From a virus: a stretch of DNA of 64,000 nucleotides. Every line of letters starts with the position of its first letter. Position 1 is the stretch's first letter. Both the position numbers and the translations under genes were made by a program. Below, piece by piece: positions 1-64,000 of the stretch. The stretch lies in the UHGV virus genome UHGV-0141541; one strand, written 5' to 3'. The notes under the pieces are model-generated. The model searched no databases. It saw only the letters and a list, made by a program, of their open reading frames with translations, and was not told the DNA's origin.

Positions 1-21
1 AAATCGATACTGGAAAAAACT

Positions 22-423
22 CTAACTCGGTGGCCAGTTTTTGTTGACCACTTCAGACACCTTTAATTTTTGACCTTCAAGGATCAGCACATCATCAAGT
101 TGTACAGCCGCTTCTAAAGGGACAACTAACACAGCATCAAACAGCTCCAGACTCGCCTTACCACGACTACCAGAGCTATCAGCACGAACTGACGATTTCT
201 CATTACTCTGTTCGAACTTAACCACGCCGACATTCGTCTTCCTGACGAATTGTAATTGCGCCTCGCCGTAAACGTTCTTTGCGCCAAAGCGGTAGATCGC
301 AATTTCTGTTTGCCACGAAATATTCATGCTCTCTCTCTGTTGTTGTCGGTCGCTCTCATTACTGGCCAAAAACCCTTTCGACCAAAAGTAAATAATGCGA
401 CTGGCGTTACGCACGGCGAACAA
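22..423 (-). CDS. hypothetical protein, downstream end of head module (possible head-tail joining component)
   Basis: 133 aa ORF co-oriented with and overlapping the end of the upstream head-module gene; no motif recognised; true start may be internal (MNISWQ). Confidence 0.4.
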   Translation of the reverse strand: MFAVRNASRIIYFWSKGFLASNESDRQQQRESMNISWQTEIAIYRFGAKNVYGEAQLQFVRKTNVGVVKFEQSNEKSSVRADSSGSRGKASLELFDAVLVVPLEAAVQLDDVLILEGQKLKVSEVVNKNWPPS

Positions 424-1240
424 TCATACGGTTATTGATGTAACTGACCAGCAAGCGCCAGGTACTGCGAGCCACATGCACGTTTGCAGCTTTACCGGTA
501 CGGTACATGTTGGTTGTTTCACCGATTGACTCTGACAAAATGCCATCCTCTCGTGCTGCGGCAACATCATTGCCATTTGCGATCTCACACGCTTCGTTGA
601 CAACGGCAAGCATCAACGCTTCTTTGAAGTAGTCAGGGAACTCTTCAAACTTCTCCTGCGTCATCTTTTCCCAATCGACTAAATCATGCCGGTACGCTCC
701 ATCTGCTCCCCACGGAATGTCATACACATTCAGCATATTTTGAGGGCGATCGTATCGGTCAAAGTCGATACGTAGAATTTTGCGGATTGAGAACGGTAAA
801 GTTTTAATTCGTCTGGTAGCCTCAATGAGACGCTTGCGCATTAAGCCTTCACCATCCGACAGCAAAGTGTCCCCATTCAGCATATCGATCGCCTGCATTT
901 GAGCATCAGCGACAGTTGCAAACGACTGTTCTGGTATCGACAGTTCAAAACTATTCAGCAGAACATACATTTGCCGCTCTTCATGCGTCAGACCCGATGC
1001 AACAGCCTTCACAATGACGTACCGCAGATCTCGCTCTTTCTCAGAGAGCTGGTTATATTCAGCCGACACGACAACCGGAATCGACATTTGACCGCTGGTA
1101 ATTTCTAGCGGCTCGCCATCAACGAGAATAGCCCCGGTGCTGTCCTTTACTGTGTAGGTAGCAGATTCGATATCCAGCACGTTGAAGGCAAATGAAAGAG
1201 AAACAGCTTCACCGCTACGATACGAGTCGATCTGCGCCAT
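407..1240 (-). CDS. hypothetical structural (head completion/neck?) protein
   Basis: 277 aa ORF in head operon immediately downstream of the Ig-like and capsid genes; function inferred from position only. Confidence 0.5.
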   Translation of the reverse strand: MAQIDSYRSGEAVSLSFAFNVLDIESATYTVKDSTGAILVDGEPLEITSGQMSIPVVVSAEYNQLSEKERDLRYVIVKAVASGLTHEERQMYVLLNSFELSIPEQSFATVADAQMQAIDMLNGDTLLSDGEGLMRKRLIEATRRIKTLPFSIRKILRIDFDRYDRPQNMLNVYDIPWGADGAYRHDLVDWEKMTQEKFEEFPDYFKEALMLAVVNEACEIANGNDVAAAREDGILSESIGETTNMYRTGKAANVHVARSTWRLLVSYINNRMIVRRA

Positions 1241-1674
1241 TACTCACCGCCTTGTGCTTTCAGGATGCCGTCAATCATTTCGACAATTCCTTTCGCTTTA
1301 ACACCAACCTGATTACCAATAACTCGTAGACCGGCAATACCTTCGTTGTCTGCAATGGACTCCAGCTCTTCTCGTGTGAAAGTCTGAATCTGTTTGGCCG
1401 GTTCATCTGGTGTCCCACGTTTCATTGGCACAATGTCAGGCGCTGCTGGCTCGGTAATCAGGTCTGCGGTCAATTCACCACGATCACTGTATGCGGCAGA
1501 CGGAGAAACATTTTTGCCCTCTACTGTTGACGCTCGCATTGAAGCACAAATCCTCTGCTGATCGATAAAAGGCAACTCTGCGACGGACACCCCATTCTCG
1601 AACTGAACGCCGCACAACATTCCCGAATAACCGGAAAATTGCGGTTCTAATAAAACAATTTTTGCTGGTTTCAT
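1240..1674 (-). CDS. hypothetical protein (head module)
   Basis: 144 aa ORF, stop/start abutting neighbours in head operon. Confidence 0.5.
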   Translation of the reverse strand: MKPAKIVLLEPQFSGYSGMLCGVQFENGVSVAELPFIDQQRICASMRASTVEGKNVSPSAAYSDRGELTADLITEPAAPDIVPMKRGTPDEPAKQIQTFTREELESIADNEGIAGLRVIGNQVGVKAKGIVEMIDGILKAQGGE

Positions 1675-1718
1675 AACGCTTTCTCTCTACATGGGCGGCG
1701 AAAGCCGCCCAATATCGG

Positions 1719-2639
1719 TTATTCCTGTGCGACAGTAACTTCTACAGTCGCTGTCGCTTTGTGGCTACCATCTTGGGTAGTAACCTCGATTGTGGCAGTG
1801 CCAGCCGCAACACCAGTTACAACACCGGTTTCGCTGTCCACCGTTGCAAACTCGGTATTTTTGGATTCCCAAGTAACGGTTTTATTTGTTGCTCCTGCCG
1901 GCTCGACATTTGCGGTCAGCTGAACAGTTTTGTTTGCCTCAACGGTTGTGCTATTTGGGTCGATTTCGACACCAGTAACAGCCACAACAGGCGCAGTTAC
2001 TTCCACCGTTGCAGTTGCCTTTTTGCTGCCATCTTGGGAAACGATCTCAATCGTCGCAGTGCCAACTTCTACACCAGTAACGTTCCCGCTCTGGTCTACC
2101 GTTGCCTTGTCTTCATTTTTGGAAGACCAGGTAACTGCCTTATTCGTCGCATTTGACGGCTGAACATTCGCTTTCAGACTGACTGATTTCCCTTTCTCAA
2201 CAGAGGTTGAGTCTGGCGTTACCGTTACGGATTGAACGGCTACCGGATTTACGGTGACTTCCACTGACGCGGAAAGCTGGGTTTCCTGATCAGTTGCGGT
2301 AATTTTCACTTTGCCTGGTGCTACGCCAGTTACTAATCCAGTGCCGTTGACGGTTGCAATTTGATCATTGGCTGACTTCCAGGTGAATGAACTGGCACTC
2401 TTACCCATAGTAATACCTGCACTAAGTTGAACAGTTTTCCCAACCAAAACTGACGGTGAAGCCGGGGTTATGTTTACGGATTGGGAGAAGGGAACCGCCT
2501 GCAAACAAGCAGATAGCTGACTTTGTTGTCGCTCGGTTAAAGGTTCATCGGAGATAGAATTGGTAAATCCGGCACGGCACATATGCCCCGTAAAATCCGA
2601 AAATGCCTCTTCCGTAATCTTCATCTTTTGTTCTGGCAT
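1719..2639 (-). CDS. Ig-like (Big_2-type) domain protein, probable capsid decoration protein
   Basis: 306 aa; three repeats of the bacterial Ig-like pattern ATV(x)G(x)VTGVxxGxATIEVT; lies directly downstream of the putative major capsid gene. Confidence 0.75.
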   Translation of the reverse strand: MPEQKMKITEEAFSDFTGHMCRAGFTNSISDEPLTERQQSQLSACLQAVPFSQSVNITPASPSVLVGKTVQLSAGITMGKSASSFTWKSANDQIATVNGTGLVTGVAPGKVKITATDQETQLSASVEVTVNPVAVQSVTVTPDSTSVEKGKSVSLKANVQPSNATNKAVTWSSKNEDKATVDQSGNVTGVEVGTATIEIVSQDGSKKATATVEVTAPVVAVTGVEIDPNSTTVEANKTVQLTANVEPAGATNKTVTWESKNTEFATVDSETGVVTGVAAGTATIEVTTQDGSHKATATVEVTVAQE

Positions 2640-2651
2640 TTCTCGCTCCTA

Positions 2652-2684
2652 CAAAAAGGGTGGGCGTATAGCCCACCCTTTAAC
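2652..2684 (-). terminator. intrinsic terminator/attenuator after capsid gene
   Basis: minus-strand hairpin AAAGGGTGGGC-TATA-CGCCCACCCTTT followed by TTTTT, between capsid stop and Ig-like gene RBS. Confidence 0.5.
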
Positions 2685-2712
2685 ATAGATAATTACTTAT
2701 CTACTGCATTGA

Positions 2713-3588
2713 TTAAATTTTTACATTGGTCAATGCAGCGATAGCCTTATCGTGCTTATTCGCCAGAGAGCAGTACCACTTCACACGGGTACGTACTGCG
2801 TCTTTGTTCTGTACAGTACCAATGTTTTCAACAACGATACCTGCGTTGTCGCCGCCATACAGACCTGTAACGCCGTTCTCTTCTGACAGATGCAGGCAGT
2901 AGATGCTTGCTTTGCCAGAATCGGTCGGGATGAAGTCGTTGATGATGAACGGAACGCCGTTATGACACAGCATCGGACGACCGAAGTTCTCCATCATGAT
3001 TTCAGACGGGCCTACGTTTACTGTACGCAGCAGCGCACGGTAAGCACGCAGGTGCTCTGAACGCATCATGATGCAGTCAGCACCAAGATCTTTCACCGCA
3101 TCGACCAGTTCGTCGAACATAGAGAAAGTCATAGATGCACCGGCGATATCGATCTTCTGATCTGCGTGCATCAGGCGTGGAATGCCGTCAAACGCCTTGT
3201 TGTTGGAGCTGGAGTCACCCAAAATCAGGTTGCGACGGAACGCACGAGCCAGACCTTTAACTTTCTGACGAACCTGAATAGCCAACTGGTTGTTGGTGTC
3301 GGCCATAGTGGTCGCCAGGAATTTATCAACGTCTACGTCACCAGCCAGAATACGCAGTTTCGCAACGCATTCTTCGAAGGTTGCTGCACCTTCAGGGATG
3401 GTGTCGTTAACGTCGATGAAGGTAGCTTCACTCAGCGTTTTTTCACGGTTGTACAGATATGCCTTTGAATTAATTTTCATAAAAGGCAGGATGGCAAACA
3501 GGTCATCGCGATCGATGATAGTTTCGATCACACCCTGTTCAAGTTCGTTGTTAGACAGCTTTTCAGCTTCTTCACGCAGTAATGGCAT
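2713..3588 (-). CDS. major capsid protein (putative)
   Basis: 291 aa ORF in the order terminase - portal - scaffold - this gene - Ig-like decoration; followed by an attenuator hairpin as expected for a highly expressed capsid gene; no sequence motif verified. Confidence 0.55.
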   Translation of the reverse strand: MPLLREEAEKLSNNELEQGVIETIIDRDDLFAILPFMKINSKAYLYNREKTLSEATFIDVNDTIPEGAATFEECVAKLRILAGDVDVDKFLATTMADTNNQLAIQVRQKVKGLARAFRRNLILGDSSSNNKAFDGIPRLMHADQKIDIAGASMTFSMFDELVDAVKDLGADCIMMRSEHLRAYRALLRTVNVGPSEIMMENFGRPMLCHNGVPFIINDFIPTDSGKASIYCLHLSEENGVTGLYGGDNAGIVVENIGTVQNKDAVRTRVKWYCSLANKHDKAIAALTNVKI

Positions 3589-3613
3589 CTATCAATTCCC
3601 TTTGATTTAGATG

Positions 3614-4501
3614 TTACTTAAGTCCAATTTTCCCCAGACCGGAGGCCAACTTATCCATAGTCGACTTGTTCTTCGGTTGGGATATTGTGTAGGTCGATTT
3701 GGAATGTGAGCCTACACCCTGCTTGGCTTCGCTACGCATCAATGCGTCAGCTTCCGGATCTGCCCGCACAATGCGTTCAATCGCGGATTCAAACGGCAAC
3801 GGCTTACCTTCACCGTCAACCAGAACAGCTCGTTCTTTGTGACCTGCCGGTTTGTCATAACCCACTACGCTACCGTCTTCACCCACTTCAAAATGAGAAC
3901 CGTAGATCACGCGGGCTTTGGCCGGGGTCATCAGAACTTTGTCACGTAGGAAGAGAGAGTTACTGAAGGAAGCGCCCACGGTCATCTCGACTAATTGAGA
4001 TTTCAGTGATGCGTTTTCACTTTCCAGTGCTGCATAACGTTCGTCACGCTGTGCCAGCTCTGCCTGGTGTGCTTCGATCATCTGTTTTTTAACAGCATCG
4101 AACTCACCACGACGCTCCAGTTCAGCTTGCTCCGCCTCACGACGTGCGTTTTCTGCGGCCTGTTCAGCTTCTAAAAGCTGGCGAGCACGAGCCGGATCGA
4201 TATCACCGTACTGAGCAAGCTGATCGGCCAATGTGCGCTCTTTCTCTTTGCGCTTCATGTTCTCCTTCAGCAGTTCAGCACCAGCTTTCTTGGTTTTACG
4301 AAGTTCGGCCAGTAACTCTTCCTGAGTCATGCCAGCGTATTCGTCATCGCCCTTCGGCTGCTCTTTTTGTTCACCCTGTTTGTCAGGATCTTGTGTACTC
4401 TGCTCATTATCAGCAGCTACACCGCCAGCGCCTCCACGCTCATGCGCTTCAGCGACATCCATCAGACCACGACGGGCCAAAAGCATTTGCCACAGATTCA
4501 T
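3614..4501 (-). CDS. scaffolding protein (putative)
   Basis: 295 aa; long E/A/Q/R-rich predicted coiled coil in the N-terminal half; located between portal and capsid genes. Confidence 0.45.
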   Translation of the reverse strand: MNLWQMLLARRGLMDVAEAHERGGAGGVAADNEQSTQDPDKQGEQKEQPKGDDEYAGMTQEELLAELRKTKKAGAELLKENMKRKEKERTLADQLAQYGDIDPARARQLLEAEQAAENARREAEQAELERRGEFDAVKKQMIEAHQAELAQRDERYAALESENASLKSQLVEMTVGASFSNSLFLRDKVLMTPAKARVIYGSHFEVGEDGSVVGYDKPAGHKERAVLVDGEGKPLPFESAIERIVRADPEADALMRSEAKQGVGSHSKSTYTISQPKNKSTMDKLASGLGKIGLK

Positions 4502-4522
4502 AAAAATTCCTTTTGTTACTTA

Positions 4523-6097
4523 TCACTCGTTCTCTTGAGTAGATGAGTCCCCATTCCCTCGGGGTTGATCTTGCCCGCTTTCTTGGGCTGCACCACGATC
4601 ATAAGTAAGTACTGACTTATTTTCAAGGGTGTTTAGATCATTTTTTGGAGGAAAATTCAAGAGATCTTTATCAAATTCCTTTTTCATCGCCTCAGTAATG
4701 TTCGGGAAAATCTTCTCAATAAGCATTTCCATCTGGTGACGACGTACAGAGTCCGGTGCCTGAAGTAATGACAGTTTCTCGGCAACAGAAAATTCATCAG
4801 TAAGGCCACGAATATCGAAACTTTCTGGATACGCAATTAAAGAGTGGTCTTCGTCCAGATCTACCCCCATCCATTTCGCAACCAGTAGCATGATTTGGCG
4901 TTCAGCCCTTTCCAGACGCTCTGCTTTTGTGACAAGCAAGCTATTTACACGCTGGAAGTCATACATTTTTGCGGCACCAGATGAATTATCGATTCCCTGT
5001 GCGTTGTCCTGCTTCGTTCGCTCACCAGCTACACCAACTGAATGGTAGATTTCGTTAATCACCGTCTTAATCGTAGTGATGATCATCTGAGCTTGTTTCG
5101 GGTCTGGTGACAGATAAAACGGCTGGTTTCCACCTTCAGAATCGTAGGTGAAGACTCGCTTTGTGCCCATTTCAAGCACTTTAGTGTGGTTTTCATCACC
5201 AGGTAAAAGCGACTGTACCGGTATAGCCAACTGGCTAAATGTCTGATCCTGAATAATGGCATCAAGGTTTGACAGATAGTTTGCAACCGCACGATCAAGA
5301 TAAGCGATATCATCGATTAACGATGGGCTGAAATACGGTGATTCACTTTCTCCAATACAATCAACAGGAAACACAGGAACTACGCCGAGATTATGCTCAC
5401 CGCTATCCTCTAAAATAACTTTTGCCTGACGGCGACCTGCTCCACCAGCGCCCTTCTTCACTTCCTCACGGAACAGATACCACTCGTTTTGTGTCCACAG
5501 ACGATAACGTTGGTATTCCTGACCTGTAGAAGTAAAAGGATCTGCGTCATCACGAGCGACTTCCACAATTAACGCCCATAACATATTCCCGTCGTCGTCC
5601 CATGCCACATCCAGCATTTGCTGAGGTGAAATCCAGTAGGCGTAGGCACGAGCATCTTTCTTTTTCTCGTCAGCTACTGACTCAACATCACCACTCATTG
5701 TGCTATCAACAACAACCCAGATACGGCCGTAGATTGACGATTGCAAATCAATGGCGGCCATAAATGAGTCAATAGAGGCATTCTGGCGAGTCGCACGTTT
5801 CCAGAAATTGCGGATCTGCTCTGGTGCCTCTTCGATATTTCTATGAATGTCTTCTTTAAAGAGATATTTGTTGATGAGGTTTACCACCTCACGAGTGTGG
5901 TTGAAGCGATAAGCACGCTCAACTCGCTCCTTAAACTCCTGATCTCCCTCTTTAAAGTAACGAAAGATATTGTCTGTAAACCAACCACGCCCGCCAGCGT
6001 AAGTGCTGGCGAGGAAGTCCCAATGTTCTTTTTTCTTTTCGTATTCCGGGTGGCGTCGCGCCACCAGATCCTTAATTTGTTTGTCGTTCAATTCCAT
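4523..6097 (-). CDS. portal protein (putative)
   Basis: 524 aa ORF immediately downstream of terminase large subunit; size and position typical of portal; no motif verified. Confidence 0.55.
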   Translation of the reverse strand: MELNDKQIKDLVARRHPEYEKKKEHWDFLASTYAGGRGWFTDNIFRYFKEGDQEFKERVERAYRFNHTREVVNLINKYLFKEDIHRNIEEAPEQIRNFWKRATRQNASIDSFMAAIDLQSSIYGRIWVVVDSTMSGDVESVADEKKKDARAYAYWISPQQMLDVAWDDDGNMLWALIVEVARDDADPFTSTGQEYQRYRLWTQNEWYLFREEVKKGAGGAGRRQAKVILEDSGEHNLGVVPVFPVDCIGESESPYFSPSLIDDIAYLDRAVANYLSNLDAIIQDQTFSQLAIPVQSLLPGDENHTKVLEMGTKRVFTYDSEGGNQPFYLSPDPKQAQMIITTIKTVINEIYHSVGVAGERTKQDNAQGIDNSSGAAKMYDFQRVNSLLVTKAERLERAERQIMLLVAKWMGVDLDEDHSLIAYPESFDIRGLTDEFSVAEKLSLLQAPDSVRRHQMEMLIEKIFPNITEAMKKEFDKDLLNFPPKNDLNTLENKSVLTYDRGAAQESGQDQPRGNGDSSTQENE

Positions 6098-6123
6098 TTG
6101 AATAACCTTAGATAACCACTTAC

Positions 6124-7380
6124 CTATCGAGAACCACCAAGAATAACACGGTTTTTGACTGGATACCTACGATGTACTGGATAGCCCAATGCGTCTGCAC
6201 TATGCTCAATGCCACCTGTCTTATCCATATCTCGTGTTCCAGGCTTGTAGATGACTTTTTCCAGTGAATCAATCAAATGCTTGCACTTCGGATCGATATA
6301 CAGCCGGATATCTCCAGATGCGGACATCAGCATTCGGTTAACAGCATTAACACGATCCGCAATTGGCGGGTGCTTTTTCGAATAATCGACACGTAAGAAT
6401 CCCTTCTCTTTGAATATGTCTACGTCAGACTCCCCACGAGCATGTTGGCGATAAGCACCTGCCGGATCTGGAAATACCGTTACCTGTGATTTCCAGCGCC
6501 AGAAGCGTCTCTCAAGCTCATCACAAACTTCTGCCGTGTTAGAGGAAAAGAGCACCAATTCATCAATTGCCCATAGCTCACCATTTGGCTGAGGTTGCAA
6601 AATTACTGAAGACATCGGGTCAATGTTGAAGTCCTGCCCTACCCATATAGGCAACCGAGGGTTGAACTGAAGCGGTTTTACATGCACGTTACGATCGAAC
6701 GGGTAGTAAACGCGCCCGGACATGTTCTCAAAGCTGGCCAGGTACTCCTGAGCGAACGATTTGGGGTCCATATCGTTCTTAGCAGCTTCAATTTCCGCCG
6801 TAGGTACAAACGGAGAATCGGCAGTTACAAACTGCCAGCTCTTCCACTGTCCCTTTCTTTGCAGCTCTACGTTCTGGCCTATAGTCCACAGTTTGTGAAA
6901 TTCCGAGAAGCCTTTTGGCGTACCAATGATCAGTGCACCGCCGCGTGTCGATGAAAGAGTAGGTCGTAACACCTTGTACCAGGTGTCAGCCTTCATATCC
7001 TGAAATTCATCAAGCACTACAAAATGCAACGCTACGCCGCGCAGAGTGTCAGGCTTATCAGCACCTTTGAGGGCGATCTCCGAACCGTTCTTCAACACGA
7101 TTGTCATCGTGGTGTCGTTCTTTTTCCTAACCCACTTACGAGGCAGAACTTCCTGTAGATCGTCCCACAAAATCTGGCGAGCCATCTGGTAAGTAGGAGC
7201 GACATACCAGACCCTTTGCTTTTTTTCCTTTGCCGCCGCACGAATAATAGTGGAGATCGACAACCGGGATTTTCCCCAGCGTCGACCAGCACAAACAACT
7301 TTAAATCGATGCGGAGACTGGAAGACTTTCATCTGTCCAGAATGCAGTTGCACAAGACTGAGCGAGGACGGGATTGCCAT
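6124..7380 (-). CDS. terminase large subunit
   Basis: 418 aa; Walker A-like CAGRRWGKS, Walker B VVLDEF, C-terminal nuclease-like region; precedes portal. Confidence 0.85.
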   Translation of the reverse strand: MAIPSSLSLVQLHSGQMKVFQSPHRFKVVCAGRRWGKSRLSISTIIRAAAKEKKQRVWYVAPTYQMARQILWDDLQEVLPRKWVRKKNDTTMTIVLKNGSEIALKGADKPDTLRGVALHFVVLDEFQDMKADTWYKVLRPTLSSTRGGALIIGTPKGFSEFHKLWTIGQNVELQRKGQWKSWQFVTADSPFVPTAEIEAAKNDMDPKSFAQEYLASFENMSGRVYYPFDRNVHVKPLQFNPRLPIWVGQDFNIDPMSSVILQPQPNGELWAIDELVLFSSNTAEVCDELERRFWRWKSQVTVFPDPAGAYRQHARGESDVDIFKEKGFLRVDYSKKHPPIADRVNAVNRMLMSASGDIRLYIDPKCKHLIDSLEKVIYKPGTRDMDKTGGIEHSADALGYPVHRRYPVKNRVILGGSR

Positions 7381-8012
7381 TATTCGTCCTCCCCTTCACT
7401 TCCATCATCTGTCGCATCAAATTCGCTTAGAGCTTCTTCTTCCAACGTCTCAAGCAATTCGTCATCGATGATTTCAGGCTCGTCGTCTTCCTGACGTAAT
7501 TTCGCCACCTGGGAAGGCGTAAGCTCACCAAATACCAGGTTCGGAATTTCTTCCTCGTCATTTTCCGCATGATCCATGCCCAATGCTTTGGACGAAACTT
7601 CAAAGCATTTTGCAAGGGTATTACTGGCTCTCTGTAAGCTCTTGAGAGAATCCTCAATCGCCCCTAAAGGCTTACCCTCACGTTTGGCCGTAGTGACTTC
7701 GACCATCACCATCTGCCCCAACGCATACGCCCAGCCGTCATAACGTGTACGACGTTCTTCTATCTTTTCCGCACGGGCTTTAGCGCGAAGCTCTGCGTCA
7801 GATTTAAGAGACTCACGAACCATCTTCCCAACAGAGTCCGCGCCTTTCTCTAATCCTCGCTTTTTGAAATGTCTGGAGAGTGTTTCACGACGAATGCCGT
7901 ACTCTTCCTCCAGCTTTGAGAGTGTATATTCGCCTGACGTCCATTTGGCTTCAGCTTCGGCCCACTCCGCTGGTGTCAGGCGAGTTTTTACCTCGTCTTT
8001 TTCGACCGTCAT
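7380..8012 (-). CDS. terminase small subunit (putative)
   Basis: 210 aa, overlaps terL start by 1 nt; N-terminal helix-turn-helix-like region and very acidic C-terminus; RBS GAGGG upstream. Confidence 0.5.
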   Translation of the reverse strand: MTVEKDEVKTRLTPAEWAEAEAKWTSGEYTLSKLEEEYGIRRETLSRHFKKRGLEKGADSVGKMVRESLKSDAELRAKARAEKIEERRTRYDGWAYALGQMVMVEVTTAKREGKPLGAIEDSLKSLQRASNTLAKCFEVSSKALGMDHAENDEEEIPNLVFGELTPSQVAKLRQEDDEPEIIDDELLETLEEEALSEFDATDDGSEGEDE

Positions 8013-8124
8013 AGATCCCTCTAAAACACACAGAGCGCGTCCATGCGCTCTAAAACAACTTGTTTACTGCATCTGCTAACCAACTTGTTTTCTGGGGTGT
8101 TTAATTAGGTCTGGCATGTCTTAC

Positions 8125-8185
8125 GAAGCCTGCTTCCGTATATATTTAATAAGTTACTTATTATTTATATATACAGATGCAGGTC
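8125..8185. promoter_or_regulatory. IR-flanked AT-rich element (copy A), upstream of terminase operon
   Basis: GCCTGCTTC ... GATGCAGGTC arms around the AT-rich core TATATATTTAATAAG...TATTTATATATACAGA; near-identical to 37174-37233. Confidence 0.5.
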
Positions 8186-8207
8186 TTTAAATAAGCTCCC
8201 AGACCGA

Positions 8208-8474
8208 TTACATCACCAGTAACTTCGCTTTGGCTCGACCTAAAGTGGTTAACCCAAGAGTTCGGCGGTGATAGCGATTGTCACTGCGTTGGCGCGTATG
8301 CCCTTTCTCCACCAGCCCCTTTTTTATCAGAGCGCGAATTGAGAACTGGATACTTTGCTTGGTTGTCTTGTACGGCAAAACTTCAAGCAATTCGTCCAGG
8401 TCAAGTAGATGACCTCGCTCATAACCGAGATTGAGCGTTTTGATGATGTCCTTTTGTTTATCGGTTAACGTCAT
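8208..8474 (-). CDS. small basic putative winged-helix DNA-binding protein
   Basis: 88 aa, last gene of the ParB/ATPase/GNAT operon; helix-rich basic sequence; fold assignment is a guess. Confidence 0.4.
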   Translation of the reverse strand: MTLTDKQKDIIKTLNLGYERGHLLDLDELLEVLPYKTTKQSIQFSIRALIKKGLVEKGHTRQRSDNRYHRRTLGLTTLGRAKAKLLVM

Positions 8475-8483
8475 GGCAAATCC

Positions 8484-9374
8484 TTATGCCGGTAAAGCAA
8501 TTTCTAACGGTTTATCCAAAGGTTGTTTGTCGAATGCCAGCAGTGGCAGCGTGTCAGGCAGTCGACGGCCAAAGTCAGGGTTTCGGTACACACCATACAA
8601 CGGAGACGTAAAGCTCAGGTTGTGAATGTCCTTGAGCAGCTTCACAATGCTGGCCTCGTCCACCAGACTGTCGGCAATGTCCTGAATCGTCGTGCCACGA
8701 TTCCGCCCAGCTTTTGCCAGGGAACTGTTCTTGTGGTAGTCCGCCACCAGATCACGCAGTGCACGGCGACGACGAGACTCGCTCATTGCGAACAACTCTT
8801 TGACGATCGCCTCGTTATCACCCGGGTCGGAACGGAAATGGCGCTGGAATACACGCAGTGCACTTTCATAGCTCTTCGGTCGCTCAGGGCGGATGAACTT
8901 AAACCCTGCTTTCATGGCGAAGGGATTGTATTTGCTCATCGAGGACTGGATCTCAATGATTGGCCGGTCATGCATCCTGCTAACTAGGTTAATCATTCGA
9001 TAAGAGACGCCTACGCCACGATACTGAGTATCCACAACTGAGCGACTGATCACCGCAAAGTTGTTATTCACGTACCGACCCCAGTACTGGTTAGCCACGG
9101 TGGTATTAGTGGTTGGTTTCAACTTAGGAAACATGCGGTGGCGAGGTGCCAGCAGTAGTTTCGGGTAAGCCATAACCACGACGCCCACCAGACGGTCATC
9201 AAGTTCGCAGCGATAGTAAGTTGGCGCGAAAGGTTTGCCGTCTGTTTTGTAGTGAAGCGACTTAAGAGCGTGCCAGTCCTCTACAGTTCCCTTTGTGACA
9301 GTCATTCGCTCCAGAAAGTCCAGATGACGCGGAAACTCTTCAGGGCGGTAGCGTTTAATGATGATGTCCGTCAT
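8484..9374 (-). CDS. GNAT-family acetyltransferase domain protein with C-terminal extension
   Basis: 296 aa; GNAT motif A-like VDTQYRGVGVSYRMINLV and motif B-like NPFAMKAGFKFI; 4-nt overlap with upstream ATPase gene. Confidence 0.55.
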   Translation of the reverse strand: MTDIIIKRYRPEEFPRHLDFLERMTVTKGTVEDWHALKSLHYKTDGKPFAPTYYRCELDDRLVGVVVMAYPKLLLAPRHRMFPKLKPTTNTTVANQYWGRYVNNNFAVISRSVVDTQYRGVGVSYRMINLVSRMHDRPIIEIQSSMSKYNPFAMKAGFKFIRPERPKSYESALRVFQRHFRSDPGDNEAIVKELFAMSESRRRRALRDLVADYHKNSSLAKAGRNRGTTIQDIADSLVDEASIVKLLKDIHNLSFTSPLYGVYRNPDFGRRLPDTLPLLAFDKQPLDKPLEIALPA

Positions 9375-10036
9375 AAATGAACCTCATCATGACTACCATT
9401 GTGATATTCCACCTTCACGCGTTCTTTGTAGTGCTTGGTGATCTGCATATCCGGGCGCAGCGCGTTCTTCAGGTCTTCGTGAGTCGTCGCCACCATTACC
9501 GTCGCACCAACCTTTCGAGCGGCACGCTGGAGGTTAGATGCCACAACCTGAGCGGTTACACGGTCTAGAACAGCACCGAACTCGTCAGCAGCCCACACTT
9601 TAGCGCCTGACTCAATCAGTTTGGCAATCTTGAGACGATATTTCTGACCGTCTGACATTTCAGAAGGCTTGCGAACAAACAGATATGCATCGTTCAGACC
9701 AGCCATAGATAACAACCCAAGCGCATCGCTGGTCGTTTTGCCCAACTGATCGATGACGTTAACCTCATTATCGAAGGTAAAATCATCGATGGAGGCTACA
9801 GACAGCCCTTCATCCTTCATCTGTCGTTGCAACTCGCGCAGCACAACGGATTTGCCGGAACCGGATTGGCCGGTGATGTACACCACATCGCCCTGCTTCA
9901 CTTCCAGCTCCAGATTGTCGTAAAGCGTCCACTCTTTTTCGTCCAGGCCAAGCCCGAACGACTCAGCGATTTCCAACGTGCGCGTGGTTTTATTTACGCG
10001 TGTCTGAAACGATACGTTGATGATGTATTTGTTCAT
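9371..10036 (-). CDS. ABC-type ATPase (nucleotide-binding domain only)
   Basis: 221 aa; Walker A GQSGSGKS, ABC signature-like SDGQKYR, Walker B VWAADEFG, H-loop TTHE; no transmembrane partner adjacent. Confidence 0.7.
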   Translation of the reverse strand: MNKYIINVSFQTRVNKTTRTLEIAESFGLGLDEKEWTLYDNLELEVKQGDVVYITGQSGSGKSVVLRELQRQMKDEGLSVASIDDFTFDNEVNVIDQLGKTTSDALGLLSMAGLNDAYLFVRKPSEMSDGQKYRLKIAKLIESGAKVWAADEFGAVLDRVTAQVVASNLQRAARKVGATVMVATTHEDLKNALRPDMQITKHYKERVKVEYHNGSHDEVHL

Positions 10037-10734
10037 GCAGCCATCTCCCCGGAAGAGATCTTCTCCGCATATGCCACAAATGCGTCTACCCCGCTTTCTC
10101 CCGTCATTTCTTCCATGTGGGCAAGCAAATCACCAACAACAATGGCAGAGCCAGCAGGAAGCGTTTTAAAGCCCAATACGTCGACAACACGTACTTCTTC
10201 CGCTGCAACTTCACGACTGATCTCGGTGTGTTCATCCTTCTGTCGTTTAGTTTCTTCGCCAAGATCGATAACTAGCGAGTCGGTGTCCATTTCTTCTGTC
10301 ATGCTGCCAACGAGAACATTCAACTCACGCTCTTCAAAGCCGAAAACCTCGATATCGTCCAGAACAAGCGACTCAAGCTCTTTCTGTAGCTTAATTGCAT
10401 CGTAATCAATGCTGGCAAGTCGGTTATCTTCAAGGCGCTTCGCACGAACCTCGTCATCACTGAGATCATCGCGAACAATAACCGGTACGCGCTCAAGTCC
10501 AGCAAAAATTGCAGCCTCACGGCGGCCGTGGCCAGTAATAATTACGTCGTTCTTATCGACCGTAATTGGCTGGTCAAATCCGCGCTTTTTAATGGCTGCG
10601 GCTAGATCTCGGATCTGCTGTTCATCATGCTTTTTGGCATTCATCTCATAGGGAATAAGATCTGCCGGGTCGCGATATACGATTTCTAACTTTTTGGTCA
10701 TTACATACGCTCCTTGTAGTAGTCGACCAGCCAC
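10033..10734 (-). CDS. ParB N-terminal (ParB/Srx-like nuclease) domain protein
   Basis: 233 aa; ParB box ITGHGRREAA; acidic C-terminal half; real start may be MTKKLEIVY at 10702. Confidence 0.7.
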   Translation of the reverse strand: MAGRLLQGAYVMTKKLEIVYRDPADLIPYEMNAKKHDEQQIRDLAAAIKKRGFDQPITVDKNDVIITGHGRREAAIFAGLERVPVIVRDDLSDDEVRAKRLEDNRLASIDYDAIKLQKELESLVLDDIEVFGFEERELNVLVGSMTEEMDTDSLVIDLGEETKRQKDEHTEISREVAAEEVRVVDVLGFKTLPAGSAIVVGDLLAHMEEMTGESGVDAFVAYAEKISSGEMAA

Positions 10735-11399
10735 ACCAGAGCCTCACCAGCGTTCTCCATTTCATTACCGGTGTTAATAGCCTGCTCTTTGATGATGTTT
10801 TTTATGGTTTCTGCAACACGATCTGACGCATCGAAAGTTACTTTGAAGCGCATGGTCTGATGTTCCGCACCCACACGTTCGGTTTTCTCTCGTTTGTCGG
10901 TATCGACAGGCTCATCACTACCACGAGACAACGCCTCCAGTGCTTCAAGGTCGATTGCCGCCTCTTTTGCTAAAACCATCGAGATTTCGTCGTCATACGG
11001 GGCGATTTCAGACAGCTGATAGTCAAGTTCTGACTGAATTTCTTCAATGAAGCGTTGCAATGCGATTTGGTCGTCTTCACCGTATCGCTCGTTGTCCACC
11101 AGTGACATCTGTTTAGCTACGACATCGCTAATTTTGCCCACAGAAAGCACCGGAACCGTTGAAATTCCTTGCTCAATAGCAGCACGCCAGCGATGTTCGC
11201 CGCCGAGGATTTCAAAAAATCCATCTTCAAGTTCACGAGCCAAAATTGGCTTAAAAAAGCCCAATTTTTCGATAGAACCTTTCAGTTTTTCAAAATTCTG
11301 CGCACCAACCGAATTGGTGTTCCAGGTATTCGGGCGAAGGTTGGCAACATCAACCTGCAAAATCGTGATTTTTACATCCATTTTATTGCTACAATCCAC
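10701..11399 (-). CDS. ParB N-terminal domain protein (second copy)
   Basis: 232 aa; ParB box ILGGEHRWRAA; directly upstream of first ParB-like gene; start may be MDVKITI at 11381. Confidence 0.7.
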   Translation of the reverse strand: MDCSNKMDVKITILQVDVANLRPNTWNTNSVGAQNFEKLKGSIEKLGFFKPILARELEDGFFEILGGEHRWRAAIEQGISTVPVLSVGKISDVVAKQMSLVDNERYGEDDQIALQRFIEEIQSELDYQLSEIAPYDDEISMVLAKEAAIDLEALEALSRGSDEPVDTDKREKTERVGAEHQTMRFKVTFDASDRVAETIKNIIKEQAINTGNEMENAGEALVWLVDYYKERM

Positions 11400-11463
11400 T
11401 AAGTAATCACTTACTTATTATAATAGCCAAATAACATACAAAAGGCACTAAGGAAAGAGGTTT

Positions 11464-13023
11464 ATGACTGTTCGGATTGTATCTAACGCAGTTAATGCGC
11501 TTATTTCTGGCGCAGATGACAAGGTAAAGCAAATGGTGCAACAGATGTTGAGCTACGAAGTCGAGACTGGCGACTGGAAGGGCACAAGCACGATGTTCAA
11601 CTGGAGTAAAAACTCGTTCCCTGCTGGCTTTGCCAAGCCTGTAGCGGCGAACTTGAACAAGGCGGGCATCAAATGTGTTCATATCCGCAAAGACAAAACC
11701 CCGGCGCTTGGTAAACCAAATCCTGCGGTTAACCCATTCCCATACAATCCTGATTATGCGTATCAGGATCAGACTGTGGAAACACTGGTTCGAGAGGGAA
11801 TGATGATTGCGCAGATCGCTACTGGTGGCGGGAAATCTAACGTTGCCTGCAAAGCAGCTGCACGTATCGGTCGAATGACATTATTTTTAACAACCCGCTC
11901 TGTTCTGATGTTTCAAATGGCCGAAAACTTCCAGAGATCCATCGACTACCGCGCCGAAAATGGCGAACCGTGGTTAAAAGACCAAAAGGTTGGAGTCATT
12001 GGCTCGGGTGAGTTCCAGGTATCACGACATATCAACGTCGCTACAGTTCAAACTCTTGCAAGTTTCCTCGAAGAACCACCACGCGATGCAACACCAGATA
12101 AGAAAAGCTACCACCTCAAACGTCGGGAGTTGGTGAAACGCTTCCTTTCAAGTGTCTCTCTTCTTATTCTGGAAGAGGCGCATGAGTCTTCAGGCTCAAA
12201 TTTCTATGACATCGCCAGATTATGTGTGAACGCAGACTATCGTCTGGCGCTTACAGCCACGCCGTTCATGAAGGATTCGACGGAAGCCAACATGCGCCTG
12301 ATGGCGGTGGCCGGGCGAATTGAAATTAAAGTCACAGAAAAGTACCTGATTGATCGAGGCATTCTGGCAAAGCCGTACTTCCTTTATCATAAAGTTGCCT
12401 ACAAGCCAGACGAGGCCAGAATCAAGGCCGAACTTGCCAACAAACACCTCAATTTTAGAGTTGGTATGAGCACCGCCTACCAAAAGGCTTATCAGTTGGG
12501 GATCGTGTATAATTTGGGACGTAACGAGGCCATTGTTCGCGAAGCATTGCTCTATAAGCAACATTCTCTCAATTGTATGACTCTGGTTCGTCTTAAACGC
12601 CACGGGCAAATCCTGATGGAAATGATGAAAGAGTCCGGCCTTAGAGTTGACTTCATCTATGGGGAATCTAACCAGGCGACAAGGCAAGCAAAGCTGAACA
12701 GTTTAGCGTCTGGAGAAATAGATGTTTTAATAGGCTCGACTATTCTGGATGTCGGTGTTGATGTGCCAAGCGTTGGTGCGGTCATTCTTGCTGGTGGTGG
12801 GAAAGCAGAAGTTGAAATGAGGCAGCGTGTCGGTCGTGGCTTACGAGCCAAAAAAAATCAGGCAAACGTGTGTTTTATCACTGATTTCATTGACATTAGC
12901 AACAAATACCTGTTGTCTCACTCTTATGAGCGAAAACACATCATCGACACCACACCTGGCTTTGCAGAAGGTGTATTGCCTATTGATGGAGCATTCGATT
13001 TTGGAGTTCTGAAACGAGATTAG
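11464..13023 (+). CDS. superfamily 2 DExH helicase
   Basis: 519 aa; motif I ATGGGKS, motif II LEEAHE, motif III TATP, motif VI QRVGRGLR. Confidence 0.8.
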   Translation: MTVRIVSNAVNALISGADDKVKQMVQQMLSYEVETGDWKGTSTMFNWSKNSFPAGFAKPVAANLNKAGIKCVHIRKDKTPALGKPNPAVNPFPYNPDYAYQDQTVETLVREGMMIAQIATGGGKSNVACKAAARIGRMTLFLTTRSVLMFQMAENFQRSIDYRAENGEPWLKDQKVGVIGSGEFQVSRHINVATVQTLASFLEEPPRDATPDKKSYHLKRRELVKRFLSSVSLLILEEAHESSGSNFYDIARLCVNADYRLALTATPFMKDSTEANMRLMAVAGRIEIKVTEKYLIDRGILAKPYFLYHKVAYKPDEARIKAELANKHLNFRVGMSTAYQKAYQLGIVYNLGRNEAIVREALLYKQHSLNCMTLVRLKRHGQILMEMMKESGLRVDFIYGESNQATRQAKLNSLASGEIDVLIGSTILDVGVDVPSVGAVILAGGGKAEVEMRQRVGRGLRAKKNQANVCFITDFIDISNKYLLSHSYERKHIIDTTPGFAEGVLPIDGAFDFGVLKRD

Positions 13024-13025
13024 TT

Positions 13026-13304
13026 ATGAGCGAAAAGAAAACAACTTATTGTCAGGTAGCATTGTCTGATAAGGCCAATGACAAACTTGGAAAGTTTCAA
13101 GTGAAACTAAAAGAAAAAAATATCAAAATGTCTAAGGCTGAAGTCATAAATACCATTCTGGAACAATTGACAATGGCCGACTTTGACAAGGTTATATCTT
13201 CTGTCGGGGCTTCCGCTAAGACTCGTGAGAAAATCATGCGTATCTATGAGAACTCTAATATGACAAAGGAAGATCTCGAAACGCTATTAAGCAGATTAAA
13301 ATAA
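13026..13304 (+). CDS. hypothetical protein
   Basis: 92 aa ORF immediately after helicase stop; K/E-rich. Confidence 0.5.
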   Translation: MSEKKTTYCQVALSDKANDKLGKFQVKLKEKNIKMSKAEVINTILEQLTMADFDKVISSVGASAKTREKIMRIYENSNMTKEDLETLLSRLK

Positions 13305-13330
13305 TCACGCTATCAATTAGGGAGACAAAG

Positions 13331-13795
13331 ATGAAGTCTCCCATACTGTTCACTTTCTGTTCTAAAACTATCATGAAATACTCGCTTCTCCCTCTACTAA
13401 CGTTACCAGTGTTGATGCTTACCGCGTGCCAATCACGCCCAATATCAATCCATGACGCCAAACCAGCACCGCAGGCCAAAGTGTTCAAGTATCAAAGCGC
13501 AGCGCCAGCTACGTTGGTGGTAATGAGAGACACAGGTTTTGTAGGAGCTGGATGTGATGCTTCCATTTTCATCAACGGCGAAACTGTCGCAAAACTGGCT
13601 ACAGGCGAAAAAGCGACTTTCCATTTAAATGCCGGAGAATTAATTGTGGGTGCATCTCTTGAAGGTGCAGGTTTATGTGCTCTAAACCCCGCTCGTCAAG
13701 AGCGAGAAACGACTCTGAAGAATAGAGACACAAAAGCGTTCAGGGTGTTCACCAGCAATTCTGGTGACATCGACATTCTGCCAACAACTCTGTGA
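13331..13795 (+). CDS. putative lipoprotein
   Basis: 154 aa; RBS GGGAG; signal peptide with lipobox LTAC. Confidence 0.6.
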   Translation: MKSPILFTFCSKTIMKYSLLPLLTLPVLMLTACQSRPISIHDAKPAPQAKVFKYQSAAPATLVVMRDTGFVGAGCDASIFINGETVAKLATGEKATFHLNAGELIVGASLEGAGLCALNPARQERETTLKNRDTKAFRVFTSNSGDIDILPTTL

Positions 13796-13799
13796 TGAC

Positions 13800-14324
13800 A
13801 TGACAACCAAAGATATTACCTACGGTATCCAAGCTGAACTCTGGCCGCGAGATTACACTAACGTTGAAAAACTACTGATGTTCTGGCGCAGAGAACAAAT
13901 TCCTGTAAGGGTCACTCTCGAAGATGGCCAGGCGTTTTGCATGTACGTTTATGGCCTCATGCCATCTCGTAACAAAGTTGACCTTTGCCCAGCCCCTTTT
14001 GACAAAGAAAATCGTATAAGGCTCCCACTTGAACGCATTAGTACAATTGAATCAGGTGTGGTTGACAGTATCGCTCACGATTTCAAAGGTCGACTAACAG
14101 TTCACCCTGATTATGTCGATAATCGGCCATCACGCCGCGATTTTTTTGCAATTTGCAACCAAGCCTACAAAGCAAACAAATCTATAAGGGTGTACATGGC
14201 GGATGGCCGTGAAATTGAGGGGGTGTCAGCAGGCGCAGATGCTTGTCAGGTTACACTACGTGTCGAGAACGGTAGAAAAATAGTTGTTTTGTTCGATTGG
14301 GTTGAACGAATTTTGCCTTTTTGA
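13800..14324 (+). CDS. hypothetical protein
   Basis: ORF track 13764-14324; start moved to MTTKD just after the upstream stop. Confidence 0.5.
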   Translation: MTTKDITYGIQAELWPRDYTNVEKLLMFWRREQIPVRVTLEDGQAFCMYVYGLMPSRNKVDLCPAPFDKENRIRLPLERISTIESGVVDSIAHDFKGRLTVHPDYVDNRPSRRDFFAICNQAYKANKSIRVYMADGREIEGVSAGADACQVTLRVENGRKIVVLFDWVERILPF

Positions 14325-14327
14325 GTT

Positions 14328-14636
14328 ATGAAATCGATATTGTTACCACCATTATTTTTACTTTGCTCAGTTGCGGCAAATGCAATGGACTATAAGCCTG
14401 TCATTCAGTCGCTGATGAATGACGTGTGCTCAACGTCTCAGAATGTATCAGTTTGCATGTATCAATTTTCGGCAGCCGTAAAAGCAGGAAAAGCGATAGG
14501 TGAGAATGTGGAACTGTGTAAGAAAGTGGCAAATGAAGAACGGGCAATGTTGGATTGCGAATCTAGCGAGTCATCGGCACAGTTCGTTGATACGCTATTT
14601 GACACCAATCGTAAGGCTGTAGAGTCTGTTCAATAA
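14328..14636 (+). CDS. small secreted protein (signal peptide)
   Basis: 102 aa; N-terminal hydrophobic signal MKSILLPPLFLLCSVAANA. Confidence 0.5.
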   Translation: MKSILLPPLFLLCSVAANAMDYKPVIQSLMNDVCSTSQNVSVCMYQFSAAVKAGKAIGENVELCKKVANEERAMLDCESSESSAQFVDTLFDTNRKAVESVQ

Positions 14637-14648
14637 ATCTATAAGGTT

Positions 14649-14680
14649 AATAACCGGCTAAGTCCGGTTATTATTTTTCA
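14649..14680 (+). terminator. intrinsic terminator
   Basis: hairpin AACCGG-CTAAGT-CCGGTT followed by T-run ATTATTTTT after the 14328-14636 gene. Confidence 0.5.
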
Positions 14681-14826
14681 TATCACTTCTTTATATCTAC
14701 AAATCAAATAACCTAAATATATATAAGGTCTAAAGCCGCAATCGATTATTTATTTAGGGAACACCTTCGACGATCTCGCTTTTATTTCTAGGACTTTCAT
14801 CCCTGCAAAAAATTTTAAAAAAACAC

Positions 14827-14854
14827 TTGCAATCTTTTTTCGCGTATCGATAAT
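14827..14854 (+). promoter_or_regulatory. sigma70-like promoter of AT-rich cassette
   Basis: TTGCAA - 16 bp - GATAAT about 65 bp upstream of the 14920 start codon; read by eye, not scored. Confidence 0.35.
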
Positions 14855-14919
14855 TGAACTCGTCGAAAGCGAAGACGCTAACGACAATAAATTTTAAATT
14901 TACATAAGGAAAAATTATC

Positions 14920-15570
14920 ATGGCTAACATTATCATTTCTAAAAAGTCCATCATTGAAGCTGCATCTATTGTATCCGACGAGCTGCGCGAAAAAGCAGAT
15001 CTGGCAACTCAAACATATAACGAACATTATAAATATGGTACGCACACTAAAGCAGACAAAGCAAATATGCAAGCTGCGACCACTAAACTTGCTTACTTCA
15101 TCAACAACGTCGTAAACGCAGTAGAAGACGAAAAATTATGCTCTGTTTTCTACTATGCGATTAAAGCAAGCAAACAAGCGCCAGAAGTATTTTTCCGTGA
15201 TGCAATGACTAATAGTTATTCTCTGGAAAAACTGGTTTATCTGGTTAAATCAATTAAATCTGGTAAATGCGTTTATTCCATCGCTGATATGTCAGGATCT
15301 CGTGTATTCGCTTTAATCGATATGATTAACGACGAGATCGACACGTTCACCAATGGCGCTGTTTTCGATTTAATGAATGAAGCTAAAAAAGCGTGTGAAA
15401 TTAAATTGGACGCTGGCTATACTCAAGCCAACCAGTTGATCAATCTTTGCGAACGTCTCGGACTTGTTGAAAAAGTCAAAGGAGCTGGGAGCGCCAAAGC
15501 TGGTACGCAGCAATATCGCTTCATTAAAAATGATTTCTACAATTATTTAGCTGATGCTTTCAAAGCGTAA
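14920..15570 (+). CDS. hypothetical protein (AT-rich accessory cassette gene 1)
   Basis: 216 aa; strong RBS AGGA; markedly AT-rich relative to surrounding genes; no motif recognised. Confidence 0.6.
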   Translation: MANIIISKKSIIEAASIVSDELREKADLATQTYNEHYKYGTHTKADKANMQAATTKLAYFINNVVNAVEDEKLCSVFYYAIKASKQAPEVFFRDAMTNSYSLEKLVYLVKSIKSGKCVYSIADMSGSRVFALIDMINDEIDTFTNGAVFDLMNEAKKACEIKLDAGYTQANQLINLCERLGLVEKVKGAGSAKAGTQQYRFIKNDFYNYLADAFKA

Positions 15571-15583
15571 TTAATGGAATCAA

Positions 15584-15603
15584 GCGCCCACTATGGGCGC
15601 TTT
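15584..15603 (+). terminator. intergenic hairpin (attenuator) within cassette
   Basis: GCGCCCA-CTA-TGGGCGC followed by TTT; the identical 17-mer recurs at 16080. Confidence 0.45.
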
Positions 15604-15618
15604 AAAGGAGCTTTAAAA

Positions 15619-15822
15619 ATGGTCAGCTATGACAAGATCCGCGCAGAATATCGCGCAAAGTATCGCGCTTATAAACTGGAATTAATCGATGATTTGATCG
15701 CGCAACGCGACCAATTAAATTTTACGTTTTCTGATTTGCTTAACAGCAAGCGAGATTGCAAGCGCAAACGTGAATACTTACGTTTAAGCGCATTAATCGG
15801 AAAACTTCAAAATTCTATTTAA
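15619..15822 (+). CDS. hypothetical protein (cassette gene 2)
   Basis: ORF track 15574-15822; start moved to MVSYDK (RBS AAGGAG 9 nt upstream) because the upstream part overlaps the hairpin; 67 aa. Confidence 0.5.
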   Translation: MVSYDKIRAEYRAKYRAYKLELIDDLIAQRDQLNFTFSDLLNSKRDCKRKREYLRLSALIGKLQNSI

Positions 15823-15842
15823 TTTTTTTAAGGAGCTTAATC

Positions 15843-16073
15843 ATGTTTGTTCTTATCGCTGGCGTTAACGTCCATAACGAATATTATGTTAATCGCATCG
15901 CTGGGATCGCTGGTTACGCTGGGCGCGCAGTCGAGCTTATAGATGAAACAACGCGCAAAATTGACTTATTGAGCGACCAGGAGCGAAAAAAAGCAGACGT
16001 GAACGACGCTGATATATTTTTAATGTTAAAAGCGTTTGTAGAAATGGGATTTGAAATCAGTTTACATAAATAA
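15843..16073 (+). CDS. hypothetical protein (cassette gene 3)
   Basis: 76 aa; RBS AAGGAG; AT-rich. Confidence 0.5.
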   Translation: MFVLIAGVNVHNEYYVNRIAGIAGYAGRAVELIDETTRKIDLLSDQERKKADVNDADIFLMLKAFVEMGFEISLHK

Positions 16074-16078
16074 AATCG

Positions 16079-16103
16079 AGCGCCCACTATGGGCGCTTTT
16101 TTC
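16079..16103 (+). terminator. intrinsic terminator
   Basis: GCGCCCACTATGGGCGC hairpin followed by TTTTTT. Confidence 0.6.
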
Positions 16104-16123
16104 GTTTCCAATACTTCCACCAT

Positions 16124-16149
16124 AACGCGCCATCATTGGCGCGTTTTTT
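16124..16149 (+). terminator. second tandem intrinsic terminator
   Basis: ACGCGCC-ATCATT-GGCGCGT hairpin followed by TTTTTTA. Confidence 0.6.
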
Positions 16150-16559
16150 ATTGTCTTTAGCTCACTCCAACAACATAAAAATAAGCGCCAAAATAACGCC
16201 ATAGACGCGCTTTTATATCCTTGTCAGTACATACCCATTACTTAACACATTAACGCGCTTAAAATGAGTTATATTGCGCTATAACGTATGGCTAATCATT
16301 AATTTTTATTCTTGCTATGTGATCCGCGTTTATTTGTCGGCGCGGATCGGCATTTTGTTTTGTTCCGTATCCGCTCGCGTATTATGTGCGCGTGATTTTT
16401 CACATAATCACACCACTTAATCACGTATGTGATTACGCTACGAAAGAAATCTGGATGTCTCAGGCGACGAAAGTCATCATAATTTTCCCCGCTCACCTGT
16501 CCGACAACCGCTGGTTGGATTCCACCAGCTTCCCGATGTTTTTTCTACACAAAGGCGAA

Positions 16560-16680
16560 TGCAGCCGTTTCCCGAAAAAATCCTGGCCGTTCCCCGTCGG
16601 CTCATGAATACGTTCCTCGCCGTTTCTGAAAATTTCCCTGCGGCAGCTGGTGGCTATAGAGAAAGGGCCGTTTCTGGCCC
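16560..16680. repeat. iteron-like direct repeats, consensus GCCGTTTCCCGAA (4 copies)
   Basis: copies at about 16564, 16586, 16619 and 16668 in a noncoding stretch; same family recurs at 19690-19830. Confidence 0.6.
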
Positions 16681-16689
16681 TCTTCTCAG

Positions 16690-17172
16690 TTACACGCCAT
16701 CAAGGATGTGGATGCGGTTGCTTGCGTATACATTCAGCATAAAGTTAGCGCAAAACAGTTTCCATGTATCAACGCCAGCGGTATACGTAATGTTTTTGCA
16801 TTTAATTGCATTGTTGGCGATCCGCATCCCCTGCGATACTGCTTCATCGTCGGAAAATTTGAACGACGATTGAGTTTTAATCCAGACAGAAATCTGCGTA
16901 GCGAACTCAATCAGCTTGGACTGGCAGAATCGCCCGGAGCGCACCGGAAAGACGAACGTTCCGAATCCAGAATTTACCACATACGCTTTCTCAAATACCC
17001 GCGAGTAACGACGATTGCCAATGATGTCGCGTGCAATAATGCATTTTTCTTGTGCTGACAGTTCTACCGTCTCATTGTCGCGCCATGCACCAAGTACTCG
17101 TTTTTCAATGTCAGAGAACGTTACAGCGATATTGCCATGTGCGGGTGCGTTTACAGTAGCGATAAAATTCAT
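16690..17172 (-). CDS. hypothetical protein
   Basis: 160 aa ORF preceded by the AACAAATTGTTTTCT motif at 17194-17226. Confidence 0.5.
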   Translation of the reverse strand: MNFIATVNAPAHGNIAVTFSDIEKRVLGAWRDNETVELSAQEKCIIARDIIGNRRYSRVFEKAYVVNSGFGTFVFPVRSGRFCQSKLIEFATQISVWIKTQSSFKFSDDEAVSQGMRIANNAIKCKNITYTAGVDTWKLFCANFMLNVYASNRIHILDGV

Positions 17173-17522
17173 GATTAATTCCTTATCGTAAATAACAAAT
17201 TGTTTTCTTGTTGGCGTTAATTATCGTTGTACGAATAAGGCGTCAAAGTGGAAAGTTACGGTAGCCGGACGGGAACAGGTGGGTTTGTCGGTTGCCTGGA
17301 GGTAAGAGGTTGGTGTTTTTAGCCTGCGGGAAACAAGATGGTCATTTAAGGCCACCAATGCTGATGGCCTTAATAATTATCGCCCGATTACGCTAAGGAT
17401 CTTTTCCTCAACTGATTTGTTGTTGCGACTAAACTGCCTTGCGTATCTGATGACAGAAGAGGCGTTTTGCTTTCTGACCATCTCGGCTCTTTCCTTCAGG
17501 CGTTTCTTGAAATCGCCCATAT

Positions 17523-17897
17523 TTACCACCAGGCGCAGAAGGTCAGTCTGTTATTGTGAAAGTCGTGGTTCTTAATCAGATCTTCCACAAGCTCTTTCAA
17601 CTCCCCCACATCATGCCAGTAACCTTCATCGTACTCCTGACTGCCGAAGAAAAAACCTTCCCGGGTAGGCAAGTACTCTTCGCAATTACTTTCGTTTATG
17701 TGCATCAAATGAGCTTTCAGAAGACAAATGTCATTCATCGTTAATTCTAAAAGCTCACAATTTTCGACTTCACCTACGTTGCGCTCCATCCACCCAACGA
17801 GCGCATTGAACTTACGGAAGTAAGCAACCTGCTTTCTGGATGCCTCGTTATTCAGATCGTTTTTAGGCTGTGTCTCGATATAGATATCAAGTCCCAT
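17523..17897 (-). CDS. hypothetical protein
   Basis: ORF track 17523-17939; start moved to MGLDIY (RBS AAGGAA 6 nt upstream); W/C/H-containing C-terminus. Confidence 0.5.
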   Translation of the reverse strand: MGLDIYIETQPKNDLNNEASRKQVAYFRKFNALVGWMERNVGEVENCELLELTMNDICLLKAHLMHINESNCEEYLPTREGFFFGSQEYDEGYWHDVGELKELVEDLIKNHDFHNNRLTFCAWW

Positions 17898-18014
17898 GAT
17901 GGTTTCCTTATTAAGTTGCTTCAGTGAAATCATTTTCACAAATCAGATAAGGCAGAAAACAAATTGTTATCGGGCTTAATAAAATGGCGCGGTTTACGCG
18001 CCATTCAAAGAGGA

Positions 18015-18410
18015 TTAAGCGAATACGCTTTCAGGAATTAAGGTGTCAGCAGGAATGCCGGAGGTAATGCGCAGGCCGTACTGACCAATCCAGGTAGTGT
18101 TGGTATTCAGGCTGGAGGCGAATACGGTGTTAACCATATTCATCATGGTTTCAAACACCTCTTCATCAACCTGGCGGAAGTAGTTCTCGATTTTCAGCAG
18201 CAGCGGGTCAGTTGCATCGAAAATAGACTGGTATTGAGTCGCGTACTCGCCGCCGGAGGCATCACCTTTACGCACGATCGTACTGGCCTGGACTTCGGCA
18301 CCAGTTTCGGTGTTGTACGTAACAACGGTGATTTTTGCCACATTCTTACCTTCGGCGGTTTCAGAGGCATAGTAAACATCAACTGTCAGTTTTTCGCGTT
18401 TAACGGTCAT
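18015..18410 (-). CDS. hypothetical protein
   Basis: 131 aa; RBS GGAGAG; followed by hairpin terminator AATGGCGCG-GTTTA-CGCGCCATT. Confidence 0.5.
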   Translation of the reverse strand: MTVKREKLTVDVYYASETAEGKNVAKITVVTYNTETGAEVQASTIVRKGDASGGEYATQYQSIFDATDPLLLKIENYFRQVDEEVFETMMNMVNTVFASSLNTNTTWIGQYGLRITSGIPADTLIPESVFA

Positions 18411-18474
18411 TTCACTCTCCGTAGTGTCTTAGTTATTTTTATATTTTATAGTCGTAAGTATGTACTTACAATAC

Positions 18475-18503
18475 AAAAAGCCCCGTAAGGATGGCGGGGC
18501 TGT
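18475..18503 (-). terminator. intrinsic terminator
   Basis: minus-strand hairpin GCCCCGCC-ATCCTTA-CGGGGC followed by TTTTTG, after the 18536-18850 gene. Confidence 0.55.
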
Positions 18504-18535
18504 CGTACTGTCGACTAATTACCACTTGCACATTA

Positions 18536-18850
18536 TCAGGCTATTGCCATCACTGATGCTCTCTGAATCTCTTGCTGGGCCACGCGGTTAACTTCCATCA
18601 AAGCCAGTTCGAGCTGATGTTCCGGCCACATTCTTTGAAATGCCACCCAGCCTTTTCCACGCTGGCGACGAACATTCATTACATAACGAGTAAAGGTGTT
18701 TTTATCGAAAGACACCGCTGTTTCACGGAACAGACGAATAGAGGTTCCATTGGCAACGATGTCCAGCAAAGTTAATTGAGCAACCAGCGCAGGCTTCTCT
18801 TTTCGCTTCTGGTCTTTGTCCAGACCAAGAACCAATGATTTTTTCATCAT
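18536..18850 (-). CDS. hypothetical protein
   Basis: ORF track 18536-18877; start moved to MMKKSL (RBS GGAG) because the upstream part overlaps the conserved intergenic motif. Confidence 0.5.
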   Translation of the reverse strand: MMKKSLVLGLDKDQKRKEKPALVAQLTLLDIVANGTSIRLFRETAVSFDKNTFTRYVMNVRRQRGKGWVAFQRMWPEHQLELALMEVNRVAQQEIQRASVMAIA

Positions 18851-19000
18851 AACTCCGTAAACAACTTGTTTTCTCAATGGCGTAAATAATACCAGTAAGA
18901 AAACGGCTACAAAGCATATTGATCAGGCGCATGAGCGATATGCAGGTTCTTCCCTGCGGCTACAGAGAAGTTAAGCCAGCAATGCTGGCTTTGGTTGGGT

Positions 19001-19330
19001 TTACTCGAATACCTCAAGAAACTCCTGAACGTCCCAATGCTGGACAAGATGAAGATAGACCTTAGAAATCACGTCATTCTCGCTATCGCATGTGAAGTAG
19101 TACTTCTGGCTGCGGTTGTATGTGTCCACACAAAATTCGCTCATATCCATAAAGTCAGCATCTTCACCCAGGTCGCAAATCATCAAAGCAGGTGCGTCAT
19201 CACGAGTCATCAGCTCAAGCACCCACCGCGAATTGATCAGAGTGGAAGACCAACCTTCTAACTCATAAAACTGATCAAACTCTTTTTGAGTTAATTTCTT
19301 GATTTGGTTGATGTCGATATGTGCAAACAT
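19001..19330 (-). CDS. hypothetical acidic protein
   Basis: ORF track 19001-19351; start moved to MFAHIDIN (RBS AAGGA 7 nt upstream). Confidence 0.5.
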   Translation of the reverse strand: MFAHIDINQIKKLTQKEFDQFYELEGWSSTLINSRWVLELMTRDDAPALMICDLGEDADFMDMSEFCVDTYNRSQKYYFTCDSENDVISKVYLHLVQHWDVQEFLEVFE

Positions 19331-19342
19331 AAAGCAATCCTT

Positions 19343-19375
19343 AAACAACATGTTTTCTTATTGGTGTTATTATCG
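19343..19375 (-). promoter_or_regulatory. example of recurrent dyad motif family 1 (AACAAnTTGTTTTCT-TATTGG-N-TAATTATCG)
   Basis: AAACAACATGTTTTCTTATTGGTGTTATTATCG immediately upstream of the 19330 start; near-identical copies listed in findings. Confidence 0.5.
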
Positions 19376-19689
19376 TAATAACGCACAGGCGAAAAAGGAT
19401 TTTATTCCGGTGAATGTTGTTTTGGCAGTGAGTTTTCAGGTTCAGTACCGAGTACACTTTTTACATTATTCTGATTTAGTGGCCGAAAGTGGCTGGTGGG
19501 TAGAATAATCCTCTCCCCGGAAACCTACTGAAATCGATTGTGACCCGTTGGCTGTCTGGCACAATTACGCTGTAACTGGGTATTCAGAGGGAGTCCAACG
19601 GTAAGTTAGTCCGCCTGCACGTGAGCGCCTCTCTTCTTCCCGCACATTACAGGTGGGTAGCTGCAACTCTCCCTATCGCTATACCGGTA

Positions 19690-19830
19690 CGCCGCCGTTC
19701 CTGAACCGGCATCGAGCCTTTTCCCGAAACCCACACAGGCAACTCGACCGTTTCCCTGAAAATCCCCAGCCGTTCCCCGAAGGCAACCCAGCCGTTTCTG
19801 TAGCGGGATGCAGCCTTTTCCCTGTATGGA
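19690..19830. repeat. iteron-like direct repeats, consensus RCCGTTTCCCGAA (6 copies)
   Basis: copies at about 19693, 19715, 19745, 19767, 19789 and 19811. Confidence 0.6.
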
Positions 19831-19859
19831 CCGAAGGCTAACCGTAGGGGTGTTACGGG

Positions 19860-20780
19860 GGGATAAAATCAGGAGTTGAATAAATACGAAAAAGGAGGCG
19901 ACACCCCTCCTTCCCTCCCCACTTATACATACCTGGCTTCTTCGCTATACATGTTGTGTTTTCTTCGTGTTTTATCTGTCTCAACCTCTCTATAGGCGTT
20001 AATGCTCACTCCTTCCAGAACGTTCTATACGGCGACTATTTCTGTTGGTGAATTGGGTGTGTTGTTCTCTCTGTCGGTGTATGTGGTTTCGTTCGTTTTG
20101 CGGTGGTTCTTCTATGGGGTGTTCTCGTCGTTTTGGTGATTGTTCTTCTCCGTGTATGGAGTAATGGCAGGTGGGCGATTCCTTTCGTTATTGTGTTTGA
20201 GTTGTTTGTCTGGAGTGCGTGAAGGGCTTTTGTAGTTATTCGTGTATTGGGTAATGGCGTTTCCCGTGATTGTTATGTTTCGTGTCTTTTGGGATTGAGA
20301 GAAACCTTGCGGTTACAGGCTTCGTTGGGGTTTCAGCGGTTCAGGTGTTTCTTCGCTGTTTGGGTAATGGCGTGTCGTGGGTATCGCGCGTATGAATGTT
20401 TTCGGATTGCCTGTGAAAGTTAGGTTGGTTGTCCGGTAGCCTGGGGAGAAGAGGTGGGTCTTTTCGGTAGCCTGCCATAAAGAGGTTGGTTGTTTTGGGT
20501 AATGGCATATGTGTTATTTGGTTGTTTTGTTATGCCTGAAAATAAGTTGTTTATATGGTTGTGTAACGCAACGGGAGCGATTTTGAGCGTGTGTTTTTGT
20601 TGGTAGTGTGTTGAGTCGTCTGTGGTGAAATTTGGACGCTGTGGCGCTATCTGCTGCGTAGAATTACGGGTATAAGAAGTGATGTGTGATAACGTCAATT
20701 TTTTAGACCAAATCGGGAGAAAGCGTTGATGTTTCGTTGATCTGTTATTTAGTTGTTTTCTTATTGGTATAAACAACCAT
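19860..20780. other. GT-rich noncoding tract with internal repeats (no credible ORF)
   Basis: strong G+T excess on the given strand; repeated GGGTAATGGC (about 4 copies) and a ~60-bp unit shared with 17259-17320. Confidence 0.5.
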
Positions 20781-20895
20781 AACCTATTGATATTTAATGA
20801 TGTGATTGCTGGTATGGGAGGGTAGTAGTGGCGATCAACGGGTTCTTATAGAAAAGAATCAAATTGTGACCGCCATTATCAATAAGTTGCAACCG

Positions 20896-21501
20896 TTAGT
20901 TGTTCAGATAAACATTTGGAACACGGACGTAGAACTTACTGTTACCGGTAAGTTCCAGAGTAATGTTAATGTCATTACCATTGTCTAGTGTAGCCGTCGC
21001 TCTATAGAACTTATCAGTTACCTTTTCGTCAATATTAACCTTGATGCATTTCGCCGCAGTAGAACCATTATGCTCTTTCAGAATAGTTGTCACGACAGGA
21101 CATGCGGCTTCCTCAATGACGCCATCTTCCTGTTTCGGTATTACAATGAAGAATACGTAAGCCAGCAAGGTAACGACTATAATAAATGGCAGTCTACTGC
21201 TCTTTGTTATAGTCGCACGCTTCCATAGGTAGATTGGTATGAAAACTATTCCCCATAAAATAGCAGGTGGCTCATAGCCGGATTCCGAAATCGCCATTCT
21301 GTCAGCCACTAATAATCCGATGGCAGCTAAACTTCCAATTAATACAGCATAATTTGCATACTCTTCGTTCGGAATGCCGAAGCAAATTGGAATAAAAGCT
21401 AAAATCCACGCATAAGTGTTATTCAAAGGTTTTTTTTGTTGGTTATTGGTTTCCATCACATCCATCTCATCACTTAAATTACTTGTATATATTATCAACA
21501 T
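20896..21501 (-). CDS. multi-pass membrane protein of unknown function
   Basis: 201 aa; several hydrophobic segments; lies in an AT-rich stretch; start uncertain (M1 or MDVMET). Confidence 0.5.
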   Translation of the reverse strand: MLIIYTSNLSDEMDVMETNNQQKKPLNNTYAWILAFIPICFGIPNEEYANYAVLIGSLAAIGLLVADRMAISESGYEPPAILWGIVFIPIYLWKRATITKSSRLPFIIVVTLLAYVFFIVIPKQEDGVIEEAACPVVTTILKEHNGSTAAKCIKVNIDEKVTDKFYRATATLDNGNDINITLELTGNSKFYVRVPNVYLNN

Positions 21502-21577
21502 TTAACAAACATAACCTAAACACACAGCAGATATAGCATTACAAACTCATTGTGAAAACCATTATCATAGGAAACGA

Positions 21578-21763
21578 TTAGATGAGATGGTCTAATTCAT
21601 CATCTATCATTGCTTTGACGCTGGAGTCATTCACTCCATATTTATTTATGAGCTGTTTCAGCTCTGGCGAAAACTGAAGGTAGATATCGTGGGCGTTTTT
21701 CACTGTAGGTTCAACGCCGCGCATTTCAAGCGCCTTTAGTAGATATGAGTCTTCTTTAAGCAT
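21578..21763 (-). CDS. hypothetical small protein
   Basis: 61 aa ORF, AT-rich region. Confidence 0.35.
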   Translation of the reverse strand: MLKEDSYLLKALEMRGVEPTVKNAHDIYLQFSPELKQLINKYGVNDSSVKAMIDDELDHLI

Positions 21764-21799
21764 AAATTCTCCGTTATCTAGTATGAAGCGATTGCCGGA

Positions 21800-22099
21800 T
21801 TACCATTGCCAGCACTCAAGCCCTTCAACGACCGGTGCGCCACAATCAAAATGTACAGAGTCAAAGCCTACATCAAGTACTTTCTGAATGTTCGCAATCG
21901 CGCCCTCGGATATACCGTATCGACGCAACTCATCTTTCCAGTCATCGTCCTGTAACCCGGCGTGGACAATGCAACCGTACTCAATTTGTGAAACCCAATC
22001 CAGCTCATTGCTTGCGATCATGAATCGGCAAGCATCTTCCTCTGATGTATGAGATGAGCTGATCAATGCCACCTGGTAGGCTTGGGTAATGTTCAACAT
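21800..22099 (-). CDS. hypothetical protein
   Basis: ORF track 21800-22108; start moved to MLNITQ (RBS GGAG); motif family 1 copy at 22113-22145. Confidence 0.45.
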   Translation of the reverse strand: MLNITQAYQVALISSSHTSEEDACRFMIASNELDWVSQIEYGCIVHAGLQDDDWKDELRRYGISEGAIANIQKVLDVGFDSVHFDCGAPVVEGLECWQW

Positions 22100-22210
22100 T
22101 TCAACCACTCCAAAACAAGTTGTTTTCTTATGTGGTTTATTATCTCCATCAACAAAAGGCAGAAAACAAATTGTTTTAGGTACTGTGTAAATCAGAAGGG
22201 ATTGTGTCTA

Positions 22211-22240
22211 TATGAAAATGCCCGGCGTGTTGCCGGGCAT
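22211..22240 (-). terminator. metG intrinsic terminator
   Basis: hairpin ATGCCCGGC-AACACG-CCGGGCAT followed by TTTTCAT on the minus strand, about 20 bp after the metG stop. Confidence 0.6.
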
Positions 22241-22260
22241 TGCGAAGAGAGGTTGTTTAA

Positions 22261-24294
22261 TTACTTAACCTGGTGGCCAGGTTTAGCACCAGCATCCGGG
22301 CTTAACAGGAAGATATCTTTCCCGCCGGGGCCAGCAGCCATCACCATGCCTTCAGAGATACCGAAGCGCATTTTACGCGGAGCCAGGTTAGCCACCATAA
22401 TGGTGTGACGACCAATCAGTGCCTGTGGATCTGGATAAGCGGAACGGATGCCTGAGAAGACATTACGCTTTTCACCACCGAGATCCAGCGTCAGGCGAAG
22501 CAGTTTGTCAGAACCTTCGACAAACTCCGCGTTTTCAATCAGCGCCACACGCAGGTCAACTTTGGCGAAGTCGTCAAAGGTGATGGTTTCCTGAATCGGG
22601 TCGTCAGCCAGTGGGCCAGTTACCGGTGCAGCTGTGGCTTTCACTTCTTCTTTGGATGCTTCCACCAGTGCTTCCACCTGTTTCATATCGATACGGTTAT
22701 ACAGTGCCTTGAACGGATTCACTTTATGGCCCAGCAGCGGTTGCTGGATACCATCCCAAGTCAGTTCTGTATTCAGGAATGCTTCTGCACGTTCAGTCAG
22801 TTTCGGCAGTACCGGTTTCAGGTACGTCATCAGCACGCGGAACAGGTTAATGCCCATAGAGCAAATCGCCTGCAGATCGGCATCGCGTCCTTCCTGCTTC
22901 GCCACCACCCACGGAGCCTGTTCATCGACATAGCGGTTAGCCAGATCAGCCAGCGCCATGATTTCACGAATCGCTTTACCAAATTCGCGGCTTTCCCATG
23001 CTTCACCAATCACTTCAGCGGCATCAGTAAAGGTTTTGTACAGTTGCGGGTCAGCCAGTTCGCCTGCCAGCACACCGTCAAAACGCTTATTGATAAAGCC
23101 CGCGTTACGGGACGCCAGATTCACCACTTTGTTCACGATATCGGCATTCACGCGCTGAACGAAATCCTCCAGGTTGAGATCGATATCATCAATGCGCGAA
23201 GAGAGTTTCGCAGTGTAGTAGTAACGCAGGCTGTCAGCGTCAAAATGATTCAGCCAGGTGCTGGCTTTAATAAAGGTGCCGCGAGACTTGGACATCTTCG
23301 CACCGTTCACCGTCACATAGCCATGAACAAACAGGTTGGTCGGCTTGCGGAAGTTGCTGCCTTCCAGCATGGCAGGCCAGAACAGGCTGTGGAAGTAAAC
23401 GATATCTTTACCGATGAAGTGGTACAGCTCGGCGGTGGAGTCTTTCTTCCAGTATTCGTCGAAGCTGGTAGTGTCGCCGCGTTTGTCGCACAGATTCTTG
23501 AAGGAACCCATGTAGCCAATCGGTGCGTCCAGCCAGACGTAGAAGTATTTGCCCGGTGCGTTCGGAATTTCAAAACCGAAGTAAGGTGCGTCACGGGAGA
23601 TATCCCACTGTTGCAGGCCAGATTCAAACCACTCCTGCATTTTGTTTGCCACCTGCTCCTGCAACGCACCGCTGCGGGTCCATGCCTGCAACATTTCGCT
23701 GAAAGAAGGCAGATCAAAGAAGAAGTGTTCGGAATCACGCATTACCGGTGTAGCGCCAGAAACCACTGATTTCGGCTCGATCAGTTCCGTCGGGCTGTAG
23801 GTCGCGCCGCAGACTTCACAGTTATCGCCGTATTGATCCGGCGCTTTACATTTCGGGCATGTGCCTTTTACAAAACGGTCCGGCAGGAACATGCCTTTTT
23901 CCGGGTCGTACAGCTGAGAGATGGTGCGGTTTTTAATAAAACCGTTCTCTTTCAGGCGAGTATAGATAAGCTCGGACAACTGACGGTTCTCTTCGCTGTG
24001 CGTCGAGTGATAGTTGTCATAGCTGATGTTAAAGCCTGCGAAATCAGTCTGATGTTCCTGACTCATTTCGCCAATCATCTGTTCCGGTGTGATACCAAGC
24101 TGCTGTGCTTTCAGCATGATTGGCGTACCGTGGGCATCGTCGGCACAGATGAAATTAACCTCGTGGCCGCGCATTCGCTGGTAACGAACCCAGACATCAG
24201 CCTGGATGTGCTCCAGCATATGGCCGAGGTGGATTGAGCCGTTAGCGTACGGCAGCGCGCACGTCACCAGAATTTTCTTCGCGACTTGGGTCAT
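22261..24294 (-). CDS. metG: methionine--tRNA ligase, host-type
   Basis: 677 aa starting [26 protein letters not shown] (HIGH motif), KMSKS present, C-terminal tRNA-binding domain; the 720-aa ORF-track start is an upstream extension. Confidence 0.95.
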
Positions 24295-24451
24295 AGTAGG
24301 CATTACTTCTTTGTAGTGAAAAGGGGCTTGATAGTAACAAAATGGCCTTATGTCTGCCATGTGATAACAGCATTTCTCATAAATGATTAAATGTCGTAGC
24401 TGGAGTACACTACAAGGCGACAATTGCGCAAATTAAAATAAAGGAGACGGG

Positions 24452-25552
24452 ATGAGCGAGTCCAAATCGCCGGATGCCCTGAGAGCAATGGTAGCCGGTA
24501 CGCTGGCTAATTTTCAGCACCCAACCCTGAAACACAACCTGACTACGCTTAAAGCGTTACACCATGTTGCGTTGATGGATGACACACTGCATGTCGAACT
24601 AATCATGCCTTTCGTGTGGAATAAGCCTTTTGAAGACCTGAAAGAGCAATGTAGTGGTGATCTGCTCCGTATCACTGGCGCAAAGGCTATTGACTGGAAG
24701 CTGTCGTACAACATTGCCACGCTTAAGCGCGTCAAAAACCAACCAGGCATTAATGGCGTTAAGAACATTATCGCCGTCAGCTCAGGCAAGGGCGGCGTGG
24801 GTAAATCCTCCACGGCGGTAAACCTGGCACTGGCGTTGGCTGCTGAAGGTGCGAAAGTTGGTATTTTGGATGCCGATATCTATGGTCCATCAATTCCAAC
24901 CATGCTGGGCGCGGAAAACCAACGTCCAACCTCACCTGACGGTACTCACATGGCACCTATCATGTCTCATGGCCTGGCAACCAACTCTATTGGTTATCTG
25001 GTCACCGACGACAATGCAATGGTGTGGCGTGGACCGATGGCCAGCAAGGCGCTGATGCAGATGTTGCAGGAAACTCTATGGCCTGATCTGGACTATCTCG
25101 TTCTCGATATGCCGCCGGGCACTGGTGATATTCAGTTGACGCTGGCGCAGAACATTCCTGTAACTGGTGCGGTTGTGGTAACTACGCCGCAAGACATCGC
25201 GCTGATCGATGCGAAGAAAGGCATTGTGATGTTCGAAAAAGTCGAAGTGCCGGTACTGGGTATCGTTGAAAACATGAGTGTGCATATTTGCAGTAACTGC
25301 GGTCATCACGAGCCAATTTTTGGCACCGGTGGCGCACAGAAACTGGCCGAGAAATACAACACGCAGTTGTTAGGCCAAATGCCACTTCATATCTCTCTTC
25401 GTGAAGATCTGGATAACGGAACACCAACCGTTATTAGTCGTCCAGATAGCGAATTTACAGCTATTTATCGTGACCTCGCAGATCGCGTTGCTGCCCAAAT
25501 GTATTGGCAAGGTGAAGTAATACCTGGCGAAATCGCATTCCGCGCAGTGTGA
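24452..25552 (+). CDS. apbC: iron-sulfur cluster carrier protein ApbC/Mrp, host-type
   Basis: 366 aa; deviant Walker A SSGKGGVGKSS, CxxC motif (CSNCGH); divergent from metG with 157-bp intergenic region, the arrangement I recall for E. coli. Confidence 0.93.
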   Translation: MSESKSPDALRAMVAGTLANFQHPTLKHNLTTLKALHHVALMDDTLHVELIMPFVWNKPFEDLKEQCSGDLLRITGAKAIDWKLSYNIATLKRVKNQPGINGVKNIIAVSSGKGGVGKSSTAVNLALALAAEGAKVGILDADIYGPSIPTMLGAENQRPTSPDGTHMAPIMSHGLATNSIGYLVTDDNAMVWRGPMASKALMQMLQETLWPDLDYLVLDMPPGTGDIQLTLAQNIPVTGAVVVTTPQDIALIDAKKGIVMFEKVEVPVLGIVENMSVHICSNCGHHEPIFGTGGAQKLAEKYNTQLLGQMPLHISLREDLDNGTPTVISRPDSEFTAIYRDLADRVAAQMYWQGEVIPGEIAFRAV

Positions 25553-25553
25553 T

Positions 25554-25580
25554 AAAAAGGCGGTGCATTGCACCGCCTAA
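25554..25580. terminator. bidirectional hairpin terminator between apbC and the UmuD'-like gene
   Basis: AGGCGGTGCA-TT-GCACCGCCT flanked by A-run and T-rich sequence. Confidence 0.55.
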
Positions 25581-25589
25581 TCAGTTCTC

Positions 25590-25979
25590 CTACATCACGG
25601 GACAATCATCAAACTCGCCACTTCTTGCGTCGTTGATAATGTGAGTGATCACACCAAACACGGCATTGCTGCCCGTGCATCCATCGTCATCCTTTGGCAA
25701 TGCTTCCTTCTTACCGGTTCTTAAATCCTCCAGATGCTGACGTGGGTACTTCCGGTATCTTTTTACGCGATATTCCCCATCCAGAGCGCATACAAGCAGA
25801 GAACCATCAACCGGGGTAAGTGAGGAATCGACCACCAGCAATGCACCCTGTAATATTCCCTCACGATGATGACTATCAGCTGCCCTCATGAAGTAGGTCG
25901 CTGAAGGATGTCTAATTATCTGCTGATCAAGAGAAATACGGCTCTCAGCATAATCCGCCGCAGGAGAAGGGAAGCCCAT
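25590..25979 (-). CDS. UmuD'-like protein (P1 HumD-like), lacking the N-terminal cleavable arm
   Basis: 129 aa starting MGFPSPAADY, matching E. coli UmuD from Gly25 (the UmuD' start); ADSH in place of GDSM. Confidence 0.75.
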   Translation of the reverse strand: MGFPSPAADYAESRISLDQQIIRHPSATYFMRAADSHHREGILQGALLVVDSSLTPVDGSLLVCALDGEYRVKRYRKYPRQHLEDLRTGKKEALPKDDDGCTGSNAVFGVITHIINDARSGEFDDCPVM

Positions 25980-26152
25980 AGCGTTTTCACCTCAAAATAC
26001 TGTTTATCCATACAGTATACATTAAAGAAGCACCTTTGGTGCAAACGCGTTATGTACATCAACCACCGCTGATGACTTTGTGCGCTTTGCTACTATTCAT
26101 CACCGCTGGATCAGCGTAACCTCGTTACTAATCAATTAATAAGGAATTAGCC

Positions 26153-26629
26153 ATGCCTGCCCGCATTCCTCTCGATCCTGCATTGCCCAAAAATTTTGAC
26201 TGCACTCCTAACGAGAAACGCTCCAAAGCCCAGCTGGACGCCTGGTGGAACCATCCCTATGGAGTTACAGAACCTGACGGGAAAATTGTTGTTTATTGTC
26301 TGAATGGTGGGGCGTGGGACCGTCCATCCATGCTTTGTTTGGCAGATAACTATGATGAAGCCTGTGAACTTGCCGAAAGACAGCAGGCCAGCTGGGTAAA
26401 AACACGGTCTGAACCGACATTCATGTTTTCAAAAGAACCGCCATTTATACTGGCAAGGATGCCGCAGCGACCGGATCATCAACAAGAAATTGTTGCTGAA
26501 TTTTCCTCAAGGGATGAGATGAATCTCTTCTCATTAAGGCAGGAAGAAAGGGATCACGTCGAAGTGTCTCCAACTCTTGATCACAACCGGATGAACCTGG
26601 CCAACTCGCCTGGTACAGCAAAGAATTAG
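26153..26629 (+). CDS. hypothetical protein
   Basis: 158 aa ORF, no motif recognised. Confidence 0.5.
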   Translation: MPARIPLDPALPKNFDCTPNEKRSKAQLDAWWNHPYGVTEPDGKIVVYCLNGGAWDRPSMLCLADNYDEACELAERQQASWVKTRSEPTFMFSKEPPFILARMPQRPDHQQEIVAEFSSRDEMNLFSLRQEERDHVEVSPTLDHNRMNLANSPGTAKN

Positions 26630-26798
26630 AGATGTCTATTGCCCGACTTGAAAACGAAAAAGCCGCTATCCAAGCCCAGCATGAAGGGGTAGTGACCGGG
26701 TAGCTACGAGAACTGCCAACTATTCGGAAAAACGTACGCTAATTAGCGTACGTTTTCATTCCATTGGGCTTCAGACGCCTTCACCGTCTTGTTCTTTG

Positions 26799-27728
26799 CT
26801 ACGGATATTCGTAATGCATGTTTTCATCCGGATAAGGGTTGTCAAACGCATTTGCAGAAACACGGATCGTCAAATTATCCGATAATCCTTCGATCATCTC
26901 CAAAATCTCAGGCGGACAACTTTTGTCAAAGGTCAACACAAAGTCATAGATCAAACCGTCATCACTACTGTTTTCCTGTGTGTCCCATTCCAGCAATTCA
27001 AGATCTTCGTCTGTTATGCCAAGCTCCGCTGCCAGTCTGCTCTGAGAAGGTTTGCCATACTTTAGCTCCGGGTCAACCCTGTCGTCATTGACGCAGCCTC
27101 CAGCTTCAAGCTCGAAATCGTAAAAACCGCGCTTGCCAGCCATGCGGGGCAATATCACCTTCACAACTATATCAAGGGTGTCACCACAGAACGGCCTATC
27201 GTCCAGAGTCTCGCCCTTGTACTGGGTTTTGGCAATAGCCACCAATTTGTCACCACGATCCTCGATTTGCACATCGTCATAATAAGCATCGAAAAATTCC
27301 GCATTGGTTTCAGCCATCAAACCGGAAAGCTGGTCATCTATAAGAGATTGGCAATCGGGTAGTAAGACTTCGACAATATAGTTTTCAAGTGTGTCATGGA
27401 TCCAGACATTTCCACCACATAGCCCTTCACTGGTAAGCATGTCTGATAGAAGCCTGGCGAGGTCAATTGACTGGGTAAGGTCATTTGGCAAACCGTTGAG
27501 TTTCGAGCGTCTGTCATTCATCAACGGTATATCAGGAATGAAGATATATGCCTCTTCGAGCTGAACCAGCGGGTAGGTCTTCTCGGCCATGAGTGCCGCA
27601 TGGCTCTTGTAACCGAAAAATGCTGCAACCAGCTCTCTTGCATGTGAAGCTTTTAGTTTTTCAGTGGATTGGGAAACATGATTTTGACGTAGGAAATCTG
27701 CGCAAAGTTTTGAGAGATCGGTACTCAT
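26799..27728 (-). CDS. highly acidic hypothetical protein
   Basis: 309 aa with a large excess of D/E over K/R; no motif recognised. Confidence 0.55.
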   Translation of the reverse strand: MSTDLSKLCADFLRQNHVSQSTEKLKASHARELVAAFFGYKSHAALMAEKTYPLVQLEEAYIFIPDIPLMNDRRSKLNGLPNDLTQSIDLARLLSDMLTSEGLCGGNVWIHDTLENYIVEVLLPDCQSLIDDQLSGLMAETNAEFFDAYYDDVQIEDRGDKLVAIAKTQYKGETLDDRPFCGDTLDIVVKVILPRMAGKRGFYDFELEAGGCVNDDRVDPELKYGKPSQSRLAAELGITDEDLELLEWDTQENSSDDGLIYDFVLTFDKSCPPEILEMIEGLSDNLTIRVSANAFDNPYPDENMHYEYP

Positions 27729-28222
27729 AGTAGTGATCCTGTCTTAACAATGCTGGACTTTAAAAGTAGTGGTAAGTGTTTAAGTCACTACGCTTGCCAG
27801 CATGGTTAATAAAGATCAACTGTCATTGGCAGGTAGTTCGACTTGCTGTCTTTTAGGTCACTTACAGCCTTGGCAATCAGCTCCGATACCTAAGATACCA
27901 GAATGGCCGATTTTAGCAAGACGAATAAATGATGCTTTCAGCTAGCCATGTCCTAGCATGGCCAGATTTTGGGTGTTCGTATTTATTTCATTGACCAGCA
28001 TTATAATCGTTAATCTGGTTACTCGGAGACGGGCTGCAACATCGAGCGCAGCGCGTGAAGGTGGAAGGATAAAAGTTGGCAGTTATCTCAGCTACCCGGT
28101 CACTCTCCCATGAAGTAGTTCTGAACCGGATTAGAGAAATGCAAAACGATAACAGAGGCTAAATCGAGGTAGAAAACACATTATTTAAGGCCACTAATTG
28201 TGGCCTTAAAGGGGAGAGATGC

Positions 28223-28747
28223 TTATTGGCTATGGCTAAAAATCAAATGAGACACTTCATGTGGTTGTAGCTCGTCAAGATCCGGTGCCACAAAACCTTT
28301 TCCGAAAGACTTCACAAGTGATTCACCAGCCGCATCCTTGTCACCTATTACACGAAAGTCATACGGCAGCATTGCAAGTTGACGACGTAATCCAGCTGAG
28401 AAAGTCGAACCTAACAGCGCCCATGAATTTCCGCCCGCGTTGTGCACTGCTGCACTTTTAAAAATCGACTCAGTTATCCATATTGGGCCATCTTTTAAAG
28501 GAAGATAGGTTCCCCAAAGTAACTGTCTGCCGTGTGATCGCGTGAAATACCGGGCCATCTTCGGATTGCTATGCTGCTTAGGAGCGCCTGGTCTGTATGT
28601 CTGATACCCAGCCAACATCCCATCAAACCTGTATAGAGGGAATGTAACAACTCCTTCGCTTTCATCGATCCACTGTCTATATGGGTGTATATCATGGCGG
28701 TAGTTACGAGTCAGCAAATGAGCTTCCAGCTTTCCAAATTTGGTCAT
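28223..28747 (-). CDS. putative Toprim-domain protein (primase-like catalytic core?)
   Basis: ORF track 28223-28786; start moved to MTKFGK (RBS GAGGGA); conserved Glu in ITES plus DxD-type VIGDKDAAGE resembles a Toprim signature; weak. Confidence 0.35.
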   Translation of the reverse strand: MTKFGKLEAHLLTRNYRHDIHPYRQWIDESEGVVTFPLYRFDGMLAGYQTYRPGAPKQHSNPKMARYFTRSHGRQLLWGTYLPLKDGPIWITESIFKSAAVHNAGGNSWALLGSTFSAGLRRQLAMLPYDFRVIGDKDAAGESLVKSFGKGFVAPDLDELQPHEVSHLIFSHSQ

Positions 28748-28760
28748 AACTTCGCATCCC

Positions 28761-29615
28761 TCATAACACTTCCCATTTATCACCATATTTCTCCATAGCT
28801 CTTAGCCAGTAAACATGGCCACTAGGCATAGTGATGTGAGGCTCACCAAACTCTTCTCCATGTACATCAAAGATGTCCCCAACAGAAAATTGGGGGATTT
28901 CTGTTCCGTTTTCACCTATATGTGTAATTCGTATACGTTTCGGTTGGGATTGTCCACCTTTGAGCGAGTTGTTCACTGCTCTGGCAATTTTCTCCCGCAA
29001 TTGCTGCGTTCCGTGATACGTAACCGCAATATCCCTCAACTCGTTCACCAGTTCTCGAATCTGGTGATCTTTAAGCTCATTATTTGGGTGATTGGTAACA
29101 ACTCTGGTTAATTCACCCTTGTCTTTTGCTCTTACGTATGCAGCTCTTGTGCATTCGACCCATGTATTACCGCCTACATTAACTTCGTAGATTAGGCTGG
29201 ACTTATCTGTCAATTCGGAACAAATACGGGCCGTGGTCTGGCAACTAGAGCATTCGCAGTTATCGCGGAAACCGTGGTCTACTGGCTTCGGTTTCACATC
29301 ATCAACTTTTTCTACCCTATCGGAATTTAAATACTTCGAAGCCTTGCTATGCCAATCGCTGGTTTTAGGATCTTGTCCATCCATCAAACGCCAGGCTTCA
29401 GCGATTAACTCATAACTAGTGACTGTAGCTTCCTGCGCATCACCAATAAGTCGTGTAATCTCTCTTTCAAGCCGACCGCCTAGCTCTGTTTTAGTGCAAT
29501 GTTCTGACCAATCGCCAGCCTCAAGCAGCGCGAGAATGCTTAAAATATCGTCCAATAGATCAGTGGTATTATCGACTTCCTTCTGAAACTCACCGGCTAC
29601 TGATTTATGCATCAT
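28761..29615 (-). CDS. hypothetical protein with Cys-rich segment
   Basis: 284 aa; CECSSCQ...C cluster; overlaps the downstream Toprim-like ORF by 26 nt in another frame. Confidence 0.5.
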   Translation of the reverse strand: MMHKSVAGEFQKEVDNTTDLLDDILSILALLEAGDWSEHCTKTELGGRLEREITRLIGDAQEATVTSYELIAEAWRLMDGQDPKTSDWHSKASKYLNSDRVEKVDDVKPKPVDHGFRDNCECSSCQTTARICSELTDKSSLIYEVNVGGNTWVECTRAAYVRAKDKGELTRVVTNHPNNELKDHQIRELVNELRDIAVTYHGTQQLREKIARAVNNSLKGGQSQPKRIRITHIGENGTEIPQFSVGDIFDVHGEEFGEPHITMPSGHVYWLRAMEKYGDKWEVL

Positions 29616-29833
29616 TCGTCATCCTCATCCGAGTCATCCTCATCACAGGATGAGAGTAGTGGGTTAGTCATTCGCCCTACTTGAGTGGCGTAGCCACGCC
29701 GACAGAGATTGCGCAGCACACTGTATATTTCGAACATCTCGGTTCGTTCATCGCCAACATCAAACTCAGATGCTATAGCGTGGCATTCAGTCGCGAGAGC
29801 CGATATTTTCTGAAATAACTCTGCTTTATTCAC
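29612..29833 (-). CDS. hypothetical small acidic protein
   Basis: 73 aa, 4-nt overlaps with both neighbours. Confidence 0.4.
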   Translation of the reverse strand: MNKAELFQKISALATECHAIASEFDVGDERTEMFEIYSVLRNLCRRGYATQVGRMTNPLLSSCDEDDSDEDDE

Positions 29834-30330
29834 TCTTCGACTCCTTTACGAAGCTGTTCAGCAATACTTACGCATATCTCTGCGCCTCTAATCAGCCCCG
29901 GAACGTTCTTGTTTGGCCCAACTTCACCATCAACAAAATCAATCATCGCGTTACGAGCCATATCCACGCCTTGCGCACGTACTTCAGCCAGAAAAGCATC
30001 GGTGGCTGGAGTCTCCGTTAATTCGCTAACCCAATTATCTCCGTGTTCGTCGGCACACATCTCATCGAATGCTCGCTCAGATTCTTTCAGGGCTGCATTC
30101 TCCGCCGCTAATGCGTCTCTCTGCGCCCGCAACTTCTCAATTTCGGCAGCCATGTAGTAACCAACCATAGCGAAGACGGCAAAAGAGTTGTCTGCCTCAT
30201 CAGGCGACACTGAGGCCATTAGCAGACCATCGTAATAATCGTGACTCCCATTGGTGATCGCCACCGCATAGGAGTCGTGGTTCTCACGCTTGTGAATGAG
30301 AACTACGGGGTTTTCGATTTTGTTACTCAT
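29830..30330 (-). CDS. hypothetical protein
   Basis: 166 aa ORF. Confidence 0.5.
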   Translation of the reverse strand: MSNKIENPVVLIHKRENHDSYAVAITNGSHDYYDGLLMASVSPDEADNSFAVFAMVGYYMAAEIEKLRAQRDALAAENAALKESERAFDEMCADEHGDNWVSELTETPATDAFLAEVRAQGVDMARNAMIDFVDGEVGPNKNVPGLIRGAEICVSIAEQLRKGVEE

Positions 30331-30468
30331 GTGTTTTTCTCTTCTTTGCTGTTACATAAGCACTACCAAGTGCTGGTTTATTTTCACAAATAAGAAAAGG
30401 TAGAAAACAATTTATTTAAGGCCACAACTTATGGCCTTTATTTATTCATGCCGAAGGATTTGTAGCGT

Positions 30469-30849
30469 CTAATTGCCGGATAAAATGGGGTGAGGTGCTT
30501 GCCAGTAGGCTCCACCGGTCCATGTGAACCCCATGCGAATAAGAGTGTTTATTGCGGCTTTGGTAGACTCAGATTCGACACTGGCTTTTCGAAACTCTTG
30601 AACCTCTTTCGCCAACCTGTATGTAATTGTGCAGGGGACGATTGCAGCCCAGCCTTTCTCATGACTGTTAATGACCATCTGGATGTGACCATCCAGAATA
30701 GGTTGATTAGGCATGTTATTGAAAACGTCTGCCTGTTTTTGAATGTGAATAAAAAGCCTTGCCAGCTCCATTTGCTCACTACGAGACAAGGGATTATCAA
30801 GAGGGCTTTTTGCAAAAGCGGCTATACGCTGTGCGTCAATGCCAAACAT
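30469..30849 (-). CDS. hypothetical protein
   Basis: 126 aa ORF; followed by hairpin GGCCATAAGTTGTGGCC. Confidence 0.5.
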   Translation of the reverse strand: MFGIDAQRIAAFAKSPLDNPLSRSEQMELARLFIHIQKQADVFNNMPNQPILDGHIQMVINSHEKGWAAIVPCTITYRLAKEVQEFRKASVESESTKAAINTLIRMGFTWTGGAYWQAPHPILSGN

Positions 30850-31553
30850 CAGCGCACCTCACCATCTTTATGGCTGGAGTTAACTTCCGCCATTAAATGT
30901 CTGACGTAATCGACAAGAGAGCCACCTGGTGGAATCTGGCATTCCTCAACTAACTGGAAGTAGATATCCGCTGCATTACGTGTATTGCTACCCGCACATA
31001 TTCTTTCTTCCCGAAGTGCATGAAGCTCGTTGATCAAACGGTCACACTCTCCGTTACGCTGATCCACAACGGCCTCAAGCTCTGCGACGCATTCACCTGG
31101 CGTCTTACCTTCTTTGCGTTGGATGGTAACGACGAAATCGCCAATTGCAGGGACGTTGTAATCCAGCTCAAGGTAGTTTTTGGCACCGCTGCGGACGAAC
31201 TCACCCGCGAACATGGTGGCGAACATCGCAGAGGCCACTTCGCCGTTGAAAAGTGACTCAAGATCTAACGGAGTCCCGGCAGCAAGAGCCTCTTTTGCTG
31301 TATCCATTGCATCCATGAACCGATCAAACTCACTAGCGCGCTTTTCCATGTCTTTCCATTGCTCGCTCCAACGTTTGGCAACGAAGTCTATGAATGTTTT
31401 CGCGGATTCATCAAAATTCCCCTCAAACTTAACGATGCCTTTATCAATAATGATCTGGCCTACCGCATCCTCTGCATAACCTTTCAATGTAAACTTGAAA
31501 GGAAAATCAGAATGGCCTGTGACGTTAAAATGCTCTAACTGGAGGTTGTTCAT
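30849..31553 (-). CDS. hypothetical protein
   Basis: 234 aa ORF; motif family 2 copy about 45 nt upstream. Confidence 0.5.
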   Translation of the reverse strand: MNNLQLEHFNVTGHSDFPFKFTLKGYAEDAVGQIIIDKGIVKFEGNFDESAKTFIDFVAKRWSEQWKDMEKRASEFDRFMDAMDTAKEALAAGTPLDLESLFNGEVASAMFATMFAGEFVRSGAKNYLELDYNVPAIGDFVVTIQRKEGKTPGECVAELEAVVDQRNGECDRLINELHALREERICAGSNTRNAADIYFQLVEECQIPPGGSLVDYVRHLMAEVNSSHKDGEVR

Positions 31554-31614
31554 GTGTTTTTCTCTTATCGTTTAGTCACTAAATTCTTACACAAATTAAG
31601 TAAGTATTTACCTA

Positions 31615-33300
31615 TCATTTAACGCGTTTGAAAACGTATACGCTGACTGTGATCCCTGTGTCTTCAAACTCGTTGGTAAACGACTTCCCTCTGGCATAAA
31701 CGTAATTATCCATCGTCATCCAGTCCAGTATTGGCGCAGTGCCCGGCAATACTGCTACAAGACGCCCGCCGACTTTCAGATGCCCCAGCGCAGCCATCGT
31801 GTGCTCTCTATGACGACCAAGCGAGTACGGCGGGTTCATAACGATTTTGTCGAACTGATAACCTGCGTTGTCCTCAGACCACTTTATGAAGTCGCAGCAA
31901 ATCGTGTTCGTATACCCTTTTCCACGCAGGATATCAGCGAAGAGAGGTGCGATTTCTATGCAGGTAACATCTTCCAGATCGGCGTTAATATAGGCCAGAA
32001 GATCCCCACGTCCGGCTTGAGGCTCCAGCAGCTTCTCACCAGGCTTCAATTCAGTGGCTCTGGCAACGTACTCAGCAATCAAGCGTGGGGTAGGGTAGAA
32101 CTGGTGTGATTTTGTATCCGGTATTAAACCGGTAGCCACAATCGTATTTAGCGTATGGCCGATGTCATACGGGAACTGCCAGTGCTTTTTCTCCTGCACG
32201 CCGCCAATGAAGCTCAGTGTGCGCTCAAGCTCTTCCACATGCGACTTCTGGAGAGCTAAATCAGAGAAGTACCATACGCCTTTGTCTTTGCTCAATCGCC
32301 CGTCACGAAGCGCAGTGCGAACCGGCACGGAGATCGTCTTCTGGATTAACCCGAACTGCTTTGGTGCCCGTGTTTTTGGGGCAGTTCGGCATGGCGCGGG
32401 GATTGCAGCAGGCATACTGTAAGCCAGCACCTCATTCAACTTCCAGGCCACGTCAGGATGTATTTCAAAGTGAACGTTGCCGTTCTTGAACATCTTCACG
32501 CGCATCAGATTTCCATCGACGTTCATCCAGTCACCGGTCTGGCAGTCGTTTGCCCTATACGCAGCTGATAGCACCTCAGCAGTGCGGTTGATGGTAATAA
32601 ATTCTTTGTGCGCGAAGAAATGAAGCAAGACACGTAGATCGTCGATGTAGTCCTCTTTGCGATAGTTCACGCTAACGCTGTCCCGCCAGAAATCAGAAAT
32701 GCAGTCAGCGATTATCAGCCGCTCGCTGAAACCGTTTGTCTTATTTGTCTTGTGCGCAGGACTCAGCGCCTTAAACAAGCCATACACGCGCTCAGAGAGA
32801 TATTTGTGCCTGTCATTCAGTAAATTAAGCATCGTGGGTATGACCGTTTCTGCTTTGAACTCCGGTACACCAACGAACTCTTTAACCTTCATCTGGTAGC
32901 CGGTTCTGTCAGTTTTGATGACTTCCTGTTTGCCCTCTATAAACTGCTCGCGCCACTCATCTCGACGGGAAGCTGGCATGATCAGCAAAACGTTAGTCAT
33001 GTCCGTGACCTTCCTCCAGTACTCGGCCCAAATATTCTGTTTCACCCATTCCAGATCGACTTTATCCAACCAACCTCGATTTAAACGCGAGCGATCTTCA
33101 TCTGGTCGATGGTTTAGTCTCAGCAGGCGATTAATCATGTTGTGGCGTTCGTCGCCATAAACGAAGTCGTGTACCTGATACATGAAGGCGATCTCTTTCT
33201 CGCACTCGGCCACGATTTCGTGGATGACATTCATTTCCTGACGATAGTCGATAGCCGTGTTTGAGCTGGCATCGTCGATGATGGAAAGGGCTGTATTCAT
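31615..33300 (-). CDS. large protein with C-terminal gamma-class N6-adenine DNA methyltransferase domain
   Basis: 561 aa; motif X QFYPTP, motif I LLEPQAGRGDL, motif IV VMNPPY in the C-terminal ~200 aa; N-terminal ~350 aa unassigned. Confidence 0.7.
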   Translation of the reverse strand: MNTALSIIDDASSNTAIDYRQEMNVIHEIVAECEKEIAFMYQVHDFVYGDERHNMINRLLRLNHRPDEDRSRLNRGWLDKVDLEWVKQNIWAEYWRKVTDMTNVLLIMPASRRDEWREQFIEGKQEVIKTDRTGYQMKVKEFVGVPEFKAETVIPTMLNLLNDRHKYLSERVYGLFKALSPAHKTNKTNGFSERLIIADCISDFWRDSVSVNYRKEDYIDDLRVLLHFFAHKEFITINRTAEVLSAAYRANDCQTGDWMNVDGNLMRVKMFKNGNVHFEIHPDVAWKLNEVLAYSMPAAIPAPCRTAPKTRAPKQFGLIQKTISVPVRTALRDGRLSKDKGVWYFSDLALQKSHVEELERTLSFIGGVQEKKHWQFPYDIGHTLNTIVATGLIPDTKSHQFYPTPRLIAEYVARATELKPGEKLLEPQAGRGDLLAYINADLEDVTCIEIAPLFADILRGKGYTNTICCDFIKWSEDNAGYQFDKIVMNPPYSLGRHREHTMAALGHLKVGGRLVAVLPGTAPILDWMTMDNYVYARGKSFTNEFEDTGITVSVYVFKRVK

Positions 33301-33441
33301 AATTACACCATTAAATAATTTGTTTTCTGATTGGTGTAATTATCGCAAACTTGAAAAGGCATAAAAGCTGCATTCATAGGCGTTACAGCAGATTTAAGGC
33401 GTAAAAATGGGGGCTGTCGCCCCCTGTCGACTGGTGCTGTA

Positions 33442-34008
33442 TTAGAGTGCGTATTGCGTTTTGTGCGGCTGCTTATTCAAGTCATGGCGATGCGTGAGCT
33501 CCCGCATCATGTCTTCAAGGCGACTCTTTGTGTCGTCAAGCTGGTCGGCCATTGCACCTAAAAGCTGGCGAACGGCCATCGGATCGTCGCTGTTTAGTGA
33601 TGGCATTTTATAACCTGCTTTAGAAGACATAAGGTTGATTGCAGACATCAACATCGTTAGAGAGGATTTAAGCCCGGCAATTTCACGATCTTTGCTGGCA
33701 ATAATCGTCTCACTTTTGTTGCCGTCATCAGTTCCTTGAGTCTCGCTCACCATATCCAAAGTCGCTTGCAACTTATCAGCTCTCTCTTTTTCAGCAAGGT
33801 AATGAACACCGAAATGGTGTGCCAAAGCTACAATCTGAGTTGGCTCTTCAAAGGTGGAATTAAAATTAAGTATTGTAAACAGTCTCTCAAATATGGAAAC
33901 GTCTTCTATTCCTCGAAGAATGGCTAACATTTTGACAAGTTCATTAGCATCCATTTCTTCGAATAGGGCGTTTTGTTCATCAGCTATTGCTTTGCATTTC
34001 TCGCACAT
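33442..34008 (-). CDS. hypothetical protein
   Basis: 188 aa ORF preceded by motif family 1 copy at 34027-34058. Confidence 0.5.
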   Translation of the reverse strand: MCEKCKAIADEQNALFEEMDANELVKMLAILRGIEDVSIFERLFTILNFNSTFEEPTQIVALAHHFGVHYLAEKERADKLQATLDMVSETQGTDDGNKSETIIASKDREIAGLKSSLTMLMSAINLMSSKAGYKMPSLNSDDPMAVRQLLGAMADQLDDTKSRLEDMMRELTHRHDLNKQPHKTQYAL

Positions 34009-34305
34009 GTGTTTTCCTTAATGCTTAAACAAGTTGTTTTCTTATTGGCTTTATTGTGATGTGGCATATAAGGGGAGCAAGCTAAACGTAAAGGTGCAAA
34101 CTCTCTATTTCGGTCAACGAAACACAAGGGCCAAATGGCCCTTGTCATTAACACTTTGCTTTACGAACTAACGGATAAGCGAAGTAGATCGCCAAACCAA
34201 TGAGGACGCCATCAGAAATGACAGACATCATCTTTCCCGTAAAATCCACCAACACCGCCATCACCAGAAGAGCAATGACGATCACAAGCCGGAATCTCTC
34301 AAGCA

Positions 34306-34731
34306 TTAGAGATAAGCATCCAGTGACAACTGAAGCGCCTGGGCGATCTTTTTCAGTGCCTGCTCTTCTTGTTCACCAATGCCATCCTGATCGGCAATAT
34401 CAAGGCACAGACACAGAACATCGACCGCCTCTGGAGTACCCGCAATATCAGACAGCTCACGAATAGCCTGTGCATTAGCAGAACGAGGGGACGCTTCGTA
34501 ACGAGCACGGATATTGGCGCTCATTTGGGCAATTTCACCAGCAAACGGAGAAAACGCAGGCAGAGCTGCAATTGTCTTCTCAAGAATGGCAATTTCTTTT
34601 GCGTCACATGTGCCGTCGGCATAGGAGATCATGTACGCGCCCCACACGGTGGCCTCAACCGCATCACGGTTCTCCATTTTTTTGACTTCGATAACTGCTT
34701 TACGAGTTTTCTTTTTGAAGAAACCTAACAT
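34306..34731 (-). CDS. TerB-like domain protein (tentative)
   Basis: 141 aa; helical, ISYADG/EIAILE-type pattern reminiscent of TerB; RBS AAGGA; own upstream motif family 1 copy. Confidence 0.4.
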   Translation of the reverse strand: MLGFFKKKTRKAVIEVKKMENRDAVEATVWGAYMISYADGTCDAKEIAILEKTIAALPAFSPFAGEIAQMSANIRARYEASPRSANAQAIRELSDIAGTPEAVDVLCLCLDIADQDGIGEQEEQALKKIAQALQLSLDAYL

Positions 34732-34824
34732 GTGTTTTCCTTTTGTTATTTGTCAAAACAAGTTGTTTTCTAGTTAAATAAATTGCTTACGCAAAGACGG
34801 TCAATGCATATGCACTAACAACCG

Positions 34825-35013
34825 TCAGAAATAACCAAGTACCGAACCGACTGGAAAAATAAAAATCCCAACTACACGAGCCAAGGTCATGCCAGCCTGA
34901 AACTGGAGATCGCCAGAGCAAACAAGTTTTATAATGTTCGATACCCAACCGGCGGCCATGAGGGCAAGAATTGCCAGCCAAATTTTTCCAAAGTGATTTG
35001 AAAACCAGTTCAT
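34825..35013 (-). CDS. small two-TM membrane protein
   Basis: 62 aa with two hydrophobic segments. Confidence 0.45.
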   Translation of the reverse strand: MNWFSNHFGKIWLAILALMAAGWVSNIIKLVCSGDLQFQAGMTLARVVGIFIFPVGSVLGYF

Positions 35014-35022
35014 ACAACCGCC

Positions 35023-35517
35023 TTAGTCACAGCATGATCCTGAGTAACTGGATGAACTTGAGGTATCGCATCCACCGCCATCCCATCCAGAGTGACAGGA
35101 CGCTCCACTGGAGTGGTGGTAATTGTCGTCGACGAAGGTATGGTGATGGATGAATCCGGCATCAAAAGGCTCTGACCGGCTGGAACGGCTACCGTCGCCA
35201 GTGAAACTATAATGAGAACGTAGGCCATTGGTTTCAGCCTCTTTCTTTGAAAATTTTCCATTCGAACTGTCCTTGTTGTTTTTCTCCTTCACTAAAGGCC
35301 GTGCATTTTTCGCTTCGCGTGAAGAACCAGAGGCAACAATCGCCCCCACGTTCGCAACAACTGACGCTTGATTATCTAAACGTTCATTCAGCAACCGAAC
35401 GGTAGTCTCTAGTTCATCAAGGCGTGACATAACACGACCGCTAAATAATTCGGCCAAAATTTGACGTAAAGAACGAGGACGTTTAGTTACAGAAGTGAAA
35501 TAGGTTTGACGTGCCAT
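35023..35517 (-). CDS. hypothetical protein with coiled-coil N-terminus and S/G/C-rich tail; contains nested alternate-frame ORF
   Basis: 164 aa; nested ORF 35010-35261 encodes a Pro/Thr-rich protein with a signal-like segment. Confidence 0.45.
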   Translation of the reverse strand: MARQTYFTSVTKRPRSLRQILAELFSGRVMSRLDELETTVRLLNERLDNQASVVANVGAIVASGSSREAKNARPLVKEKNNKDSSNGKFSKKEAETNGLRSHYSFTGDGSRSSRSEPFDAGFIHHHTFVDDNYHHSSGASCHSGWDGGGCDTSSSSSYSGSCCD

Positions 35518-35665
35518 GTGGACTCCATCCAGTGTCAGAAAGAGTTGCGGCTGGCGATTGCCAGCCGCCTTTCTCGTTCCATCCTGGAACTGTGTCTTAC
35601 CGACACATTGTCATCCTGACGCCGATAAGATACATGATTTAAAATGATAGGTAAACACTTACTTA

Positions 35666-36256
35666 CTATTTGTTATAAACAAAACCAATATCTTTCTTGT
35701 GAGGCATATCTGCTGCTGAAAAAGCTGCGATCTTCGCGAGTCGATCACATATTTCATTTTCACGATGCCCGGCGTGACCTTTAACCCACTTCCAGCGAAC
35801 ATTATGTCGACTTGCGGCCTCATCCAGACGCTTCCACAGATCAACATTCTTTACCGGTTTTTTGTCAGAAGTCATCCATCCATTGCGTTTCCACCATTTC
35901 ATCCACTGTGTCATGCCGTTTTTCAGATACTGGCTATCAGAGTGCAAAATAACGTTGCATGGATATTTCAAACGCTCCAGCCCGATAAGTGCCCCCATCA
36001 TCTCCATGCGGTTATTGGTGGTGCTATGAAAACCATCTGAGAACTCGCGTTCCTCACCACGATACTGGAGAACGATACCGTAACCGCCCGGGCCACCCGG
36101 ATTTTTAAGGCAAGAGCCATCACTAAAGATTTTCACGGTTTTAAGCTGGGGATTGAACTCTACGACAGGCGTTGTGGGATTGGTGCGGGGAGAATTTTTG
36201 TTTTTGTCTTTTTTGCGAGTTTTTGCTTGCGATCGGGCTGGTGTCTTCGTCGTCAT
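35666..36256 (-). CDS. rnhA: ribonuclease H (RNase HI family) with basic N-terminal extension
   Basis: FSDGSC...GGYG...TNNRMEM...SDSQY...VKNVDLW...VKGHAGH..NE.CD pattern closely matches RNase HI; start set at MTTKTP (RBS AGGAG). Confidence 0.85.
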
Positions 36257-36837
36257 ATAAACTCCTGAATCAAGCGCCGCGCCGATTTTTCCTCGCGCGT
36301 GCGCACACGCGTGCGTGTTAATAATTATTAAAATAAACAAATTACTTCCCAGAACAGGTTTTTATAAACCTGAACTGAACGAACGAAGTGAGTGAAGTTC
36401 ACCTCGAACGAAGTGAGAGGTTGTCTTTTCAGGTAATACTCTCCCAGGGAGGTGAGTATAAAATTCCTCACCAACCTGGTCGTTTCATAACCTGAAAAGC
36501 TATGGTCTAAGTCTACTGCCAGCTTAGACTTGGGAAGTTATGGATGACAGCACCCCAGAACCGAGATCTTCCCACACTTTATGAAGGGGAGTACTGGATT
36601 CAACCTCTCGAAACACCCCAGACTCGACAATCATAAAGTGACCCTTGTCTCTGCTCACTTTGGTTCCCCCTTCCCCGACACCTATACGGCACCGGTTCTA
36701 CGCTGGTAGTGAGCTTTTTTAAACCTGACGCCAGTGACGCTTACCCCCACCCATCAGGTCGAGCCTCCAGTCTACGACTGGAAACTATCAGATCTTAGCA
36801 CTTACAATTCACTTTATGAATAGTTTGTACTTATCTA

Positions 36838-37068
36838 TCATTGTGATTGATTATTTTCTCGACCATGTAGTTGAACATTCAAGGCAAACACCTCATTGAT
36901 CAACTCACCTAAAAGCTGTTCAACAAGTTCGCGATGCTCGCCAAGATGCAAGCACTTAATTGCCCACTCGTACAAGTTGAAAGCCTGCTCACGATCTTTC
37001 ATCATTTCACGAGCCTGGGCCAGAAAATCGCTCTCTACGAGCGCAACGACATTAGTCGGGTATGACAT
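36838..37068 (-). CDS. hypothetical small protein
   Basis: ORF track 36838-37092; likely start MSYPTN; 76 aa. Confidence 0.4.
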   Translation of the reverse strand: MSYPTNVVALVESDFLAQAREMMKDREQAFNLYEWAIKCLHLGEHRELVEQLLGELINEVFALNVQLHGRENNQSQ

Positions 37069-37173
37069 GTTGGTTTCCTTAAAGTGGTTCATAAAATCGA
37101 TTTTAAAGCGTCTGGGAAGGGGGTCTAGTGGATTCTGTAGTGATGTTCAGGTCTGGGAGTCTCTGATACAAAA

Positions 37174-37233
37174 CAGCCTGCTTCCGTATATTAATAATTA
37201 ATATGTAGTTATTTATATATACAGAAGCAGGCT
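37174..37233. promoter_or_regulatory. IR-flanked AT-rich element (copy B)
   Basis: AGCCTGCTTC ... GAAGCAGGCT arms around a ~40-bp AT-rich core; near-identical copy at 8125-8185. Confidence 0.5.
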
Positions 37234-37254
37234 AATTACAGACGCCAGAACAAA

Positions 37255-37848
37255 CTAAGCAGCCTTCTTTGATGGTCTTTTTTTCCTGATCACATTCGCA
37301 GGATCATACCCTCCCAGACTTTTCATGACGTCCAAAGGGATCTTGCTTATAGAGTGCCCAGCGTCCTGACAGAATCCTCGAAAAACAACGAGCATACTGC
37401 CACCTGGGTTGATGTTTACTTCTACCTGACCCAGATTGACGTCAGGCTCGACAAACGCTACGCGGCCACCAGACAGAATAATCGTCTCATTCGCACACTC
37501 TGTTGCACGCTCATACCACTTTGTATCTAGGGATTGAGGAATTAGCATCACTGTTGTAACTCCGCGAGCCTGCTCACGTATAGCCGCATCAATCCAGGGG
37601 GAGATTTTGGAGTAGGGTGGATTGAGGAAGGCAATTGTACCTGGCTGTCCCCATTCAGATTTCAAAGCATCACGCTCAACGCCTATGAAATTAGGCAGCT
37701 TTGCATTGTCCTTGTTGCAGGCAACGTCAACATCAAATGTCACTCCAAGATAACGTTGAATGGCAGAAAACAGCCAGTCAGGTGTTCTCCAGAGGTCACG
37801 AAGAGAGTTGTCGCGCTTTCGCTGTTTGATTTTTTCGGCTGCAATCAT
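37255..37848 (-). CDS. dam: DNA N6-adenine methyltransferase (phage Dam-type)
   Basis: 197 aa; WRTPDWLF, FDVDVA, FLNPPY motifs typical of small phage Dam methylases. Confidence 0.75.
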   Translation of the reverse strand: MIAAEKIKQRKRDNSLRDLWRTPDWLFSAIQRYLGVTFDVDVACNKDNAKLPNFIGVERDALKSEWGQPGTIAFLNPPYSKISPWIDAAIREQARGVTTVMLIPQSLDTKWYERATECANETIILSGGRVAFVEPDVNLGQVEVNINPGGSMLVVFRGFCQDAGHSISKIPLDVMKSLGGYDPANVIRKKRPSKKAA

Positions 37849-38031
37849 CTTCTTTCTCGATAGGTAAGTAAATACCTATTTTTGCATTTGATTATATGTC
37901 TGGCAATCAAATAAAACGCGCCAGAAATGCAAACGAGAAGCTCTCTGGCGCGTTTTTGTGGTGCTGGGTATGTGATTGGCTTACCCAGCACTATAAAGCT
38001 CTCTATGGGCTTTATTTTCAGTAGGGGAACG

Positions 38032-38841
38032 TCATCCAATAGTGTACTCCGCGACAAACTTCTTAACGATCGGTGATTCTTCGTTCAATGTTAGATTTCC
38101 ACCGTCTCTAACGGCAATTCCTGTCGCTGGAAATACAGCCATCATTTGCCCAGCCTGAGTTGACGCAGTGTTAAGCGGATACGGTTTTTCTGGATTGCTC
38201 ATTAAAGCAATCTTAATACTATTACTTGTAGCCTTCTTTTCTGTGAGAAGGTGTCTCATGGAAATTACCGTGTAAACACTAATATCTGGACCTCCGCTAA
38301 ACCAATTAAGAAGGTTTAATATCTTATCCTTTGCTTTGACAGGCGCGTTATCGTAAGCGTCTAAGAAAATATCTTTTTCTAAGCCCGCTTTATTGAAAAA
38401 CGAATCATCTTTATCACTTAAAGTAAAACGCGGACCTCTTGCAGTACGAGCTTTTTTATTTGTATTGCTATCATTTGACTGTTGAACTTTTAATTCATCA
38501 TTAACCTCAACACACTCTTCAACCTCAATAAATCCCAATTGTTCTGGCTCGTTTTCGGCAGCTTCAACACTTTCAGCGTTAATTACGTTTATAGGCTCAT
38601 GCGCTAACTCCAACTCATTTAAAGCAGAGCTGAAATCACCTGTTTTTTCTTCATTGAACAGTTCTTCGGCAACATCATCAGAACTCATGGCTACGCCAGC
38701 ATCTAGGCCGAGCAGCAGATCGTCAATATCATCAGTATTTTCAACCTGTGCAGCTTTTTTTACTGGTTCATCAAGTGATTGCAACATGGCTGTCAGCTCG
38801 TCCAGATCATCATTTGTCATTACATTTTCAACCGAACTCAT
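38032..38841 (-). CDS. hypothetical protein with very acidic N-terminal half
   Basis: 269 aa; D/E-rich N-terminus; followed by two hairpins at 37925-37995. Confidence 0.5.
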   Translation of the reverse strand: MSSVENVMTNDDLDELTAMLQSLDEPVKKAAQVENTDDIDDLLLGLDAGVAMSSDDVAEELFNEEKTGDFSSALNELELAHEPINVINAESVEAAENEPEQLGFIEVEECVEVNDELKVQQSNDSNTNKKARTARGPRFTLSDKDDSFFNKAGLEKDIFLDAYDNAPVKAKDKILNLLNWFSGGPDISVYTVISMRHLLTEKKATSNSIKIALMSNPEKPYPLNTASTQAGQMMAVFPATGIAVRDGGNLTLNEESPIVKKFVAEYTIG

Positions 38842-38999
38842 GTAAGTCTCCTTCTGTTTGGTTACATTTGCGTTTCGATGGCTACATTTTGACTAAACCT
38901 ATCAGGCGGAAAAGTATTAAATACAGGCAGGAAATGATTGAAAGGCGACTGTTCTTTAAAAGAAAGCCTACTTTAAACTTTTTAAAGTAGGCTTTTGTT

Positions 39000-39557
39000 T
39001 TACACAATTTCAGAGGGTAATTTAAAAAATCCGTACTTATTACGTGCCTTAAAGAAGCATTGCATCATTAAGTTTGTGTCATATAAGGCACTATGTGCTT
39101 TGGCATGATCGTATATAAAGCCAAGAGAGAAGGCCAACTCTTCAAGGCGGGGACGTTTACCGTCTTCTGTGGCCCACAATCCCGATAACATAGTATCTAT
39201 AACAGGAACTTCTGGCAGTCTTACTCCATACCCTGAAAACTCGTGTCGAATAAATGGTATATCAAATGCTTCGCCGTTATGAGCAACCCACACACTACAT
39301 GCCCCCATATAAGCGCCAATTTCGCTGGCATGATTTGACAACAAAGGTTCAGCTGCGAGCTGTTCCAATGAAATGCCATGAACGGCTTGAGCTTTCGGAT
39401 CTATGTTTCTGCGAGGGTTAAAACGCATCTCCAGACTATCAATATGTCTCTGTGTCTCCAGTTCATAGCGGGTAATTGCGATTTCAATAATTTTATGACC
39501 AGCAAGGAAATCCAGTCCCGTAGACTCGATATCGATGCCTGCAACAATCGTTGTCAT
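39000..39557 (-). CDS. DnaQ-like 3'-5' exonuclease (DEDDh)
   Basis: 185 aa; Exo I GIDIESTG, Exo II HNGEAFDIPF, Exo III HSALYD. Confidence 0.75.
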   Translation of the reverse strand: MTTIVAGIDIESTGLDFLAGHKIIEIAITRYELETQRHIDSLEMRFNPRRNIDPKAQAVHGISLEQLAAEPLLSNHASEIGAYMGACSVWVAHNGEAFDIPFIRHEFSGYGVRLPEVPVIDTMLSGLWATEDGKRPRLEELAFSLGFIYDHAKAHSALYDTNLMMQCFFKARNKYGFFKLPSEIV

Positions 39558-39566
39558 CAGAACTCC

Positions 39567-39986
39567 TTACAACTTCTTAGCGCCCTTAAGTAGTGCGCTA
39601 CGTACAAATTGAGCCGCTTTTTTCAAAGTTTCTTCACTGGTTTCACAGACAATCGGATCTTTCCACTTACCTGACACAGTGTTGAGAATATTGATTTGGT
39701 TGCTATCCAGACAAACAGAGATATAAAGCACCGTGCCACCAGCCAGCATCAAATGCATAGGAAACAGAGGCTTTTTACTGCCTTCACTGAACTGAGACAT
39801 GGCGATGTTAATGGCTTCACCTACTTGTGCGCCAACAAGCCCCTGCGCAGTTTCGAATATGGCACGAATAGCCAGACGAGCCTCTCGATCGCTCATAAGC
39901 GACCGGGAATGTTCGTCCGCTACACGAATCAAAGCCTCTGTTGTTTTCCGATCCAGTTCATCTTCAAGCAACATTTCACTAAACAT
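39567..39986 (-). CDS. hypothetical protein
   Basis: 139 aa ORF. Confidence 0.5.
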   Translation of the reverse strand: MFSEMLLEDELDRKTTEALIRVADEHSRSLMSDREARLAIRAIFETAQGLVGAQVGEAINIAMSQFSEGSKKPLFPMHLMLAGGTVLYISVCLDSNQINILNTVSGKWKDPIVCETSEETLKKAAQFVRSALLKGAKKL

Positions 39987-40047
39987 TTTTTATCCTTAAC
40001 CCATTTTGAGAGTTTTATTGTCGCAATGTCGAAGAGGCGAACAATTT

Positions 40048-40692
40048 CTAATGAACGGTCACTCGGCCACAGAACCGGTTTTCTATCTTTTCTACAGCGT
40101 TATCTAGCATTCTCATCACTGATCTGGCTCTTGCTTCAACCGTGCGATACCGGTTGGAAACGACGAAGGTTTGCAGATCTCCCCTTTGCGGATGCAGGTG
40201 AATTTTTGTCAGTTCCCCGCACATCAACGCATCAATACGAGCGACATACAGACGGTCTAATGATGCTCGTTGTGATCGCAAGTAATCTCGCTCTGAGAGA
40301 GCGACTCCCGGGCGTAAGCCAGCAATGGCGTTAAAGTTTGAAATAGCAGTTTTGTGGCAAAACTTTTCGATATCGAGGGCTAACTCAATACACCGATCTT
40401 CATTTGTATGGCCGACCAAATCCAACGTGTAGGCCATAACATCAGCAGGTGTGCGATCGATAACAAAGCCTTCAACACCACGCGTAAGTAGCTCTATATG
40501 CTTTGCTATTTCCATTTGAATCTGAAGCCGCTCATATAGAGGCATAGAATCACCTACTCGAACACCGAGGCGGCTCATCAAACTTCCGACACCAGCATCC
40601 ACGTAAGGGATTCCGTAATGTTTGTCGATATATTTAGCCAGGGTTGTTTTCCCACTGCCCTGAGCACCAGTGATCCCAATCCGGTAATCCAT
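40048..40692 (-). CDS. P-loop kinase, possible dNMP kinase
   Basis: 214 aa; Walker A GITGAQGSGKTT at N-terminus; in nucleotide-metabolism block next to DHFR/ThyA; substrate unverified. Confidence 0.55.
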   Translation of the reverse strand: MDYRIGITGAQGSGKTTLAKYIDKHYGIPYVDAGVGSLMSRLGVRVGDSMPLYERLQIQMEIAKHIELLTRGVEGFVIDRTPADVMAYTLDLVGHTNEDRCIELALDIEKFCHKTAISNFNAIAGLRPGVALSERDYLRSQRASLDRLYVARIDALMCGELTKIHLHPQRGDLQTFVVSNRYRTVEARARSVMRMLDNAVEKIENRFCGRVTVH

Positions 40693-41168
40693 TACGACCT
40701 TCTGTATACGATCTGCGAAAAGCCAGGCTCTTCCTCGCTGGCTCGTTGGGTATAAGCTGTTTCAACAGGCACAAAGCCTAAGTTACGCATCATGCTTGCC
40801 GGGAAGAATGCATCGGCGTTTGGTACATCAACGCCGATGTGGGAGAGCCAAATCTCTTCAACATGCGGCATGAATAGCGAGTAAATTTGTTCCCCGCCAA
40901 TCACCCACACAGGCTCTGGTAATCGCAACACATCATCCATACCAGCAGGGTAGAATCCATTTGGTACAAAGCCATGAGAGCGCGTCAAAACGAGGTTATG
41001 ACGCTCTGGAAGAGGGCGTTTGAGACTTTCCATCGTTTTACGCCCCATAACGACAGTGGCGTTTTTGGTGAGTCTCTTAAATAGCTTCAGATCGGTAGAA
41101 CAACGCCAGGGGAGTTCATTCGCTATGCCGATCTCATAGTTACGGCCAACAGCAGCGATCATCTTCAT
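40692..41168 (-). CDS. folA: dihydrofolate reductase
   Basis: 158 aa; N-terminal IAAVGRNYEIG..LPW, VVMGRKT, VIGG matches DHFR family pattern. Confidence 0.8.
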   Translation of the reverse strand: MKMIAAVGRNYEIGIANELPWRCSTDLKLFKRLTKNATVVMGRKTMESLKRPLPERHNLVLTRSHGFVPNGFYPAGMDDVLRLPEPVWVIGGEQIYSLFMPHVEEIWLSHIGVDVPNADAFFPASMMRNLGFVPVETAYTQRASEEEPGFSQIVYRRS

Positions 41169-41578
41169 TTGCTCACCTCATAGATGACCGGTCGATGGTG
41201 AGAGTCGGCTAAAGCGGCACGGAGTCGAGGATCGTGCACCAGCGCAGCGATAAGCAGATCGCCTTTATGCTCCGCTAATGTGCGCTTAATATGCTTCTCA
41301 TAACTGGTGCCATTCGGTACGAGATGAAGCCAGTCATAATCAACGCCAAAATCTTTCAGCCATCGTTTAGTTGGCGCTTCAAGAGTTTCAGAGCGGCTAC
41401 TGATAAGCACCACTTCAGCCCCTGAGCGAGCAAAACCACGCAACATACGGCTGGTGGGGAAAATGAGTTCATCACCGGCAATGAGCTGGCCTGCATCCGC
41501 GTCAGATACTGATTTACGATGGCTGGCATTTGCCAGCACACCTTCAATTTCGCATAAGACATACATACCTCTTGCCAT
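41165..41578 (-). CDS. hypothetical protein
   Basis: ORF track 41165-41626; start moved to MARGMYV immediately after the thyA stop; HAD-like identity not supported (no DxD). Confidence 0.5.
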   Translation of the reverse strand: MARGMYVLCEIEGVLANASHRKSVSDADAGQLIAGDELIFPTSRMLRGFARSGAEVVLISSRSETLEAPTKRWLKDFGVDYDWLHLVPNGTSYEKHIKRTLAEHKGDLLIAALVHDPRLRAALADSHHRPVIYEVSK

Positions 41579-41579
41579 A

Positions 41580-42683
41580 TCACACCGCCACTGGAACCTT
41601 GATCCACGGTAGAGGGTCATAGCCAAGAATTAAAACTTCGTCCCATTTGAAATCATCCAACTCTGACCATTCATGAGGGAAAATAACGACCGGATCTGAA
41701 TGCTCTGGAGCCTGTCGTTTCATTAGCTCACACACACCTTCCATGTGGTTGTTGTACAAATGCACGTCAAAGCCAAAATGCACAAATGCACCGGCCATGT
41801 GACCCGTAATCTTCGCGAGAAAATGAGTGAGAATGCCATAGCCAGCAATATTGAATGGCATACCAACAAAAGTGTCTACGCTACGCTGTACGAGGCAGGA
41901 GTTGAGGATGCGTTTGGGGATTCCAAGTTCATCCAGTTCAGCTTCAGTAACACTGCCGTCCATCTCCAGATCGTATAGCATCTTGGTGTAGATAGACTCG
42001 TAACCGAGGCGACTGTGTTGAAGACCAATGTCAGTTGCCATCGTTAAACGGGTTTCAAAATCCAGCTCACGACTCCACAAAGAGAAGACAAAGTGGCAAG
42101 GTGGCAGTTTCATATCCTCAAGCTCGCCTACGTTCCATGCGTTAAGCATGATGCGACGATCGGTAGGGTTCGTGCGCAGTGTATCGACAATACGCTGTAG
42201 CTGATCGATTTCACGGGACAGCACTACGCGATCTTCACTGATACCCAGGTATCCCTCGACTTTGTACCCGCGTTCACGGAAAGTAGCGATCTTGCTCAGA
42301 TATTCACTATGGCTCACGATGCGGGTATCTTCCCATCGACGCCACTGCTTACCGTAAACCGGCCCCAAATCGCCATTCTCATCGGCCCATGCATCCCAAA
42401 TCTTAACGCCGTTATCCTTGAGAAATTGGATGTTGCCCGTGCCTTTCAGATACCACTCAAGTTCGACAAGCAGTGGCTTAAGATTTACCGCCTTTCCAGA
42501 AATAAGCGGCACAGTCCCACCAGTAAGCATGTAGTAAGAGGGAACGTAGCAGGTGCTTAAAGTACCAGTGCCTGTGCGATCATCAGCCTGCACGCCGCTT
42601 TTAAGCACCGTCTCAATAACTTTTGCATACGATGCGTTTGTTACCTGACCGTTCGTATGCTCACGATTCAAAAGGAGTGACAC
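41580..42683 (-). CDS. thyA: thymidylate synthase (ThyA-type) with insertions
   Basis: DRTGTGT, WADENGDLGPVYGKQWR, LPPCH (catalytic Cys), PFNIAGY; start uncertain (GTG with RBS GAGG proposed); about 100 aa longer than E. coli ThyA. Confidence 0.85.
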   Translation of the reverse strand: MSLLLNREHTNGQVTNASYAKVIETVLKSGVQADDRTGTGTLSTCYVPSYYMLTGGTVPLISGKAVNLKPLLVELEWYLKGTGNIQFLKDNGVKIWDAWADENGDLGPVYGKQWRRWEDTRIVSHSEYLSKIATFRERGYKVEGYLGISEDRVVLSREIDQLQRIVDTLRTNPTDRRIMLNAWNVGELEDMKLPPCHFVFSLWSRELDFETRLTMATDIGLQHSRLGYESIYTKMLYDLEMDGSVTEAELDELGIPKRILNSCLVQRSVDTFVGMPFNIAGYGILTHFLAKITGHMAGAFVHFGFDVHLYNNHMEGVCELMKRQAPEHSDPVVIFPHEWSELDDFKWDEVLILGYDPLPWIKVPVAV

Positions 42684-42854
42684 AAAAACCTCACAAAGAT
42701 AAGTAATCACTTATTCATTAAGTGAGTTTACATTTATTGTGGGAACAAGGCCAGATAGATAAAAAAATGGTGGCCTATGGCCACCAAAAACGAATAGTTG
42801 CTTCAGGAATTTAACGCGCCAACACAATATACATAGATAGATAACTACCTACAA

Positions 42855-43724
42855 TTATTTTTTGATCATTCCGTACATTGCTGAGGCTTTAGCTTGCTCA
42901 ACAAAGGAGGATAAATCGACATCACTATAGGTTGGAGACTTCAGAATCTTTCCATCGGAAATTCGAAAACCGATCATCTTATCGGTACCATCAGCATGGC
43001 GAAATCCCAGGTCTGAAGAGTCGTATTTGCAGTTGGCCACAGCCTGGCGACGTTCCTCGACATCAGCAGGCCATAATTTTGTCATGTTAGACCGATGAAT
43101 TTCGCCAACCAGCTCGACTACATTGATGCCGAGGAAATCAGCCAGTCGATAGGTCATCATGCACGCCACATAGATTTTGTTCATGACACGGCGCAGTTCC
43201 TGAATCAGCTCAGAATCCTTAACAGTCTTGTTCTCAAGTTTATCTGCCAGCTCTTCGAGCATACATGACGCCTCACGAGCTTCCTGAAATGGCATTGCCA
43301 TATCATCGAAAACAGTGTTACCAGGCACAAAAATTGTCTGCATAAAGCGATCAATGCTCTGTTCCTGCGTGTAATAGGTCATGCCGGTAGAAATACCACC
43401 TTTGATGGCGACCATCGTACCAACACCAACGTATAAAAAGTCGGCCATGGCATCCAGCAGTTGCTCAATATCCCCATTCATTGCGGCTGGAATACCTTCC
43501 ACTACAGCTTCTTCATGAATCAGGCTTGCACGGAGACGAAGCAGCTCTGGTGTCGGCATAACGCGTCTCGGATGCTGGAAGAGTTCATGAAACTGATCGA
43601 CCATCTTGTAAATACTTTCAGTGGCTACACCATGGCCTTCATGCAACTCATATGGTTCTGGCTTAAATCCAATGAGTCGATCGGTGGCAAGTTTCAGGTG
43701 GTCAGTCAGTTTGGTAAAGTTCAT
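42855..43724 (-). CDS. hypothetical protein, possibly MazG-like NTP pyrophosphohydrolase
   Basis: 289 aa; EExxE ... E..LDAMAD pattern loosely resembles the MazG core; weak. Confidence 0.3.
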   Translation of the reverse strand: MNFTKLTDHLKLATDRLIGFKPEPYELHEGHGVATESIYKMVDQFHELFQHPRRVMPTPELLRLRASLIHEEAVVEGIPAAMNGDIEQLLDAMADFLYVGVGTMVAIKGGISTGMTYYTQEQSIDRFMQTIFVPGNTVFDDMAMPFQEAREASCMLEELADKLENKTVKDSELIQELRRVMNKIYVACMMTYRLADFLGINVVELVGEIHRSNMTKLWPADVEERRQAVANCKYDSSDLGFRHADGTDKMIGFRISDGKILKSPTYSDVDLSSFVEQAKASAMYGMIKK

Positions 43725-43801
43725 GCTAGTTTTGTTCCTTCTTAATTCTTGTGATCCATTGTGGCCCAGCGTTGCCAGGCCACATAATGCTTTGTATCGG
43801 T

Positions 43802-44944
43802 TTACAGGTCTGCAAACTGGCTTAGAGAAGCCTTATCCACGGTAGAATCGATCTGACCTACCAGATATGTGCTTTGCTCTGCCTCTTGTGGTGCAATTTG
43901 CAGTGTGTCGGTTAACAACCACTTGTTCATCCAGACCAGCGGATCAGTGGTAACTTCTGGAAATAAAGCCTTCAGGCCAAGACGATTCATAGCCAGATTG
44001 GTTCGGTATTTTACATAGGTCTTCAGAATATCCGCGTTTAAACCAATCATCGAACCGTCTTTGAAGAGATAGTCTGCCCAGTTCATTTCTTGTTCGGCGA
44101 CTGATTTCATGGTGTCGTAAATGACGTTTTCTTCATCAGCAGCAATCTCTTTCCACAATAAACCTTCGCGACCGGTACGCATGAAGCGGATCATGCGTTC
44201 AGTTCCTTCGCAATGCAGAGCTTCATCACGGGCAATAAAGCGCATAATTTTGGTGTTACCCTCAAGCAACTTCCGTTCGCCAAAGGCAAACGTACATGCA
44301 AAACTTACATAGAAACGGATCGCCTCAAGCGCATTAATGGACACCAACGTGCGGAAAAGCTGACGATGCAAAGGGTATGGCTCCCAGCCATATTCATTTA
44401 CGTACAGACGTTCAAACTCTTTCTCACCTAACGACTGGCGCTCGCAGGTCATCCCATAAAGCCTGTCATATTCAGCAGAGATACTGATCGCTCGGTTGAT
44501 GATTTCTTCATCCGTAACAATACCGTCAAAAACAATGCTCGGATCGTCCACCATGCCACGAATAATGTGGGTGTAGCTGCGGCTATGGATAGTCTCAGAG
44601 AAAGACCATGTTTCAACCCACGTTTCCAGTTCAGGAATAGAGATAAGCGGCAGCAGCGTTGCATTTGGGCTACGTCCCTGAACTGAGTCGAGTAACGTTT
44701 GATAACGGAGATTGCTCAGAAAAATGTGACGTTCGTGGTCCCGCAGCTTCGTGTTGAAGTCGATACGATCGCTCGAAATATCAACTTCTTCCGGCCGCCA
44801 GAAGAAAGACAATTGACGTTCAATCAACTTTTCAAAATCACGGTATTTTTGCTGATCGTAACGTGCCACGTTGACAGATTGTCCGAGGAACATAGGCTCT
44901 TTGGTTGCATCATTAGCACCCAAACGGAACGTTGAATATGACAT
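43802..44944 (-). CDS. nrdB: ribonucleoside-diphosphate reductase beta subunit (class Ia)
   Basis: start set at MSYSTFRL (RBS AAGGA); long stretches match E. coli NrdB (e.g. [37 protein letters not shown]). Confidence 0.9.
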
Positions 44945-45049
44945 GTGTTTTTCCTTTTGCTTTTTGATGTGTTTAAACAAGTTGTTATCTTATTTGTTTA
45001 AACAAGGCTTACAAATCAAAGAGAAGGTGGGGTTATACCCCACCATATG

Positions 45050-47365
45050 TCAGATTTTGCAGGCTCCGTCGCACTCATCTTCTGGCTCGACGGCTACAGC
45101 TTGCGTCAGTGGATTCTGCGGTTCGTCGTCATCACGCTTTCCTGCCCCATCTCTGGTGTTGTGGTAGTAAAGCGTTTTAACTCCCATCTTGTAGGCGAGA
45201 AGCAAATCTGACAGTAGCGTCATCATTGGGACTTTATCGCCTTCAAAGCGAGAAGGGTCATAGTTGGTATTGGCTGAAATAGCCTGGTCAAAGAACTTCT
45301 GGATGATCGCCACCTTTGTCAGATAGCCGCGGTTGTCCGGCATATCCCACAGGTATTCATACTGTTCCTTCAGTTTTTCAAACTCAGGCACGACCATCTT
45401 AACGATGCCGTCCTTAGAAGATTTCACCGACACCGGGCCACGAGGCGGTTCGATGCCGTTGGTGGAATTAGTGATCTGGCTGGAAGTCTCGCATGGCATT
45501 TGTGCCGTCAGTGTGGAGTTGCGAAGGCCGTATTTTGCAATACGTTCACGCAGTTCTTCCCACGGCATCTTTAACTCAAAGTTGGTTTCGCCACTTTCGT
45601 CTAATGAAGAACGGTAATGGTCGATCGGCAACTGACCAATTGCGTACTTGGTCTGCTCAAACCAGTCACACTCACCTTTTGCTTCAGCAAGTCGGCAGCT
45701 GGCATCAAGAAGGTAATACTGGATAGCTTCGAACGTTTCATGCACCAGTTTATTGCCAGCGGTATCAGAATAACGAACGCTATTCTTTGCCAGGTAATAA
45801 GCAAAGTTGGTTACACCAATTCCCAAGCTACGACGAGCTTTGGCAGGCACTTCGGCTGCCTCCATCGGATAGTCTTGATAATCCAGTAACGAATCCAGTG
45901 CAGCAACGGCATAGAACGCCACCTCTTTAAGAGACTCCAGTGAACGGATGGCTCCGAGGTTAAAAGCGGATAAAGTGCATAGCGCGATCTCACCGTTCGG
46001 GTCGTCGGTAAATGCCAGTGGACGAGTGGGTAGAGTGATCTCCATGCACAGGTTTGACTGGCGGACAGGTGCAAGAGCAGGAATGAAAGCGCCATGCTCA
46101 TTAATATGATCGACGTTCGCAATATAAATTCGGCCCGTGGACGCTCGTTCCTGCATCAGAGATGAGAACAGCTCAATGGCAGGTACTGACTTCTTGCGAA
46201 TTGAATCATCGGCTTCGTATTTATGGTACAGCTTTTCAAACAGCTCCTGGTCTGTGAAGAAGGCTTCGTACATATCAGGCACATCATGCGGGCTGAACAG
46301 AGTGATGTTCTCGCTTCTGACGAGTCGACGGTACATTAGACGGTTACTCATGACGCCGTAATCAAGATGGCGAACGCGGTTTTCATCAATACCACGGTTA
46401 TTTTTCACCACCAGCAGACTTTCAACTTCAAGATGCCAGATCGGGTAAAACGCTGTTGCTGCGCCACCACGAACACCACCTTGCGAACAAGATTTAACAG
46501 CCGTCTGGAAATGCTTCAGGAATGGAATAACTCCGGTATGGGTGGCTTCACCATTGCGGATCTCGCTGCCCAGCGCACGGATACGGCCAAAACCAATACC
46601 AATTCCAGCACGACGTGAAACGTAGTCGATAATTGCGGCTGAAGCTGCACTAATCCCTTTCAGACTATCGCCAGACTCAATCAGCACACAACTGGAGAAC
46701 TGACGGGTTGGAGTACGGACGCCGGCCATGATTGGTGTGGGCAGAGACAGTTTGAACGTACTTGTAACGTCATAGAAACCTTTGACCATCTCCATACGTG
46801 TTTTGCCAGCGCAGTCGTCTTCCCAATTCTGGAACAGACACATGCCTACCAGCATATAGATATGTTGCGGCCCCTCATGAATCTCACCAGTAACACGGTT
46901 TTGAACGAGGTATTTGCTTTGCAACTGCACCGTAGCTGCATAGCCAAAAAGATCGTCACGTTTCGGCTTAATGTAATTGCCGAGTTCTTCGATCTCTTCA
47001 AACGAATAATGTGTCAGCAAATCCTTGTCATAAACGCCCTTGTTAACGTTCTTGACAATGTGTTGGTAGAAGTTCGGATAGTCGTAACGACCGAAGGCAT
47101 CTTTGCGGATTTTAAAAATGTTCAGGCGGGCAGCCACCTGTGAGTAATTTGGTGCTTCTGGTGAGATCAAATCAGCGGCAGATTTAACCAAAGCCTCATG
47201 CAACTGGCTGGTGGTAATCCCATCAAAAATGCTGGCCGCAGCTCCCATTGCTACAGCGGATGCGCTTACACCACGAATGCCTTCTACGCCATACATTACG
47301 ACGCGGTTGTATTTTTCTTCGGATAACGGCTCTGTTTGGCCGTTACGTTTTACGATGCTTATCAT
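45050..47365 (-). CDS. nrdA: ribonucleoside-diphosphate reductase alpha subunit (class Ia)
   Basis: 771 aa; ATP-cone N-terminus, GVRTPTRQFSSCVLIE, VRQSNLCMEI, C-terminal CDGACKI. Confidence 0.92.
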   Translation of the reverse strand: MISIVKRNGQTEPLSEEKYNRVVMYGVEGIRGVSASAVAMGAAASIFDGITTSQLHEALVKSAADLISPEAPNYSQVAARLNIFKIRKDAFGRYDYPNFYQHIVKNVNKGVYDKDLLTHYSFEEIEELGNYIKPKRDDLFGYAATVQLQSKYLVQNRVTGEIHEGPQHIYMLVGMCLFQNWEDDCAGKTRMEMVKGFYDVTSTFKLSLPTPIMAGVRTPTRQFSSCVLIESGDSLKGISAASAAIIDYVSRRAGIGIGFGRIRALGSEIRNGEATHTGVIPFLKHFQTAVKSCSQGGVRGGAATAFYPIWHLEVESLLVVKNNRGIDENRVRHLDYGVMSNRLMYRRLVRSENITLFSPHDVPDMYEAFFTDQELFEKLYHKYEADDSIRKKSVPAIELFSSLMQERASTGRIYIANVDHINEHGAFIPALAPVRQSNLCMEITLPTRPLAFTDDPNGEIALCTLSAFNLGAIRSLESLKEVAFYAVAALDSLLDYQDYPMEAAEVPAKARRSLGIGVTNFAYYLAKNSVRYSDTAGNKLVHETFEAIQYYLLDASCRLAEAKGECDWFEQTKYAIGQLPIDHYRSSLDESGETNFELKMPWEELRERIAKYGLRNSTLTAQMPCETSSQITNSTNGIEPPRGPVSVKSSKDGIVKMVVPEFEKLKEQYEYLWDMPDNRGYLTKVAIIQKFFDQAISANTNYDPSRFEGDKVPMMTLLSDLLLAYKMGVKTLYYHNTRDGAGKRDDDEPQNPLTQAVAVEPEDECDGACKI

Positions 47366-47438
47366 GTATCACCAAATAAAGAGGGCCACTAAATATAGTG
47401 GCCCATGTTAATAGATAAGCACTTACCTATCAATGAAA

Positions 47439-48008
47439 TCAAATGAGAGACTTAAGAACATCGCGCACCTGGCGGAACTGATCTGTTTGCATACCGGTAT
47501 GGATGGCAGCCACCGCATCAGCCAAATGTTCGTTTTTGTTCACGAGAACATCCTGTCCAGATTGCTTACGACGCAGCCACGGTGCTTTAGGGTGTTTTTT
47601 CGTAGCCCACTGGATAATCTCTTCTTTCGATGTAGTAAGTTTATTGCCGACAAAATGCTTGATTTCGTTTGGAGTAACCTGGATCAATGGCTTATCCACA
47701 CACGCAAGTACACCGATACAAATACCGTAAGACGTCTGCGAACGAGAGTTTTGGCTCCCAACCGGTAGCTCACAAAAAACCATATTTGCCTTATCAATGA
47801 TTGGCTTCGCAACACGCCATATTTCACTGGCTCGGCGCAGATCGTCACTGTTCACACGAACGGTCTTTTTGTTACTCCCCGCTTTAGTCTCAACAAGAGT
47901 AAGGCCGAGAATCTCAAGTTCGTCCGTCTCAAGGTCTAAAGTGCCCACAGCAAGCCCAAAGTTGCTCATTGAGGGATCAACACCAACTACGCTGATTTTT
48001 TTACTCAT
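47439..48008 (-). CDS. RuvC-like Holliday junction resolvase (phage type)
   Basis: 189 aa; N-terminal VVGVDPS..NFG and NEHLADAVA resemble RuvC-fold resolvase catalytic motifs. Confidence 0.55.
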   Translation of the reverse strand: MSKKISVVGVDPSMSNFGLAVGTLDLETDELEILGLTLVETKAGSNKKTVRVNSDDLRRASEIWRVAKPIIDKANMVFCELPVGSQNSRSQTSYGICIGVLACVDKPLIQVTPNEIKHFVGNKLTTSKEEIIQWATKKHPKAPWLRRKQSGQDVLVNKNEHLADAVAAIHTGMQTDQFRQVRDVLKSLI

Positions 48009-48017
48009 ATAGTCTCC

Positions 48018-48761
48018 TTACCATGTTCCCCATATAGGGTTTTCCAATAATCTCGCCTCCAACGAATTGGCTACTATTGCCGTTTGCAACGTTGGTTGGG
48101 GATAGTTTGCAAAGTCTGAATACTCATTTTCCTGCGTGACACGTTTATCTGCGGCATGTTTAACACCACTTGCTATGAAATGACGCATGATGCCCAACAG
48201 CCTCCGACTGTCTGCACTATCGTTTGCTAAAACATGAGGGAGCTGAAGTTCGATTTCTACCATTTCTCCATACTTACCAACAAACTGTAGTTTGTCCGCA
48301 CTGTACTTTTTATCCCTCCTTTGGATAAGGAAACCAGTAAAAGCATCACCTGGCGATGCCAAACTATCCACCCGCTTATTGGCAAGTCGAATAAGGTTCG
48401 TGAAAGCCATACAGTGATGCGCACCCATTCCCCCAAAGAACCCTTCGCTATTAATGTTAAGATCTTCAGTTTCATGGGATGCAATAAACCCAGGCCCGAC
48501 GTTGGGAAGATATCCCCCCTCAACAAAAGGATTAATCAGGATCGGCGCAATACATCCAGGTGGTAGTGATTTCAAACTTTGCATCAATGGCGTCTCGGAT
48601 ATTAGACCAAGCAACGCGGCGAATTGTACTCCGTCAATATTGTTGCTGCCCCACAGAATACGTGGAGCCGCACCATTGGAAGTATGCCCATTGATCAGTT
48701 TTATCGACTGCATCACTGCAAATACCTGCAAAAACTGCGAGCGGCTTAATTTAAACGACAT
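48018..48761 (-). CDS. hypothetical protein
   Basis: 247 aa ORF between resolvase and SbcC-like genes. Confidence 0.5.
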   Translation of the reverse strand: MSFKLSRSQFLQVFAVMQSIKLINGHTSNGAAPRILWGSNNIDGVQFAALLGLISETPLMQSLKSLPPGCIAPILINPFVEGGYLPNVGPGFIASHETEDLNINSEGFFGGMGAHHCMAFTNLIRLANKRVDSLASPGDAFTGFLIQRRDKKYSADKLQFVGKYGEMVEIELQLPHVLANDSADSRRLLGIMRHFIASGVKHAADKRVTQENEYSDFANYPQPTLQTAIVANSLEARLLENPIWGTW

Positions 48762-50667
48762 AGCTGCGCCCCTCTTTAACTTCCAGCGTAATAGTTTCCC
48801 GGAACCATGACTTCATCTCTTTATGGGAGATAATCAGCACAGTACCTCGCTCGCGAGCTTTGGACTCCAGAATACCCATGAGGCGTTCAAGACCGGCTGT
48901 ATCGAGTGCATCGTCAATTTCGTCGCCGATAAACAAATCGATGTTTTTACTCGCCCGGTTACTAACCAGATCCTGCAATGCCAAAGAACACGCAATGCGA
49001 ACCTTCCGCTTCTCACCACCAGAGAGGGTCTGGAACGACTTACTTGAACCTTTCTTCTGCACACTGATGTTGAATTTGTCGCGATACTCACCTTTTTTAG
49101 TGACATCCATCGTCGACCACTCAGCAGTAATATTCCCGTCAGACAACGTATTGAGATACTCGGCAGTGCGTGTATTCAGGAAAGGCGTAACAGACGTCAA
49201 AATATGAGAACGCACCCCGGCAGGAGAGTAGACCTGACGAGCTTTTTCCAATAGCAACGTTTGTTCCTGAATAGCCTTCAACTCATCTTTTAAGGACTTG
49301 AAGGTAGACTTACTGGATACCAAGTTATCTTCGTGTCTGGCGATAAGAGCAATAAACGGATTAATCTCTTTTGATATACGATCGACCTCAGTACGAGCAC
49401 GAGTCACAAGAGACTCAATAGCAACAACCTCCTTCTCACGATGACGCAAAGATGAGAGTTGTTTCGTAAGCTCTTCAATCCGGGCAATGATAGCCGTTAC
49501 ATCAGGTGTCGTTTTAACAAGGGCAGACTCAATGCTTAACGCTTTCTCAAGATTCGTTTTGTGTTTAGCCATTGCCTCTGCAAGTGTCTTCGCCTGACCA
49601 ATTTCCTGACGTGCTTGTTCAATGAAATTCTCCTTCACCGTTGATAGATCTTCTTCGCAGTAGGCTTTGCCACAAGTAGGGCATGGTGATCCCACTTTAG
49701 TACCAACCTCTTCTGCTTTGGTCTTAAAATTACGCGCGCGGTTCATTGCATCAGCCTGACTATTTTCTGTAGCTTTGATGCTTGCCCGAATATCAGTTAT
49801 CGCACCACGAACTTTGAGCAACTTGGCGTCATGTTCTTCTTTTGAGGCTAACTTTTTGCGCTCACTTTCGATTGCCTTCTCGGTATCACGTATCTGTTCG
49901 GGAAGAGTGCGGATCTCAAGTTCAACTTCCGTTAACTCAACTTCGGCACTGGCCAGCCCAGCCAGGGCATCGTCATAACGTTTAGAACGCTCTTGCTCCC
50001 ATGATTCAGAGGAGGCTTTCGCTGACTCAATTTCTGACTGTGTTGCCTCAATGGTCGAGATTGTCGACTCCAATTTGGTTTTAACCACATCCATACGTGC
50101 GGCAGCTGCATTAGCTCGCTCACGAGCAATAGCGTAGGCGCGTGTCAGTCTGTCAACGCCAGCGGCTTCTTCTACGATGGTTTTGAGGTTTTTGTCGGAC
50201 ATTCCAGGTAAATCTGGCATAGCTTCTTGGCTCGCATAGATGGAAGCCATGAAAACCTCTTTAGATGCACCGATCAGACGCTCGACGAACTCTTGCGTCA
50301 GCGCATCTTTGCCTTTCGTCATATCGCCGTCTTCACCACGAACGATAAGCCGATTTTTGAACTCTTTGTGTTTACGGTGACGAATGATCGCATATCTCTT
50401 GCCTTCATCCTCGATGGTTACTGCAACACGACAGTTCTTTTCATGGTCGGTAGACAACACATCGTCACCCTTCACACCATGAGCTGTTTCGCCATAAAGA
50501 CACCACATCAGGCTATTCATTAGCGTTGACTTTCCAGAGCCATTACTTGATGCGGAACTATCATCACTATTAACACCCTGAATGAGCACTAAACCACGCT
50601 GATCTAACTCGACCTCCGCGCTGGCGATAGCCATAAAATTCTCAACCTGGAGCTTTAAAAACTTCAT
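48751..50667 (-). CDS. sbcC: SbcC/Rad50-like ATPase
   Basis: 638 aa; N-terminal Walker A GSGKST, central coiled coil with CPTCGK zinc hook, C-terminal signature SGGEKRK and Walker B IGDEID. Confidence 0.8.
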   Translation of the reverse strand: MKFLKLQVENFMAIASAEVELDQRGLVLIQGVNSDDSSASSNGSGKSTLMNSLMWCLYGETAHGVKGDDVLSTDHEKNCRVAVTIEDEGKRYAIIRHRKHKEFKNRLIVRGEDGDMTKGKDALTQEFVERLIGASKEVFMASIYASQEAMPDLPGMSDKNLKTIVEEAAGVDRLTRAYAIARERANAAAARMDVVKTKLESTISTIEATQSEIESAKASSESWEQERSKRYDDALAGLASAEVELTEVELEIRTLPEQIRDTEKAIESERKKLASKEEHDAKLLKVRGAITDIRASIKATENSQADAMNRARNFKTKAEEVGTKVGSPCPTCGKAYCEEDLSTVKENFIEQARQEIGQAKTLAEAMAKHKTNLEKALSIESALVKTTPDVTAIIARIEELTKQLSSLRHREKEVVAIESLVTRARTEVDRISKEINPFIALIARHEDNLVSSKSTFKSLKDELKAIQEQTLLLEKARQVYSPAGVRSHILTSVTPFLNTRTAEYLNTLSDGNITAEWSTMDVTKKGEYRDKFNISVQKKGSSKSFQTLSGGEKRKVRIACSLALQDLVSNRASKNIDLFIGDEIDDALDTAGLERLMGILESKARERGTVLIISHKEMKSWFRETITLEVKEGRSYVV

Positions 50668-50896
50668 ATAACACCTTTGATACCGTGTGTTAGCTTTTGA
50701 CCTTCTTTCAATCTGAACTCCGTATGCGCCGGGAAGGATCTGCGCCTCAATACGCCTTTTCTGGTTAACCTTCCAAGATAAAACGCTACGGGATTTCCTT
50801 GTGGCGGGTAGGGCTTGTGAAACATCACCGTCTGGCCTCGTTCAAGTCTTTTCATCGTGATGGCAAAGTCTCGAAAGCTCCCATAACGACTTTGCC

Positions 50897-51982
50897 TCAC
50901 ACAGCCTCCGAACTCTCCGCTTCGGTGAGGATTTCCTGACACAAAATATCCAACTTGCTTAGATCAAATCCGCCGTCAGTATCGTGGACAATCTTGCAAT
51001 AAGCAGATACCGACTCTCCCAGGCTATCGATTTTGCTGGTTTCCGTTGTGCTTGCTGTCCCTTCCATCATTGATGACTTACGGATGAAGTTGCACACGAC
51101 ACCTTTTGCACCCATTGTTTTGAGGATGTTCTGGTACTTAATGCCTTCTTCATCGTTCTCAATTACGGCGCGGAAACGCACGTAGTTGCCGCGAATTTGG
51201 TCATCGGCAACATAATCTTCCAGGTTAATGAATTTAGGCGCACTGGTTTCGTAGTGACTGAAACTGCCGTCCGGGTTTACGATCATGTAACCAGCCAGAG
51301 ATCCAACATCTCCCCAATTTTGATGGGTCAGCGCACCGACACTGATAACTCCAGGAATGACCTCTTTGTGGTTGTGGTAATGCCCACTAAGCACGAGACG
51401 AAAGCCGATATCCTTTAACTCCTGCGCATCGATACCGACGTCAGGCATTGTTGGAATGGCTTTGTTAATGGATGTATGGATAACAACGTCATGATTATCA
51501 CCTTCTACGCTCTTACGTAATGCTTTCAGATCGCTGATAAGCTCTGCATGATTGTTACGCCAGCTAATCAGGTGGACAGTCACATCACCAATTTTTATTG
51601 AGTGTGGGCGTTTGCCACATACGATTACCACGCCGATAGAACTCAGCGATGCTGCTGCGTTGGCGCTATATACTGAATCGTTGGTTTCAAGATCGTGATT
51701 ACCGGCCAGCATTACTACTGTCAGATCAAGCTCGTTGATAATCCACTTGTACGTTTCAGTTACGTAATGCAAAACAGAAGGGGACACAGTTCCTCGGACG
51801 TGAAATGTATCACCGGCAACCAACATGTACTTACAACCGGCCTTCTTCATGGCGATGGCTGCTTCTTTCGTTGCTTCCAACTGTATTTCAAGTCTGGAGT
51901 TAAGCCCCTCTGCGTTCGTCGTGGAGAACGCATCCCATTTGTGGTAGTGGCAGTCAGAAATGACGCCGTATGGCAAAGTCAT
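50897..51982 (-). CDS. sbcD: SbcD/Mre11-like nuclease
   Basis: 361 aa; calcineurin-like phosphoesterase motifs ISDCHY, GDTFH, GNHD, GHYH. Confidence 0.8.
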   Translation of the reverse strand: MTLPYGVISDCHYHKWDAFSTTNAEGLNSRLEIQLEATKEAAIAMKKAGCKYMLVAGDTFHVRGTVSPSVLHYVTETYKWIINELDLTVVMLAGNHDLETNDSVYSANAAASLSSIGVVIVCGKRPHSIKIGDVTVHLISWRNNHAELISDLKALRKSVEGDNHDVVIHTSINKAIPTMPDVGIDAQELKDIGFRLVLSGHYHNHKEVIPGVISVGALTHQNWGDVGSLAGYMIVNPDGSFSHYETSAPKFINLEDYVADDQIRGNYVRFRAVIENDEEGIKYQNILKTMGAKGVVCNFIRKSSMMEGTASTTETSKIDSLGESVSAYCKIVHDTDGGFDLSKLDILCQEILTEAESSEAV

Positions 51983-52236
51983 GTGTTTTTCCTTTGTGGT
52001 TATTTTGATACAAATTTTAAGAGCAATGAGAAGGTAAACAACTATGCATAACGGTATGTTAGGAATGAAACGAACGTCTTAATATACAAAATTTATAAGT
52101 AAGTATATACCTATTTGTTGTGACGCAACTTTGCTTGTCTGTATAACTAAAAATAAGACAGGATCACTGTAGAACGCTATGAGAGCTATTTTGAGGAGGC
52201 GTAGATTCTATCTACGCCAATATACGATCTGGAGGG

Positions 52237-52881
52237 TTACAGCGCGTCAGTGGGCTTTTTACGCGCTGCGTTTATGCTTATGACGCCAGCTTTTGGACGT
52301 GGGTCAACAAGGTTAAGCTCTTCTTCGCTGTGGTATTCGAGGTCGAACTCACGTTTTACATGTCTGATGTAGATTGCGGTGAGCAGGCTATCTTTGGTCA
52401 GAAAGTGTCCGTAGGATTTGCGGATCACTTCTTCTACCTTCTCGATTTTCTCACCACCCATACAGAGATGATTAAACCGGCTGTGTTTCCGCAACATTTC
52501 GTCTACTGGGCCTGAGTAAACCTTGTCTACTTTCCCAAAACGGATGATTTTCCCTGTGTCTGCGGATACAAGGCAAATCAGCTTGTCTGGTGATAAACGA
52601 TCTCGCCACGTCACACCTGAACGGAGTGTGTTGAAGTAGGGTGCATCCAATCCGATGATCGGTTTACGAAATGCGAGCAATGGAACGTACCTGATGCAAC
52701 TGTTTAAATGAAAGTTCACACCAGCCTTATCAAGTTTAATTCTGGTTTCGTAGATCGGGCACTTCGCCGCTATACCGCAGATGTCACAAAGCAACTTCTG
52801 CTTATTCAGGTTGGAATTTGATTCGATAGTGTAGGAGCCGTTTTCAAGACGACGAACCCAGCGCGTGCGTTTTAGATCCAT
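52237..52881 (-). CDS. hypothetical protein with putative zinc ribbon
   Basis: 214 aa; CDICG...C cluster. Confidence 0.5.
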   Translation of the reverse strand: MDLKRTRWVRRLENGSYTIESNSNLNKQKLLCDICGIAAKCPIYETRIKLDKAGVNFHLNSCIRYVPLLAFRKPIIGLDAPYFNTLRSGVTWRDRLSPDKLICLVSADTGKIIRFGKVDKVYSGPVDEMLRKHSRFNHLCMGGEKIEKVEEVIRKSYGHFLTKDSLLTAIYIRHVKREFDLEYHSEEELNLVDPRPKAGVISINAARKKPTDAL

Positions 52882-53081
52882 ATGTCATTTTTCTGTGATT
52901 GTTAGCCGAGGCAACGATAACTCACCAGGTGCGCCGAAGGTAGTAAATGCCTGTTTTAATTATTCACATATCCACAGGATAGATCCTAATAAAGAGATCC
53001 ATAGATAGATCCTTGTATAGATCAAATAAGATCCCCGATCGCTGTAAGCCGCGCCACGACTGGTCTGAAGCCATGTTCATG

Positions 53082-53182
53082 TATGCTGCCAGCGGTAATT
53101 GATAGTCTGTCAACGGTTCGCCGTATGCTGCCAACTGTTTTTGGTATGCTGCCAGCGGCAAATCAAGTATGCTGTCAGCGGT
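53082..53182. repeat. iterons upstream of rep (4 copies, consensus TATGCTGYCAGCGGT)
   Basis: copies at about 53082, 53123 (degenerate), 53145 and 53168. Confidence 0.75.
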
Positions 53183-53202
53183 TGAATGACAAAGGTGTCC
53201 AC

Positions 53203-54297
53203 ATGTCCACAAAAAATAAAAAAGGTAAAAATAACAAAGAAGTAGAAGATAATCTCGACAACTTTGAAGAAGGTTCCCTTGAATTGTACACAGGGGAACT
53301 TGTCCCTAATAGCAACAATACAGTCCAACCAATTGCGTTGATGCGGCTGGGGTTGTTCGTGCCCACGCTCAAGGGGACAAAATACAGCAAGCGTAACAAG
53401 CCAAATGAGATCGATGCTTCAAAGGAGCTTGTTCAGCTCGAAGTAGCCCGTTCTGAAGGCTATTCCGATATCAAGATAACCGGTCCTCGTCTCGACATGG
53501 ATCATGATTTCAAAACGTGGGTGGGCGTTGTGCGTTCGCTGGCAGAATACGGCGAACCTAACGGTCGTGTCGAGTTAAGCATCACGAAATTTGCGAAGTT
53601 TTGTGGCTATCCATCGTCACAGATCCGCAAAACACTCCGCGACCGGCTTACAAACAGTCTTTTGAAGATCATGCGTACAACTCTGTCTTTCCAGAGAACG
53701 TATGAAGAAAAGAACGTCGACGGCTCTAACAAGATCTCGCTTCTGATGGTGCACCTCATCAATAGCGTGGACTACAACGAGCAGAAAGATACGGTGGTGT
53801 TCTATGCAGAACCGAAGCTGGCCGAACTATATCGCTTTGACCATAAGGTTCTTTTGCAGTTAAAGGTTATCAATAAGCTACCACGCAAAGAAACAGCACA
53901 GGCTCTGTACACCTTCATCGAAAGTCTTCCAACCAAGCCTGCGCCGGTATCGCTTGCTCGATTGCGTGCGCGACTCAATTTGAGTAGCAGGAATGTCAGC
54001 TCGCAGAATCAGACTATACGTAACGGCTTAAAAGCTCTCCAAGATTTGGGCTATCTCGAATATAGCGAGATTAAGCGGGGGCGGTCGATCTATATCCAGA
54101 TTCACAGCCGCAATCCAAAACTCAAAGTCGCACCGCCAAAACCTGAAGACATCGAACCCAAAAAACCAGATGAGAAAGCCGGGGAAATTGATGCTAAACA
54201 GAACATTATCAACAAGATAACTGAACTTTCGCAGAATTTGACGCCTGAAAATATCAAGATGATTGAGATCCTTTCCAATAGTCTCAAACTGCTTTGA
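53203..54297 (+). CDS. iteron-binding replication initiator (RepA-like), putative
   Basis: ORF track 53083-54297; start moved to MSTKNKKGK (RBS AAGGTG) because the N-terminal extension is encoded by the iterons; flanked by iteron arrays. Confidence 0.6.
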   Translation: MSTKNKKGKNNKEVEDNLDNFEEGSLELYTGELVPNSNNTVQPIALMRLGLFVPTLKGTKYSKRNKPNEIDASKELVQLEVARSEGYSDIKITGPRLDMDHDFKTWVGVVRSLAEYGEPNGRVELSITKFAKFCGYPSSQIRKTLRDRLTNSLLKIMRTTLSFQRTYEEKNVDGSNKISLLMVHLINSVDYNEQKDTVVFYAEPKLAELYRFDHKVLLQLKVINKLPRKETAQALYTFIESLPTKPAPVSLARLRARLNLSSRNVSSQNQTIRNGLKALQDLGYLEYSEIKRGRSIYIQIHSRNPKLKVAPPKPEDIEPKKPDEKAGEIDAKQNIINKITELSQNLTPENIKMIEILSNSLKLL

Positions 54298-54298
54298 T

Positions 54299-54830
54299 AT
54301 GCTGTCAGCGGTGAAATGTATGCTATCAGCGGCTATTTTCCTGAAAAGTATGCTGTGAACGGTTAAAAGATATGCTACCAGCGGTATAGTGAGATAAACG
54401 TATGCTGTGAGCGGTTAATCATCTATCACCACTCAATGCTCTGTCATACCTCCCCAGTGGTTACTAACCTCGAAGAGTGCATTCCATAAAGGTTTGCGCT
54501 CACTAACATTCTATTGCCATTGCGCTGATTGCTTGTAGTGAAAGGCATTTATTGCCTGCTGCTCTCTGATAGAACGTATGCTGTCAGCGGTGTTTTATTG
54601 AGGAATTTTTGTTTGGATATGCTATCAGCGGTAATTAATGGTATATGTCAGACCTTCGTATGCTGCCAGCGGTAATTTTGTTCTGGTTATACCCATACCG
54701 GGACATATTATTCATGCAATGTCTTAAGTATGCTGTCAGCGGTAAAAAATCGAGTAAAGTATGCTGTGAGCGGTGAGATAGACTCTCGATATGCTATCAG
54801 CGGCAGTTGATTGTGTATGCTGTCAGCGGT
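54299..54830. repeat. iteron array downstream of rep (about 12 copies of TATGCTGYCAGCGGT)
   Basis: copies at 54299, 54319, 54349, 54371, 54401, 54577, 54617, 54658, 54729, 54760, 54789 and 54816, irregularly spaced. Confidence 0.8.
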
Positions 54831-54877
54831 GACGACTATGAAATATGACTGCGGCACGTGCCGCAGTCAGTTTGCAT

Positions 54878-55090
54878 TTAGTGTATTTTCTTCAACAGAC
54901 CCCAAAGTGTTCCGGCTTTTGTAGTCAGTTTTCCTGTTTCTGGATCGTACATACGCCATTCACGCCGCTGGTGGACGATATACCCATCTTCACGTTCCAG
55001 ACGCTCAAGAATGCCAGGCTGCTTGAAACCCTTAGCACGCCAGTATCCGGTTGTTTTCTCGATTTCCAGACCTGCCAGTGTTAATGCCAT
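54878..55090 (-). CDS. hypothetical small protein
   Basis: 70 aa; followed by perfect palindrome GACTGCGGCAC/GTGCCGCAGTC at 54848-54869. Confidence 0.4.
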   Translation of the reverse strand: MALTLAGLEIEKTTGYWRAKGFKQPGILERLEREDGYIVHQRREWRMYDPETGKLTTKAGTLWGLLKKIH

Positions 55091-55425
55091 TATCCAACCT
55101 CCTTGCAGTCATCGAAAAGGTAGCTTTGCTGAGAAGCGTGAACGCCATAGAAGCCCTTGTATTTGTTGTATACGAAGTGGTCTTCTCCGACGCCGGTTAA
55201 TTTGCCATTACGGTTTGTGAGATATGGGGATGACAATACTCGATCGTCTCGCACAACATAGAACTGGTCGCCGCTGTCTACGACCATCGCGCCATATGGT
55301 GCTTTTATGACGTCGGTAAGAGCGCCATTCTTAACGTCGGCTACAGACATTTCACACTGATAAACAGTGGTGTCGGCCACAACGATCGAAGAAAGGAACA
55401 ACAGCGCGAATGGGATGGCCTTCAT
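55090..55425 (-). CDS. secreted protein (signal peptide)
   Basis: 111 aa; N-terminal MKAIPFALLFLSSIVVA; RBS GAGGTG. Confidence 0.5.
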   Translation of the reverse strand: MKAIPFALLFLSSIVVADTTVYQCEMSVADVKNGALTDVIKAPYGAMVVDSGDQFYVVRDDRVLSSPYLTNRNGKLTGVGEDHFVYNKYKGFYGVHASQQSYLFDDCKEVG

Positions 55426-55601
55426 GCTGCCACCTCTTTGATTACATCAAATGCTGAATTAAATACGAGCACGATAGCCAAAGCGTTTATGACTACGTCG
55501 TTCACCGGGGAAAAGACTTTACGAATGACACCAGTGAAAATGCAGTCGATGACAAAAGCTATTGACACGATGAGTAACAAGTATTCAATAAAAATCTTCA
55601 T
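55422..55601 (-). CDS. small hydrophobic membrane protein (not in ORF track, 59 aa)
   Basis: translated by hand: MKIFIEYLLLIVSIAFVIDCIFTGVIRKVFSPVNDVVINALAIVLVFNSAFDVIKEVAA; stop overlaps next start (ATGA); no clear RBS. Confidence 0.4.
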   Translation of the reverse strand: MKIFIEYLLLIVSIAFVIDCIFTGVIRKVFSPVNDVVINALAIVLVFNSAFDVIKEVAA

Positions 55602-55640
55602 GATAGGTAGATACTAACTTATATAAATTTTACTGTAAAC

Positions 55641-55916
55641 TCACTCAAAAGTGCTGATGCTTAAAATACGCTCAAGATGTGCGGCATCTTCATCACTGAT
55701 TTGTTGAGTCTCTTCTACGTACCAACAGTTGCCGTTATGCCAACAAACACCATCATCATCAATCATCACTGAATCAGCGTCATGACCTGTATATTCAACG
55801 AGAATACGCTGGATCAGCGCGTCAGTTTCTTCGTCGTTAAGGCCATCGGCTTTGACCATAAAAAGCGGAAACACGTCATAGACAGTGCTGGTAACGATTC
55901 GAACTAAAACTCTCAT
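55641..55916 (-). CDS. hypothetical acidic protein
   Basis: 91 aa ORF. Confidence 0.45.
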   Translation of the reverse strand: MRVLVRIVTSTVYDVFPLFMVKADGLNDEETDALIQRILVEYTGHDADSVMIDDDGVCWHNGNCWYVEETQQISDEDAAHLERILSISTFE

Positions 55917-55971
55917 GTGTTTTTCCTTTTGTGGTTAGTGTTTACTTATTTTGTTAGTTATGAATAGGCGA

Positions 55972-56397
55972 TCAATCTTCTTGTTTAGGGAAAAACTGTT
56001 CAATAACTCTGTCAACGGCTGTGTCTATATGGAGTAGATGCCACACAACCATATCTTTGCTTCCCATGCCTTGTGTGAATATCACGTCATACTTACGCCA
56101 TGCGCAGTGGAACCAATATGCTGAGTCATCAATTGGTAAATCCTCTCCCGCCTCTTTGAAGTATTTCAGCAGCATTGCCTGCTCTGCCGTTGGCGTTGGA
56201 CCTATTTCCTGAGCGTACATACGGATGAATCGCTGCCAGTCTGTCTCGTCGGGGGTTGGATCTGGTGGGGTCATTTCTGCGATAGCGTTTCGTAGCTGAT
56301 GCGCCCAATCAGGTTCAGGAAAGCCTTTTGCTACTTCATCATCAATAACATCCAGAGCCACGTTTGCAGCATCGTAGAGTTTCTTAATAGCTGTCAT
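55972..56397 (-). CDS. hypothetical protein
   Basis: 141 aa ORF preceded by motif family 1 copy at 56414-56445. Confidence 0.5.
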   Translation of the reverse strand: MTAIKKLYDAANVALDVIDDEVAKGFPEPDWAHQLRNAIAEMTPPDPTPDETDWQRFIRMYAQEIGPTPTAEQAMLLKYFKEAGEDLPIDDSAYWFHCAWRKYDVIFTQGMGSKDMVVWHLLHIDTAVDRVIEQFFPKQED

Positions 56398-56488
56398 GTT
56401 TTCTTATCCTTTCAAACAAATTGTTTTCTTAATAAGATAATTGCGATAAAAAAGGCGTCCAACTGGACGCCTGAACTTTTTAGGGGAG

Positions 56489-57319
56489 TTATTTCACTGT
56501 AATGAAAGGAGTGTTAGCCCCTTGAGTCATGTACTGCGGTAACTGGCCATTCCATTTATTGATGGCTTCCAGTTCCATAACGTTCGGGTTTTGACGCAGA
56601 GCTTCACCGCGCAGACGAATGGCGTCTGCTTCTGCTTGCGCACGAGCACGGATAGCATCAGCTTCACCATTAGCCTGTTCACGTAGCATATTCGCCTCAG
56701 CTTTACGTTGTTCAACTTCCTGCTGACGTTGCAGAGTACGCTGGTTAGCCGTTACTTTGGCGTTGATCGATTCAATGACGGTTTTTGGGTAATCAGGCTT
56801 TCCAACCCATGACAGGCTCAGTACCTCAATACCAACCGGAGACATCTCTTTCTGAATATCTTTCAGTGCGTTGTCCAGCAATTGTGCCTTACCACCGTCG
56901 ATAAATGAGTCAGTGGTCATACGGCTGGCCAAACGGTTTAGAGAGTCGGCAATTTTCTGACGCAGATCTGATTCGGTGATATCGTCTACGCCTTTGCGAT
57001 AGGTCTGGAACACCGTCGTTACCTTGTCACGATTAACCAGATACGCAACGCCAATTTTGTGACCAATAGCAGTACCGTCACTCATCTGGAATGTGAACGG
57101 CTCGTCGTAGGTCTTCATTTGTTTGAAGGTCGGAAATACGTAAAGTTCGGTGTTAAGACCTGTCCATTGGCGACCAACGCCAACTACTTCACCAATCCCT
57201 TTGTCTTCACCTAATTTGTTTACTTTGATGCCAACGTATCCAGGCTCCACGCGATCACAGCCAGTAAGACCCATTGTGCAAATAGCCGCCAGAGCAACTG
57301 CAAGTAAACCTTTCTTCAT
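56489..57319 (-). CDS. SPFH/band-7 domain lipoprotein
   Basis: 276 aa; lipobox LTGC; C-terminal coiled-coil region typical of prohibitin/HflC-like proteins. Confidence 0.65.
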   Translation of the reverse strand: MKKGLLAVALAAICTMGLTGCDRVEPGYVGIKVNKLGEDKGIGEVVGVGRQWTGLNTELYVFPTFKQMKTYDEPFTFQMSDGTAIGHKIGVAYLVNRDKVTTVFQTYRKGVDDITESDLRQKIADSLNRLASRMTTDSFIDGGKAQLLDNALKDIQKEMSPVGIEVLSLSWVGKPDYPKTVIESINAKVTANQRTLQRQQEVEQRKAEANMLREQANGEADAIRARAQAEADAIRLRGEALRQNPNVMELEAINKWNGQLPQYMTQGANTPFITVK

Positions 57320-57322
57320 TAC

Positions 57323-57523
57323 TTATTTCCCCTTTGCTTTGATTAATGAGTTAATAAATTTACGACCAGCAATAAGACCGATTACAGGAGCACCAAAACC
57401 AACGATAATTCCAAACATGACGGCTAAATCACTCTTGGTAGAAATCAGCGACGGAACCAGTAAACCGTAGATGAGAGCCACTGAAAGGCCTGTGGTTACT
57501 GCCAATAGATAGATTTTGATCAT
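57323..57523 (-). CDS. small two-TM membrane protein
   Basis: 66 aa, two hydrophobic helices, immediately upstream of the SPFH gene. Confidence 0.45.
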   Translation of the reverse strand: MIKIYLLAVTTGLSVALIYGLLVPSLISTKSDLAVMFGIIVGFGAPVIGLIAGRKFINSLIKAKGK

Positions 57524-57615
57524 GTGTTTTCCTATGTGGTTGTTATGCGAAAATAATAAGTAAGTACTTATATATTTTCAAGAGATAAAAAAGGCGTCCT
57601 GTGGACGCCTTGTGT

Positions 57616-58689
57616 TTACTCTTCTACTGACTCGGTGGGGGTGTCTTTTGCTCTCCGGTCGTCGATTGCCTGCAAAGCCGCAATGATTTCAGCTAGTGGC
57701 TTCTCCCGATACATCTCGACGATCTGTGATTTGGTGTATTTCTTGTCGCCAATTTCTACTCGACCGCTTGCGTTCTTTGGCAGGTATCCTTCATCCAGCA
57801 TGTACTCGACGAGCGATTCGATAACGTCGAGGCCACGAGTAGGATCGAAGTAGAATTTCCAGGTGCACTTGCCATAAGGTGGTGCAACTTTGTTTTTGAT
57901 GCACTCTGCGCCTACGTCCTGACCGATCTTCTCTTTACCATCCTTCATCACCGATGCACCGAGACGGATGCGCACAGAAGCGTAAAACTTCGGCGAATCG
58001 CCACCTGGTGACGTCGTAGGGTCGCCAAACATTACACCGATTTTTGTGCGAACCTGATTCAAGAAGATGATGCAGGCGTTGTATTTGCGTGCCCACAAAG
58101 CCAGAGTGGGGAAGTTCGCACTCGTCGCACGAGCCAGCGCCGTATTGTCATTCATGTTTAGCTGATCTTTGTCTTTGGCAGTGCCTTCAGCCATCTTTTC
58201 GAACTTCTCGGCTTTGGAGTTCGGAACCATAGACGCAAGTGAGTCCGCCACGATACAGATAGGTGCTGATTCAGGGATAAGCTCTTCATCACGTACCAAT
58301 TTAAGTATTGTGCCGATCAACTCCACAGAGTCTTCGAAGGTATCTGGCTGCTTGTATACCCACTGGCCGTCATCTTCATCTGCGTTCAGACCATTGGCGA
58401 CAGCCAGGCCAACGTCAAAACTGTTCTCATGATCGAGGAATACCGCCAGACCATCTTGTTTCTGAGCGGAGATCATTGCTGCCGTTGCCAAAAAGGTTTT
58501 CCCCGCGCTTGGCGGCCCGAATACTTCTACGATACGACCACATGGGAAACCGCCATCGTAACGACCGGAAATCGCTTTGTTTAACGGAGGAAAGCCTGTG
58601 TCAATCCAATGAGTTACTTTCTGTATTTCGTCGTTGCTACCGATTTTCTTTTTCAGAGCAAGTGCCAGTGCGGATTTTCCTTTTGCCAT
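57616..58689 (-). CDS. RecA-family recombinase
   Basis: 357 aa; GRIVEVFGPPSAGKT Walker A in RecA-like context, Walker B region IVADSL. Confidence 0.75.
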   Translation of the reverse strand: MAKGKSALALALKKKIGSNDEIQKVTHWIDTGFPPLNKAISGRYDGGFPCGRIVEVFGPPSAGKTFLATAAMISAQKQDGLAVFLDHENSFDVGLAVANGLNADEDDGQWVYKQPDTFEDSVELIGTILKLVRDEELIPESAPICIVADSLASMVPNSKAEKFEKMAEGTAKDKDQLNMNDNTALARATSANFPTLALWARKYNACIIFLNQVRTKIGVMFGDPTTSPGGDSPKFYASVRIRLGASVMKDGKEKIGQDVGAECIKNKVAPPYGKCTWKFYFDPTRGLDVIESLVEYMLDEGYLPKNASGRVEIGDKKYTKSQIVEMYREKPLAEIIAALQAIDDRRAKDTPTESVEE

Positions 58690-58691
58690 GA

Positions 58692-58964
58692 TCAGGCTCC
58701 TTTTGTTTCGTTGATTCGTTTTAAAGCGGCGGATTCGTCGAATACAATCGCATCGTGGTTAAGGAGTCTGGATACACGAGCGAGGATTTTTACGACCTGC
58801 TCGCTGACTAATCCAAACTCGCGATCTGTCGCTTTCATTCCGGCAGCGCCTAGAATTGACGGCAGCGCGATGACAGCGTACTCACCGTGATAAAAGACAA
58901 TCTCCTTTGCCAGTTGGGCAGGGGTGGTTGTAGCGCCATTAATAATTGATTTAAGCATTAGCAA
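58692..58964 (-). CDS. hypothetical small protein
   Basis: 90 aa; short overlaps with flanking FEN and RecA-like genes. Confidence 0.4.
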   Translation of the reverse strand: MLMLKSIINGATTTPAQLAKEIVFYHGEYAVIALPSILGAAGMKATDREFGLVSEQVVKILARVSRLLNHDAIVFDESAALKRINETKGA

Positions 58965-59902
58965 TACCTTTCGAATGGAAGAACAAACACTTCAAGGTCT
59001 TCAAGGAACGAACGGAAATTCAGCTCGTAGCACAGTTGCTCGAATGCTTTCACGTCACGATTGCCTTTGATTGTTTCGATTTCGGTAGGCGGAAACTTCG
59101 TCTCAATCAGGTTCATTAGCGTGATGTTTCTCTTGAACGCTTCGAGCATTCGACAGCCTGTTTTCTCGTTGAAGGCATTCTTCGCTAGTTTGTTGAAGGC
59201 GGTTTTATGGCGTCCTTTGTCAACCACTATTGAGCCGTCGTTAATGCCGCGCACCATCGTTGCGACGCTTCCCCATTCATGCAGCAGCTCTTTCGCACCG
59301 CCAGCGCCAATGCCACCAACACCGCTAATGTTGTCCGAGTTATCGCCTTGTAATGCTTTTGCTTCCAAAAATGCGCGAGGCGTGGCGAATCCTGTCAGCT
59401 CCGCAAATTGCTCAAAATTAACCTGCTTGTTTTTGGCGTCTTCACGCAGGCTTACCCAGCTTACGTTTTCACGAACTAACTGAAGCCAGTCGCTATCGCC
59501 TGTTAACAGATAGATGTGTTCAACGGTTGGCTGCGGTGCCATGCGGGATACCAGCAGCCCGGCCAGATCATCCGCTTCTGCATCTTTTGCAATGATTTGG
59601 TTAACACCAAGCGCGGTCATCATTTTGAGGATGTATGGCTTCTGGACAGAAAAGCCTTCCTTCATCTTTTTCATATCAGGATCGTCGTCGCGATTTGCTT
59701 TGTAGTCCGGGTAAAAGTCGCGACGCTTGTCACTAAATCCATCCCAAAGAATCATAGGTCGGGCATGGAGGATGGAGGCATAACGACGGACGTTCTTAAC
59801 AAAGCCGAAAGCAGCCTGAACTTCCATTTCGCCGTTGTGCAATTTGTCAGATTGTTGGTGGTAATAACCTAGGCTATTGCCATCTACGAAGAGATAATTC
59901 AC
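58958..59902 (-). CDS. 5'-3' exonuclease / flap endonuclease (FEN family)
   Basis: 314 aa; LFVDGNSL, TGDSDWLQL, helix-3-turn-helix GVGGIGAGGAKELL. Confidence 0.85.
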   Translation of the reverse strand: MNYLFVDGNSLGYYHQQSDKLHNGEMEVQAAFGFVKNVRRYASILHARPMILWDGFSDKRRDFYPDYKANRDDDPDMKKMKEGFSVQKPYILKMMTALGVNQIIAKDAEADDLAGLLVSRMAPQPTVEHIYLLTGDSDWLQLVRENVSWVSLREDAKNKQVNFEQFAELTGFATPRAFLEAKALQGDNSDNISGVGGIGAGGAKELLHEWGSVATMVRGINDGSIVVDKGRHKTAFNKLAKNAFNEKTGCRMLEAFKRNITLMNLIETKFPPTEIETIKGNRDVKAFEQLCYELNFRSFLEDLEVFVLPFERYC

Positions 59903-59963
59903 CGGTGCATTCCTTCCAAAAAAGTAAGGCGTCCGTAGACGCCTTACTGGTCACGTAATGGGA

Positions 59964-60992
59964 TTACAGAGAGTCAAGCTCTCTCAGTAGATCATCCAGA
60001 CCTTCATCTTCCGTCGCAGATGCGGCTGCTACAGATGTCGCTGCGACTGCTTCAGACTCTTTGACTGATACGGCAACGGCAGCGGAACTTGCCTCTGGTT
60101 TAAATTCAGTTTCAACGGCTCGGAGGATTTCTTCATCAACCAGACTGGTTGGTTCAGAAGCTGGGGTGTGAGCGGTTGCTACAGCAGTCGCACCCTCCGT
60201 ATGACCAGTGACAGAGCCAAATCCAGGCAGTGCCGCGGTCGATGTTTTCGCGGTAGAGGAAATTGCTGGTGCAGATGCAGAGGCAGTTGGTGCTGCGATG
60301 CCAATCAGACGACCCATAGTGCGAACTGTCGAGAGAAGACGAGTTTCATCAGCCTGATTTGCGTATGCGATCAGGTCATGCTGGGTATTCCAGAATTTAT
60401 CTTCGATATCGCCTTTGTAGACTTTACGCTTAGGCGAGACGTCATATTTGGTATCGCGACCAGAACCAGTACGTTTAATCAGGAATGCGTAGCCTTCCTC
60501 TTTGCTCAGTGGATTACCGATATCATCAGCGATGTCTTCGGTGATTGCTTTGCAGATATCATCGAATACAGTGGAAGGCAGTTCGATTAACTGGCATTTC
60601 TCTGCATCGGCGAAATCCTCACGAGCTGAAAGAATGCCGTTGACCAGGTAGCGAGGCGTGGCACGCATTTGACCGATGCGTTCTTCCATTGCTTTGTTAC
60701 CCTTGTGACGAGCGCGACCTTCCATCACCATTTCGCATAGCTGACAAGCGCGACCGTGAGTATGTTGCTCACAAATATAAGCGTTGGTTGCTTCTTTACC
60801 TTCCTCGTTCTGATACTTAACGTAGTGCATACCGAAAGTCTGGAAGAACTTACCGTTTGGGTCGTCTTTATTCGGGAAGATGCGGATATAGTTGACGCCG
60901 TCTTTTAAGCGAGTCAGATCAACGTTGTTACCACGTTTGGCGGCAATGTCTTCACGAGTTTTGTTAAGCAAATCAAGTAATGTCTTAGACAT
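59964..60992 (-). CDS. single-stranded DNA-binding protein, T4 gp32-like (tentative)
   Basis: 342 aa; His/Cys zinc site CEQHTHGRACQLC, Ala/Ser/Thr-rich linker, acidic C-terminal tail EDEGLDDLLRELDSL. Confidence 0.45.
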   Translation of the reverse strand: MSKTLLDLLNKTREDIAAKRGNNVDLTRLKDGVNYIRIFPNKDDPNGKFFQTFGMHYVKYQNEEGKEATNAYICEQHTHGRACQLCEMVMEGRARHKGNKAMEERIGQMRATPRYLVNGILSAREDFADAEKCQLIELPSTVFDDICKAITEDIADDIGNPLSKEEGYAFLIKRTGSGRDTKYDVSPKRKVYKGDIEDKFWNTQHDLIAYANQADETRLLSTVRTMGRLIGIAAPTASASAPAISSTAKTSTAALPGFGSVTGHTEGATAVATAHTPASEPTSLVDEEILRAVETEFKPEASSAAVAVSVKESEAVAATSVAAASATEDEGLDDLLRELDSL

Positions 60993-61109
60993 GTGTTTCT
61001 CCTTGTTGTGATTTGGCCGATGGCGCTATGCGCGTTGGGCTTTCGTTCATTCGTGGCTCTTTCGAGCTGTTAAATGATAGATCAGTACTTACTTATTATC
61101 TATCAAAAA

Positions 61110-61541
61110 TCAACGGGGAGTAATAAAGCGTTCAGAGCCTAATCGCTCTAATTCAACGATGGCCATCTTTGACGCCTGAACGATCATGTCTCGGCGATGC
61201 GAAAAGGCGGCGACAGCATGTTTGTATATGTCTGCGATGTGCCGTGCTTCATCCAACTTCTGCCGTTTAGACAGATACTGTGGGTTTGTTTTAACCTTAG
61301 CGTCCAGTACAGATTCGTTGAACTTAATGCCATTCATACTCAAGTTCTTACGCTCTGTGTCGTATAGCTTTGCTTCAACAGCTTCAAGGTTAAGTTTTGC
61401 TTCTGCGACACTTCTTTCTGCATGGGCGAGTTTTGAGCCATATTCCATCAACAGGCGGGGTTGTCTACGCCAGACTTCTTCCAGATTGTCTCGGTCAAAC
61501 TCGAGATCGGACATGATTTTTTCGTATATATTGGTGCTCAT
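61110..61541 (-). CDS. hypothetical protein, possibly UvsY-like recombination mediator
   Basis: 143 aa helical protein next to SSB-like and RecA-like genes; weak resemblance to T4 UvsY central region. Confidence 0.4.
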   Translation of the reverse strand: MSTNIYEKIMSDLEFDRDNLEEVWRRQPRLLMEYGSKLAHAERSVAEAKLNLEAVEAKLYDTERKNLSMNGIKFNESVLDAKVKTNPQYLSKRQKLDEARHIADIYKHAVAAFSHRRDMIVQASKMAIVELERLGSERFITPR

Positions 61542-61785
61542 TTTGATAGATTCTCACTTATCATGATGTATTGATTATAGAGCTTAAATTAACGCTAATC
61601 CAAGATAGACCGTTATGCTATCTGCTCGAACAACCATTTCTTAGGGCTTGTTAATTGCAGGAGTTTCTCCTATTGTGTTCGTGGATTTAATCGAAAGAAA
61701 TATGGGTTTTGAAAAGGATAGAATCTTCATGTTTCCGCACAGCATTTATCATTAATTATTCAAATTAAAAGGAAATATTATCCTC

Positions 61786-62376
61786 ATGTTTGATATTTAT
61801 AATTTATTAAAGCAAATAGCAGAGAACACGAAACCTGACCATTCTGCTATTTGGATTGCTGTAATATCTTCAATATCAGCTATTGCAGGCGCTGCTATTG
61901 GTGCATATTTGTTATATCGAGGCACAAACGAACAAATTAATTCTGCTGCTGCTATTGAAGATAAAAAATTAAAAGCAACTATAATTACCGCAGAAAGACT
62001 TCGTTGGCTTCAAGAGCTAAGGTCAAGAAGTAGTGAGTTTTATGCGAATCTCGATATGAATTACAACTTATTAAAACGACCGATAAATCCGCAGGCAATC
62101 CCGACATATCAACAAGCTGGGGACGAACTGGCGAAAATTGTAATGATTCAATGCAATCAGATAATTGTATTACTTAATCCTAAAAAAACTCATCAGCAAA
62201 CTATTTTTAATAAATGTAATGATGCACTTAAATTTTTCATGGAATGCGTCGAAGAAAAAAATAATGGTAATCTGAACTTTGATGATTCCAAGTATGCGGA
62301 AATAAAAAACGATTACTTTAATGCTTTAACTGAAATAGGTATTGAAACTTGGAAGCAGATAAAAGAGTTAAGTTGA
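61786..62376 (+). CDS. hypothetical membrane-anchored protein (AT-rich accessory gene)
   Basis: 196 aa; N-terminal TM segment AIWIAVISSISAIAGAAIGAYLLY; only plus-strand gene in this region; AT-rich. Confidence 0.5.
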   Translation: MFDIYNLLKQIAENTKPDHSAIWIAVISSISAIAGAAIGAYLLYRGTNEQINSAAAIEDKKLKATIITAERLRWLQELRSRSSEFYANLDMNYNLLKRPINPQAIPTYQQAGDELAKIVMIQCNQIIVLLNPKKTHQQTIFNKCNDALKFFMECVEEKNNGNLNFDDSKYAEIKNDYFNALTEIGIETWKQIKELS

Positions 62377-62437
62377 TGTCTTATTGGCGGAAGATAATTA
62401 ATAACTATCACTACACGGAATCTGCAATTAATAAATG

Positions 62438-62462
62438 AAACCCGCGATTGGCGGGTTTTTTA
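62438..62462 (+). terminator. intrinsic terminator
   Basis: AACCCGC-GATTG-GCGGGTT hairpin followed by TTTTTATTT. Confidence 0.6.
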
Positions 62463-62594
62463 TTTATGCGACTTTCTTACCCAAGATGTTGGATAGAGTG
62501 ACTCTGGTCTGGCGTTTCAGCCTGTACTATCTCACATCGCCAATCTTGTTTACTTTCATAAACTCTTTGGCCTCCTTTATGGTGTTTTCTTTAT

Positions 62595-64000
62595 TCATTT
62601 GCTAATAGTCTCCGCTACCTCTGCCAGAATTGCTTCCAGCTTTTCGCCTTCCTCTGGGCGAAAGTACAAAATATTCGGGTTAAATCCGTAGAAAACAGTC
62701 ACATCCAGCTCCGGCAGATACTCTTTGCGTCCAACCAGGTCGGATGGTTTGATCTTGTTGTTGAAGAGCGACGTTGCCCGGCTGCCACACGTCAGCACAT
62801 AGGTCGGACGCACCAGATTGATCTCTTCACGCATAAAGTCGGTGAACTGGCCGATCTCGTCTTTGGTGTAGTCTTTTTCTTTGTCTTTAACCTTCTTGCA
62901 AACGCCTGTGACATAGAGATCGCCCATGCGTAAATCTCCAGCCGTCAATAGCTTGGCCTTAAAATCGTCGTATCCGTTCTCCATAAAGTAACCGGTTCGA
63001 GCATCATTGCCGTTCGCATTGTCCAGAATGATCATGATTTTCGGCTTAATACCAATGCTGGGGCGGATTAGTTCATCACCTAAGCCCATTTCAGCCGCCA
63101 TCCGTGTCATGAGCACGTTAATCTCAGCCGAACGTTTGGGGTTCATCTCAAACGGACGTGAGGCTTTAACTGCATCTATGACAAGGTTTCCCATCAATTC
63201 AGCCTGGTCGCGGAGGCGCTCTGGATCAGTTGCTGGCAGACTACCTGGCTCGATGGATGCAAACGCCCCTACTTTTTGCAGCGATTCGCGCACTCGACTA
63301 TTACAGGCACGTTTCTCGACAGCTTCTTCGAATTGCGCAAGTGACTCGAATTTGCCGCCAACCTTTTCTCGCGCTCTCATGATGGCCTGGCAGCCATTCT
63401 CAGAACACCCCTTCACAGCAGAGAAGGGCGCATACAGCACCTGGCTGCCATCTTCAAGCGTGCGGATCTCGATTCGGTTAGATGACACGTTAACGTCTGG
63501 TGGCAATACGCGAATACCATAGGTCAGCGCATCTTTAACCAGCCCCTGGTGTTTATCTTCGCCAAGAATAGTGAGAGCAGCAGCGAAAAACTCTGCGGGA
63601 TAATGAGTTTTCAACCACATAGATTGATAACTGATTAAGGAGTAAGCAACAGAGTGTGATTTGTTGAACTGGTAGGCACCATTCTTTTCGAATGCGGTCC
63701 AGATCTCCTTCGCTTTCATCTCTGATAGCCCTGGATGTGACGCTGTAACGCGTACTGCGTTTATAGGTAGTTTTGCACCGAACTCAAGTGCCTCTTCGAC
63801 AGTTTTCAGAGTTCCGTCTTCGCATTTAAAATGTTCCGCACGGTGAATGCGCTGTGTAGTGCCATCTTCCAGCTCAACGTCGATCCAGCCAGCTTGAGCC
63901 TGAACGATGAACTTCTCACCCATGCTCTTCATTTTCTCCATGTCTTTTTTGCCGATCGCTTTACGAACGCCGTCAGCTTCAGCCATTGTGAAGCCGGCAA
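62595..64000 (-). CDS. dnaE: DNA polymerase III alpha (DnaE-type), C-terminal part; runs off the window edge
   Basis: FNKSHSVAYSLISYQSMWLKTHYPAEFFAAAL closely matches the DnaE motif; ORF has no in-window start, so 5' partial; C-terminal ~170 aa unassigned. Confidence 0.8.
   Translation of the reverse strand, partial: AGFTMAEADGVRKAIGKKDMEKMKSMGEKFIVQAQAGWIDVELEDGTTQRIHRAEHFKCEDGTLKTVEEALEFGAKLPINAVRVTASHPGLSEMKAKEIWTAFEKNGAYQFNKSHSVAYSLISYQSMWLKTHYPAEFFAAALTILGEDKHQGLVKDALTYGIRVLPPDVNVSSNRIEIRTLEDGSQVLYAPFSAVKGCSENGCQAIMRAREKVGGKFESLAQFEEAVEKRACNSRVRESLQKVGAFASIEPGSLPATDPERLRDQAELMGNLVIDAVKASRPFEMNPKRSAEINVLMTRMAAEMGLGDELIRPSIGIKPKIMIILDNANGNDARTGYFMENGYDDFKAKLLTAGDLRMGDLYVTGVCKKVKDKEKDYTKDEIGQFTDFMREEINLVRPTYVLTCGSRATSLFNNKIKPSDLVGRKEYLPELDVTVFYGFNPNILYFRPEEGEKLEAILAEVAETISK

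Follow-up and report, generated by a model that had tools for sequence, protein, structure and literature searches.

A conserved non-coding module of roughly 1.2 kb, located at positions ~19,690 to 20,885 of the 64,000-nucleotide stretch of DNA analyzed here (the window), appears to be a cis-acting DNA site rather than a gene, with that of a lytic-phase replication origin and control region as its most likely, putative role. The window represents an SSU5-like E. coli phage-plasmid, sharing 100% identity with pS2-S1K81-2 and 96% identity with phage Cyrano, and the module was compared in a 14-genome alignment and in plasmid records. Tentatively, we favor the interpretation that the module is a nucleoprotein site serving lytic replication, insulated from transcription and accompanied by a small partner locus (16,564-17,314) situated ~3 kb away.

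An earlier, sequence-only reading had drawn attention to this region as an ORF-free gap at 19,352-20,800. The PGAP annotation of the 100%-identical plasmid NZ_CP107145.1 contains no CDS between 19,330 and 20,896, and the same is true of most relatives. While the entire interval is non-coding, its left ~330 bp (19,352-19,680) represent a lineage-variable spacer outside the conserved module, in which a gene is present in the Salmonella relatives. Every sequence element listed in that reading is present at or near its given position and occurs above chance expectation. Its interpretation is partly borne out, in that the tract, being non-coding, repeat-rich and conserved, represents a functional cis element rather than a sequencing artefact or frameshifted gene. 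The otherwise variable spacer harbors a Chi site, one of 12 in the window (1.4 expected), and a Chi site occupies the equivalent position in pCAV1015-111. The features of the module, the spacer and the partner locus are listed in Table 1.

Table 1. Positions of the sequence features in and around the module; coordinates are those of the window.
Feature	Position	Strand	Details
Partner locus, part 1: three to four A iterons	16564..16640	+	Copies at 16564, 16586 and 16619; a fourth, at 16609, is degenerate
Partner locus, part 2: two tandem C units	17260..17314	+	Spacer site, with a terminator-like hairpin on one side and the gene 16690-17172 promoter on the other
Chi site GCTGGTGG	19492..19499	+	~190 bp left of the iteron array, in the otherwise variable spacer
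A iteron array	19694..19835	+	Six co-oriented copies, GCCKTTYCCC core; starts 19694, 19716, 19747, 19769, 19791, 19813
Junction block	19855..19930	-	GTTACGGGGGAT, CTTGAAT, hairpin 19889-19915 and CACTTATAC; conserved
G+T-rich tract	19930..20700	+	68-76% G+T; C+A-rich on the strand of the neighboring genes; carries the B and C repeats
Four B units	20136..20506	+	~25 bp, TTCTYCGTGTATKGRGTAATGGC; GTAATGGC cores at 20159-20168, 20249-20258, 20362-20371, 20497-20506
Three tandem C units	20405..20490	+	Bipartite, GGTWGCCKG-N8-AGGTKGGT; starts 30-31 bp apart (about three helical turns)
Composite operator palindrome	20522..20556	+	TTGTTTTG-N8-GAAAATAAGTTGTTTA; orientation opposite to the early-promoter copies
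Conserved box	20563..20589	+	GTAACGCAACGGGAGCG(N)TGAGCG; near-invariant in the alignment
Promoter-like element, leftward	20668..20698	-	TTGACG (20698-20693), 17-nt spacer, TTATAC (20675-20670)
AT-rich control block	20724..20772	-	CGTTGAT twice (20724-20730, 20735-20741); degenerate early-promoter/operator copy at 20747-20772
Palindrome/hairpin	20829..20875	.	TGGCGATCA-N29-TGACCGCCA with invariant core CTTATAGAAA (20845-20854); right boundary of the module

The left end of the module is formed by the predicted iteron cluster, which was confirmed as six GCCKTTYC-type repeats spaced 22/31/22/22/22 bp apart, a two-helical-turn spacing in keeping with tandem repeats of ~17-22 bp placed at whole helical turns. 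The GCCKTTYCCC motif has five exact matches in the window (0.29 expected), all confined to the main array and the second A cluster at 16,564-16,640, and was not found in the first 50 kb of the same plasmid or in the first 50 kb of SSU5. The A iterons are kept in all clades, pCAV included, and the two-cluster layout is retained in Cyrano, PhiR41_1, SSU5 and pMT1. The partner A cluster is located directly downstream of the terminator of the gene at 16690-17172 (- strand) and is flanked by inverted Chi sites at 16522 (-) and 16646 (+), while the partner-locus C units are also present in SSU5, pMT1 and pCAV. As the A and C repeats of the partner locus both lie in spacers beyond terminator-like hairpins, they are read as DNA sites rather than as parts of an RNA.

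The strong G+T skew noted earlier over ~900 bp is real, but the strongly skewed part is restricted to about 750 bp (~19,930-20,700). In 500-nt windows the G+T content peaks at 72.8% at position 20,101, compared to a window mean of 50.0% (sd 3.4%) and to values of at most 57% elsewhere in the 64 kb, and the proposed skew analysis returned a 1-kb GC skew of +0.356 and an AT skew of -0.317 in the tract. The skew is kept at 62-77% G+T in all clades, where the spacer sequence is only 57-68% identical, and the inter-clade substitutions in the tract fit randomization within a fixed composition. A neutral or local mutational skew is ruled out by the neighboring four-fold degenerate sites, which are 42.5% G+T on the + strand. 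The pattern of substitution and conservation thus indicates that the composition of the tract is under selection.

Embedded in this tract are the B and C repeats. The approximately four copies of GGGTAATGGC reported previously were all recovered on the + strand, and the GRGTAATGGC motif has five matches in the window (0.21 expected). Two to six exact GTAATGG cores, along with near-variants (GGAATGG, GTGATGG), are present in the SSU5-supergroup clades in constant orientation, the distances between them varying from 41 to 142 bp in the Salmonella-type clade. A ~60-bp unit, said to recur at 17259-17320, proved to be a genuine repeat in both places, with three copies in the tract and two in the partner locus, although the unit is in fact a 30-31 bp bipartite tandem (5 matches; 0 expected). 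In IMG/VR, C units were recovered from 96 stretches of SSU5-like contigs, where a tandem site is usually accompanied by a second site roughly 1.4-3.6 kb off. The repeat units are 70-80% alike and, except for the three C units, irregularly spaced, and Tandem Repeats Finder identified no near-identical, constant-period tandem repeats of the kind seen in type III RNA antitoxins or CRISPR arrays in the tract.

Hairpins, operator copies and a promoter-like element are arranged around the repeats. In the E. coli clade, a terminator scan showed that the hairpin of the junction block resembles a leftward intrinsic terminator (AAGGAGG-loop-CCUCCUU followed by a U-tract). It has a structure conservation index of 0.57 (RNAalifold; z -6.7) on the - strand only, and its - strand fold is 4-13 kcal/mol more stable than that of the + strand in 14/14 genomes, owing to G-U pairs that only the leftward RNA can form. 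A search for a comparable hairpin in pCAV found none. The palindrome at the right boundary possibly serves the upstream gene at 20896-21456 (- strand) as its 3′ hairpin; its consensus fold is -9.7 for the leftward RNA versus -5.3 for the opposite strand, and it is retained in Klebsiella clades with an oppositely transcribed right flank. In pCAV its arms differ (TCAACCTCTC/GAGAGGTTGA) while the core is the same.

The operator palindrome GAAAACAANTTGTTT has 21 matches in the window (0.09 expected), mostly located between the -10 element and the ribosome-binding site of early genes, but also inside the module. The composite operator of the module is kept in all SSU5-supergroup clades, and pCAV has an operator copy elsewhere within the tract. 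Such dispersed copies resemble the P1 C1 operators and the L5 stoperators, a likeness which is limited to the operator copies and does not extend to the tract. The presence of operator palindromes in and beside the module fits immunity control, for which Op53 and oriL of P1, a repressor-controlled lytic origin, provide a parallel. No consensus sigma-70 promoter was predicted on either strand of 19,430-21,180, and the promoter-like element fails the consensus scan because its -10 hexamer is non-canonical; both hexamers and their spacing are, however, kept in all clades, with TTGACA-N17-TTACAC in pCAV. To its right, the control block has the highest A+T content (72-76%) among the 50-nt stretches of the region. 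The early-promoter/operator copy in this block points leftward, with neither a Shine-Dalgarno sequence nor an ORF behind it, and its pCAV counterpart comprises a complete operator and a CAATAA -10 element. Inspection by eye revealed no matches to a lambda-type boxA, Tus-Ter, KOPS, G-quadruplexes, a CRP site or a T7-type primase-site array.

The architecture of the module is kept in 838 plasmid records from about eight genera of gut bacteria, a distribution which nearly matches, genus by genus, the 804 records with the neighboring core gene. It persists in the distant pCAV1015-111, where the neighboring core protein shares only 33% identity. Gene content varies among lineages on both flanks of the module and between the two repeat loci. 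In Y. pestis pMT1 the tract has been lost and the partner locus kept, showing that the tract is dispensable for plasmid maintenance. A search for distant relatives in a phage collection retrieved SSU5-like phages only, and a motif scan of IMG/VR recovered the same group only. The remnants present in large Klebsiella plasmids have been truncated by IS elements to fragments that are uninformative on function.

The suggestion that the gap is an origin needs to be divided. As an origin of the plasmid (prophage) state the tract was rejected, since a P1/RepFIB-type RepA replicon with unrelated iterons is located at ~52.9-54.9 kb. This replicon comprises DnaA boxes (52,960-52,976) and at least 17 iterons, with GTATGCTGYCAGCGG iterons at 53,081-53,189 and 54,295-54,824; the tract repeats were not found in this region, and no iterons were found in the ParA/helicase region. 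Its SSU5 counterpart is SSU5_069, with its own iterons, and the RepA iterons, unlike the A iterons, vary from lineage to lineage. A putative lytic-phase origin is the best-fitting reading of the module. With a P1/RepFIB-type replicon present, a separate repressor-controlled lytic origin is expected by analogy with repL/oriL of P1. Unlike P1, with its repL/oriL and C1 operator Op53, the phage-plasmid has no repL homologue, and the intragenic oriL of P1 differs from the non-coding and repeat-rich module. The phage encodes its own replication and recombination set, including dnaE, a DnaB-like helicase, a primase, a ligase, rnhA, a RecA-like recombinase and an SbcCD-like exonuclease. The literature on SSU5, pHCM2, Cyrano and phage-plasmids, as far as it could be searched, provides no account of the region, a lytic origin or the virion termini.

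In the reading that we tentatively favor, phage proteins would assemble on three co-oriented repeat families, namely the A iterons, B units and C units, in a region kept clear of through-transcription. In the plasmid-prophage state, replication would proceed from the separate RepA origin and the module would be silent, with the right-edge hairpin, the operator palindromes and the untranslatable C+A-rich template as the probable source of this silence. Upon induction, a conserved core protein would bind the 22-bp-spaced iterons, possibly with looping to the partner iteron/C-unit locus ~3 kb away, as between ori and crr of phage P4, and the phage replisome, comprising the DnaB-like helicase, primase, Pol III alpha and RNase HI, would then be recruited. 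De-repressed leftward transcription from the right-hand control block may furthermore open or prime the strand-asymmetric tract. Protein binding, origin function and any role of transcription or base skew are what we infer here.

Such an arrangement resembles the iteron-type origins of P4 (ori and crr), SPP1 (oriL/oriR) and lambda (ori), which, as is generally known, comprise direct repeats at helical-turn spacing, with repeat families recurring a few kilobases away. As in those systems, the module is surrounded by early genes, belongs to a temperate element with an additional plasmid lifestyle, and is apparently under immunity control. It differs from these origins, however, in having no recognized adjacent initiator gene, DnaA boxes or adjacent AT-rich unwinding element, and in having three repeat families rather than one, as well as a 750-bp strand-skewed tract. 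No DnaA box with up to one mismatch was found within 19,300-21,400, and no AT-rich unwinding element was found beside the iterons, the most AT-rich 50-mers being located 700-900 bp off (20,720-20,810 and 20,500-20,560). The neighboring small proteins have no Pfam match and belong to PHROG families of unknown function.

The main rival explanation, possible although we consider it doubtful, is that the tract represents a Rho-dependent transcription barrier or attenuator, in which the leftward transcript, being untranslated, C-rich, G-poor and unstructured, would serve as an ideal rut substrate and hence be terminated, with the junction-block hairpin as a back-up in most lineages. Such a barrier would shield the downstream early lytic genes and the iterons from a lysogeny-expressed upstream gene, and could gate early transcription if the phage has an antiterminator. 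The - strand C/G ratio amounts to 2.1-3.5 per 100 nt across 20,100-20,699 (window median: 0.91; 95th percentile: 1.57; 99th percentile: 2.44), exceeding the 95th percentile throughout ~600 nt and the 99th in 4/6 of the 100-nt windows, and the leftward RNA is well above the minimum of ~80 nt expected of a rut site for sequence that is C-rich, G-poor, unstructured and untranslated. Only 7 start codons (ATG/GTG/TTG) occur on the - strand of the 771-nt tract, versus 86 on the + strand, and the leftward RNA is almost devoid of predicted structure. The selected rather than neutral composition, and the left-end hairpin stabilized by G-U pairs unique to the leftward RNA, are further points in favor of a barrier.

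The transcription data are likewise consistent, if indirectly, with termination. Published strand-specific RNA-seq of Cyrano covers the annotated parts of the tract only, in lysogen samples of which some show partial lytic expression, and in these data the features covering 19,525-19,929 and 20,420-20,776 stay at the floor or close to it on the leftward strand, in contrast to the expressed flanking genes (PMC9928086). This silence is also in line with the favored reading of a lytic replication site. The signal falls from a log2 value of 5.6-9.2 for CYRAN_102 to the floor for CYRAN_103 directly downstream (PMC9928086). The silence persists in samples in which the late genes are partly on, the capsid gene reaching a log2 value of about 7.5 in MB6 (PMC9928086), and any activating transcript would therefore be rare or short-lived.

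In its C-rich, G-poor, unstructured and untranslated leftward sense, and in losing the RNA-seq signal precisely at its own position, the tract resembles known rut regions and attenuator leaders (lambda tR1, rho, mgtA). It is, however, 5-10 times longer than these, full of conserved repeats, paired with an iteron array and kept where no upstream gene reads in. About 100 nt of rut sequence would be enough, leaving the three conserved repeat families, the iteron array and the partner locus unaccounted for. Furthermore, Klebsiella clades with right-flank genes directed away from the module retain it even though nothing there requires insulation, and each of the downstream early genes has its own promoter/operator.

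Less likely still is a lytic-phase non-coding RNA gene, with a transcript of ~0.75-0.9 kb running from the right-hand control block to the junction-block hairpin and made after inactivation of the repressor. This unstructured A/C-rich RNA might act in trans by titrating Rho, Hfq or another single-strand RNA binder, or in cis, by priming or by forming an R-loop at the iterons next to it, as do ColE1 RNA II or T4 oriF. The layout of promoter/operator, body, hairpin and A iterons (20,772 to 19,694) is like that of the neighboring gene unit (17,246 to 16,564). Also in its favor are the early-promoter/operator element pointing into the tract, with no ORF behind it and complete in pCAV, the - strand-specific hairpin, the composition selected on the transcribed sense and the rnhA gene encoded by the phage. 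A possible promoter pointing at iterons ~0.75 kb away, a long strand asymmetry, and a phage-encoded RNase HI and T4-like replication/recombination set are points of likeness to R-loop or primer origins (ColE1 RNA II; T4 oriF/oriG) and to GC-skewed R-loop zones. However, the RNA towards the iterons would be C/A-rich rather than of the G-rich type known to favor R-loops (+ strand G content: only 32%), has no conserved RNA II-like fold, and was not seen in the lysogen RNA-seq, where the promoter-proximal 350 nt are at or near the floor, including in samples with partial lytic expression. The lack of a predicted consensus promoter, the expectation that Rho would abort such an RNA and the absence of the terminal hairpin in pCAV likewise speak against it.

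The related proposal of a long structured RNA was not upheld. Neither an Rfam E-value scan of 16,000-23,000, in which nothing in the tract was above threshold, nor ARAGORN identified a tRNA, tmRNA or known RNA family in the tract. In the RNAalifold analysis (120-nt windows, both strands, column-shuffle z-scores), structure conservation indices were 0.0-0.4 on both strands and only the two terminal hairpins stood out, the leftward RNA being C+A-rich with a folding energy near zero.

Another type of cis-acting DNA site, namely an array recognized for packaging (pac), an accessory site for partition or pairing, or an anchor for recombination, seems decidedly unlikely. Arrays of co-oriented repeats are a typical feature of small-terminase and centromere-binding sites, and two proteins with ParB-N domains and an ABC-type ATPase are encoded 8-10 kb from the tract. 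No evidence emerged for the packaging site suggested earlier; terS and terL are located at ~6,100-8,000, 12 kb away, the TerL protein is of the T4/P22 Pfam type, and the pac sites of such terminases are usually located in or near terS. The partition ParA is also encoded away from the tract, and pMT1 is stably inherited without the tract. A recombination anchor would entail G+T-rich DNA and Chi, both favored by RecA-type recombinases, promoting cassette exchange between the two repeat loci. The Chi site kept beside the iterons, the RecA-like recombinase and the gene content that varies between the loci and on both flanks are in line with this. For the recombination hotspot of the sequence-only reading, the evidence points neither way.

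Even under the favored reading of a lytic replication site, the most striking feature of the region is unaccounted for, as 750 bp of 70% G+T is not obviously needed by an origin. A bolder interpretation, to which we assign a low likelihood, is that the strand asymmetry itself is selected: through a repressor-gated, untranslatable and unfoldable C/A-rich transcription unit beside the iterons, lytic replication would be coupled at its onset to the action of Rho or to R-loop formation. In an equivalent form, the lytic origin may be licensed by the escape of one transcript from Rho. The selected base asymmetry suggests a mechanism unlike that of textbook origins, and the coupling, if true, would amount to a novel kind of origin or immunity coupling and would give the non-coding core of the SSU5 group its first function. 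Should the module instead prove to be no more than a transcription barrier, its length and elaboration would remain unusual. SSU5-like phage-plasmids, which carry resistance genes, rank with the most frequent plasmids of clinical Klebsiella, E. coli, Enterobacter and Salmonella, and the module, as persistent as core genes, represents a concrete candidate for their plasmid-to-lytic replication switch.

A decayed or mis-sequenced protein gene, or a set of genes for small hydrophobic peptides encoded by the G+T-rich strand, can be dismissed as highly improbable: stop-free frames of up to 227 amino acids (- strand) and one + strand frame open in all lineages (alignment columns 480-640) do exist, but open frames are common because the sequence is so skewed, and the 14-genome alignment contains no ORF with start, stop and frame kept across clades, the best candidate start being ATG in some genomes, TTG in the window and ACG in SSU5. 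Column variability has no three-nucleotide periodicity and most indels are not multiples of three. Some depositors have annotated ORFs here, but those of Cyrano, SSU5 and others agree neither in strand nor in position and are not conserved in the alignment, and PGAP calls none in most records. Composition and repeats are conserved where the peptide sequences are not.

The region shares 93-96% identity with Escherichia phages Cyrano, CMS-2020a and PhiR41_1 and ~70% with Salmonella phage SSU5, and E. coli plasmid pS2-S1K81-2 (NZ_CP107145.1) is 100% identical to the window, which therefore represents an SSU5-like phage-plasmid. Annotation of the identical plasmid places head and terminase genes at ~0-8 kb, followed by two ParB-N-domain proteins, an ABC-type ATPase, a DEAD-box helicase and a run of small leftward (- strand) hypothetical genes broken by the gap, beyond which lie metG, apbC, an S24 peptidase and replication genes. 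The element's own replication/recombination set includes Pol III alpha, a DnaB-like helicase, primase, ligase, RNase HI, a RecA-like recombinase and an SbcCD-like nuclease; the recombinase, nuclease and ligase are T4-like. Host-like auxiliary genes (metG for methionyl-tRNA synthetase, apbC, nrdAB, thyA, dihydrofolate reductase and rnhA) are located at ~22,261-25,550 and elsewhere.

The features described in the sequence-only reading are all real. PGAP has no CDS between 19,330 and 20,896, in agreement with the ORF-free gap; the interval had been drawn from 19,352, of which the first ~330 bp are a variable spacer harboring an extra gene in Salmonella relatives. The G+T-skewed tract is ~750 bp long rather than 900 bp, with G+T peaking at 72.8% (500-nt windows) against 50.0 ± 3.4% window-wide and exceeding 57% nowhere else, and with 1-kb GC and AT skews of +0.356 and -0.317. 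The surrounding conserved non-coding block, here the module, contains three repeat families. The iteron cluster is made up of six GCCKTTYC-type repeats (A iterons), mostly 22 bp apart; exact matches to the A core number five in the window (0.29 expected), all in this cluster or in that of a second, partner locus. The four-copy repeat was recovered as GRGTAATGGC (four copies in the tract; five matches in the window, 0.21 expected), and the supposed 60-bp unit, present at both loci, in fact comprises tandem 30-31-bp bipartite C units (GGTWGCCKG-N8-AGGTKGGT; five matches in the window, 0 expected). All copies of the A, B and C families share one orientation in all genomes examined, and the A repeats do not vary between lineages and are confined to their two clusters.

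Features of the module, partner locus and plasmid replicon, and dispersed motifs, in window coordinates
Feature	Position	Sense	Detail
Six A iterons	19,694-19,835	+	GCCKTTYC-type repeats
Conserved junction	right of A iterons		GTTACGGGGGAT, CTTGAAT, hairpin 19,889-19,915, CACTTATAC
G+T tract	~19,930-20,700	+	four ~25-bp B units (TTCTYCGTGTATKGRGTAATGGC)
Three tandem C units	20,405-20,490	+	30-31-bp bipartite
Operator palindrome, composite copy	20,522-20,556		
Box	20,563-20,589		GTAACGCAACGGGAGCG
Promoter-like element	20,698-20,670	leftward	TTGACG-N17-TTATAC
Two CGTTGAT repeats and degenerate early-promoter/operator element	20,724-20,772		most AT-rich stretch
Palindrome	20,829-20,875		TGGCGATCA...TGACCGCCA
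Partner-locus A iterons	16,564-16,640		directly past terminator of gene 16,690-17,172
Two partner-locus C units	17,260-17,314		between terminator-like hairpin and promoter of gene 16,690-17,172
Two adjacent DnaA boxes	52,960-52,976		
Five iterons	53,081-53,189		GTATGCTGYCAGCGG
rep gene	between iteron groups of ~52.9-54.9 kb region		
At least twelve more iterons	54,295-54,824		
Chi sites	5442, 8309, 12790, 16522, 16646, 19492, 25832, 39736, 41450, 46408, 47207, 54967		GCTGGTGG
Dispersed palindrome, examples	8051-8092, 17193-17207, 17955-17971, 18857-18873, 19343-19357, 22111-22178, 33313-33327, 34027-34041, 34754-34770, 44975-44989, 56414-56428		GAAAACAANTTGTTT

A distant blastn search identified the tract in 838 plasmid records (Klebsiella 430, Escherichia 224, Enterobacter 90, Salmonella 49, Citrobacter 25, Cronobacter 9 and Shigella 7), mostly with no annotated gene under the match among the matches listed. 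A neighbouring 160-aa core protein occurs in 804 records with near-identical genus counts, plus 55 Yersinia records. Alignment of the module from 14 genomes in five clades revealed a mosaic of near-invariant blocks and fast-evolving spacers, the latter 57-68% identical between clades with differences consistent with randomisation at fixed composition; G+T is 66-77% in every clade, and the gene content of both flanks varies. The order of parts is unchanged in the far more distant pCAV1015-111 (160-aa protein only 33% identical), where the tract's primary sequence has mostly changed: a palindrome around CTTATAGAAA, an early-promoter/operator element directed into the tract, TTGACA-N17-TTACAC, ~700 nt at 62-72% skew, A iterons, a Chi site and the next early gene. 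Y. pestis plasmid pMT1 (pMT-pPCP, NC_010158.1; 5,856-7,600) keeps the partner locus, with the 160-aa gene followed by two A iterons and preceded by the C pair, and carries an IS1541 element and nrdB in the tract's place.

Co-oriented, helically phased repeat families, a partner locus with its repeats in non-transcribed spacers, nearby operator palindromes, transcriptional silence and independence from the plasmid replicon point to a DNA-level nucleoprotein site. As the element also encodes its own replication/recombination set, the likeliest function, tentatively proposed, is that of a lytic-phase origin and control region. Weak points of this proposal are that there is no recognised initiator, DnaA box or adjacent AT-rich element, and that it leaves the base asymmetry unexplained. 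The closest analogues are presumably P4 ori/crr and the split of P1 into plasmid and lytic replicons. No description of the module region, lytic origin or virion ends of SSU5-group elements was found in the searchable literature. Anatomy and conservation are solid, but function is inferred; we rate the module as a cis-acting region for control or as an origin, built on repeats, whose strand asymmetry is unusual and selected.

The module was also considered as the plasmid origin and rejected. SSU5 RepA is annotated as SSU5_069, with dense CTACAGTGGWTAG iteron arrays on both sides, and the equivalent ~52.9-54.9 kb of the window is the real plasmid replicon, with a P1/RepFIB-type layout. Its iterons, which vary from lineage to lineage, bear no relation to the A repeats, and the tract is lost in pMT1; the module is therefore dispensable for plasmid replication and inheritance. 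GATC-containing repeats also occur within ~52,900-54,900, and the gene table lacks the rep gene, probably owing to this gene crossing the start point of the circular record.

The tract skew is under selection: in 32 leftward genes nearby, 4-fold degenerate sites have 42.5% G+T on the + strand, a bias opposite to the 68-73% of the tract. Over ~600 nt of the leftward sense, C/G values per 100 nt lie at 2.1-3.5 (window median 0.91; 99th percentile 2.44), and 771 nt contain just 7 start codons on this sense, compared with 86 on the opposite strand. In strand-specific RNA-seq of LF82 carrying Cyrano (S1 and S4 tables; log2(fpkm+5), floor 2.32; PMC9928086), CYRAN_103 (20,420-20,776, leftward) reached 2.3-4.3 across all ten samples and CYRAN_104 (19,525-19,929) 2.6-4.7, compared with 5.6-9.2 for the right neighbour CYRAN_102 and up to 7.8 for the left neighbour CYRAN_105; in one sample set the capsid gene reached ~7.5 and tract features at most 4.3. 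Leftward expression of the annotated tract parts is therefore essentially absent in lysogens and partly induced populations. The chief rival, that the asymmetry is itself the function as a Rho-dependent barrier, is consistent with this drop and with a leftward template that is long, untranslatable, unfoldable and C-rich, as expected of one. It is nevertheless rather unlikely, leaving unexplained both the repeats and the retention of the module where nothing reads into it. The barrier and the lytic origin are compatible with each other, and a combination of the two would be the most novel case. An unstructured lytic-phase RNA acting as sponge or primer is improbable given the RNA-seq and the weak promoters.

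The suggested long structured RNA was likewise rejected: Rfam and ARAGORN returned nothing for the tract, and RNAalifold structure conservation indices were 0.0-0.4 on both strands (120-nt windows), with leftward RNA folding at just about -9 to -16 kcal/mol per 120 nt. The exceptions are two edge hairpins. On the leftward RNA, the left one gains 4-13 kcal/mol of stability in 14/14 genomes, owing to its reliance on G-U pairs; it forms a canonical intrinsic terminator within the E. coli clade and is absent from pCAV; the right one has an invariant core, with different arms in pCAV. A packaging, partition or recombination-anchor role has little specific support and is distinctly improbable. That the tract is coding is highly improbable, since none of the open frames has its start, stop and phase conserved from clade to clade (among + strand candidates, the best begins with ATG in some genomes, TTG in the window and ACG in SSU5), 3-nt periodicity in column variability was not found in the tract alignment, and the many stop-free frames result from the skew.

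Directly right of the module lies gene 20,896-21,456 (- strand), a homologue of CYRAN_102, which belongs to the small set of Cyrano genes with expression during lysogeny and is classed as a 'moron' in PMC9928086. Its sole Pfam match is weak and sub-threshold, to a bacterial PH domain, and other clades have unrelated genes in its place, in some cases a GIY-YIG nuclease. Another non-coding stretch, ~600 bp long (16,080-16,690), marks the convergence of rightward and leftward gene blocks, with two rightward intrinsic terminators (about 16,078-16,105 and 16,126-16,150), several palindromes and only sub-threshold Rfam matches; its right end holds the left A-iteron cluster.

Twelve Chi sites occur in the window (1.4 expected), six per strand. 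An inverted pair (16522, - strand; 16646, + strand) brackets the left iteron cluster, and the site at 19492 has a counterpart in the same relative place in pCAV1015-111. The palindrome GAAAACAANTTGTTT has 21 matches window-wide (up to one mismatch; 0.09 expected), usually inside CCAATAAGAAAACAANTTGTTTA, with a GATAAT-like -10 on one side and the ribosome-binding site of a leftward early gene on the other. The element's master repressor probably uses it as its operator, with copies scattered like the C1 operators of P1. The large multi-replicon plasmid K. michiganensis p2 (NZ_CP102105.1; 2,217-3,146) carries, between transposase genes, an IS-truncated remnant of the tract in its Klebsiella form (930 bp; 96% identity to pKPHS1). 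Partial matches likewise occur in other large Klebsiella plasmids, and these remnants are traces of cointegration between phage-plasmids and plasmids.

Follow-up and report, generated by a model that had tools for sequence, protein, structure and literature searches.

The genes metG and apbC (mrp) are core chromosomal genes of the enterobacteria, and their occurrence side by side within a viral sequence raises the question of whether they constitute genuine cargo, how long they have been carried and what they might do for the element or its host. This question is addressed here for a 64,000-nt stretch of the UHGV virus genome UHGV-0141541 (hereafter, the window). The account that we consider quite probable is that of an SSU5-type phage-plasmid carrying an anciently acquired, 3.4-kb metG-apbC cargo, in which metG has most likely been exchanged with the host and for which the literature provides a role in persistence.

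The phage-plasmid and its metG-apbC cassette

Based on its plasmid match and on synteny with SSU5, the whole window is assigned to an SSU5-supergroup phage-plasmid of E. coli (pSLy3/pWPMR2-like). It matches NZ_CP107145.1 (111,932 bp, circular) and is 100% identical to the E. coli plasmid pS2-S1K81-2 over 14 kb. The gene content of NZ_CP107145.1/pS2-S1K81-2 comprises RepB, ParB, tail fibre and tip proteins, Cor and tRNAs, with plasmid replication and partition genes and siphovirus structural genes lying together on one circular replicon, as expected of a phage-plasmid of ~100–115 kb. The SSU5 backbone is recovered, in the same gene order and at 67–83% nucleotide identity, in the blocks flanking the variable region, and close relatives have been deposited as phages, such as PhiR41_1 (host MG1655). 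Virions of Cyrano, the pLF82 element of adherent-invasive E. coli LF82, have been detected by qPCR and EM (PMC9928086). Rfam and tRNA scans of the 64-kb window returned no matches. The features on which the analysis rests are the following.

22112-22128, minus strand: operator-like palindrome AAAACAAgTTGTTTT, directly after a GATAAT -10 box, with 13 nt separating it from the DUF5983 start codon
22158-22180, minus strand: motif GGCAGAAAACAAATTGTTTTAGG singled out in the initial annotation; upstream copy of the palindrome, which overlaps the -35 region of the DUF5983 promoter and beyond which the backbone gives way to the cassette
22181-22260, minus strand: left cassette end with the metG intrinsic terminator (stem at 22217-22241 followed by UUUU)
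22261-24294, minus strand: metG, full-length class I methionyl-tRNA synthetase (MetRS) of 677 aa (intact ORF, motifs, Pfam)
24295-24451, no strand assigned: divergent intergenic and promoter region of 157 bp (comparison with chromosomes and IMG/VR loci)
24452-25552, plus strand: apbC (mrp), Fe-S cluster carrier P-loop ATPase of 366 aa (intact ORF, motifs, Pfam)
25558-25578, no strand assigned: apbC/humD hairpin, with a U-tract on the minus strand only
25590-25979, minus strand: humD, UmuD-like S24 peptidase, whose stop codon is the right cassette boundary
26028-28965, no strand assigned: separate variable block with a P1-like lxr (26153-26629) and a 309-aa ORF
28168-28190, minus strand: second motif copy, after the terminator hairpin of a toprim-domain gene

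The divergent arrangement of metG and apbC around a 157-bp spacer was borne out, both ORFs being intact and strong hairpins being present at 22217-22241 and 25558-25578. The plasmid MetRS displays the HLGH (at 22) and KMSKS (at 333) motifs and two zinc knuckles (CPKC at 146, CEVC at 159), matches the tRNA-synt_1g (E = 5e-166), Anticodon_3 and tRNA_bind Pfam domains, and combines the anticodon-binding and C-terminal tRNA-binding domains that characterize bacterial dimeric class I enzymes. It shares 93.9% nucleotide and 98.7% amino acid identity with E. coli K-12 (dN/dS 0.02), and most of the differences are reversions to the enterobacterial consensus, from which it departs by essentially one lineage-specific residue (S151A), with all catalytic motifs unaltered. 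The gene is a second copy, chromosomal metG being kept in all 5,426 E. coli genomes (5,430 chromosomal places); a transfer of the essential gene, or addiction through loss of the chromosomal copy, is not supported on this ground. ApbC shows the Walker A P-loop and C-terminal CxxC of ApbC/Mrp/NBP35 carriers (deviant Walker A GKGGVGKS at 112, CSNC at 280; PF10609, E = 2e-102), and its residues 87-295 are invariant in all compared plasmid copies with respect to K-12. The nucleotide identity of apbC to E. coli is 82% (dS about 1.6).

One of the two origins initially entertained for this locus was an assembly chimera, in which chromosomal reads would have been misjoined into a plasmid assembly. The core chromosomal nature of both genes and their local GC content (0.50–0.52, exceeding the 0.41–0.46 of the flanks) would fit such an error, but about 200 complete plasmids, each assembled independently, show both junctions, as do four phage genomes and 32 IMG/VR contigs, which leaves the chimera with a vanishingly small probability. 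Furthermore, the cassette cannot come from the reads of the host itself, because it is only 82–94% identical to any E. coli chromosome. PLSDB contains 208 plasmids with the cassette, 32 loci in IMG/VR and four phage records have it too, and the 5,426 complete E. coli genomes account for 224 plasmid places (about 4%), its spacing being constant throughout. It occupies an identical site across about 200 complete plasmids from several countries and hosts. For annotation purposes, the presence of such a "core" gene pair in this phage-plasmid reflects genuine cargo rather than contamination.

The closest documented counterparts belong to the same family. The S. sonnei plasmid pWPMR2, of the SSU5 supergroup, likewise carries an auxiliary metG (Tam et al. 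2024, medRxiv 10.1101/2024.10.27.24316207, as cited in PMC12452169 and bioRxiv 10.1101/2025.09.12.675607), and pWPMR2-like elements are also reported from E. coli CC131, CC23 and CC73. The comparison with pWPMR2 was made through S. sonnei NZ_CP099775.1, in which the cassette is 98.9% identical and the ApbC protein identical. Cyrano/pLF82 harbors the cassette at the same site with 97.5% identity (100% in the intergenic region and in ApbC amino acids). The P1-like lxr block found here 3' of the cassette is lacking in the S. sonnei and LF82 plasmids.

Cassette boundaries and the dispersed palindrome

The cassette extends over 3.4 kb (22178/22181-25589). In relatives without metG, homology breaks at 22176 and 25590; the boundaries are defined by pTB212 and the a7 plasmid, where a DUF4145 gene fills the slot instead. 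The cassette is the occupant of a cargo slot in the early/accessory region, located between the operator-flanked promoter of DUF5983 and the 3' end of humD, which adjoins apbC in 31 of the 32 IMG/VR loci. The initial annotation had correctly placed the left boundary just after a motif copy, which ends at 22180 (the homology break with relatives lies at 22176-22180), and had pointed to a related copy at 28168-28190, which is indeed present. The further claim that both copies bracket a single 6-kb unit (22181-28167) did not hold: the right end lies at 25589, and 26028-28965 is an independent indel, as revealed by Cyrano, S. sonnei p38, pTB212 and the a7 plasmid. This block is missing from Cyrano/pLF82 and S. 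sonnei p38, and relatives share 21800-26027 but not 26028-28965.

The abutment of the left cassette end on one motif copy, with a related copy 6 kb to the right, had suggested a recent capture from the current host, as a 6-kb block, through recombination between the copies at 22158 and 28168. The cassette, however, ends on the right at the humD stop codon, where no motif is found, and its two ends share no terminal repeats. The compared junction zones have no direct or inverted repeat of at least 8 nt in common, and transposon- or IS-mediated capture found no support, no terminal inverted repeats, target-site duplication or IS remnants being seen at the cassette ends; IS1 and IS3 were seen only in the a7 plasmid variant. 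In addition, the window contains 15 copies of the palindrome AAACAAnTTGTTT, where 0.57 would be expected, so that flanking motif copies around any block are unremarkable, and the two copies supposed to bracket the segment are identical at 20 of 23 bases only. Taken with the divergence from chromosomal genes described below, these observations make a recent 6-kb capture very unlikely. The copy at 28168-28190 has a near-identical counterpart at 30399-30421 and there is a further copy at 17951, while the motif at 22158-22180 is conserved in SSU5 (L083 8951-9018, 82%) and in relatives devoid of metG. From its sequence context, the motif reads as a dispersed operator-like palindrome beside early promoters and as a putative promoter/operator element of the next gene (DUF5983).

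The hairpin at 22217-22241 has a predicted energy of -19.1 kcal/mol (z = -6.1), and that at 25558-25578, with its U-tract on the minus strand only, appears better suited to terminating humD than apbC. No homologue of the left cassette end (22181-22260) was detected among 80 enterobacterial chromosomes, and no homology was found between the cassette terminators and chromosomal ones, the hairpins at this position varying in every genus. The motif had seemed to match K-12 sequence downstream of metG, but this resemblance did not survive multiple alignment.

Distinct histories of metG and apbC

The alternative to a chimera, capture of host-type genes by the element, was right as to the kind of event, but not as to a recent date: relatives hold diverged metG and apbC genes at the same site, which argues for an old, element-adapted acquisition. 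Among the sampled chromosomes, the best identities of the cassette are about 90% in E. coli, 85% in Citrobacter and 83% in Salmonella. The K-12 locus (metG-mrp, b2114/b2113) shares the gene pair and its divergent orientation, but its intergenic region is 131 bp rather than 157 bp long, its terminators are non-homologous, apbC is only 82% identical and its flanking genes yehE and yehF are missing here. The intergenic region of the cassette is E. coli-like only in the 47 nt adjoining metG upstream, and can be aligned at full length only with Citrobacter (about 78%). It is conserved at 94.9–100% among the sampled plasmid and phage records, and at 99.4–100% in 31 of the 32 plasmid-type IMG/VR loci that hold it at full length. 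A simple sigma-70 scan of its 157 bp did not find a promoter.

The two genes stand at markedly different distances from the chromosome. Synonymous divergence from K-12 is 0.30 for metG and 1.58 for apbC, and fixed differences from E. coli chromosomal alleles number 2 and 120, respectively. In the metG tree, K-12 is nested among plasmid copies (89% of bootstraps), whereas in the apbC tree K-12 and E1V33 exclude the plasmid copies (100% of bootstraps). The third-position GC content of apbC (0.52) lies below the 0.60–0.62 of Escherichia chromosomes, while that of metG is unchanged. Strong purifying selection acts on both genes. For metG, the median pairwise dN/dS is 0.012 and the ORF is intact in 29 of 30 copies; for apbC, the corresponding values are 0.013 and 40 of 40, and within the plasmid clade apbC reaches a dS of 0.33 with 0–3 non-synonymous changes per pair. 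Tracts identical to K-12 are seen in the metG of pYLPM7a and pZ1323 (P = 0.0005); in the window's own metG, no significant K-12-identical tract was detected (P = 0.30). Plasmid metG is thus a mosaic that apparently recombines with its chromosomal counterpart, the K-12-identical tracts being read as gene conversion.

Searches for a donor yielded little. In a GTDB species scan, no chromosome came near apbC and just two Escherichia-type loci were recovered, of which one, identical to K-12, belongs to a mislabelled E. coli. A protein-level search of a 5.8-billion-protein set was uninformative, its 90%-identity clusters lumping plasmid and chromosomal ApbC together. A donor beyond the chromosomes sampled, such as E. 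albertii, E. fergusonii or one of the cryptic Escherichia clades, could account for part of the metG pattern.

The preferred reading is that the cassette would have come, long ago, from an Escherichia-related chromosome and would then have been passed down with the plasmid lineage. Under purifying selection, apbC and its promoter side would have diverged and drifted toward the lower GC content of the plasmid, while metG would have been kept Escherichia-like, most likely because it repeatedly exchanged sequence with the metG of the resident chromosome through homologous recombination. A more far-reaching version, which we advance tentatively and at somewhat less than an even chance, is that the cassette is chimeric in evolutionary time, with an ancient, AT-ameliorated apbC and promoter side, kept by purifying selection and expressed in lysogeny, beside a metG that is continually overwritten by the chromosome, and possibly donates to it; 419 records at 90–95% identity are candidates for chromosomes with plasmid-type tracts. 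The phage-plasmid would thus shuttle metG alleles between Escherichia and Shigella lineages, and selection would act independently on apbC, and on der in sister plasmids, as partners rather than passengers.

Possible roles of the cassette

Plasmid-borne metG on a pWPMR2-type phage-plasmid is already known from published work as a driver of antibiotic persistence. According to PMC12452169, which cites Tam et al., metG of an S. sonnei phage-plasmid generates a subpopulation predisposed to gain cephalosporin resistance, and metG mutations or knock-down increase persistence (PMC11004401). Following this literature, expression of the auxiliary metG would disturb Met-tRNA charging and translation homeostasis, and the disturbed translation would in turn give rise to a subpopulation of tolerant or persister cells able to withstand antibiotics. 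RNA-seq of LF82 in LB shows weak transcription of plasmid metG (about 16 fpkm, roughly 1.6x background; PMC9928086), and a mechanism based on metG dosage is not obviously supported under those conditions. A second MetRS that is near wild-type (S151A) also counts against an easy account of translation disturbance.

In Cyrano, apbC (CYRAN_99) is listed as a moron and its transcription during lysogeny is 9-fold above the prophage background (PMC9928086), so that apbC may be a co-selected moron expressed in the lysogenic state. Like a phage moron, the cassette forms a self-contained insert that separates two phage transcription units, brings hairpins and a putative promoter region of its own, occupies a slot that accepts alternative cargo, and has an apbC expressed in lysogeny. 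Unlike morons and auxiliary metabolic genes, however, the cargo here includes an essential synthetase that is near-identical to that of the host and apparently recombines with the host copy. It could be argued that the cassette is a neutral hitchhiker, that is, functionless DNA brought in by illegitimate recombination and not yet lost, as the fragmented metG annotation of pAMPD01 (a single copy) and the presence of other cargo in the slot of some family members might suggest. Nevertheless, the few non-synonymous changes in apbC, the dN/dS of metG, the intactness of nearly all copies, the almost invariant intergenic region and the transcription of apbC in lysogeny render this explanation improbable.

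A stronger contender, still unlikely in our estimation, is that the cassette primarily benefits the phage as a translation and Fe-S module that would aid lytic growth or plasmid maintenance (for example through initiator tRNA charging and the maturation of its Fe-S or radical enzymes), host persistence not being its primary role. The element already bears many paralogues resembling host genes for replication and metabolism (dnaE, recA, nrdAB, thyA, DHFR, glutaredoxin, ligase and four tRNAs), a gene for the ribosome-biogenesis GTPase Der adjoins apbC in a sister plasmid, and purifying selection acts on both cassette genes. Published work, however, assigns a host phenotype to metG, and the lysogenic expression of apbC is moron-like.

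Carrying an additional aminoacyl-tRNA synthetase on a plasmid is a known way to resist inhibitors, and metG could by analogy be an inhibitor-resistant spare, comparable to plasmid ileS2/mupA for mupirocin. In both cases a mobile element supplies a further synthetase gene, but enzymes of the mupA/ileS2 type are strongly diverged and inhibitor-insensitive, whereas the plasmid MetRS is nearly identical to the host enzyme, differs from it mostly toward the consensus and retains unaltered catalytic motifs. A resistant synthetase is thus most improbable, and the persistence role derived from the literature is preferred.

Published work links plasmid metG to antibiotic survival and to Shigella outbreak lineages, and about 4% of complete E. 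coli genomes carry the cassette on a transmissible phage-plasmid. Since part of the variability of metG apparently stems from recombination with the host copy, it matters for metG-based typing schemes and association studies. In the literature covered, which lies outside the primary pWPMR2 paper, no account was found of discordant metG and apbC ancestry or of lysogenic apbC expression, and neither the separate ancestry of apbC nor the cargo slot is discussed in relation to pWPMR2. The discordant history of apbC suggests that this neglected second gene merits functional attention of its own; in the Cyrano annotation, apbC is termed a "MinD septum site-determining protein" and MetRS is absent from the text discussion (PMC9928086).

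The metG-apbC cassette and the element that carries it

As the initial annotation had proposed, metG and apbC lie in divergent orientation across a 157-bp intergenic region (the spacer), a description borne out for both genes by gene calls, motifs, domains and spacer length.

22261-24294, minus strand: metG, 677 aa, with HLGH, KMSKS, both CxxC zinc knuckles, and the anticodon-binding and C-terminal tRNA-binding domains
24295-24451: metG-apbC spacer, 157 bp
24452-25552, plus strand: apbC, 366 aa, with the Walker A box GKGGVGKS and a CSNC motif
22217-22241: hairpin beside metG, -19.1 kcal/mol with z = -6.1; UUUU comes next on the metG strand
25558-25578: hairpin beside apbC, with a U-tract on the humD strand only

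The flanking terminators had been described as native-looking; stable hairpins are indeed found on both sides, but chromosomal homology ends at both stop codons and searches of chromosomes returned no homologue for either terminator.

Scored as present at 95-100% identity, the 3.4-kb cassette segment was detected in 208 PLSDB plasmids (Escherichia, Shigella and E. albertii), at 224 plasmid places in 5,426 complete E. coli genomes, and in four phage records (Cyrano, identical to pLF82, the phage-plasmid of E. coli LF82; PhiR41_1; and two CMS-2020a records). It is also found in 32 IMG/VR contigs, with identical metG-spacer-apbC spacing in all 32 and humD directly adjoining it in 31. An assembly chimera, the alternative raised initially, is rejected on this recurrence. 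The sole disrupted copy seen among annotated plasmid records is that of pAMPD01 (NZ_CP058309.1), where metG is annotated as several small ORFs, which points to a pseudogene or to an assembly rich in frameshifts.

The window is a 100% match to plasmid pS2-S1K81-2 of E. coli strain S2 (NZ_CP107145.1, 111,932 bp, circular), mapping to positions 58731-111932 and then 1-10798. Genes in this record specify RepB for replication initiation, ParB proteins for partition, proteins of the tail fibre and tail tip, Cor and four tRNAs, along with many phage-type functions in replication and nucleotide metabolism (dnaE, recA, nrdAB, thymidylate synthase, DHFR, ligase). Since Salmonella phage SSU5 shares gene order with the window backbone, the element is assigned by synteny to the SSU5 supergroup of phage-plasmids. 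Its DHFR (40692-41168, minus strand) is annotated by RefSeq as trimethoprim-resistant DfrA51, and the title of a 2026 bioRxiv preprint refers to heteroresistance mediated by phage-plasmids in E. coli.

Cassette boundaries, cargo slot and dispersed palindromes

In two relatives devoid of metG, pTB212 and the a7 plasmid, alignment to the window ends at 22176 and resumes at 25590, which delimits the cassette to 22178/22181-25589, its right end being the humD stop codon. A DUF4145 gene fills the gap in both plasmids (3745-4488 in pTB212), the a7 copy being disrupted by IS elements. As judged from these alignments, the slot carries alternative cargo in different family members, and it may alternate between housekeeping-type and defence-type genes. 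No direct or inverted repeats of at least 8 nt were common to the two cassette ends. The larger unit of about 6 kb suggested at first (22181-28167) does not hold, because Cyrano and one S. sonnei plasmid keep 21800-26027 and lack the following variable block:

26028-28965: variable block with a P1-like lxr and a 309-aa ORF

Several further genes are seen in this region. In the sister plasmid pZ1323HEC0016-2 (NZ_CP148383.1), a full-length der (8628-10100), encoding a ribosome-biogenesis GTPase, directly follows apbC and replaces humD. This der shares 91.4% identity with the chromosomal gene and was counted at 36 plasmid places across complete E. coli genomes, so that the region of metG-apbC has also received another essential gene related to translation, likewise diverged. 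Type I restriction-modification genes lie beyond humD in the a7 plasmid. In a S. sonnei plasmid of the family (NZ_CP099775.1), the variable region that holds the cassette also contains an ISEcp1-blaCTX-M-15 insertion (15114-17507), about 2.3 kb rightward of humD. The humD-lxr pair (window 25590-26629) is 91-92% identical to that of phage P1, which belongs to another phage-plasmid family, and of the elements examined, only the window plasmid and a single IMG/VR contig had lxr.

The short direct repeat reported to bracket the 6-kb segment is present at both places (22158-22180 and 28168-28190), but it belongs to a dispersed element. The window has 15 occurrences of the palindrome AAACAAnTTGTTT against 0.57 expected (at 8053, 8078, 17193, 17957, 18859, 19343, 20540, 22113, 22164, 30405, 33313, 34027, 34756, 44975 and 56414), and copies flanking any given block are hence expected and do not mark a mobile unit. 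A typical site lies just 3' of a GATAAT -10 box, 10-25 nt ahead of the start codon of an early gene on the minus strand; the DUF5983 promoter has a second copy, which overlaps its -35 region, and the element is kept in SSU5 even where adjacent genes fail to align. This placement suggests that the palindrome may be an operator inside early promoters. The copies resemble a set of operators for the repressor of the element, with the dispersed C1 operators of P1 as an analogue. The window also includes about 1.5 kb without annotated CDS in the RefSeq record (19400-20900), which has several short internal repeats and a strong compositional bias between strands (GC skew +0.36, AT skew -0.32). Conservation of this stretch reaches 97% in Cyrano and about 68% in SSU5, and it gave no match to Rfam.

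Discordant ancestry of metG and apbC

Comparison with chromosomes, as initially proposed, yields a best match for the whole cassette of 88-90% identity in E. coli, followed by about 85% in Citrobacter and about 83% in Salmonella. These values conceal a marked disparity between the two genes.

Divergence of plasmid metG and apbC from chromosomal alleles (K-12, E. coli chromosome; E1V33, Escherichia sp. chromosome)
Nucleotide identity to K-12: metG 93.9%; apbC 82.0%
dS to K-12: metG 0.30; apbC 1.58
dN to K-12: metG 0.0067; apbC 0.032
Comparable chromosomal distance: metG, K-12 versus E1V33 (dS 0.28); apbC, beyond E. coli versus Salmonella (dN 0.025)
Fixed differences from E. coli chromosomal alleles: metG 2 (29 copies); apbC 120 (40 copies)
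Polymorphic sites among plasmid copies: metG 311; apbC 132
GC3, plasmid versus Escherichia chromosomes: metG 0.61 versus 0.62-0.63; apbC 0.51-0.53 versus 0.60-0.62

In neighbour-joining trees, K-12 and plasmid metG alleles group together with E1V33 outside (89% bootstrap), whereas plasmid apbC copies make up a clade on a long branch (100%) that falls outside K-12 + E1V33 (100%). The spacer is E. coli-like only in the 47 nt beside metG, and is alignable at full length to Citrobacter only (about 78%). Backbone GC3 is about 0.40-0.59, so the proposed comparison with flanking genes indicates that apbC has shifted toward the backbone and metG has not. K-12-identical metG tracts were detected in pYLPM7a and pZ1323 (P = 0.0005), and the window's own metG has no significant tract of this kind (P = 0.30). 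On this sequence evidence, metG and apbC have different histories. An old capture of metG-apbC from an Escherichia-related lineage would have been followed by independent divergence and amelioration of apbC, and, judged from the Escherichia species sampled, metG may have been recurrently exchanged with resident chromosomal copies. The cassette is real, old and element-adapted; the capture of host-type genes proposed at the outset is retained, but not recombination at the repeated motif.

Selection, function and expression

The unit is intact and self-contained, occupies a defined cargo slot and is subject to purifying selection. Between plasmid copies, the median pairwise dN/dS comes to 0.012 for metG and 0.013 for apbC, with intact ORFs in 29 of 30 and 40 of 40 copies, respectively. 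The spacer is conserved at 99.4-100% in the 31 of 32 IMG/VR plasmid-type loci holding it in full, and at 94.9-100% across the sampled records of plasmids and phages. Relative to the enterobacterial consensus, the plasmid MetRS is changed essentially at S151A, and ApbC substitutions are concentrated in the N- and C-terminal parts, leaving the ATPase core (residues 87-295) invariant.

According to the summary of Tam et al. (medRxiv 10.1101/2024.10.27.24316207) in PMC12452169, phage-plasmid metG copies that vary strongly in sequence are associated with multidrug-resistant S. sonnei lineages, and their expression gives rise to a subset of cells predisposed to become resistant to third-generation cephalosporins. 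The S. sonnei phage-plasmid pWPMR2, which bears an auxiliary metG, has been assigned to the SSU5 supergroup, and similar elements occur in E. coli CC131, CC23 and CC73 (bioRxiv 10.1101/2025.09.12.675607). The core finding, an extra metG on a phage-plasmid, is therefore already known. In addition, pSLy3-group phage-plasmids of E. coli ST648 bear apbC (PMC12429562), and metG mutation or knock-down increases persistence and alters homocysteine editing (PMC11004401).

Following this literature, auxiliary metG expression would generate tolerant or persister cells. The plasmid MetRS shares 98.7% identity with the host enzyme and retains the dimerisation domain, which makes altered dosage or mixed dimers its probable mode of action; these would affect Met-tRNA charging and homocysteine editing, and changes in phage-plasmid copy number would modulate the effect. 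The main competing explanation, in which the cassette supports replication or lytic growth of the element itself, draws on the many host-like paralogues of the element and on the der gene of the sister plasmid, and is considered unlikely. In the near-identical relative Cyrano, apbC is transcribed in lysogeny: LF82 RNA-seq lists it as a moron (CYRAN_99, annotated MinD) at 9 times prophage background (PMC9928086 Table 1, S1 Table), and gives MetRS (CYRAN_100) a value of about 16 fpkm, some 1.6 times the background level (PMC9928086).

Follow-up and report, generated by a model that had tools for sequence, protein, structure and literature searches.

The 64,000-nucleotide stretch of viral DNA analysed here (the window) carries humD, a 129-amino-acid open reading frame with an ATG start on the minus strand at 25590-25979, whose product is a HumD-family analogue of UmuD'. 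It is an ortholog of HumD of phage P1 and is already catalogued, so that it does not represent a new case. Very probably, the gene is LexA-repressed and supplies a UmuD' analogue of the P1 HumD type that acts with the UmuC of the host, on a phage-plasmid that encodes no polymerase for it.

The protein, which opens with MGFPSPAADYAESRISLDQQ, was aligned with UmuD of E. coli K-12 and HumD of P1, both taken from annotated records. In this three-way alignment, residues M1-G2-F3-P4-S5-P6-A7 lay opposite C24|G25-F-P-S-P-A of UmuD, in which Cys24|Gly25 is the site of RecA*-stimulated self-cleavage, confirming the original prediction that the protein begins at the equivalent of Gly25. Reading the humD frame upstream gave '...*GENAM GFPSPA...', with a stop five codons ahead of the ATG, so no upstream start can supply an N-terminal arm, and the absence of an arm expected in that prediction was borne out. 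A Shine-Dalgarno sequence, GAGGTG, was read from the sequence at 25988-25993 (minus strand), 8 nt ahead of the ATG, and is the same in P1. The catalytic dyad was located by the same three-way alignment, with S36 corresponding to Ser60 of UmuD and K73 to Lys97; the canonical G-D-S-M around the nucleophile reads A-D-S-H in the window protein, and residues 116-129 form the HumD-specific C-terminal tail (INDARSGEFDDCPVM).

For family assignment, the NCBIfam HumD equivalog model NF051876 ('HumD family translesion DNA polymerase', curated cut-off 120 bits) was matched at 219.8 bits (E = 8e-66) over residues 1-129 of 129, and Pfam Peptidase_S24 (PF00717) was matched at 37.9 bits against a cut-off of 23.3 (E = 1.6e-9). 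The domain match and the aligned Ser/Lys dyad S36/K73 place the protein in peptidase family S24, and the full-length model match, the start at the Gly25 equivalent, the orphan gene and the LexA operator upstream support membership of the HumD family. The UmuD model (NF007621 / PRK10276) scored 87 bits and did not reach its cut-off of 110; with this sub-threshold score and no cleavable arm, the protein is not a UmuD, though it would work like UmuD'. The nearest solved structures by sequence were those of UmuD' (1umu, E = 6.7e-23, and 1i4v) and of UmuD in Pol V (8gmt), and the predicted fold is taken from the match to the UmuD' structures. An identical protein is deposited in RefSeq as WP_000506720.1 under the same name as the NCBIfam model, and another is encoded by Escherichia phage Cyrano (108 kb).

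HumD of P1 (AAQ14181) likewise has 129 residues, is 91% identical to the window protein, starts with MGFPSPAADY and has the C-terminal tail in common. This identity, the full-length match to the HumD model and the missing arm support the earlier proposal that the gene encodes an already processed UmuD', as in P1. The Shine-Dalgarno sequence, the position of the LexA box, the divergent lxr (92%) and the lack of umuC on the element are in P1 as in the window. The two loci differ in the element that carries them (P1 for the one, an SSU5/pHCM2-like phage-plasmid for the other), in the sequence downstream of humD (phd-doc in P1, a captured apbC-metG pair in the window), and at the 3' end of lxr, which is frameshifted in the window relative to P1. 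By blastn, the stretch from lxr through the LexA box to humD (25591-26686) aligned with P1 (piece coordinates 1792-2889) at 91% nucleotide identity, and both blastn and the alignment placed the end of P1 homology at the humD stop codon. Among the matches listed, P1-type phage proteins were 90.7-93.0% identical to the window protein.

E. coli UmuD/UmuD' and the window protein have the S24 C-terminal domain in common at 44% identity, with GFPSPAADY and the positions of the Ser/Lys dyad aligned, and a LexA box also lies ~39 nt upstream of the umuD start. In contrast, UmuD has a 24-residue N-terminal arm and a Cys-Gly cleavage site, both of which the window protein lacks, so it has no RecA*-dependent activation step; umuD stands in an operon with umuC, whereas humD in the window has no umuC; and relative to UmuD, HumD is longer by an insertion of 4 residues and by 10 residues at its C-terminus.

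More distant relatives were found in other phages and plasmids, where the orphan, LexA-boxed arrangement recurs for N15 gp26, phiKO2 Gp23 and the homologues of HK140 and pAEv1818. N15 gp26, phiKO2 Gp23 and the UmuD-like protein of HK140 have 126-129 residues and are 64-71% identical to the window protein; they resemble it in their start, tail and LexA box and have no umuC nearby, and they differ in having Thr at the Ser60 equivalent, where the window protein has Ser, and in their divergent partner, which is dinI or none instead of lxr. Their genes occupy moron-like sites beside tail-fibre, partition or integrase genes. In phiKO2, the dinI homologue Gp22 (piece coordinates 1181-1423) diverges from the HumD-like gene across the LexA site, and in HK140, the dinI homologue gp26 (piece coordinates 910-1176) diverges from a LexA-boxed pair of gp27 and the humD-like gene; P1 and the window carry lxr where these two phages carry the dinI homologue. 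The product of dinI is a RecA-filament binding protein.

The LexA (SOS) box of the window, TACTGTATGGATAAACAGTA on the humD strand, spans 25998-26017 and starts 38 nt 5' of the humD ATG. It contains an exact CTGT-N8-ACAG (26000-26015) between humD and the divergent lxr, and it aligned with the P1 site annotated as 'LexA binding site in the regulatory region of lxr and humD'. Its offset of -38 compares with -39 for both E. coli umuD and P1, and comparable LexA boxes precede the homologues in N15, phiKO2, HK140 and pAEv1818. On this sequence evidence humD is predicted to be SOS-regulated through a consensus LexA operator in common with lxr, to which LexA would bind. A second exact CTGT-N8-ACAG was found at 18718-18733 (CTGTTTCACGGAACAG) and is probably not a LexA site, given its AT-poor spacer and a chance expectation for the motif of 0.8 per window; 16 of 100 shuffles gave two or more. 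Scanning for sigma-70 promoters near the LexA box returned no site under the scan criteria; a TATACT hexamer overlaps the box, and no promoter is claimed for it.

The lxr homologue (26153-26629, plus strand) is divergent from humD and 92% identical to P1 Lxr over 150 residues; in P1, lxr is described as a 'LexA-regulated function'. It encodes 158 residues, against 190 in P1, because one nucleotide is missing from a G run close to its 3' end, which replaces the C-terminal 40 residues; no Pfam family was matched by the lxr homologue. On the other side of humD, a terminator scan located a terminator-like hairpin with a T run (25558-25578, minus strand) just past the humD stop, filling the 37-nt gap between humD and the convergent apbC. 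The hairpin was compared with P1 and with the sequence that follows apbC on the K-12 chromosome and was homologous to neither, so an origin in either was rejected.

Comparison of humD with its P1 counterpart gave 57 differences in 390 nt and 11 substitutions in 129 residues, corresponding to a dS of 0.80, a dN of 0.042 and a dN/dS of 0.05, from which we conclude that humD is functional and constrained by strong purifying selection. The dS of lxr against P1 was 0.14, far below that of the adjoining humD, so the cassette is mosaic, and the contrast points to a recent recombinational exchange with a P1-like element in the sequence immediately ahead of humD. Two sister plasmids (NZ_AP027904.1, piece coordinates 4745-4930, and NZ_CP019027.1) were compared with positions 26031-28109 of the window; in such SSU5-like plasmids the humD allele and LexA box were identical or nearly so, and the sequence just upstream differed. 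The upstream flank of humD is, as judged from these comparisons, a recombination hot spot. In NZ_AP027904.1, a P1-like upfM-to-hot sequence replaces lxr and is followed by a type I restriction-modification system; its hot encodes a homologue of pol III theta, 86% identical to P1 Hot. NZ_CP019027.1 is without an equivalent of window positions 26235-28108, and lxr is largely deleted.

The window matched the E. coli plasmid pS2-S1K81-2 (NZ_CP107145.1, 111,932 bp, circular) at 99.995-100% identity over four blocks. This plasmid carries phage genes for portal, terminase, capsid, tape-measure and tail-fibre proteins, together with genes for RepB, ParB, DnaE, a DnaB-like helicase, RecA, NrdAB, ThyA, DHFR, RNase HI, ligase and four tRNAs, a gene content that we take to be that of SSU5/pHCM2-like phage-plasmids. 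The window is thus part of an SSU5/pHCM2-like E. coli phage-plasmid of ~112 kb, not of a chromosome. Its RecA-family gene (57616-58689, minus strand; Pfam RecA, 145.8 bits) and its gene for a DnaE pol III alpha subunit (62595-63986 onwards, minus strand) are the element's own, and its four tRNAs lie outside the window.

A polymerase partner was searched for by tblastn with E. coli UmuC against the window and against pieces covering the whole 111,932-bp plasmid, with a best E of 0.77, and the PGAP annotation of the whole of pS2-S1K81-2 contained no Y-family polymerase. The statement that the window shows no umuC-like partner therefore stood, and the search for a umuC/dinB-like gene extended with it to the rest of the element gave the same result. 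On the host side, of 5426 complete E. coli genomes, 5369 contained at least 80% of a umuDC query and 5423 gave some match, so host UmuC should almost always be available.

In the mechanism that we favour, host LexA would repress humD through the predicted SOS box held in common with the divergent lxr. HumD consists of the C-terminal S24-type domain alone, and its start corresponds to the new N-terminus that RecA*-stimulated self-cleavage leaves on UmuD, so that it is made directly in the UmuD' form. By analogy with P1, HumD would be made upon DNA damage, would dimerise, and would assemble with host UmuC and RecA* into a Pol V-like translesion polymerase (HumD2-UmuC), the partner being host UmuC since the element is without a polymerase subunit of its own; on the same analogy, HumD2-UmuC would bypass the slow checkpoint of UmuD-to-UmuD' cleavage. 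The role of the window HumD with host UmuC in vivo is what we infer from P1, and the element would most plausibly benefit through the bypass of lesions in its own DNA when SOS or induction occurs.

For P1, the sequence record notes that HumD "functionally complements E. coli UmuD'", and the title of McLenigan et al. 1999 (J Bacteriol 181:7005) states the same complementation by P1 HumD. In a CRISPRi screen P1 humD was dispensable for lytic growth, so any benefit probably falls in the plasmid-prophage state or during induction after damage. HumD of P1 reportedly dimerises, binds host UmuC and RecA nucleoprotein filaments, and is said to restore SOS mutagenesis in strains unable to cleave UmuD, with strong complementation reportedly confined to expression from a high-copy plasmid because HumD is poorly expressed. 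On these grounds, bulk mutagenesis may not be what HumD does naturally.

The spread of HumD was examined in plasmids and proteins. In PLSDB, 690 plasmids encode HumD at E ≤ 1e-30, comprising 182 at 95% identity or more (sampled records about 72-114 kb) and 459 at 90-95% identity (sampled records mostly about 80-100 kb, with a few up to 147 kb), the ~80-100 kb of the latter group being usual for P1-like plasmids. Among 5.8 billion proteins searched, 555 relatives reached E ≤ 1e-10, of which the best 120 were nearly all 126-130 residues long, many already named HumD, and came from Escherichia, Salmonella, Citrobacter, Klebsiella, Enterobacter, Kluyvera and Trabulsiella. Longer relatives (148-223 residues) were considered as proteins with a genuine N-terminal arm and rejected, their extra residues being unrelated to UmuD 1-24 and without a Cys/Ala-Gly site; these entries look like over-long gene calls, which would contain translated upstream DNA. 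Several are widely replicated, and some are named 'LexA family transcriptional regulator'. A literature search combining SSU5 with UmuD found nothing.

Conservation was counted in 96 cluster representatives of 126-130 residues (129 in 55, 128 in 26, 127 in 8, 130 in 4 and 126 in 3). The MGFPSPA start was present in 93 of the 96, and the tail INDARxxEFDDCPVM, which is missing from UmuD, was nearly invariant (E122 and D124 in all 96, F123 and P127 in 95 each). The Ser60 equivalent was Ser in 52, Thr in 42 and Ala in 2, and in a distant Aeromonas phage homologue, compared by eye with the UmuD motifs, Ala stands at the nucleophile and Arg in place of Lys. Since the nucleophile varies, peptidase chemistry is no conserved requirement, as expected in a protein that no longer needs self-cleavage, and catalysis is probably dispensable in the HumD family. 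An AlphaFold2 model computed from the 96-sequence alignment had a mean pLDDT of 54.5, falling below 50 in the tail (117-129) and in residues 1-24; the alignment behind it is shallow, all members being at least 67% identical, and the model is uninformative on the tail. A nearly invariant tail that is missing from UmuD' hints that HumD may do more than imitate UmuD'.

The tail bears most directly on an alternative that we regard as unlikely, in which HumD is chiefly a modulator, not an activator, and mutagenesis is a side activity seen on over-expression. HumD would then titrate host UmuD/UmuD' or form heterodimers with them, or associate with RecA* filaments or with subunits of pol III, tuning SOS, recombination or replication to the benefit of the phage-plasmid. 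UmuD and UmuD' bind the alpha, beta and epsilon subunits of pol III, and UmuD'2C inhibits RecA-mediated recombination, properties that agree with such a role, as do the near-invariance of E122, F123, D124, D125, C126 and P127, which outdoes that of the nucleophile position, the linkage of the locus with dinI (phiKO2, HK140) and with hot, the pol III theta homologue (P1, NZ_AP027904.1), and the RecA-family protein and DnaE that the element itself encodes. This gene linkage is circumstantial, however, and differs between elements, and the only direct data on the family, UmuD' complementation and reported binding to UmuC and RecA filaments by P1 HumD, favour the UmuD'-like role. A further reading, to which we give little credence, takes the tail, the decaying Ser and the linkage to dinI, hot or lxr together as signs of a phage-specific interaction, for example with RecA*, pol III or the RecA/DnaE of the element, that might redirect or restrain the host damage response to the advantage of phage-plasmids.

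It is very improbable that HumD is an active S24 peptidase cutting another protein in trans, such as host UmuD or a repressor. Cleavage of UmuD can be intermolecular with UmuD' as the enzyme, and both S36 and K73 are kept in the window protein, K73 being kept in 95 of 96 relatives; against this stand the Ser, Thr and Ala counts at the nucleophile position (52, 42 and 2 of 96), the Ala/Arg pair of the Aeromonas phage homologue, and the replacement of the G-D-S-M context by A-D-S-H. That humD is a 5'-truncated remnant of umuDC (a pseudogene) or a mis-called LexA-type repressor, as the database names and 148-223-residue lengths of some relatives might suggest, is refuted by its dN/dS of 0.05, its own Shine-Dalgarno sequence and LexA box, the conserved MGFPSPA start, a score of 27.2 bits against a cut-off of 110.95 for the LexA model TIGR00498 (which was matched at profile positions 91-166 alone), and the alignment of all 129 residues to the UmuD' core, which leaves no room for a DNA-binding domain.

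The reading of humD as a LexA-repressed UmuD' analogue that acts with host UmuC places it in a known system. The family was already described for P1 in 1999, together with its pre-processed form and the orphan status of the gene, and it now has a curated NCBIfam model; with that description, the model and the RefSeq name on an identical protein, the window gene has small value as a discovery. What the analysis brings together is that both large E. coli phage-plasmid families, P1-like and SSU5-like, carry one LexA-controlled humD module, that this module recombines between them, and that the HumD family retains a conserved C-terminal tail while its peptidase nucleophile drifts. Because P1- and SSU5-like elements disseminate resistance genes in E. 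coli, a mutagenesis cofactor that is induced by damage and bypasses the RecA-cleavage checkpoint bears on antibiotic-induced mutagenesis, an idea that is not new.

Two further features of the window were recorded. A phage-type DHFR gene (40692-41168, minus strand) lies beside thymidylate synthase; in the PGAP annotation of the identical plasmid it is called 'trimethoprim-resistant dihydrofolate reductase DfrA51', so that a nucleotide-metabolism gene of the phage-plasmid backbone is labelled as a resistance gene. Adjacent to humD, the element carries full-length copies of two host housekeeping genes, metG, encoding methionyl-tRNA synthetase (22261-24294, minus strand), and apbC (24452-25552, plus strand), the two standing in the chromosomal divergent arrangement. 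Over 22261-25552, this pair is ~90% identical in nucleotide sequence to the E. coli chromosomal copies, and homology to K-12 ends near the two stop codons. A search with the metG-apbC stretch found 223 matching places on plasmids, with 216 records at 95% identity or more, and the pair was probably either captured long ago and fixed in this lineage of plasmids or acquired from a related species.

Follow-up and report, generated by a model that had tools for sequence, protein, structure and literature searches.

Non-autonomous elements of the Tn3 type are bounded by repeats of about 38 bp starting with GGGG, are flanked by a 5-bp target duplication and contain no transposase; they are found mostly on enterobacterial plasmids, and their mobilisation is presumed to take place in trans (PMC13367494; PMC4133298). 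The element described here was found in a stretch of 64,000 nucleotides from a virus genome (UHGV-0141541), referred to below as the window. It resembles such elements in its GGGG-type repeats, its 5-bp duplication and the absence of a transposase. Unlike the miniature elements, it is a cassette, 1,424 bp long and with a complete gene; its cargo is not a resistance gene, and its repeats differ in sequence from all four TIMEs listed in Table S2 of PMC13367494.

The cargo gene, indicated as orf309, encodes an acidic protein which may be compared to ArdA and Ocr, anti-restriction proteins of the DNA-mimic type. Like these, it bears a strongly negative net charge, works as a single gene and is carried by mobile elements. 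In contrast to ArdA and Ocr, orf309 shows no similarity, in sequence or fold, to a known mimic; it is larger (309 aa, in three regions), its conserved core is not its most acidic part, and it is found neither in phages nor consistently in leading regions.

The RNA preceding the gene is similar to riboswitches and structured translational leaders, as it forms a 5'-UTR with a multi-helix fold and a pseudoknot; like riboswitches, it features invariant unpaired nucleotides and a helix pairing with the Shine-Dalgarno sequence (anti-SD helix), which may be seen as a putative expression platform. It differs from riboswitches in being found with one protein family only, rather than with a set of functionally related genes, and it has no match among the Rfam families. 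In type III toxin-antitoxin systems (ToxIN and related), too, mobile elements carry a pseudoknotted RNA directly before one protein gene; the present pair differs from them in having neither an antitoxin RNA of tandem repeats nor an endoribonuclease of the ToxN type.

A mobile insertion cassette within lxr

The backbone next to the element is of the P1 type. The humD gene (25590..25979, minus strand), coding for a UmuD'-like S24 peptidase (Pfam Peptidase_S24, E 1.6e-9), is about 91–92% identical at the DNA level to humD of P1 and P7 over the matched stretch, and is divergent from lxr. In the intergenic region, a LexA (SOS) box, TACTGTTTATCCATACAGTA, was read directly in the sequence at 25998..26017, a position equivalent to that of an annotated LexA site in P1. 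The 158-aa ORF which follows (26153..26629, plus strand), regarded as unassigned in the original prediction, is a decayed copy of P1 Lxr, the "LexA regulated function" of P1: by BLASTP, its residues 1-150 are 92% identical to P1 Lxr and 95% identical to Lxr of MH422554, after which the frame is lost. The ORF also matches phrog_6164 (positions 1-151 of 194).

Alignment shows that one C is absent from the run at 26601-26602, producing a 1-nt frameshift and a premature end of the ORF; because of this frameshift and of the insertion at 26685/26686, a full-length frame of 190-194 aa is absent from the window. The 158-aa ORF is thus like P1 Lxr in being divergent from humD and in sharing a LexA box with it, and unlike P1 Lxr in being shortened. 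Since both the 1-nt deletion and the transposon insertion shorten the gene, this lxr copy is most likely a pseudogene.

The inserted element, of the non-autonomous Tn3-family type, spans 26686..28109. It is flanked by two copies of the target-site duplication ATGAA, identified by sequence and alignment at 26681..26685 and 28110..28114; beyond the right copy lies the displaced 3' part of lxr. Related P1 genomes retain the empty site, and in P1 MH422554 it runs on without interruption as CAGCATGAAGTAGTTCTGAACCGG. The terminal inverted repeats, located by repeat search, are GGGGTAGTGACCGGGTAGCTACGAGAACTGCCAACTATT on the left (26686..26724, plus strand) and GGGAGAGTGACCGGGTAGCTGAGATAACTGCCAACTTTT, on the minus strand, on the right (28071..28109): their arms are 39 nt long, 85% complementary, and start with GGGGTAG and GGGAGAG, respectively. 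The motif occurs twice in the window, versus zero occurrences expected by chance. Repeats, duplication and empty site together document the insertion of the element into lxr. An inner TAAG motif is typical of many Tn3-family ends; it is missing from the repeats of this element, where positions 35-38 read CTAT and CTTT.

Gene orf309 (26799..27728, minus strand; start ATG at 27728-27726) is the sole ORF between the repeats. Its product shows neither a domain nor a fold of a transposase or recombinase; as it carries no transposase, the element is a mobile insertion cassette. The orf309 stop codon is followed, 42 nt further on, by a perfect 14+14-nt palindrome (AAAACGTACGCTAA/TTAGCGTACGTTTT, 26729..26756), which is likely to serve as a bidirectional terminator.

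The two ORFs exist and are convergent, as originally predicted. The further proposal that they are partners is contradicted by the element boundary at 26685/26686, which separates them. Nor does either belong to a bracketed segment with metG and apbC: lxr is part of the P1-type backbone, sharing its LexA box with humD, and the one pair of bracketing repeats detected from 18 to 30 kb surrounds the 309-aa gene alone; no bracket enclosing metG/apbC and both genes was found in this interval. The 309-aa gene reached the phage as transposon cargo and is not native to it.

Copies of the 1,424-bp element, about 99% identical, occur on plasmids of the IncN, IncX1, IncI and IncF types; there they are nested in MITESen1 and flanked by a TAAAA duplication. 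A third context is a plasmid from Klebsiella variicola. The element has spread among unrelated plasmids. Repeats similar to its ends are found in about 600 plasmids. A cognate autonomous Tn3-family transposon with a matching end was found in Citrobacter pA18-1: this end is about 94% identical to the left repeat (bases 2-35 of the 45-nt IRL query) and belongs to a Tn3-family transposon equipped with a RelE/ParE toxin-antitoxin pair, tnpA and tnpR. The match concerns one end only, the second intact end of this putative parent not having been recovered.

The current host of the element is an E. coli phage-plasmid of about 110 kb with a P1-type humD-lxr module. Transposition of the 1,424-bp element into lxr split the gene and left the 158-aa stump, which also bears the frameshift; movement may have been provided in trans by the cognate Tn3-family transposase, from a transposon common on enterobacterial plasmids. 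What appeared to be an odd phage gene is, in fact, a small transposable cassette shuttling a non-resistance gene between unrelated backbones (P1-like, IncN, IncX1, IncI, IncF and a Klebsiella plasmid). Being nested, in several plasmids, inside the known MITESen1, the cassette offers a concrete case of cargo shuffling by such elements.

The structured leader of orf309

About 190 nt upstream of orf309 are nearly invariant across seven genera, and are conserved above the level of the coding sequence. The structured 5' leader RNA of about 160 nt (27725..27887, minus strand; covariance model R1, 148.6 bits, E 6e-38) is composed of helices P1 (GCUG/CAGC), P1a, P3 and P4, a kissing-loop pseudoknot (AAGUG/CACUU) and the anti-SD helix with its CUUU tract, and extends into the orf309 start codon. 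The leader helices are paired in 94–95% of alignment cells, versus 26–53% when partners are slid. Changes on both sides are found in 12–15 pairs, and none of 500 shuffles equals the observed values. The pseudoknot also covaries: one of its pairs is GC in 32 and AU in 14 sequences, another CG in 22 and UA in 22. Invariant unpaired nucleotides are present, and G-U pairs are frequent; their number places the structure on the sense strand.

The Shine-Dalgarno sequence AGGA (27737..27740, minus strand) forms, according to alignment pairing, the 3' strand of the anti-SD helix, which pairs with AGGA/GAGG. Alignment columns 165-168 pair with columns 88-91 in 88.7% of cells, with changes on both sides at each of the four pairs. 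The centroid fold of the window leader also encloses the Shine-Dalgarno sequence. An extended version of this helix is supported within the gammaproteobacterial clade and by the centroid fold, but is paired in only 63% of cells in the MAFFT alignment. In the E. coli copy, an A-to-C change, giving GACAGGA in place of GAAAGGA, disrupts one anti-SD pair. The folding energy of the single sequence is not significant (z = -0.9). The alignment would also allow the anti-SD tract to pair with an invariant 5' GGAG; since slid controls do equally well, this alternative pairing is only a speculation.

The structure of the leader RNA is an observed feature of the alignment. Searches of Rfam 15 with the window copy and one Melainabacteria copy, at E values up to 1–10, produced no match, and the leader may be regarded as a candidate for a new, previously undescribed class of regulatory RNA.

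A putative sigma-70 promoter, read by eye, precedes the leader (27892..27919, minus strand): a -35 box TTGCTA (27919-27914) is followed, after a 16-nt spacer, by an extended -10 element, TGGTATCTT (27900-27892). The TGnTAnnnT motif of the latter is conserved across clades in leader alignment A4. A simple consensus scan does not list this promoter, which, for this reason, is only proposed.

At every 5'-intact family locus examined, by nhmmer and by the covariance model, the leader is located directly 5' of the gene. It is present in Gammaproteobacteria, Alphaproteobacteria and Melainabacteria; at the loci from the latter two groups the protein is only 35–40% identical. When collections were scanned with a sequence pattern of the RNA, 78 of the 115 matches were due to chance; these were removed by nhmmer and were not counted as alternative downstream genes. 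For all of the 35 independent matches from metagenomes and viral contigs for which downstream sequence is available, the next gene belongs to the orf309 family: no other gene family follows the leader, either in these 35 or at any of the family loci. Leader and orf309 family are therefore in one-to-one association. In the 38 family loci compared, the module has no conserved partner gene. The cargo reveals a structured RNA shared across phyla, with a covarying pseudoknot and a helix hiding the Shine-Dalgarno sequence, which does not correspond to any Rfam family.

The acidic protein and its relatives

The large excess of Asp and Glu claimed for the 309-aa product is confirmed by its composition (59 Asp+Glu versus 26 Lys+Arg), and the suggested computation of pI and charge returns a pI of 4.27 and a net charge of -33. 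Within the window such acidity is not exceptional: by charge per residue orf309 ranks second among 65 long ORFs, six of which are at or below -0.099. For the 225-aa core of the family, median net charge is -19 and median pI 4.48 (190 relatives).

In the predicted fold, residues 1-141 make up a helical N-terminal region and residues 143-214 a five-stranded sheet; the C-terminal domain (231-291) is small, acidic and of the alpha/beta type. The best conserved region is the near-neutral helical N-terminus, containing invariant Arg, Lys, His and Tyr residues, while the most acidic domain (residues 226-300) is missing in most relatives. No enzymatic or toxin-like fold was found in the predicted structure. 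Searches of Pfam, NCBIfam and PADLOC gave no family match; PHROGs returned a single weak match, limited to the C-terminal domain and to a PHROG of unknown function; no credible match was found among PDB sequences, either with the single sequence or with a profile. By tblastn, no homolog was detected in 50,697 phage records. Nothing of relevance to the protein, the repeats or the RNA was found in the literature when searching by accession or sequence string.

The exact protein is present on 759 contigs, and the family, unannotated, comprises at least 394 clusters at 50% identity; relatives are encoded at more than 80 loci. The family is also chromosomal, with homologs in Vibrio and Hahella; as the repeats are not found around these, orf309 is to be considered cargo, and not a transposase.

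No conserved neighbour or partner gene was found in 38 family loci. The neighbours are variable and of the conflict type, including pPIWI-associated nucleases, AbiH, Fic, Zeta, HipA and a KAP NTPase. Occasional C-terminal fusions join family members to a GMT-like wHTH, to a Phage_ABA_S domain or to a YozE SAM-like domain. Because of these neighbourhoods, the family may include a new player in conflicts: its role, once found, could add to the biology of plasmids and phages versus their hosts.

Possible roles of the module

Taken as a whole, the locus is probably best explained as a Tn3-type cassette carrying a leader which gates the Shine-Dalgarno sequence and an acidic conflict factor. The cargo would be a self-contained module, made of a constitutive-looking promoter, the leader RNA and the acidic protein, and much older than the element carrying it. 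The folded leader may hold translation off until a signal remodels the RNA; this signal could be a ligand, a cellular state or the protein itself. The protein would act by itself and serve mobile elements as an accessory or conflict factor, of either an anti-defence or a defence/toxin-like nature. Points against this explanation are the unremarkable folding energy of the single leader sequence, the incomplete pairing of the extended anti-SD helix, the broken pair in the E. coli copy, the failure of the consensus scan to list the promoter, the missing inner TAAG motif and second end of the putative parent, and the fact that riboswitches usually control several gene families, whereas this leader controls one. 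Context and composition are what suggest a functional class: an anti-defence role is quite possible, a role in defence or as a toxic effector may be proposed tentatively, and other roles account for the rest.

According to one specific alternative, orf309 is a toxic or abortive-infection-type effector, active in defence or addiction, whose translation is blocked by the leader until infection or stress. This is somewhat doubtful. The covarying helix sequestering the Shine-Dalgarno sequence, the conservation of the RNA, stronger than that of the protein, and the fact that the gene stands singly in variable islands, with toxin-antitoxin, Abi, pAgo-nuclease and NERD-helicase genes nearby, are in its favour; yet a PADLOC match and a toxin-like fold are both absent, the exact protein is present on 759 contigs, the weakened anti-SD helix in E. 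coli is unexpected for a strong toxin, and acidity is uncommon among nucleases and membrane toxins.

It is doubtful that the protein binds its own leader through the HRDC-like helical N-terminal region, the two making up a ribonucleoprotein or regulating their own expression. In such a pair the leader would be a partner, rather than the sensor of an external ligand.

The leader might also represent a new riboswitch class, whose ligand would report the entry of a mobile element, or an active host defence, and which would switch on a stand-alone acidic counter-defence protein, within a module shared by Proteobacteria and Melainabacteria and spread on clinical enterobacterial plasmids by the Tn3-type cassette; this is unlikely. 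A nucleotide second messenger would be an example of such a ligand.

Within the anti-defence roles, it is quite unlikely that orf309 is a DNA mimic which, like Ocr or ArdA, inhibits restriction enzymes of type I or further defence proteins that bind DNA. Net charge and pI of the protein (-33 and 4.27), the median net charge of the family core (-19), the presence of the family on plasmids and genomic islands, with single-gene action, and the failure to find an enzymatic fold are compatible with mimicry. Against it, orf309 is no phage gene, as it arrived as transposon cargo and has no homologs in the 50,697 phage records, and the part of the protein that is conserved is near-neutral, its most acidic domain (226-300) being absent in most relatives.

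The very high nucleotide conservation of the upstream block could in principle reflect a site acting at the DNA level (a recombination site, an origin or a single-strand promoter) instead of an RNA. This is very improbable: the block sits between the conserved -10 element and the Shine-Dalgarno sequence, compensatory changes keep the helices, the frequent G-U pairs correspond to C-A mismatches on the opposite strand, and the covariance model scores 14.6 bits on the reverse strand versus 148.6 on the forward one.

Finally, the idea that orf309, as the sole ORF between the inverted repeats, is a novel transposase moving the 1,424-bp element is effectively refuted, as its relatives occur at more than 80 loci, the repeat core is absent at all six non-plasmid loci checked (four with chromosomal homologs), the protein resembles no DDE, HUH or recombinase enzyme in signature or fold, and a conventional Tn3-family transposon, with its own tnpA, has matching repeats.

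Reading frames and the insertion in lxr

Both open reading frames expected in this region exist, in convergent orientation: a 158-aa frame on the plus strand (26153-26629) and the acidic 309-aa frame, orf309, on the minus strand (26799-27728). The context originally predicted for them is wrong: the shorter frame had been taken for an unassigned partner of orf309, and both had been placed in a bracketed segment with metG and apbC. Over residues 1-150, the 158-aa product shows 92% identity to P1 Lxr ("LexA regulated function"), and it matches Lxr of the P1 isolate MH422554 at 95%. It diverges from humD, with the SOS box TACTGTTTATCCATACAGTA (25998-26017) in between, an arrangement also found in P1; one C is absent from the run at 26601-26602, and the resulting frameshift stops the frame at 26629. 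The frame can thus be assigned and does not form a pair with orf309: it is an ordinary decayed Lxr.

The neighboring block (26684-28109) is found at about 99% identity in many unrelated plasmids. It corresponds to a 1,424-bp element (26686-28109) delimited by imperfect 39-nt terminal inverted repeats (26686-26724 and 28071-28109; 85% complementary, starting with GGGG), and flanked by a 5-bp target duplication, ATGAA (26681-26685 and 28110-28114). The terminal repeat motif occurs exactly twice in the window, where none is expected by chance. In P1 MH422554, CAGCATGAAGTAGTTCTGAACCGG is uninterrupted, which indicates that an empty insertion site exists. The element is a Tn3-type cassette inserted into lxr, carrying as cargo a promoter-leader-gene module. 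Between 18 and 30 kb this is the only repeat bracket; it encloses orf309 alone, leaving out lxr and metG/apbC.

The same element is present, with a TAAAA duplication, in IncN, IncX1, IncF and IncI plasmids, and in a third insertion context on a plasmid from Klebsiella variicola. Its shared flanks in the conjugative plasmids correspond to a variant of MITESen1, a Tn3-derived miniature element of 256 bp (sequence in Table S2, PMC13367494), so that the cassette is there nested in a known miniature element. These flanks lie at about 3850-4000 and 5425-5530 in Salmonella IncX1 pSTY3-1898 (homologous locus L011), and the same nesting is seen in loci L002, L012, L013 and L015; cassette and miniature element form a composite of roughly 1.68 kb, which may be mobile as a whole.

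About 600 plasmids contain repeats similar to those of the element. In Citrobacter pA18-1, a Tn3-family transposon with a RelE/ParE toxin-antitoxin pair, tnpA and tnpR ends in a repeat about 94% identical to bases 2-35 of the 45-nt left-end query; we infer that transposons of this kind supply the transposase in trans. A transposase role for orf309 itself was rejected: its chromosomal relatives in Vibrio and Hahella have no terminal repeats, and the gene is therefore cargo. The element behaves like a Tn3-family mobile insertion cassette with a non-resistance gene as cargo. TIMEs (PMC4133298, PMC13367494) are elements of a related kind, and none of the four whose sequences are listed in Table S2 of PMC13367494 has matching repeats.

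Two further structures were noticed. In pINF237_03 from Klebsiella pneumoniae (L009, 6001-7665), inverted repeats of this type (GGGGTAGTGACCGGGTAGCTGCGATAAC...) enclose a different segment of 1,665 bp, which lacks both a matching 5-bp duplication and any listed gene. This segment may represent either a decayed transposon or a second cassette with repeats of this family. The window element itself contains, immediately interior to its left repeat, a perfect 28-nt palindrome, AAAACGTACGCTAA/TTAGCGTACGTTTT (26729-26756). Each half is similar to the inner end (…CGTACGCTAAG) of inverted repeats of the Tn21/Tn1721 type; the palindrome could serve as a terminator, or be left over from transposon ends once joined back to back.

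A conserved structured leader

About 190 nt 5' of the orf309 start codon are almost invariant across seven genera, exceeding the conservation of the coding sequence. The leader occurs once in the window (27725-27887, minus strand). On its upstream side it is bordered by a conserved extended -10 element (TGnTAnnnT), on its downstream side by the start codon. An nhmmer profile places the leader block immediately before the gene in almost every locus; a covariance model retrieves the remaining five, Alphaproteobacteria included, and in the sole locus without a leader the gene is N-terminally truncated. Viral and metagenome collections, scanned independently with a sequence pattern, yielded 37 true copies: a family gene follows in all 35 with downstream sequence, while the other two end at contig ends. 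In Hahella ganghwensis, the complete leader-gene module is preceded, at a distance of about 0.9 kb, by a second, partial copy of the leader's 5' half (L021, 5868-5976; nhmmer E 1.8e-4), which no family gene follows.

The fold, derived on an alignment of 51 sequences, is a compact, pseudoknotted RNA, whose native form takes in the ribosome-binding site. It is composed of helices P1 (GCUG/CAGC alternating with GUCG/CGAC, 25 sequences each), P1a, P3 (GCUGGC/GUCCAGC) and P4 (GUAGUG/CACUAC, with several compensated variants), a kissing-loop pseudoknot between the P1a and P4 loops (AAGUG/CACUU alternating with GAGCG/CGCUC), and a helix where a pyrimidine tract pairs with the Shine-Dalgarno (SD) sequence. 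Pairing holds in 94-95% of cells overall, versus 26-53% with slid partners; both sides change at 12-15 pairs, and none of 500 shuffles reaches the observed values. G-U pairs, frequent in the leader, are compatible with the sense strand only. Folded by itself, the window copy gives a centroid structure that likewise encloses the SD, with a folding energy that is not unusual (z = -0.9). Neither this copy nor one from Melainabacteria has a match in Rfam 15, and the leader belongs to no described family.

The leader may work like a translational riboswitch or a protein-responsive leader; typical riboswitches differ from it, the link between RNA and protein being here strictly one-to-one. When fully folded it would block translation initiation, and a signal, be it a small molecule, the orf309 protein itself or a change in cell state, would release the block. 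Marine copies have GAAAGGA at a site that is GACAGGA in the E. coli cassette copy; the latter thereby loses one anti-SD pair, which may loosen control. Given the one-to-one link, autoregulation or a ribonucleoprotein role is also conceivable.

The orf309 family and its possible role

The acidity predicted for orf309 is borne out: with 34 Asp, 25 Glu, 14 Lys and 12 Arg, its net charge is -33 and its pI 4.27. Residues 1-60 are neutral to slightly basic, residues 226-285 the most negative stretch. Among 65 non-overlapping long ORFs of the window it ranks first by absolute charge and second by charge per residue; since five others have a similar charge density, its acidity is real, but no outlier.

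Relatives number 211 at 90% clustering, and at least 394 clusters at 50%, all annotated as hypothetical, from Vibrio, Shewanella, Acinetobacter, Hahella, Aeromonas and sulfur-oxidising symbionts, and also from Alphaproteobacteria and Melainabacteria; the exact protein is found on 759 contigs. Residues 1-225 form the conserved core, and most members are just 215-230 aa long. In most relatives this core is acidic (median net charge -19, median pI 4.48). Invariant residues are R14, K26, H29, Y40, H43, R73, W109 and N142, along with several Gly, Pro and Ala. The acidic domain (226-300) is optional, as is a C-terminal tail (VPNxRPKDQ...EIHAIRNRI, followed by an acidic, Phe-containing tip), absent from the window copy. 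In long members such as P0018, P0041 and P0063 (C-terminal ~70 aa), the tip is acidic with a terminal aromatic residue (e.g. ...DQDDEFGDIF), and resembles the SSB C-terminal peptide, a recruiter of genome-maintenance proteins. Rare C-terminal fusions add a GMT-like wHTH, a Phage_ABA_S or a YozE SAM-like domain.

In a confident AlphaFold2 model (pLDDT 89), residues 1-141 are helical, residues 143-214 form a sheet of five strands and residues 231-291 a small alpha/beta domain, with partial structural matches to cystatin/NTF2-like folds for the sheet and to HRDC, Tex and Spt6-like ones for the helices. No match was found for the model in a viral structure library, nor for the protein in Pfam, NCBIfam, PADLOC or PDB sequence and profile searches, and no homolog among 50,697 phage genomes: the protein belongs to no described family.

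The family has no conserved neighbor gene, and orf309 has no obligatory partner. The genes around its members vary and are frequently of conflict type (HTH regulators, pPIWI-associated nucleases, AbiH, Fic, Zeta, HipA, KAP NTPase), with AbiE, TIR and pyocin/immunity genes nearby in annotated loci. Plasmids of Rhizobium rhizogenes (L169, 668-4410) and Labrenzia (L170, 7770-11473) share, a few kb from the family gene, a cluster of four genes (a hypothetical, a QueC-like 7-cyano-7-deazaguanine synthase, a 394-aa XRE regulator and another hypothetical), with SOS/mutagenesis or AbiE genes also close by; the sharing may reflect a common backbone or a functional link.

Composition, single-gene behavior, carriage on mobile elements and conflict-type neighborhoods point to orf309 as a conflict factor; the data fit anti-defence as well as defence or toxic readings. 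For DNA mimicry in the specific sense, as originally proposed, charge is the one argument. Type III toxin-antitoxin and ArdA/Ocr identities were considered, and in each case defining features are lacking. The package is new and of fair interest, joining a previously unnamed Tn3-type cassette to an undescribed RNA-plus-protein module conserved across phyla.

The surrounding replicon

The 2.8 kb at 25500-28300 are 100% identical to the E. coli plasmid pS2-S1K81-2 (111.9 kb), and P1 and P7 match the humD-lxr stretch at 91-92% identity. Two full-length, host-like genes, metG (methionine-tRNA ligase) and apbC/mrp (22261-25552), adjoin humD, in the place held by phd-doc in P1. The metG-apbC-humD stretch is about 96-97% identical to the phage-plasmids CMS-2020a, Cyrano and PhiR41_1, whose same arrangement indicates a lineage trait and not a private acquisition.

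On the minus strand, the genes at 28223-33300, downstream, include one for a toprim/primase-like 187-aa protein (PHROG DNA primase) and one for a 561-aa DUF4942 protein with a weak N6-methyltransferase signature; a DUF5983 gene lies at 21800-22108. Families of these kinds are frequent in leading or establishment regions of plasmids. Finally, about 750 nt at 20030-20780 are non-coding and G/T-rich (GC skew +0.36, AT skew -0.32), and have a counterpart of about 73% DNA similarity in Salmonella phage SSU5, in a region labelled "hypothetical protein". They contain TTGGGTAATGGCG three times (about 20247, 20360 and 20495), spaced by 90-135 nt, and could be an iteron/origin region or a long non-coding RNA.
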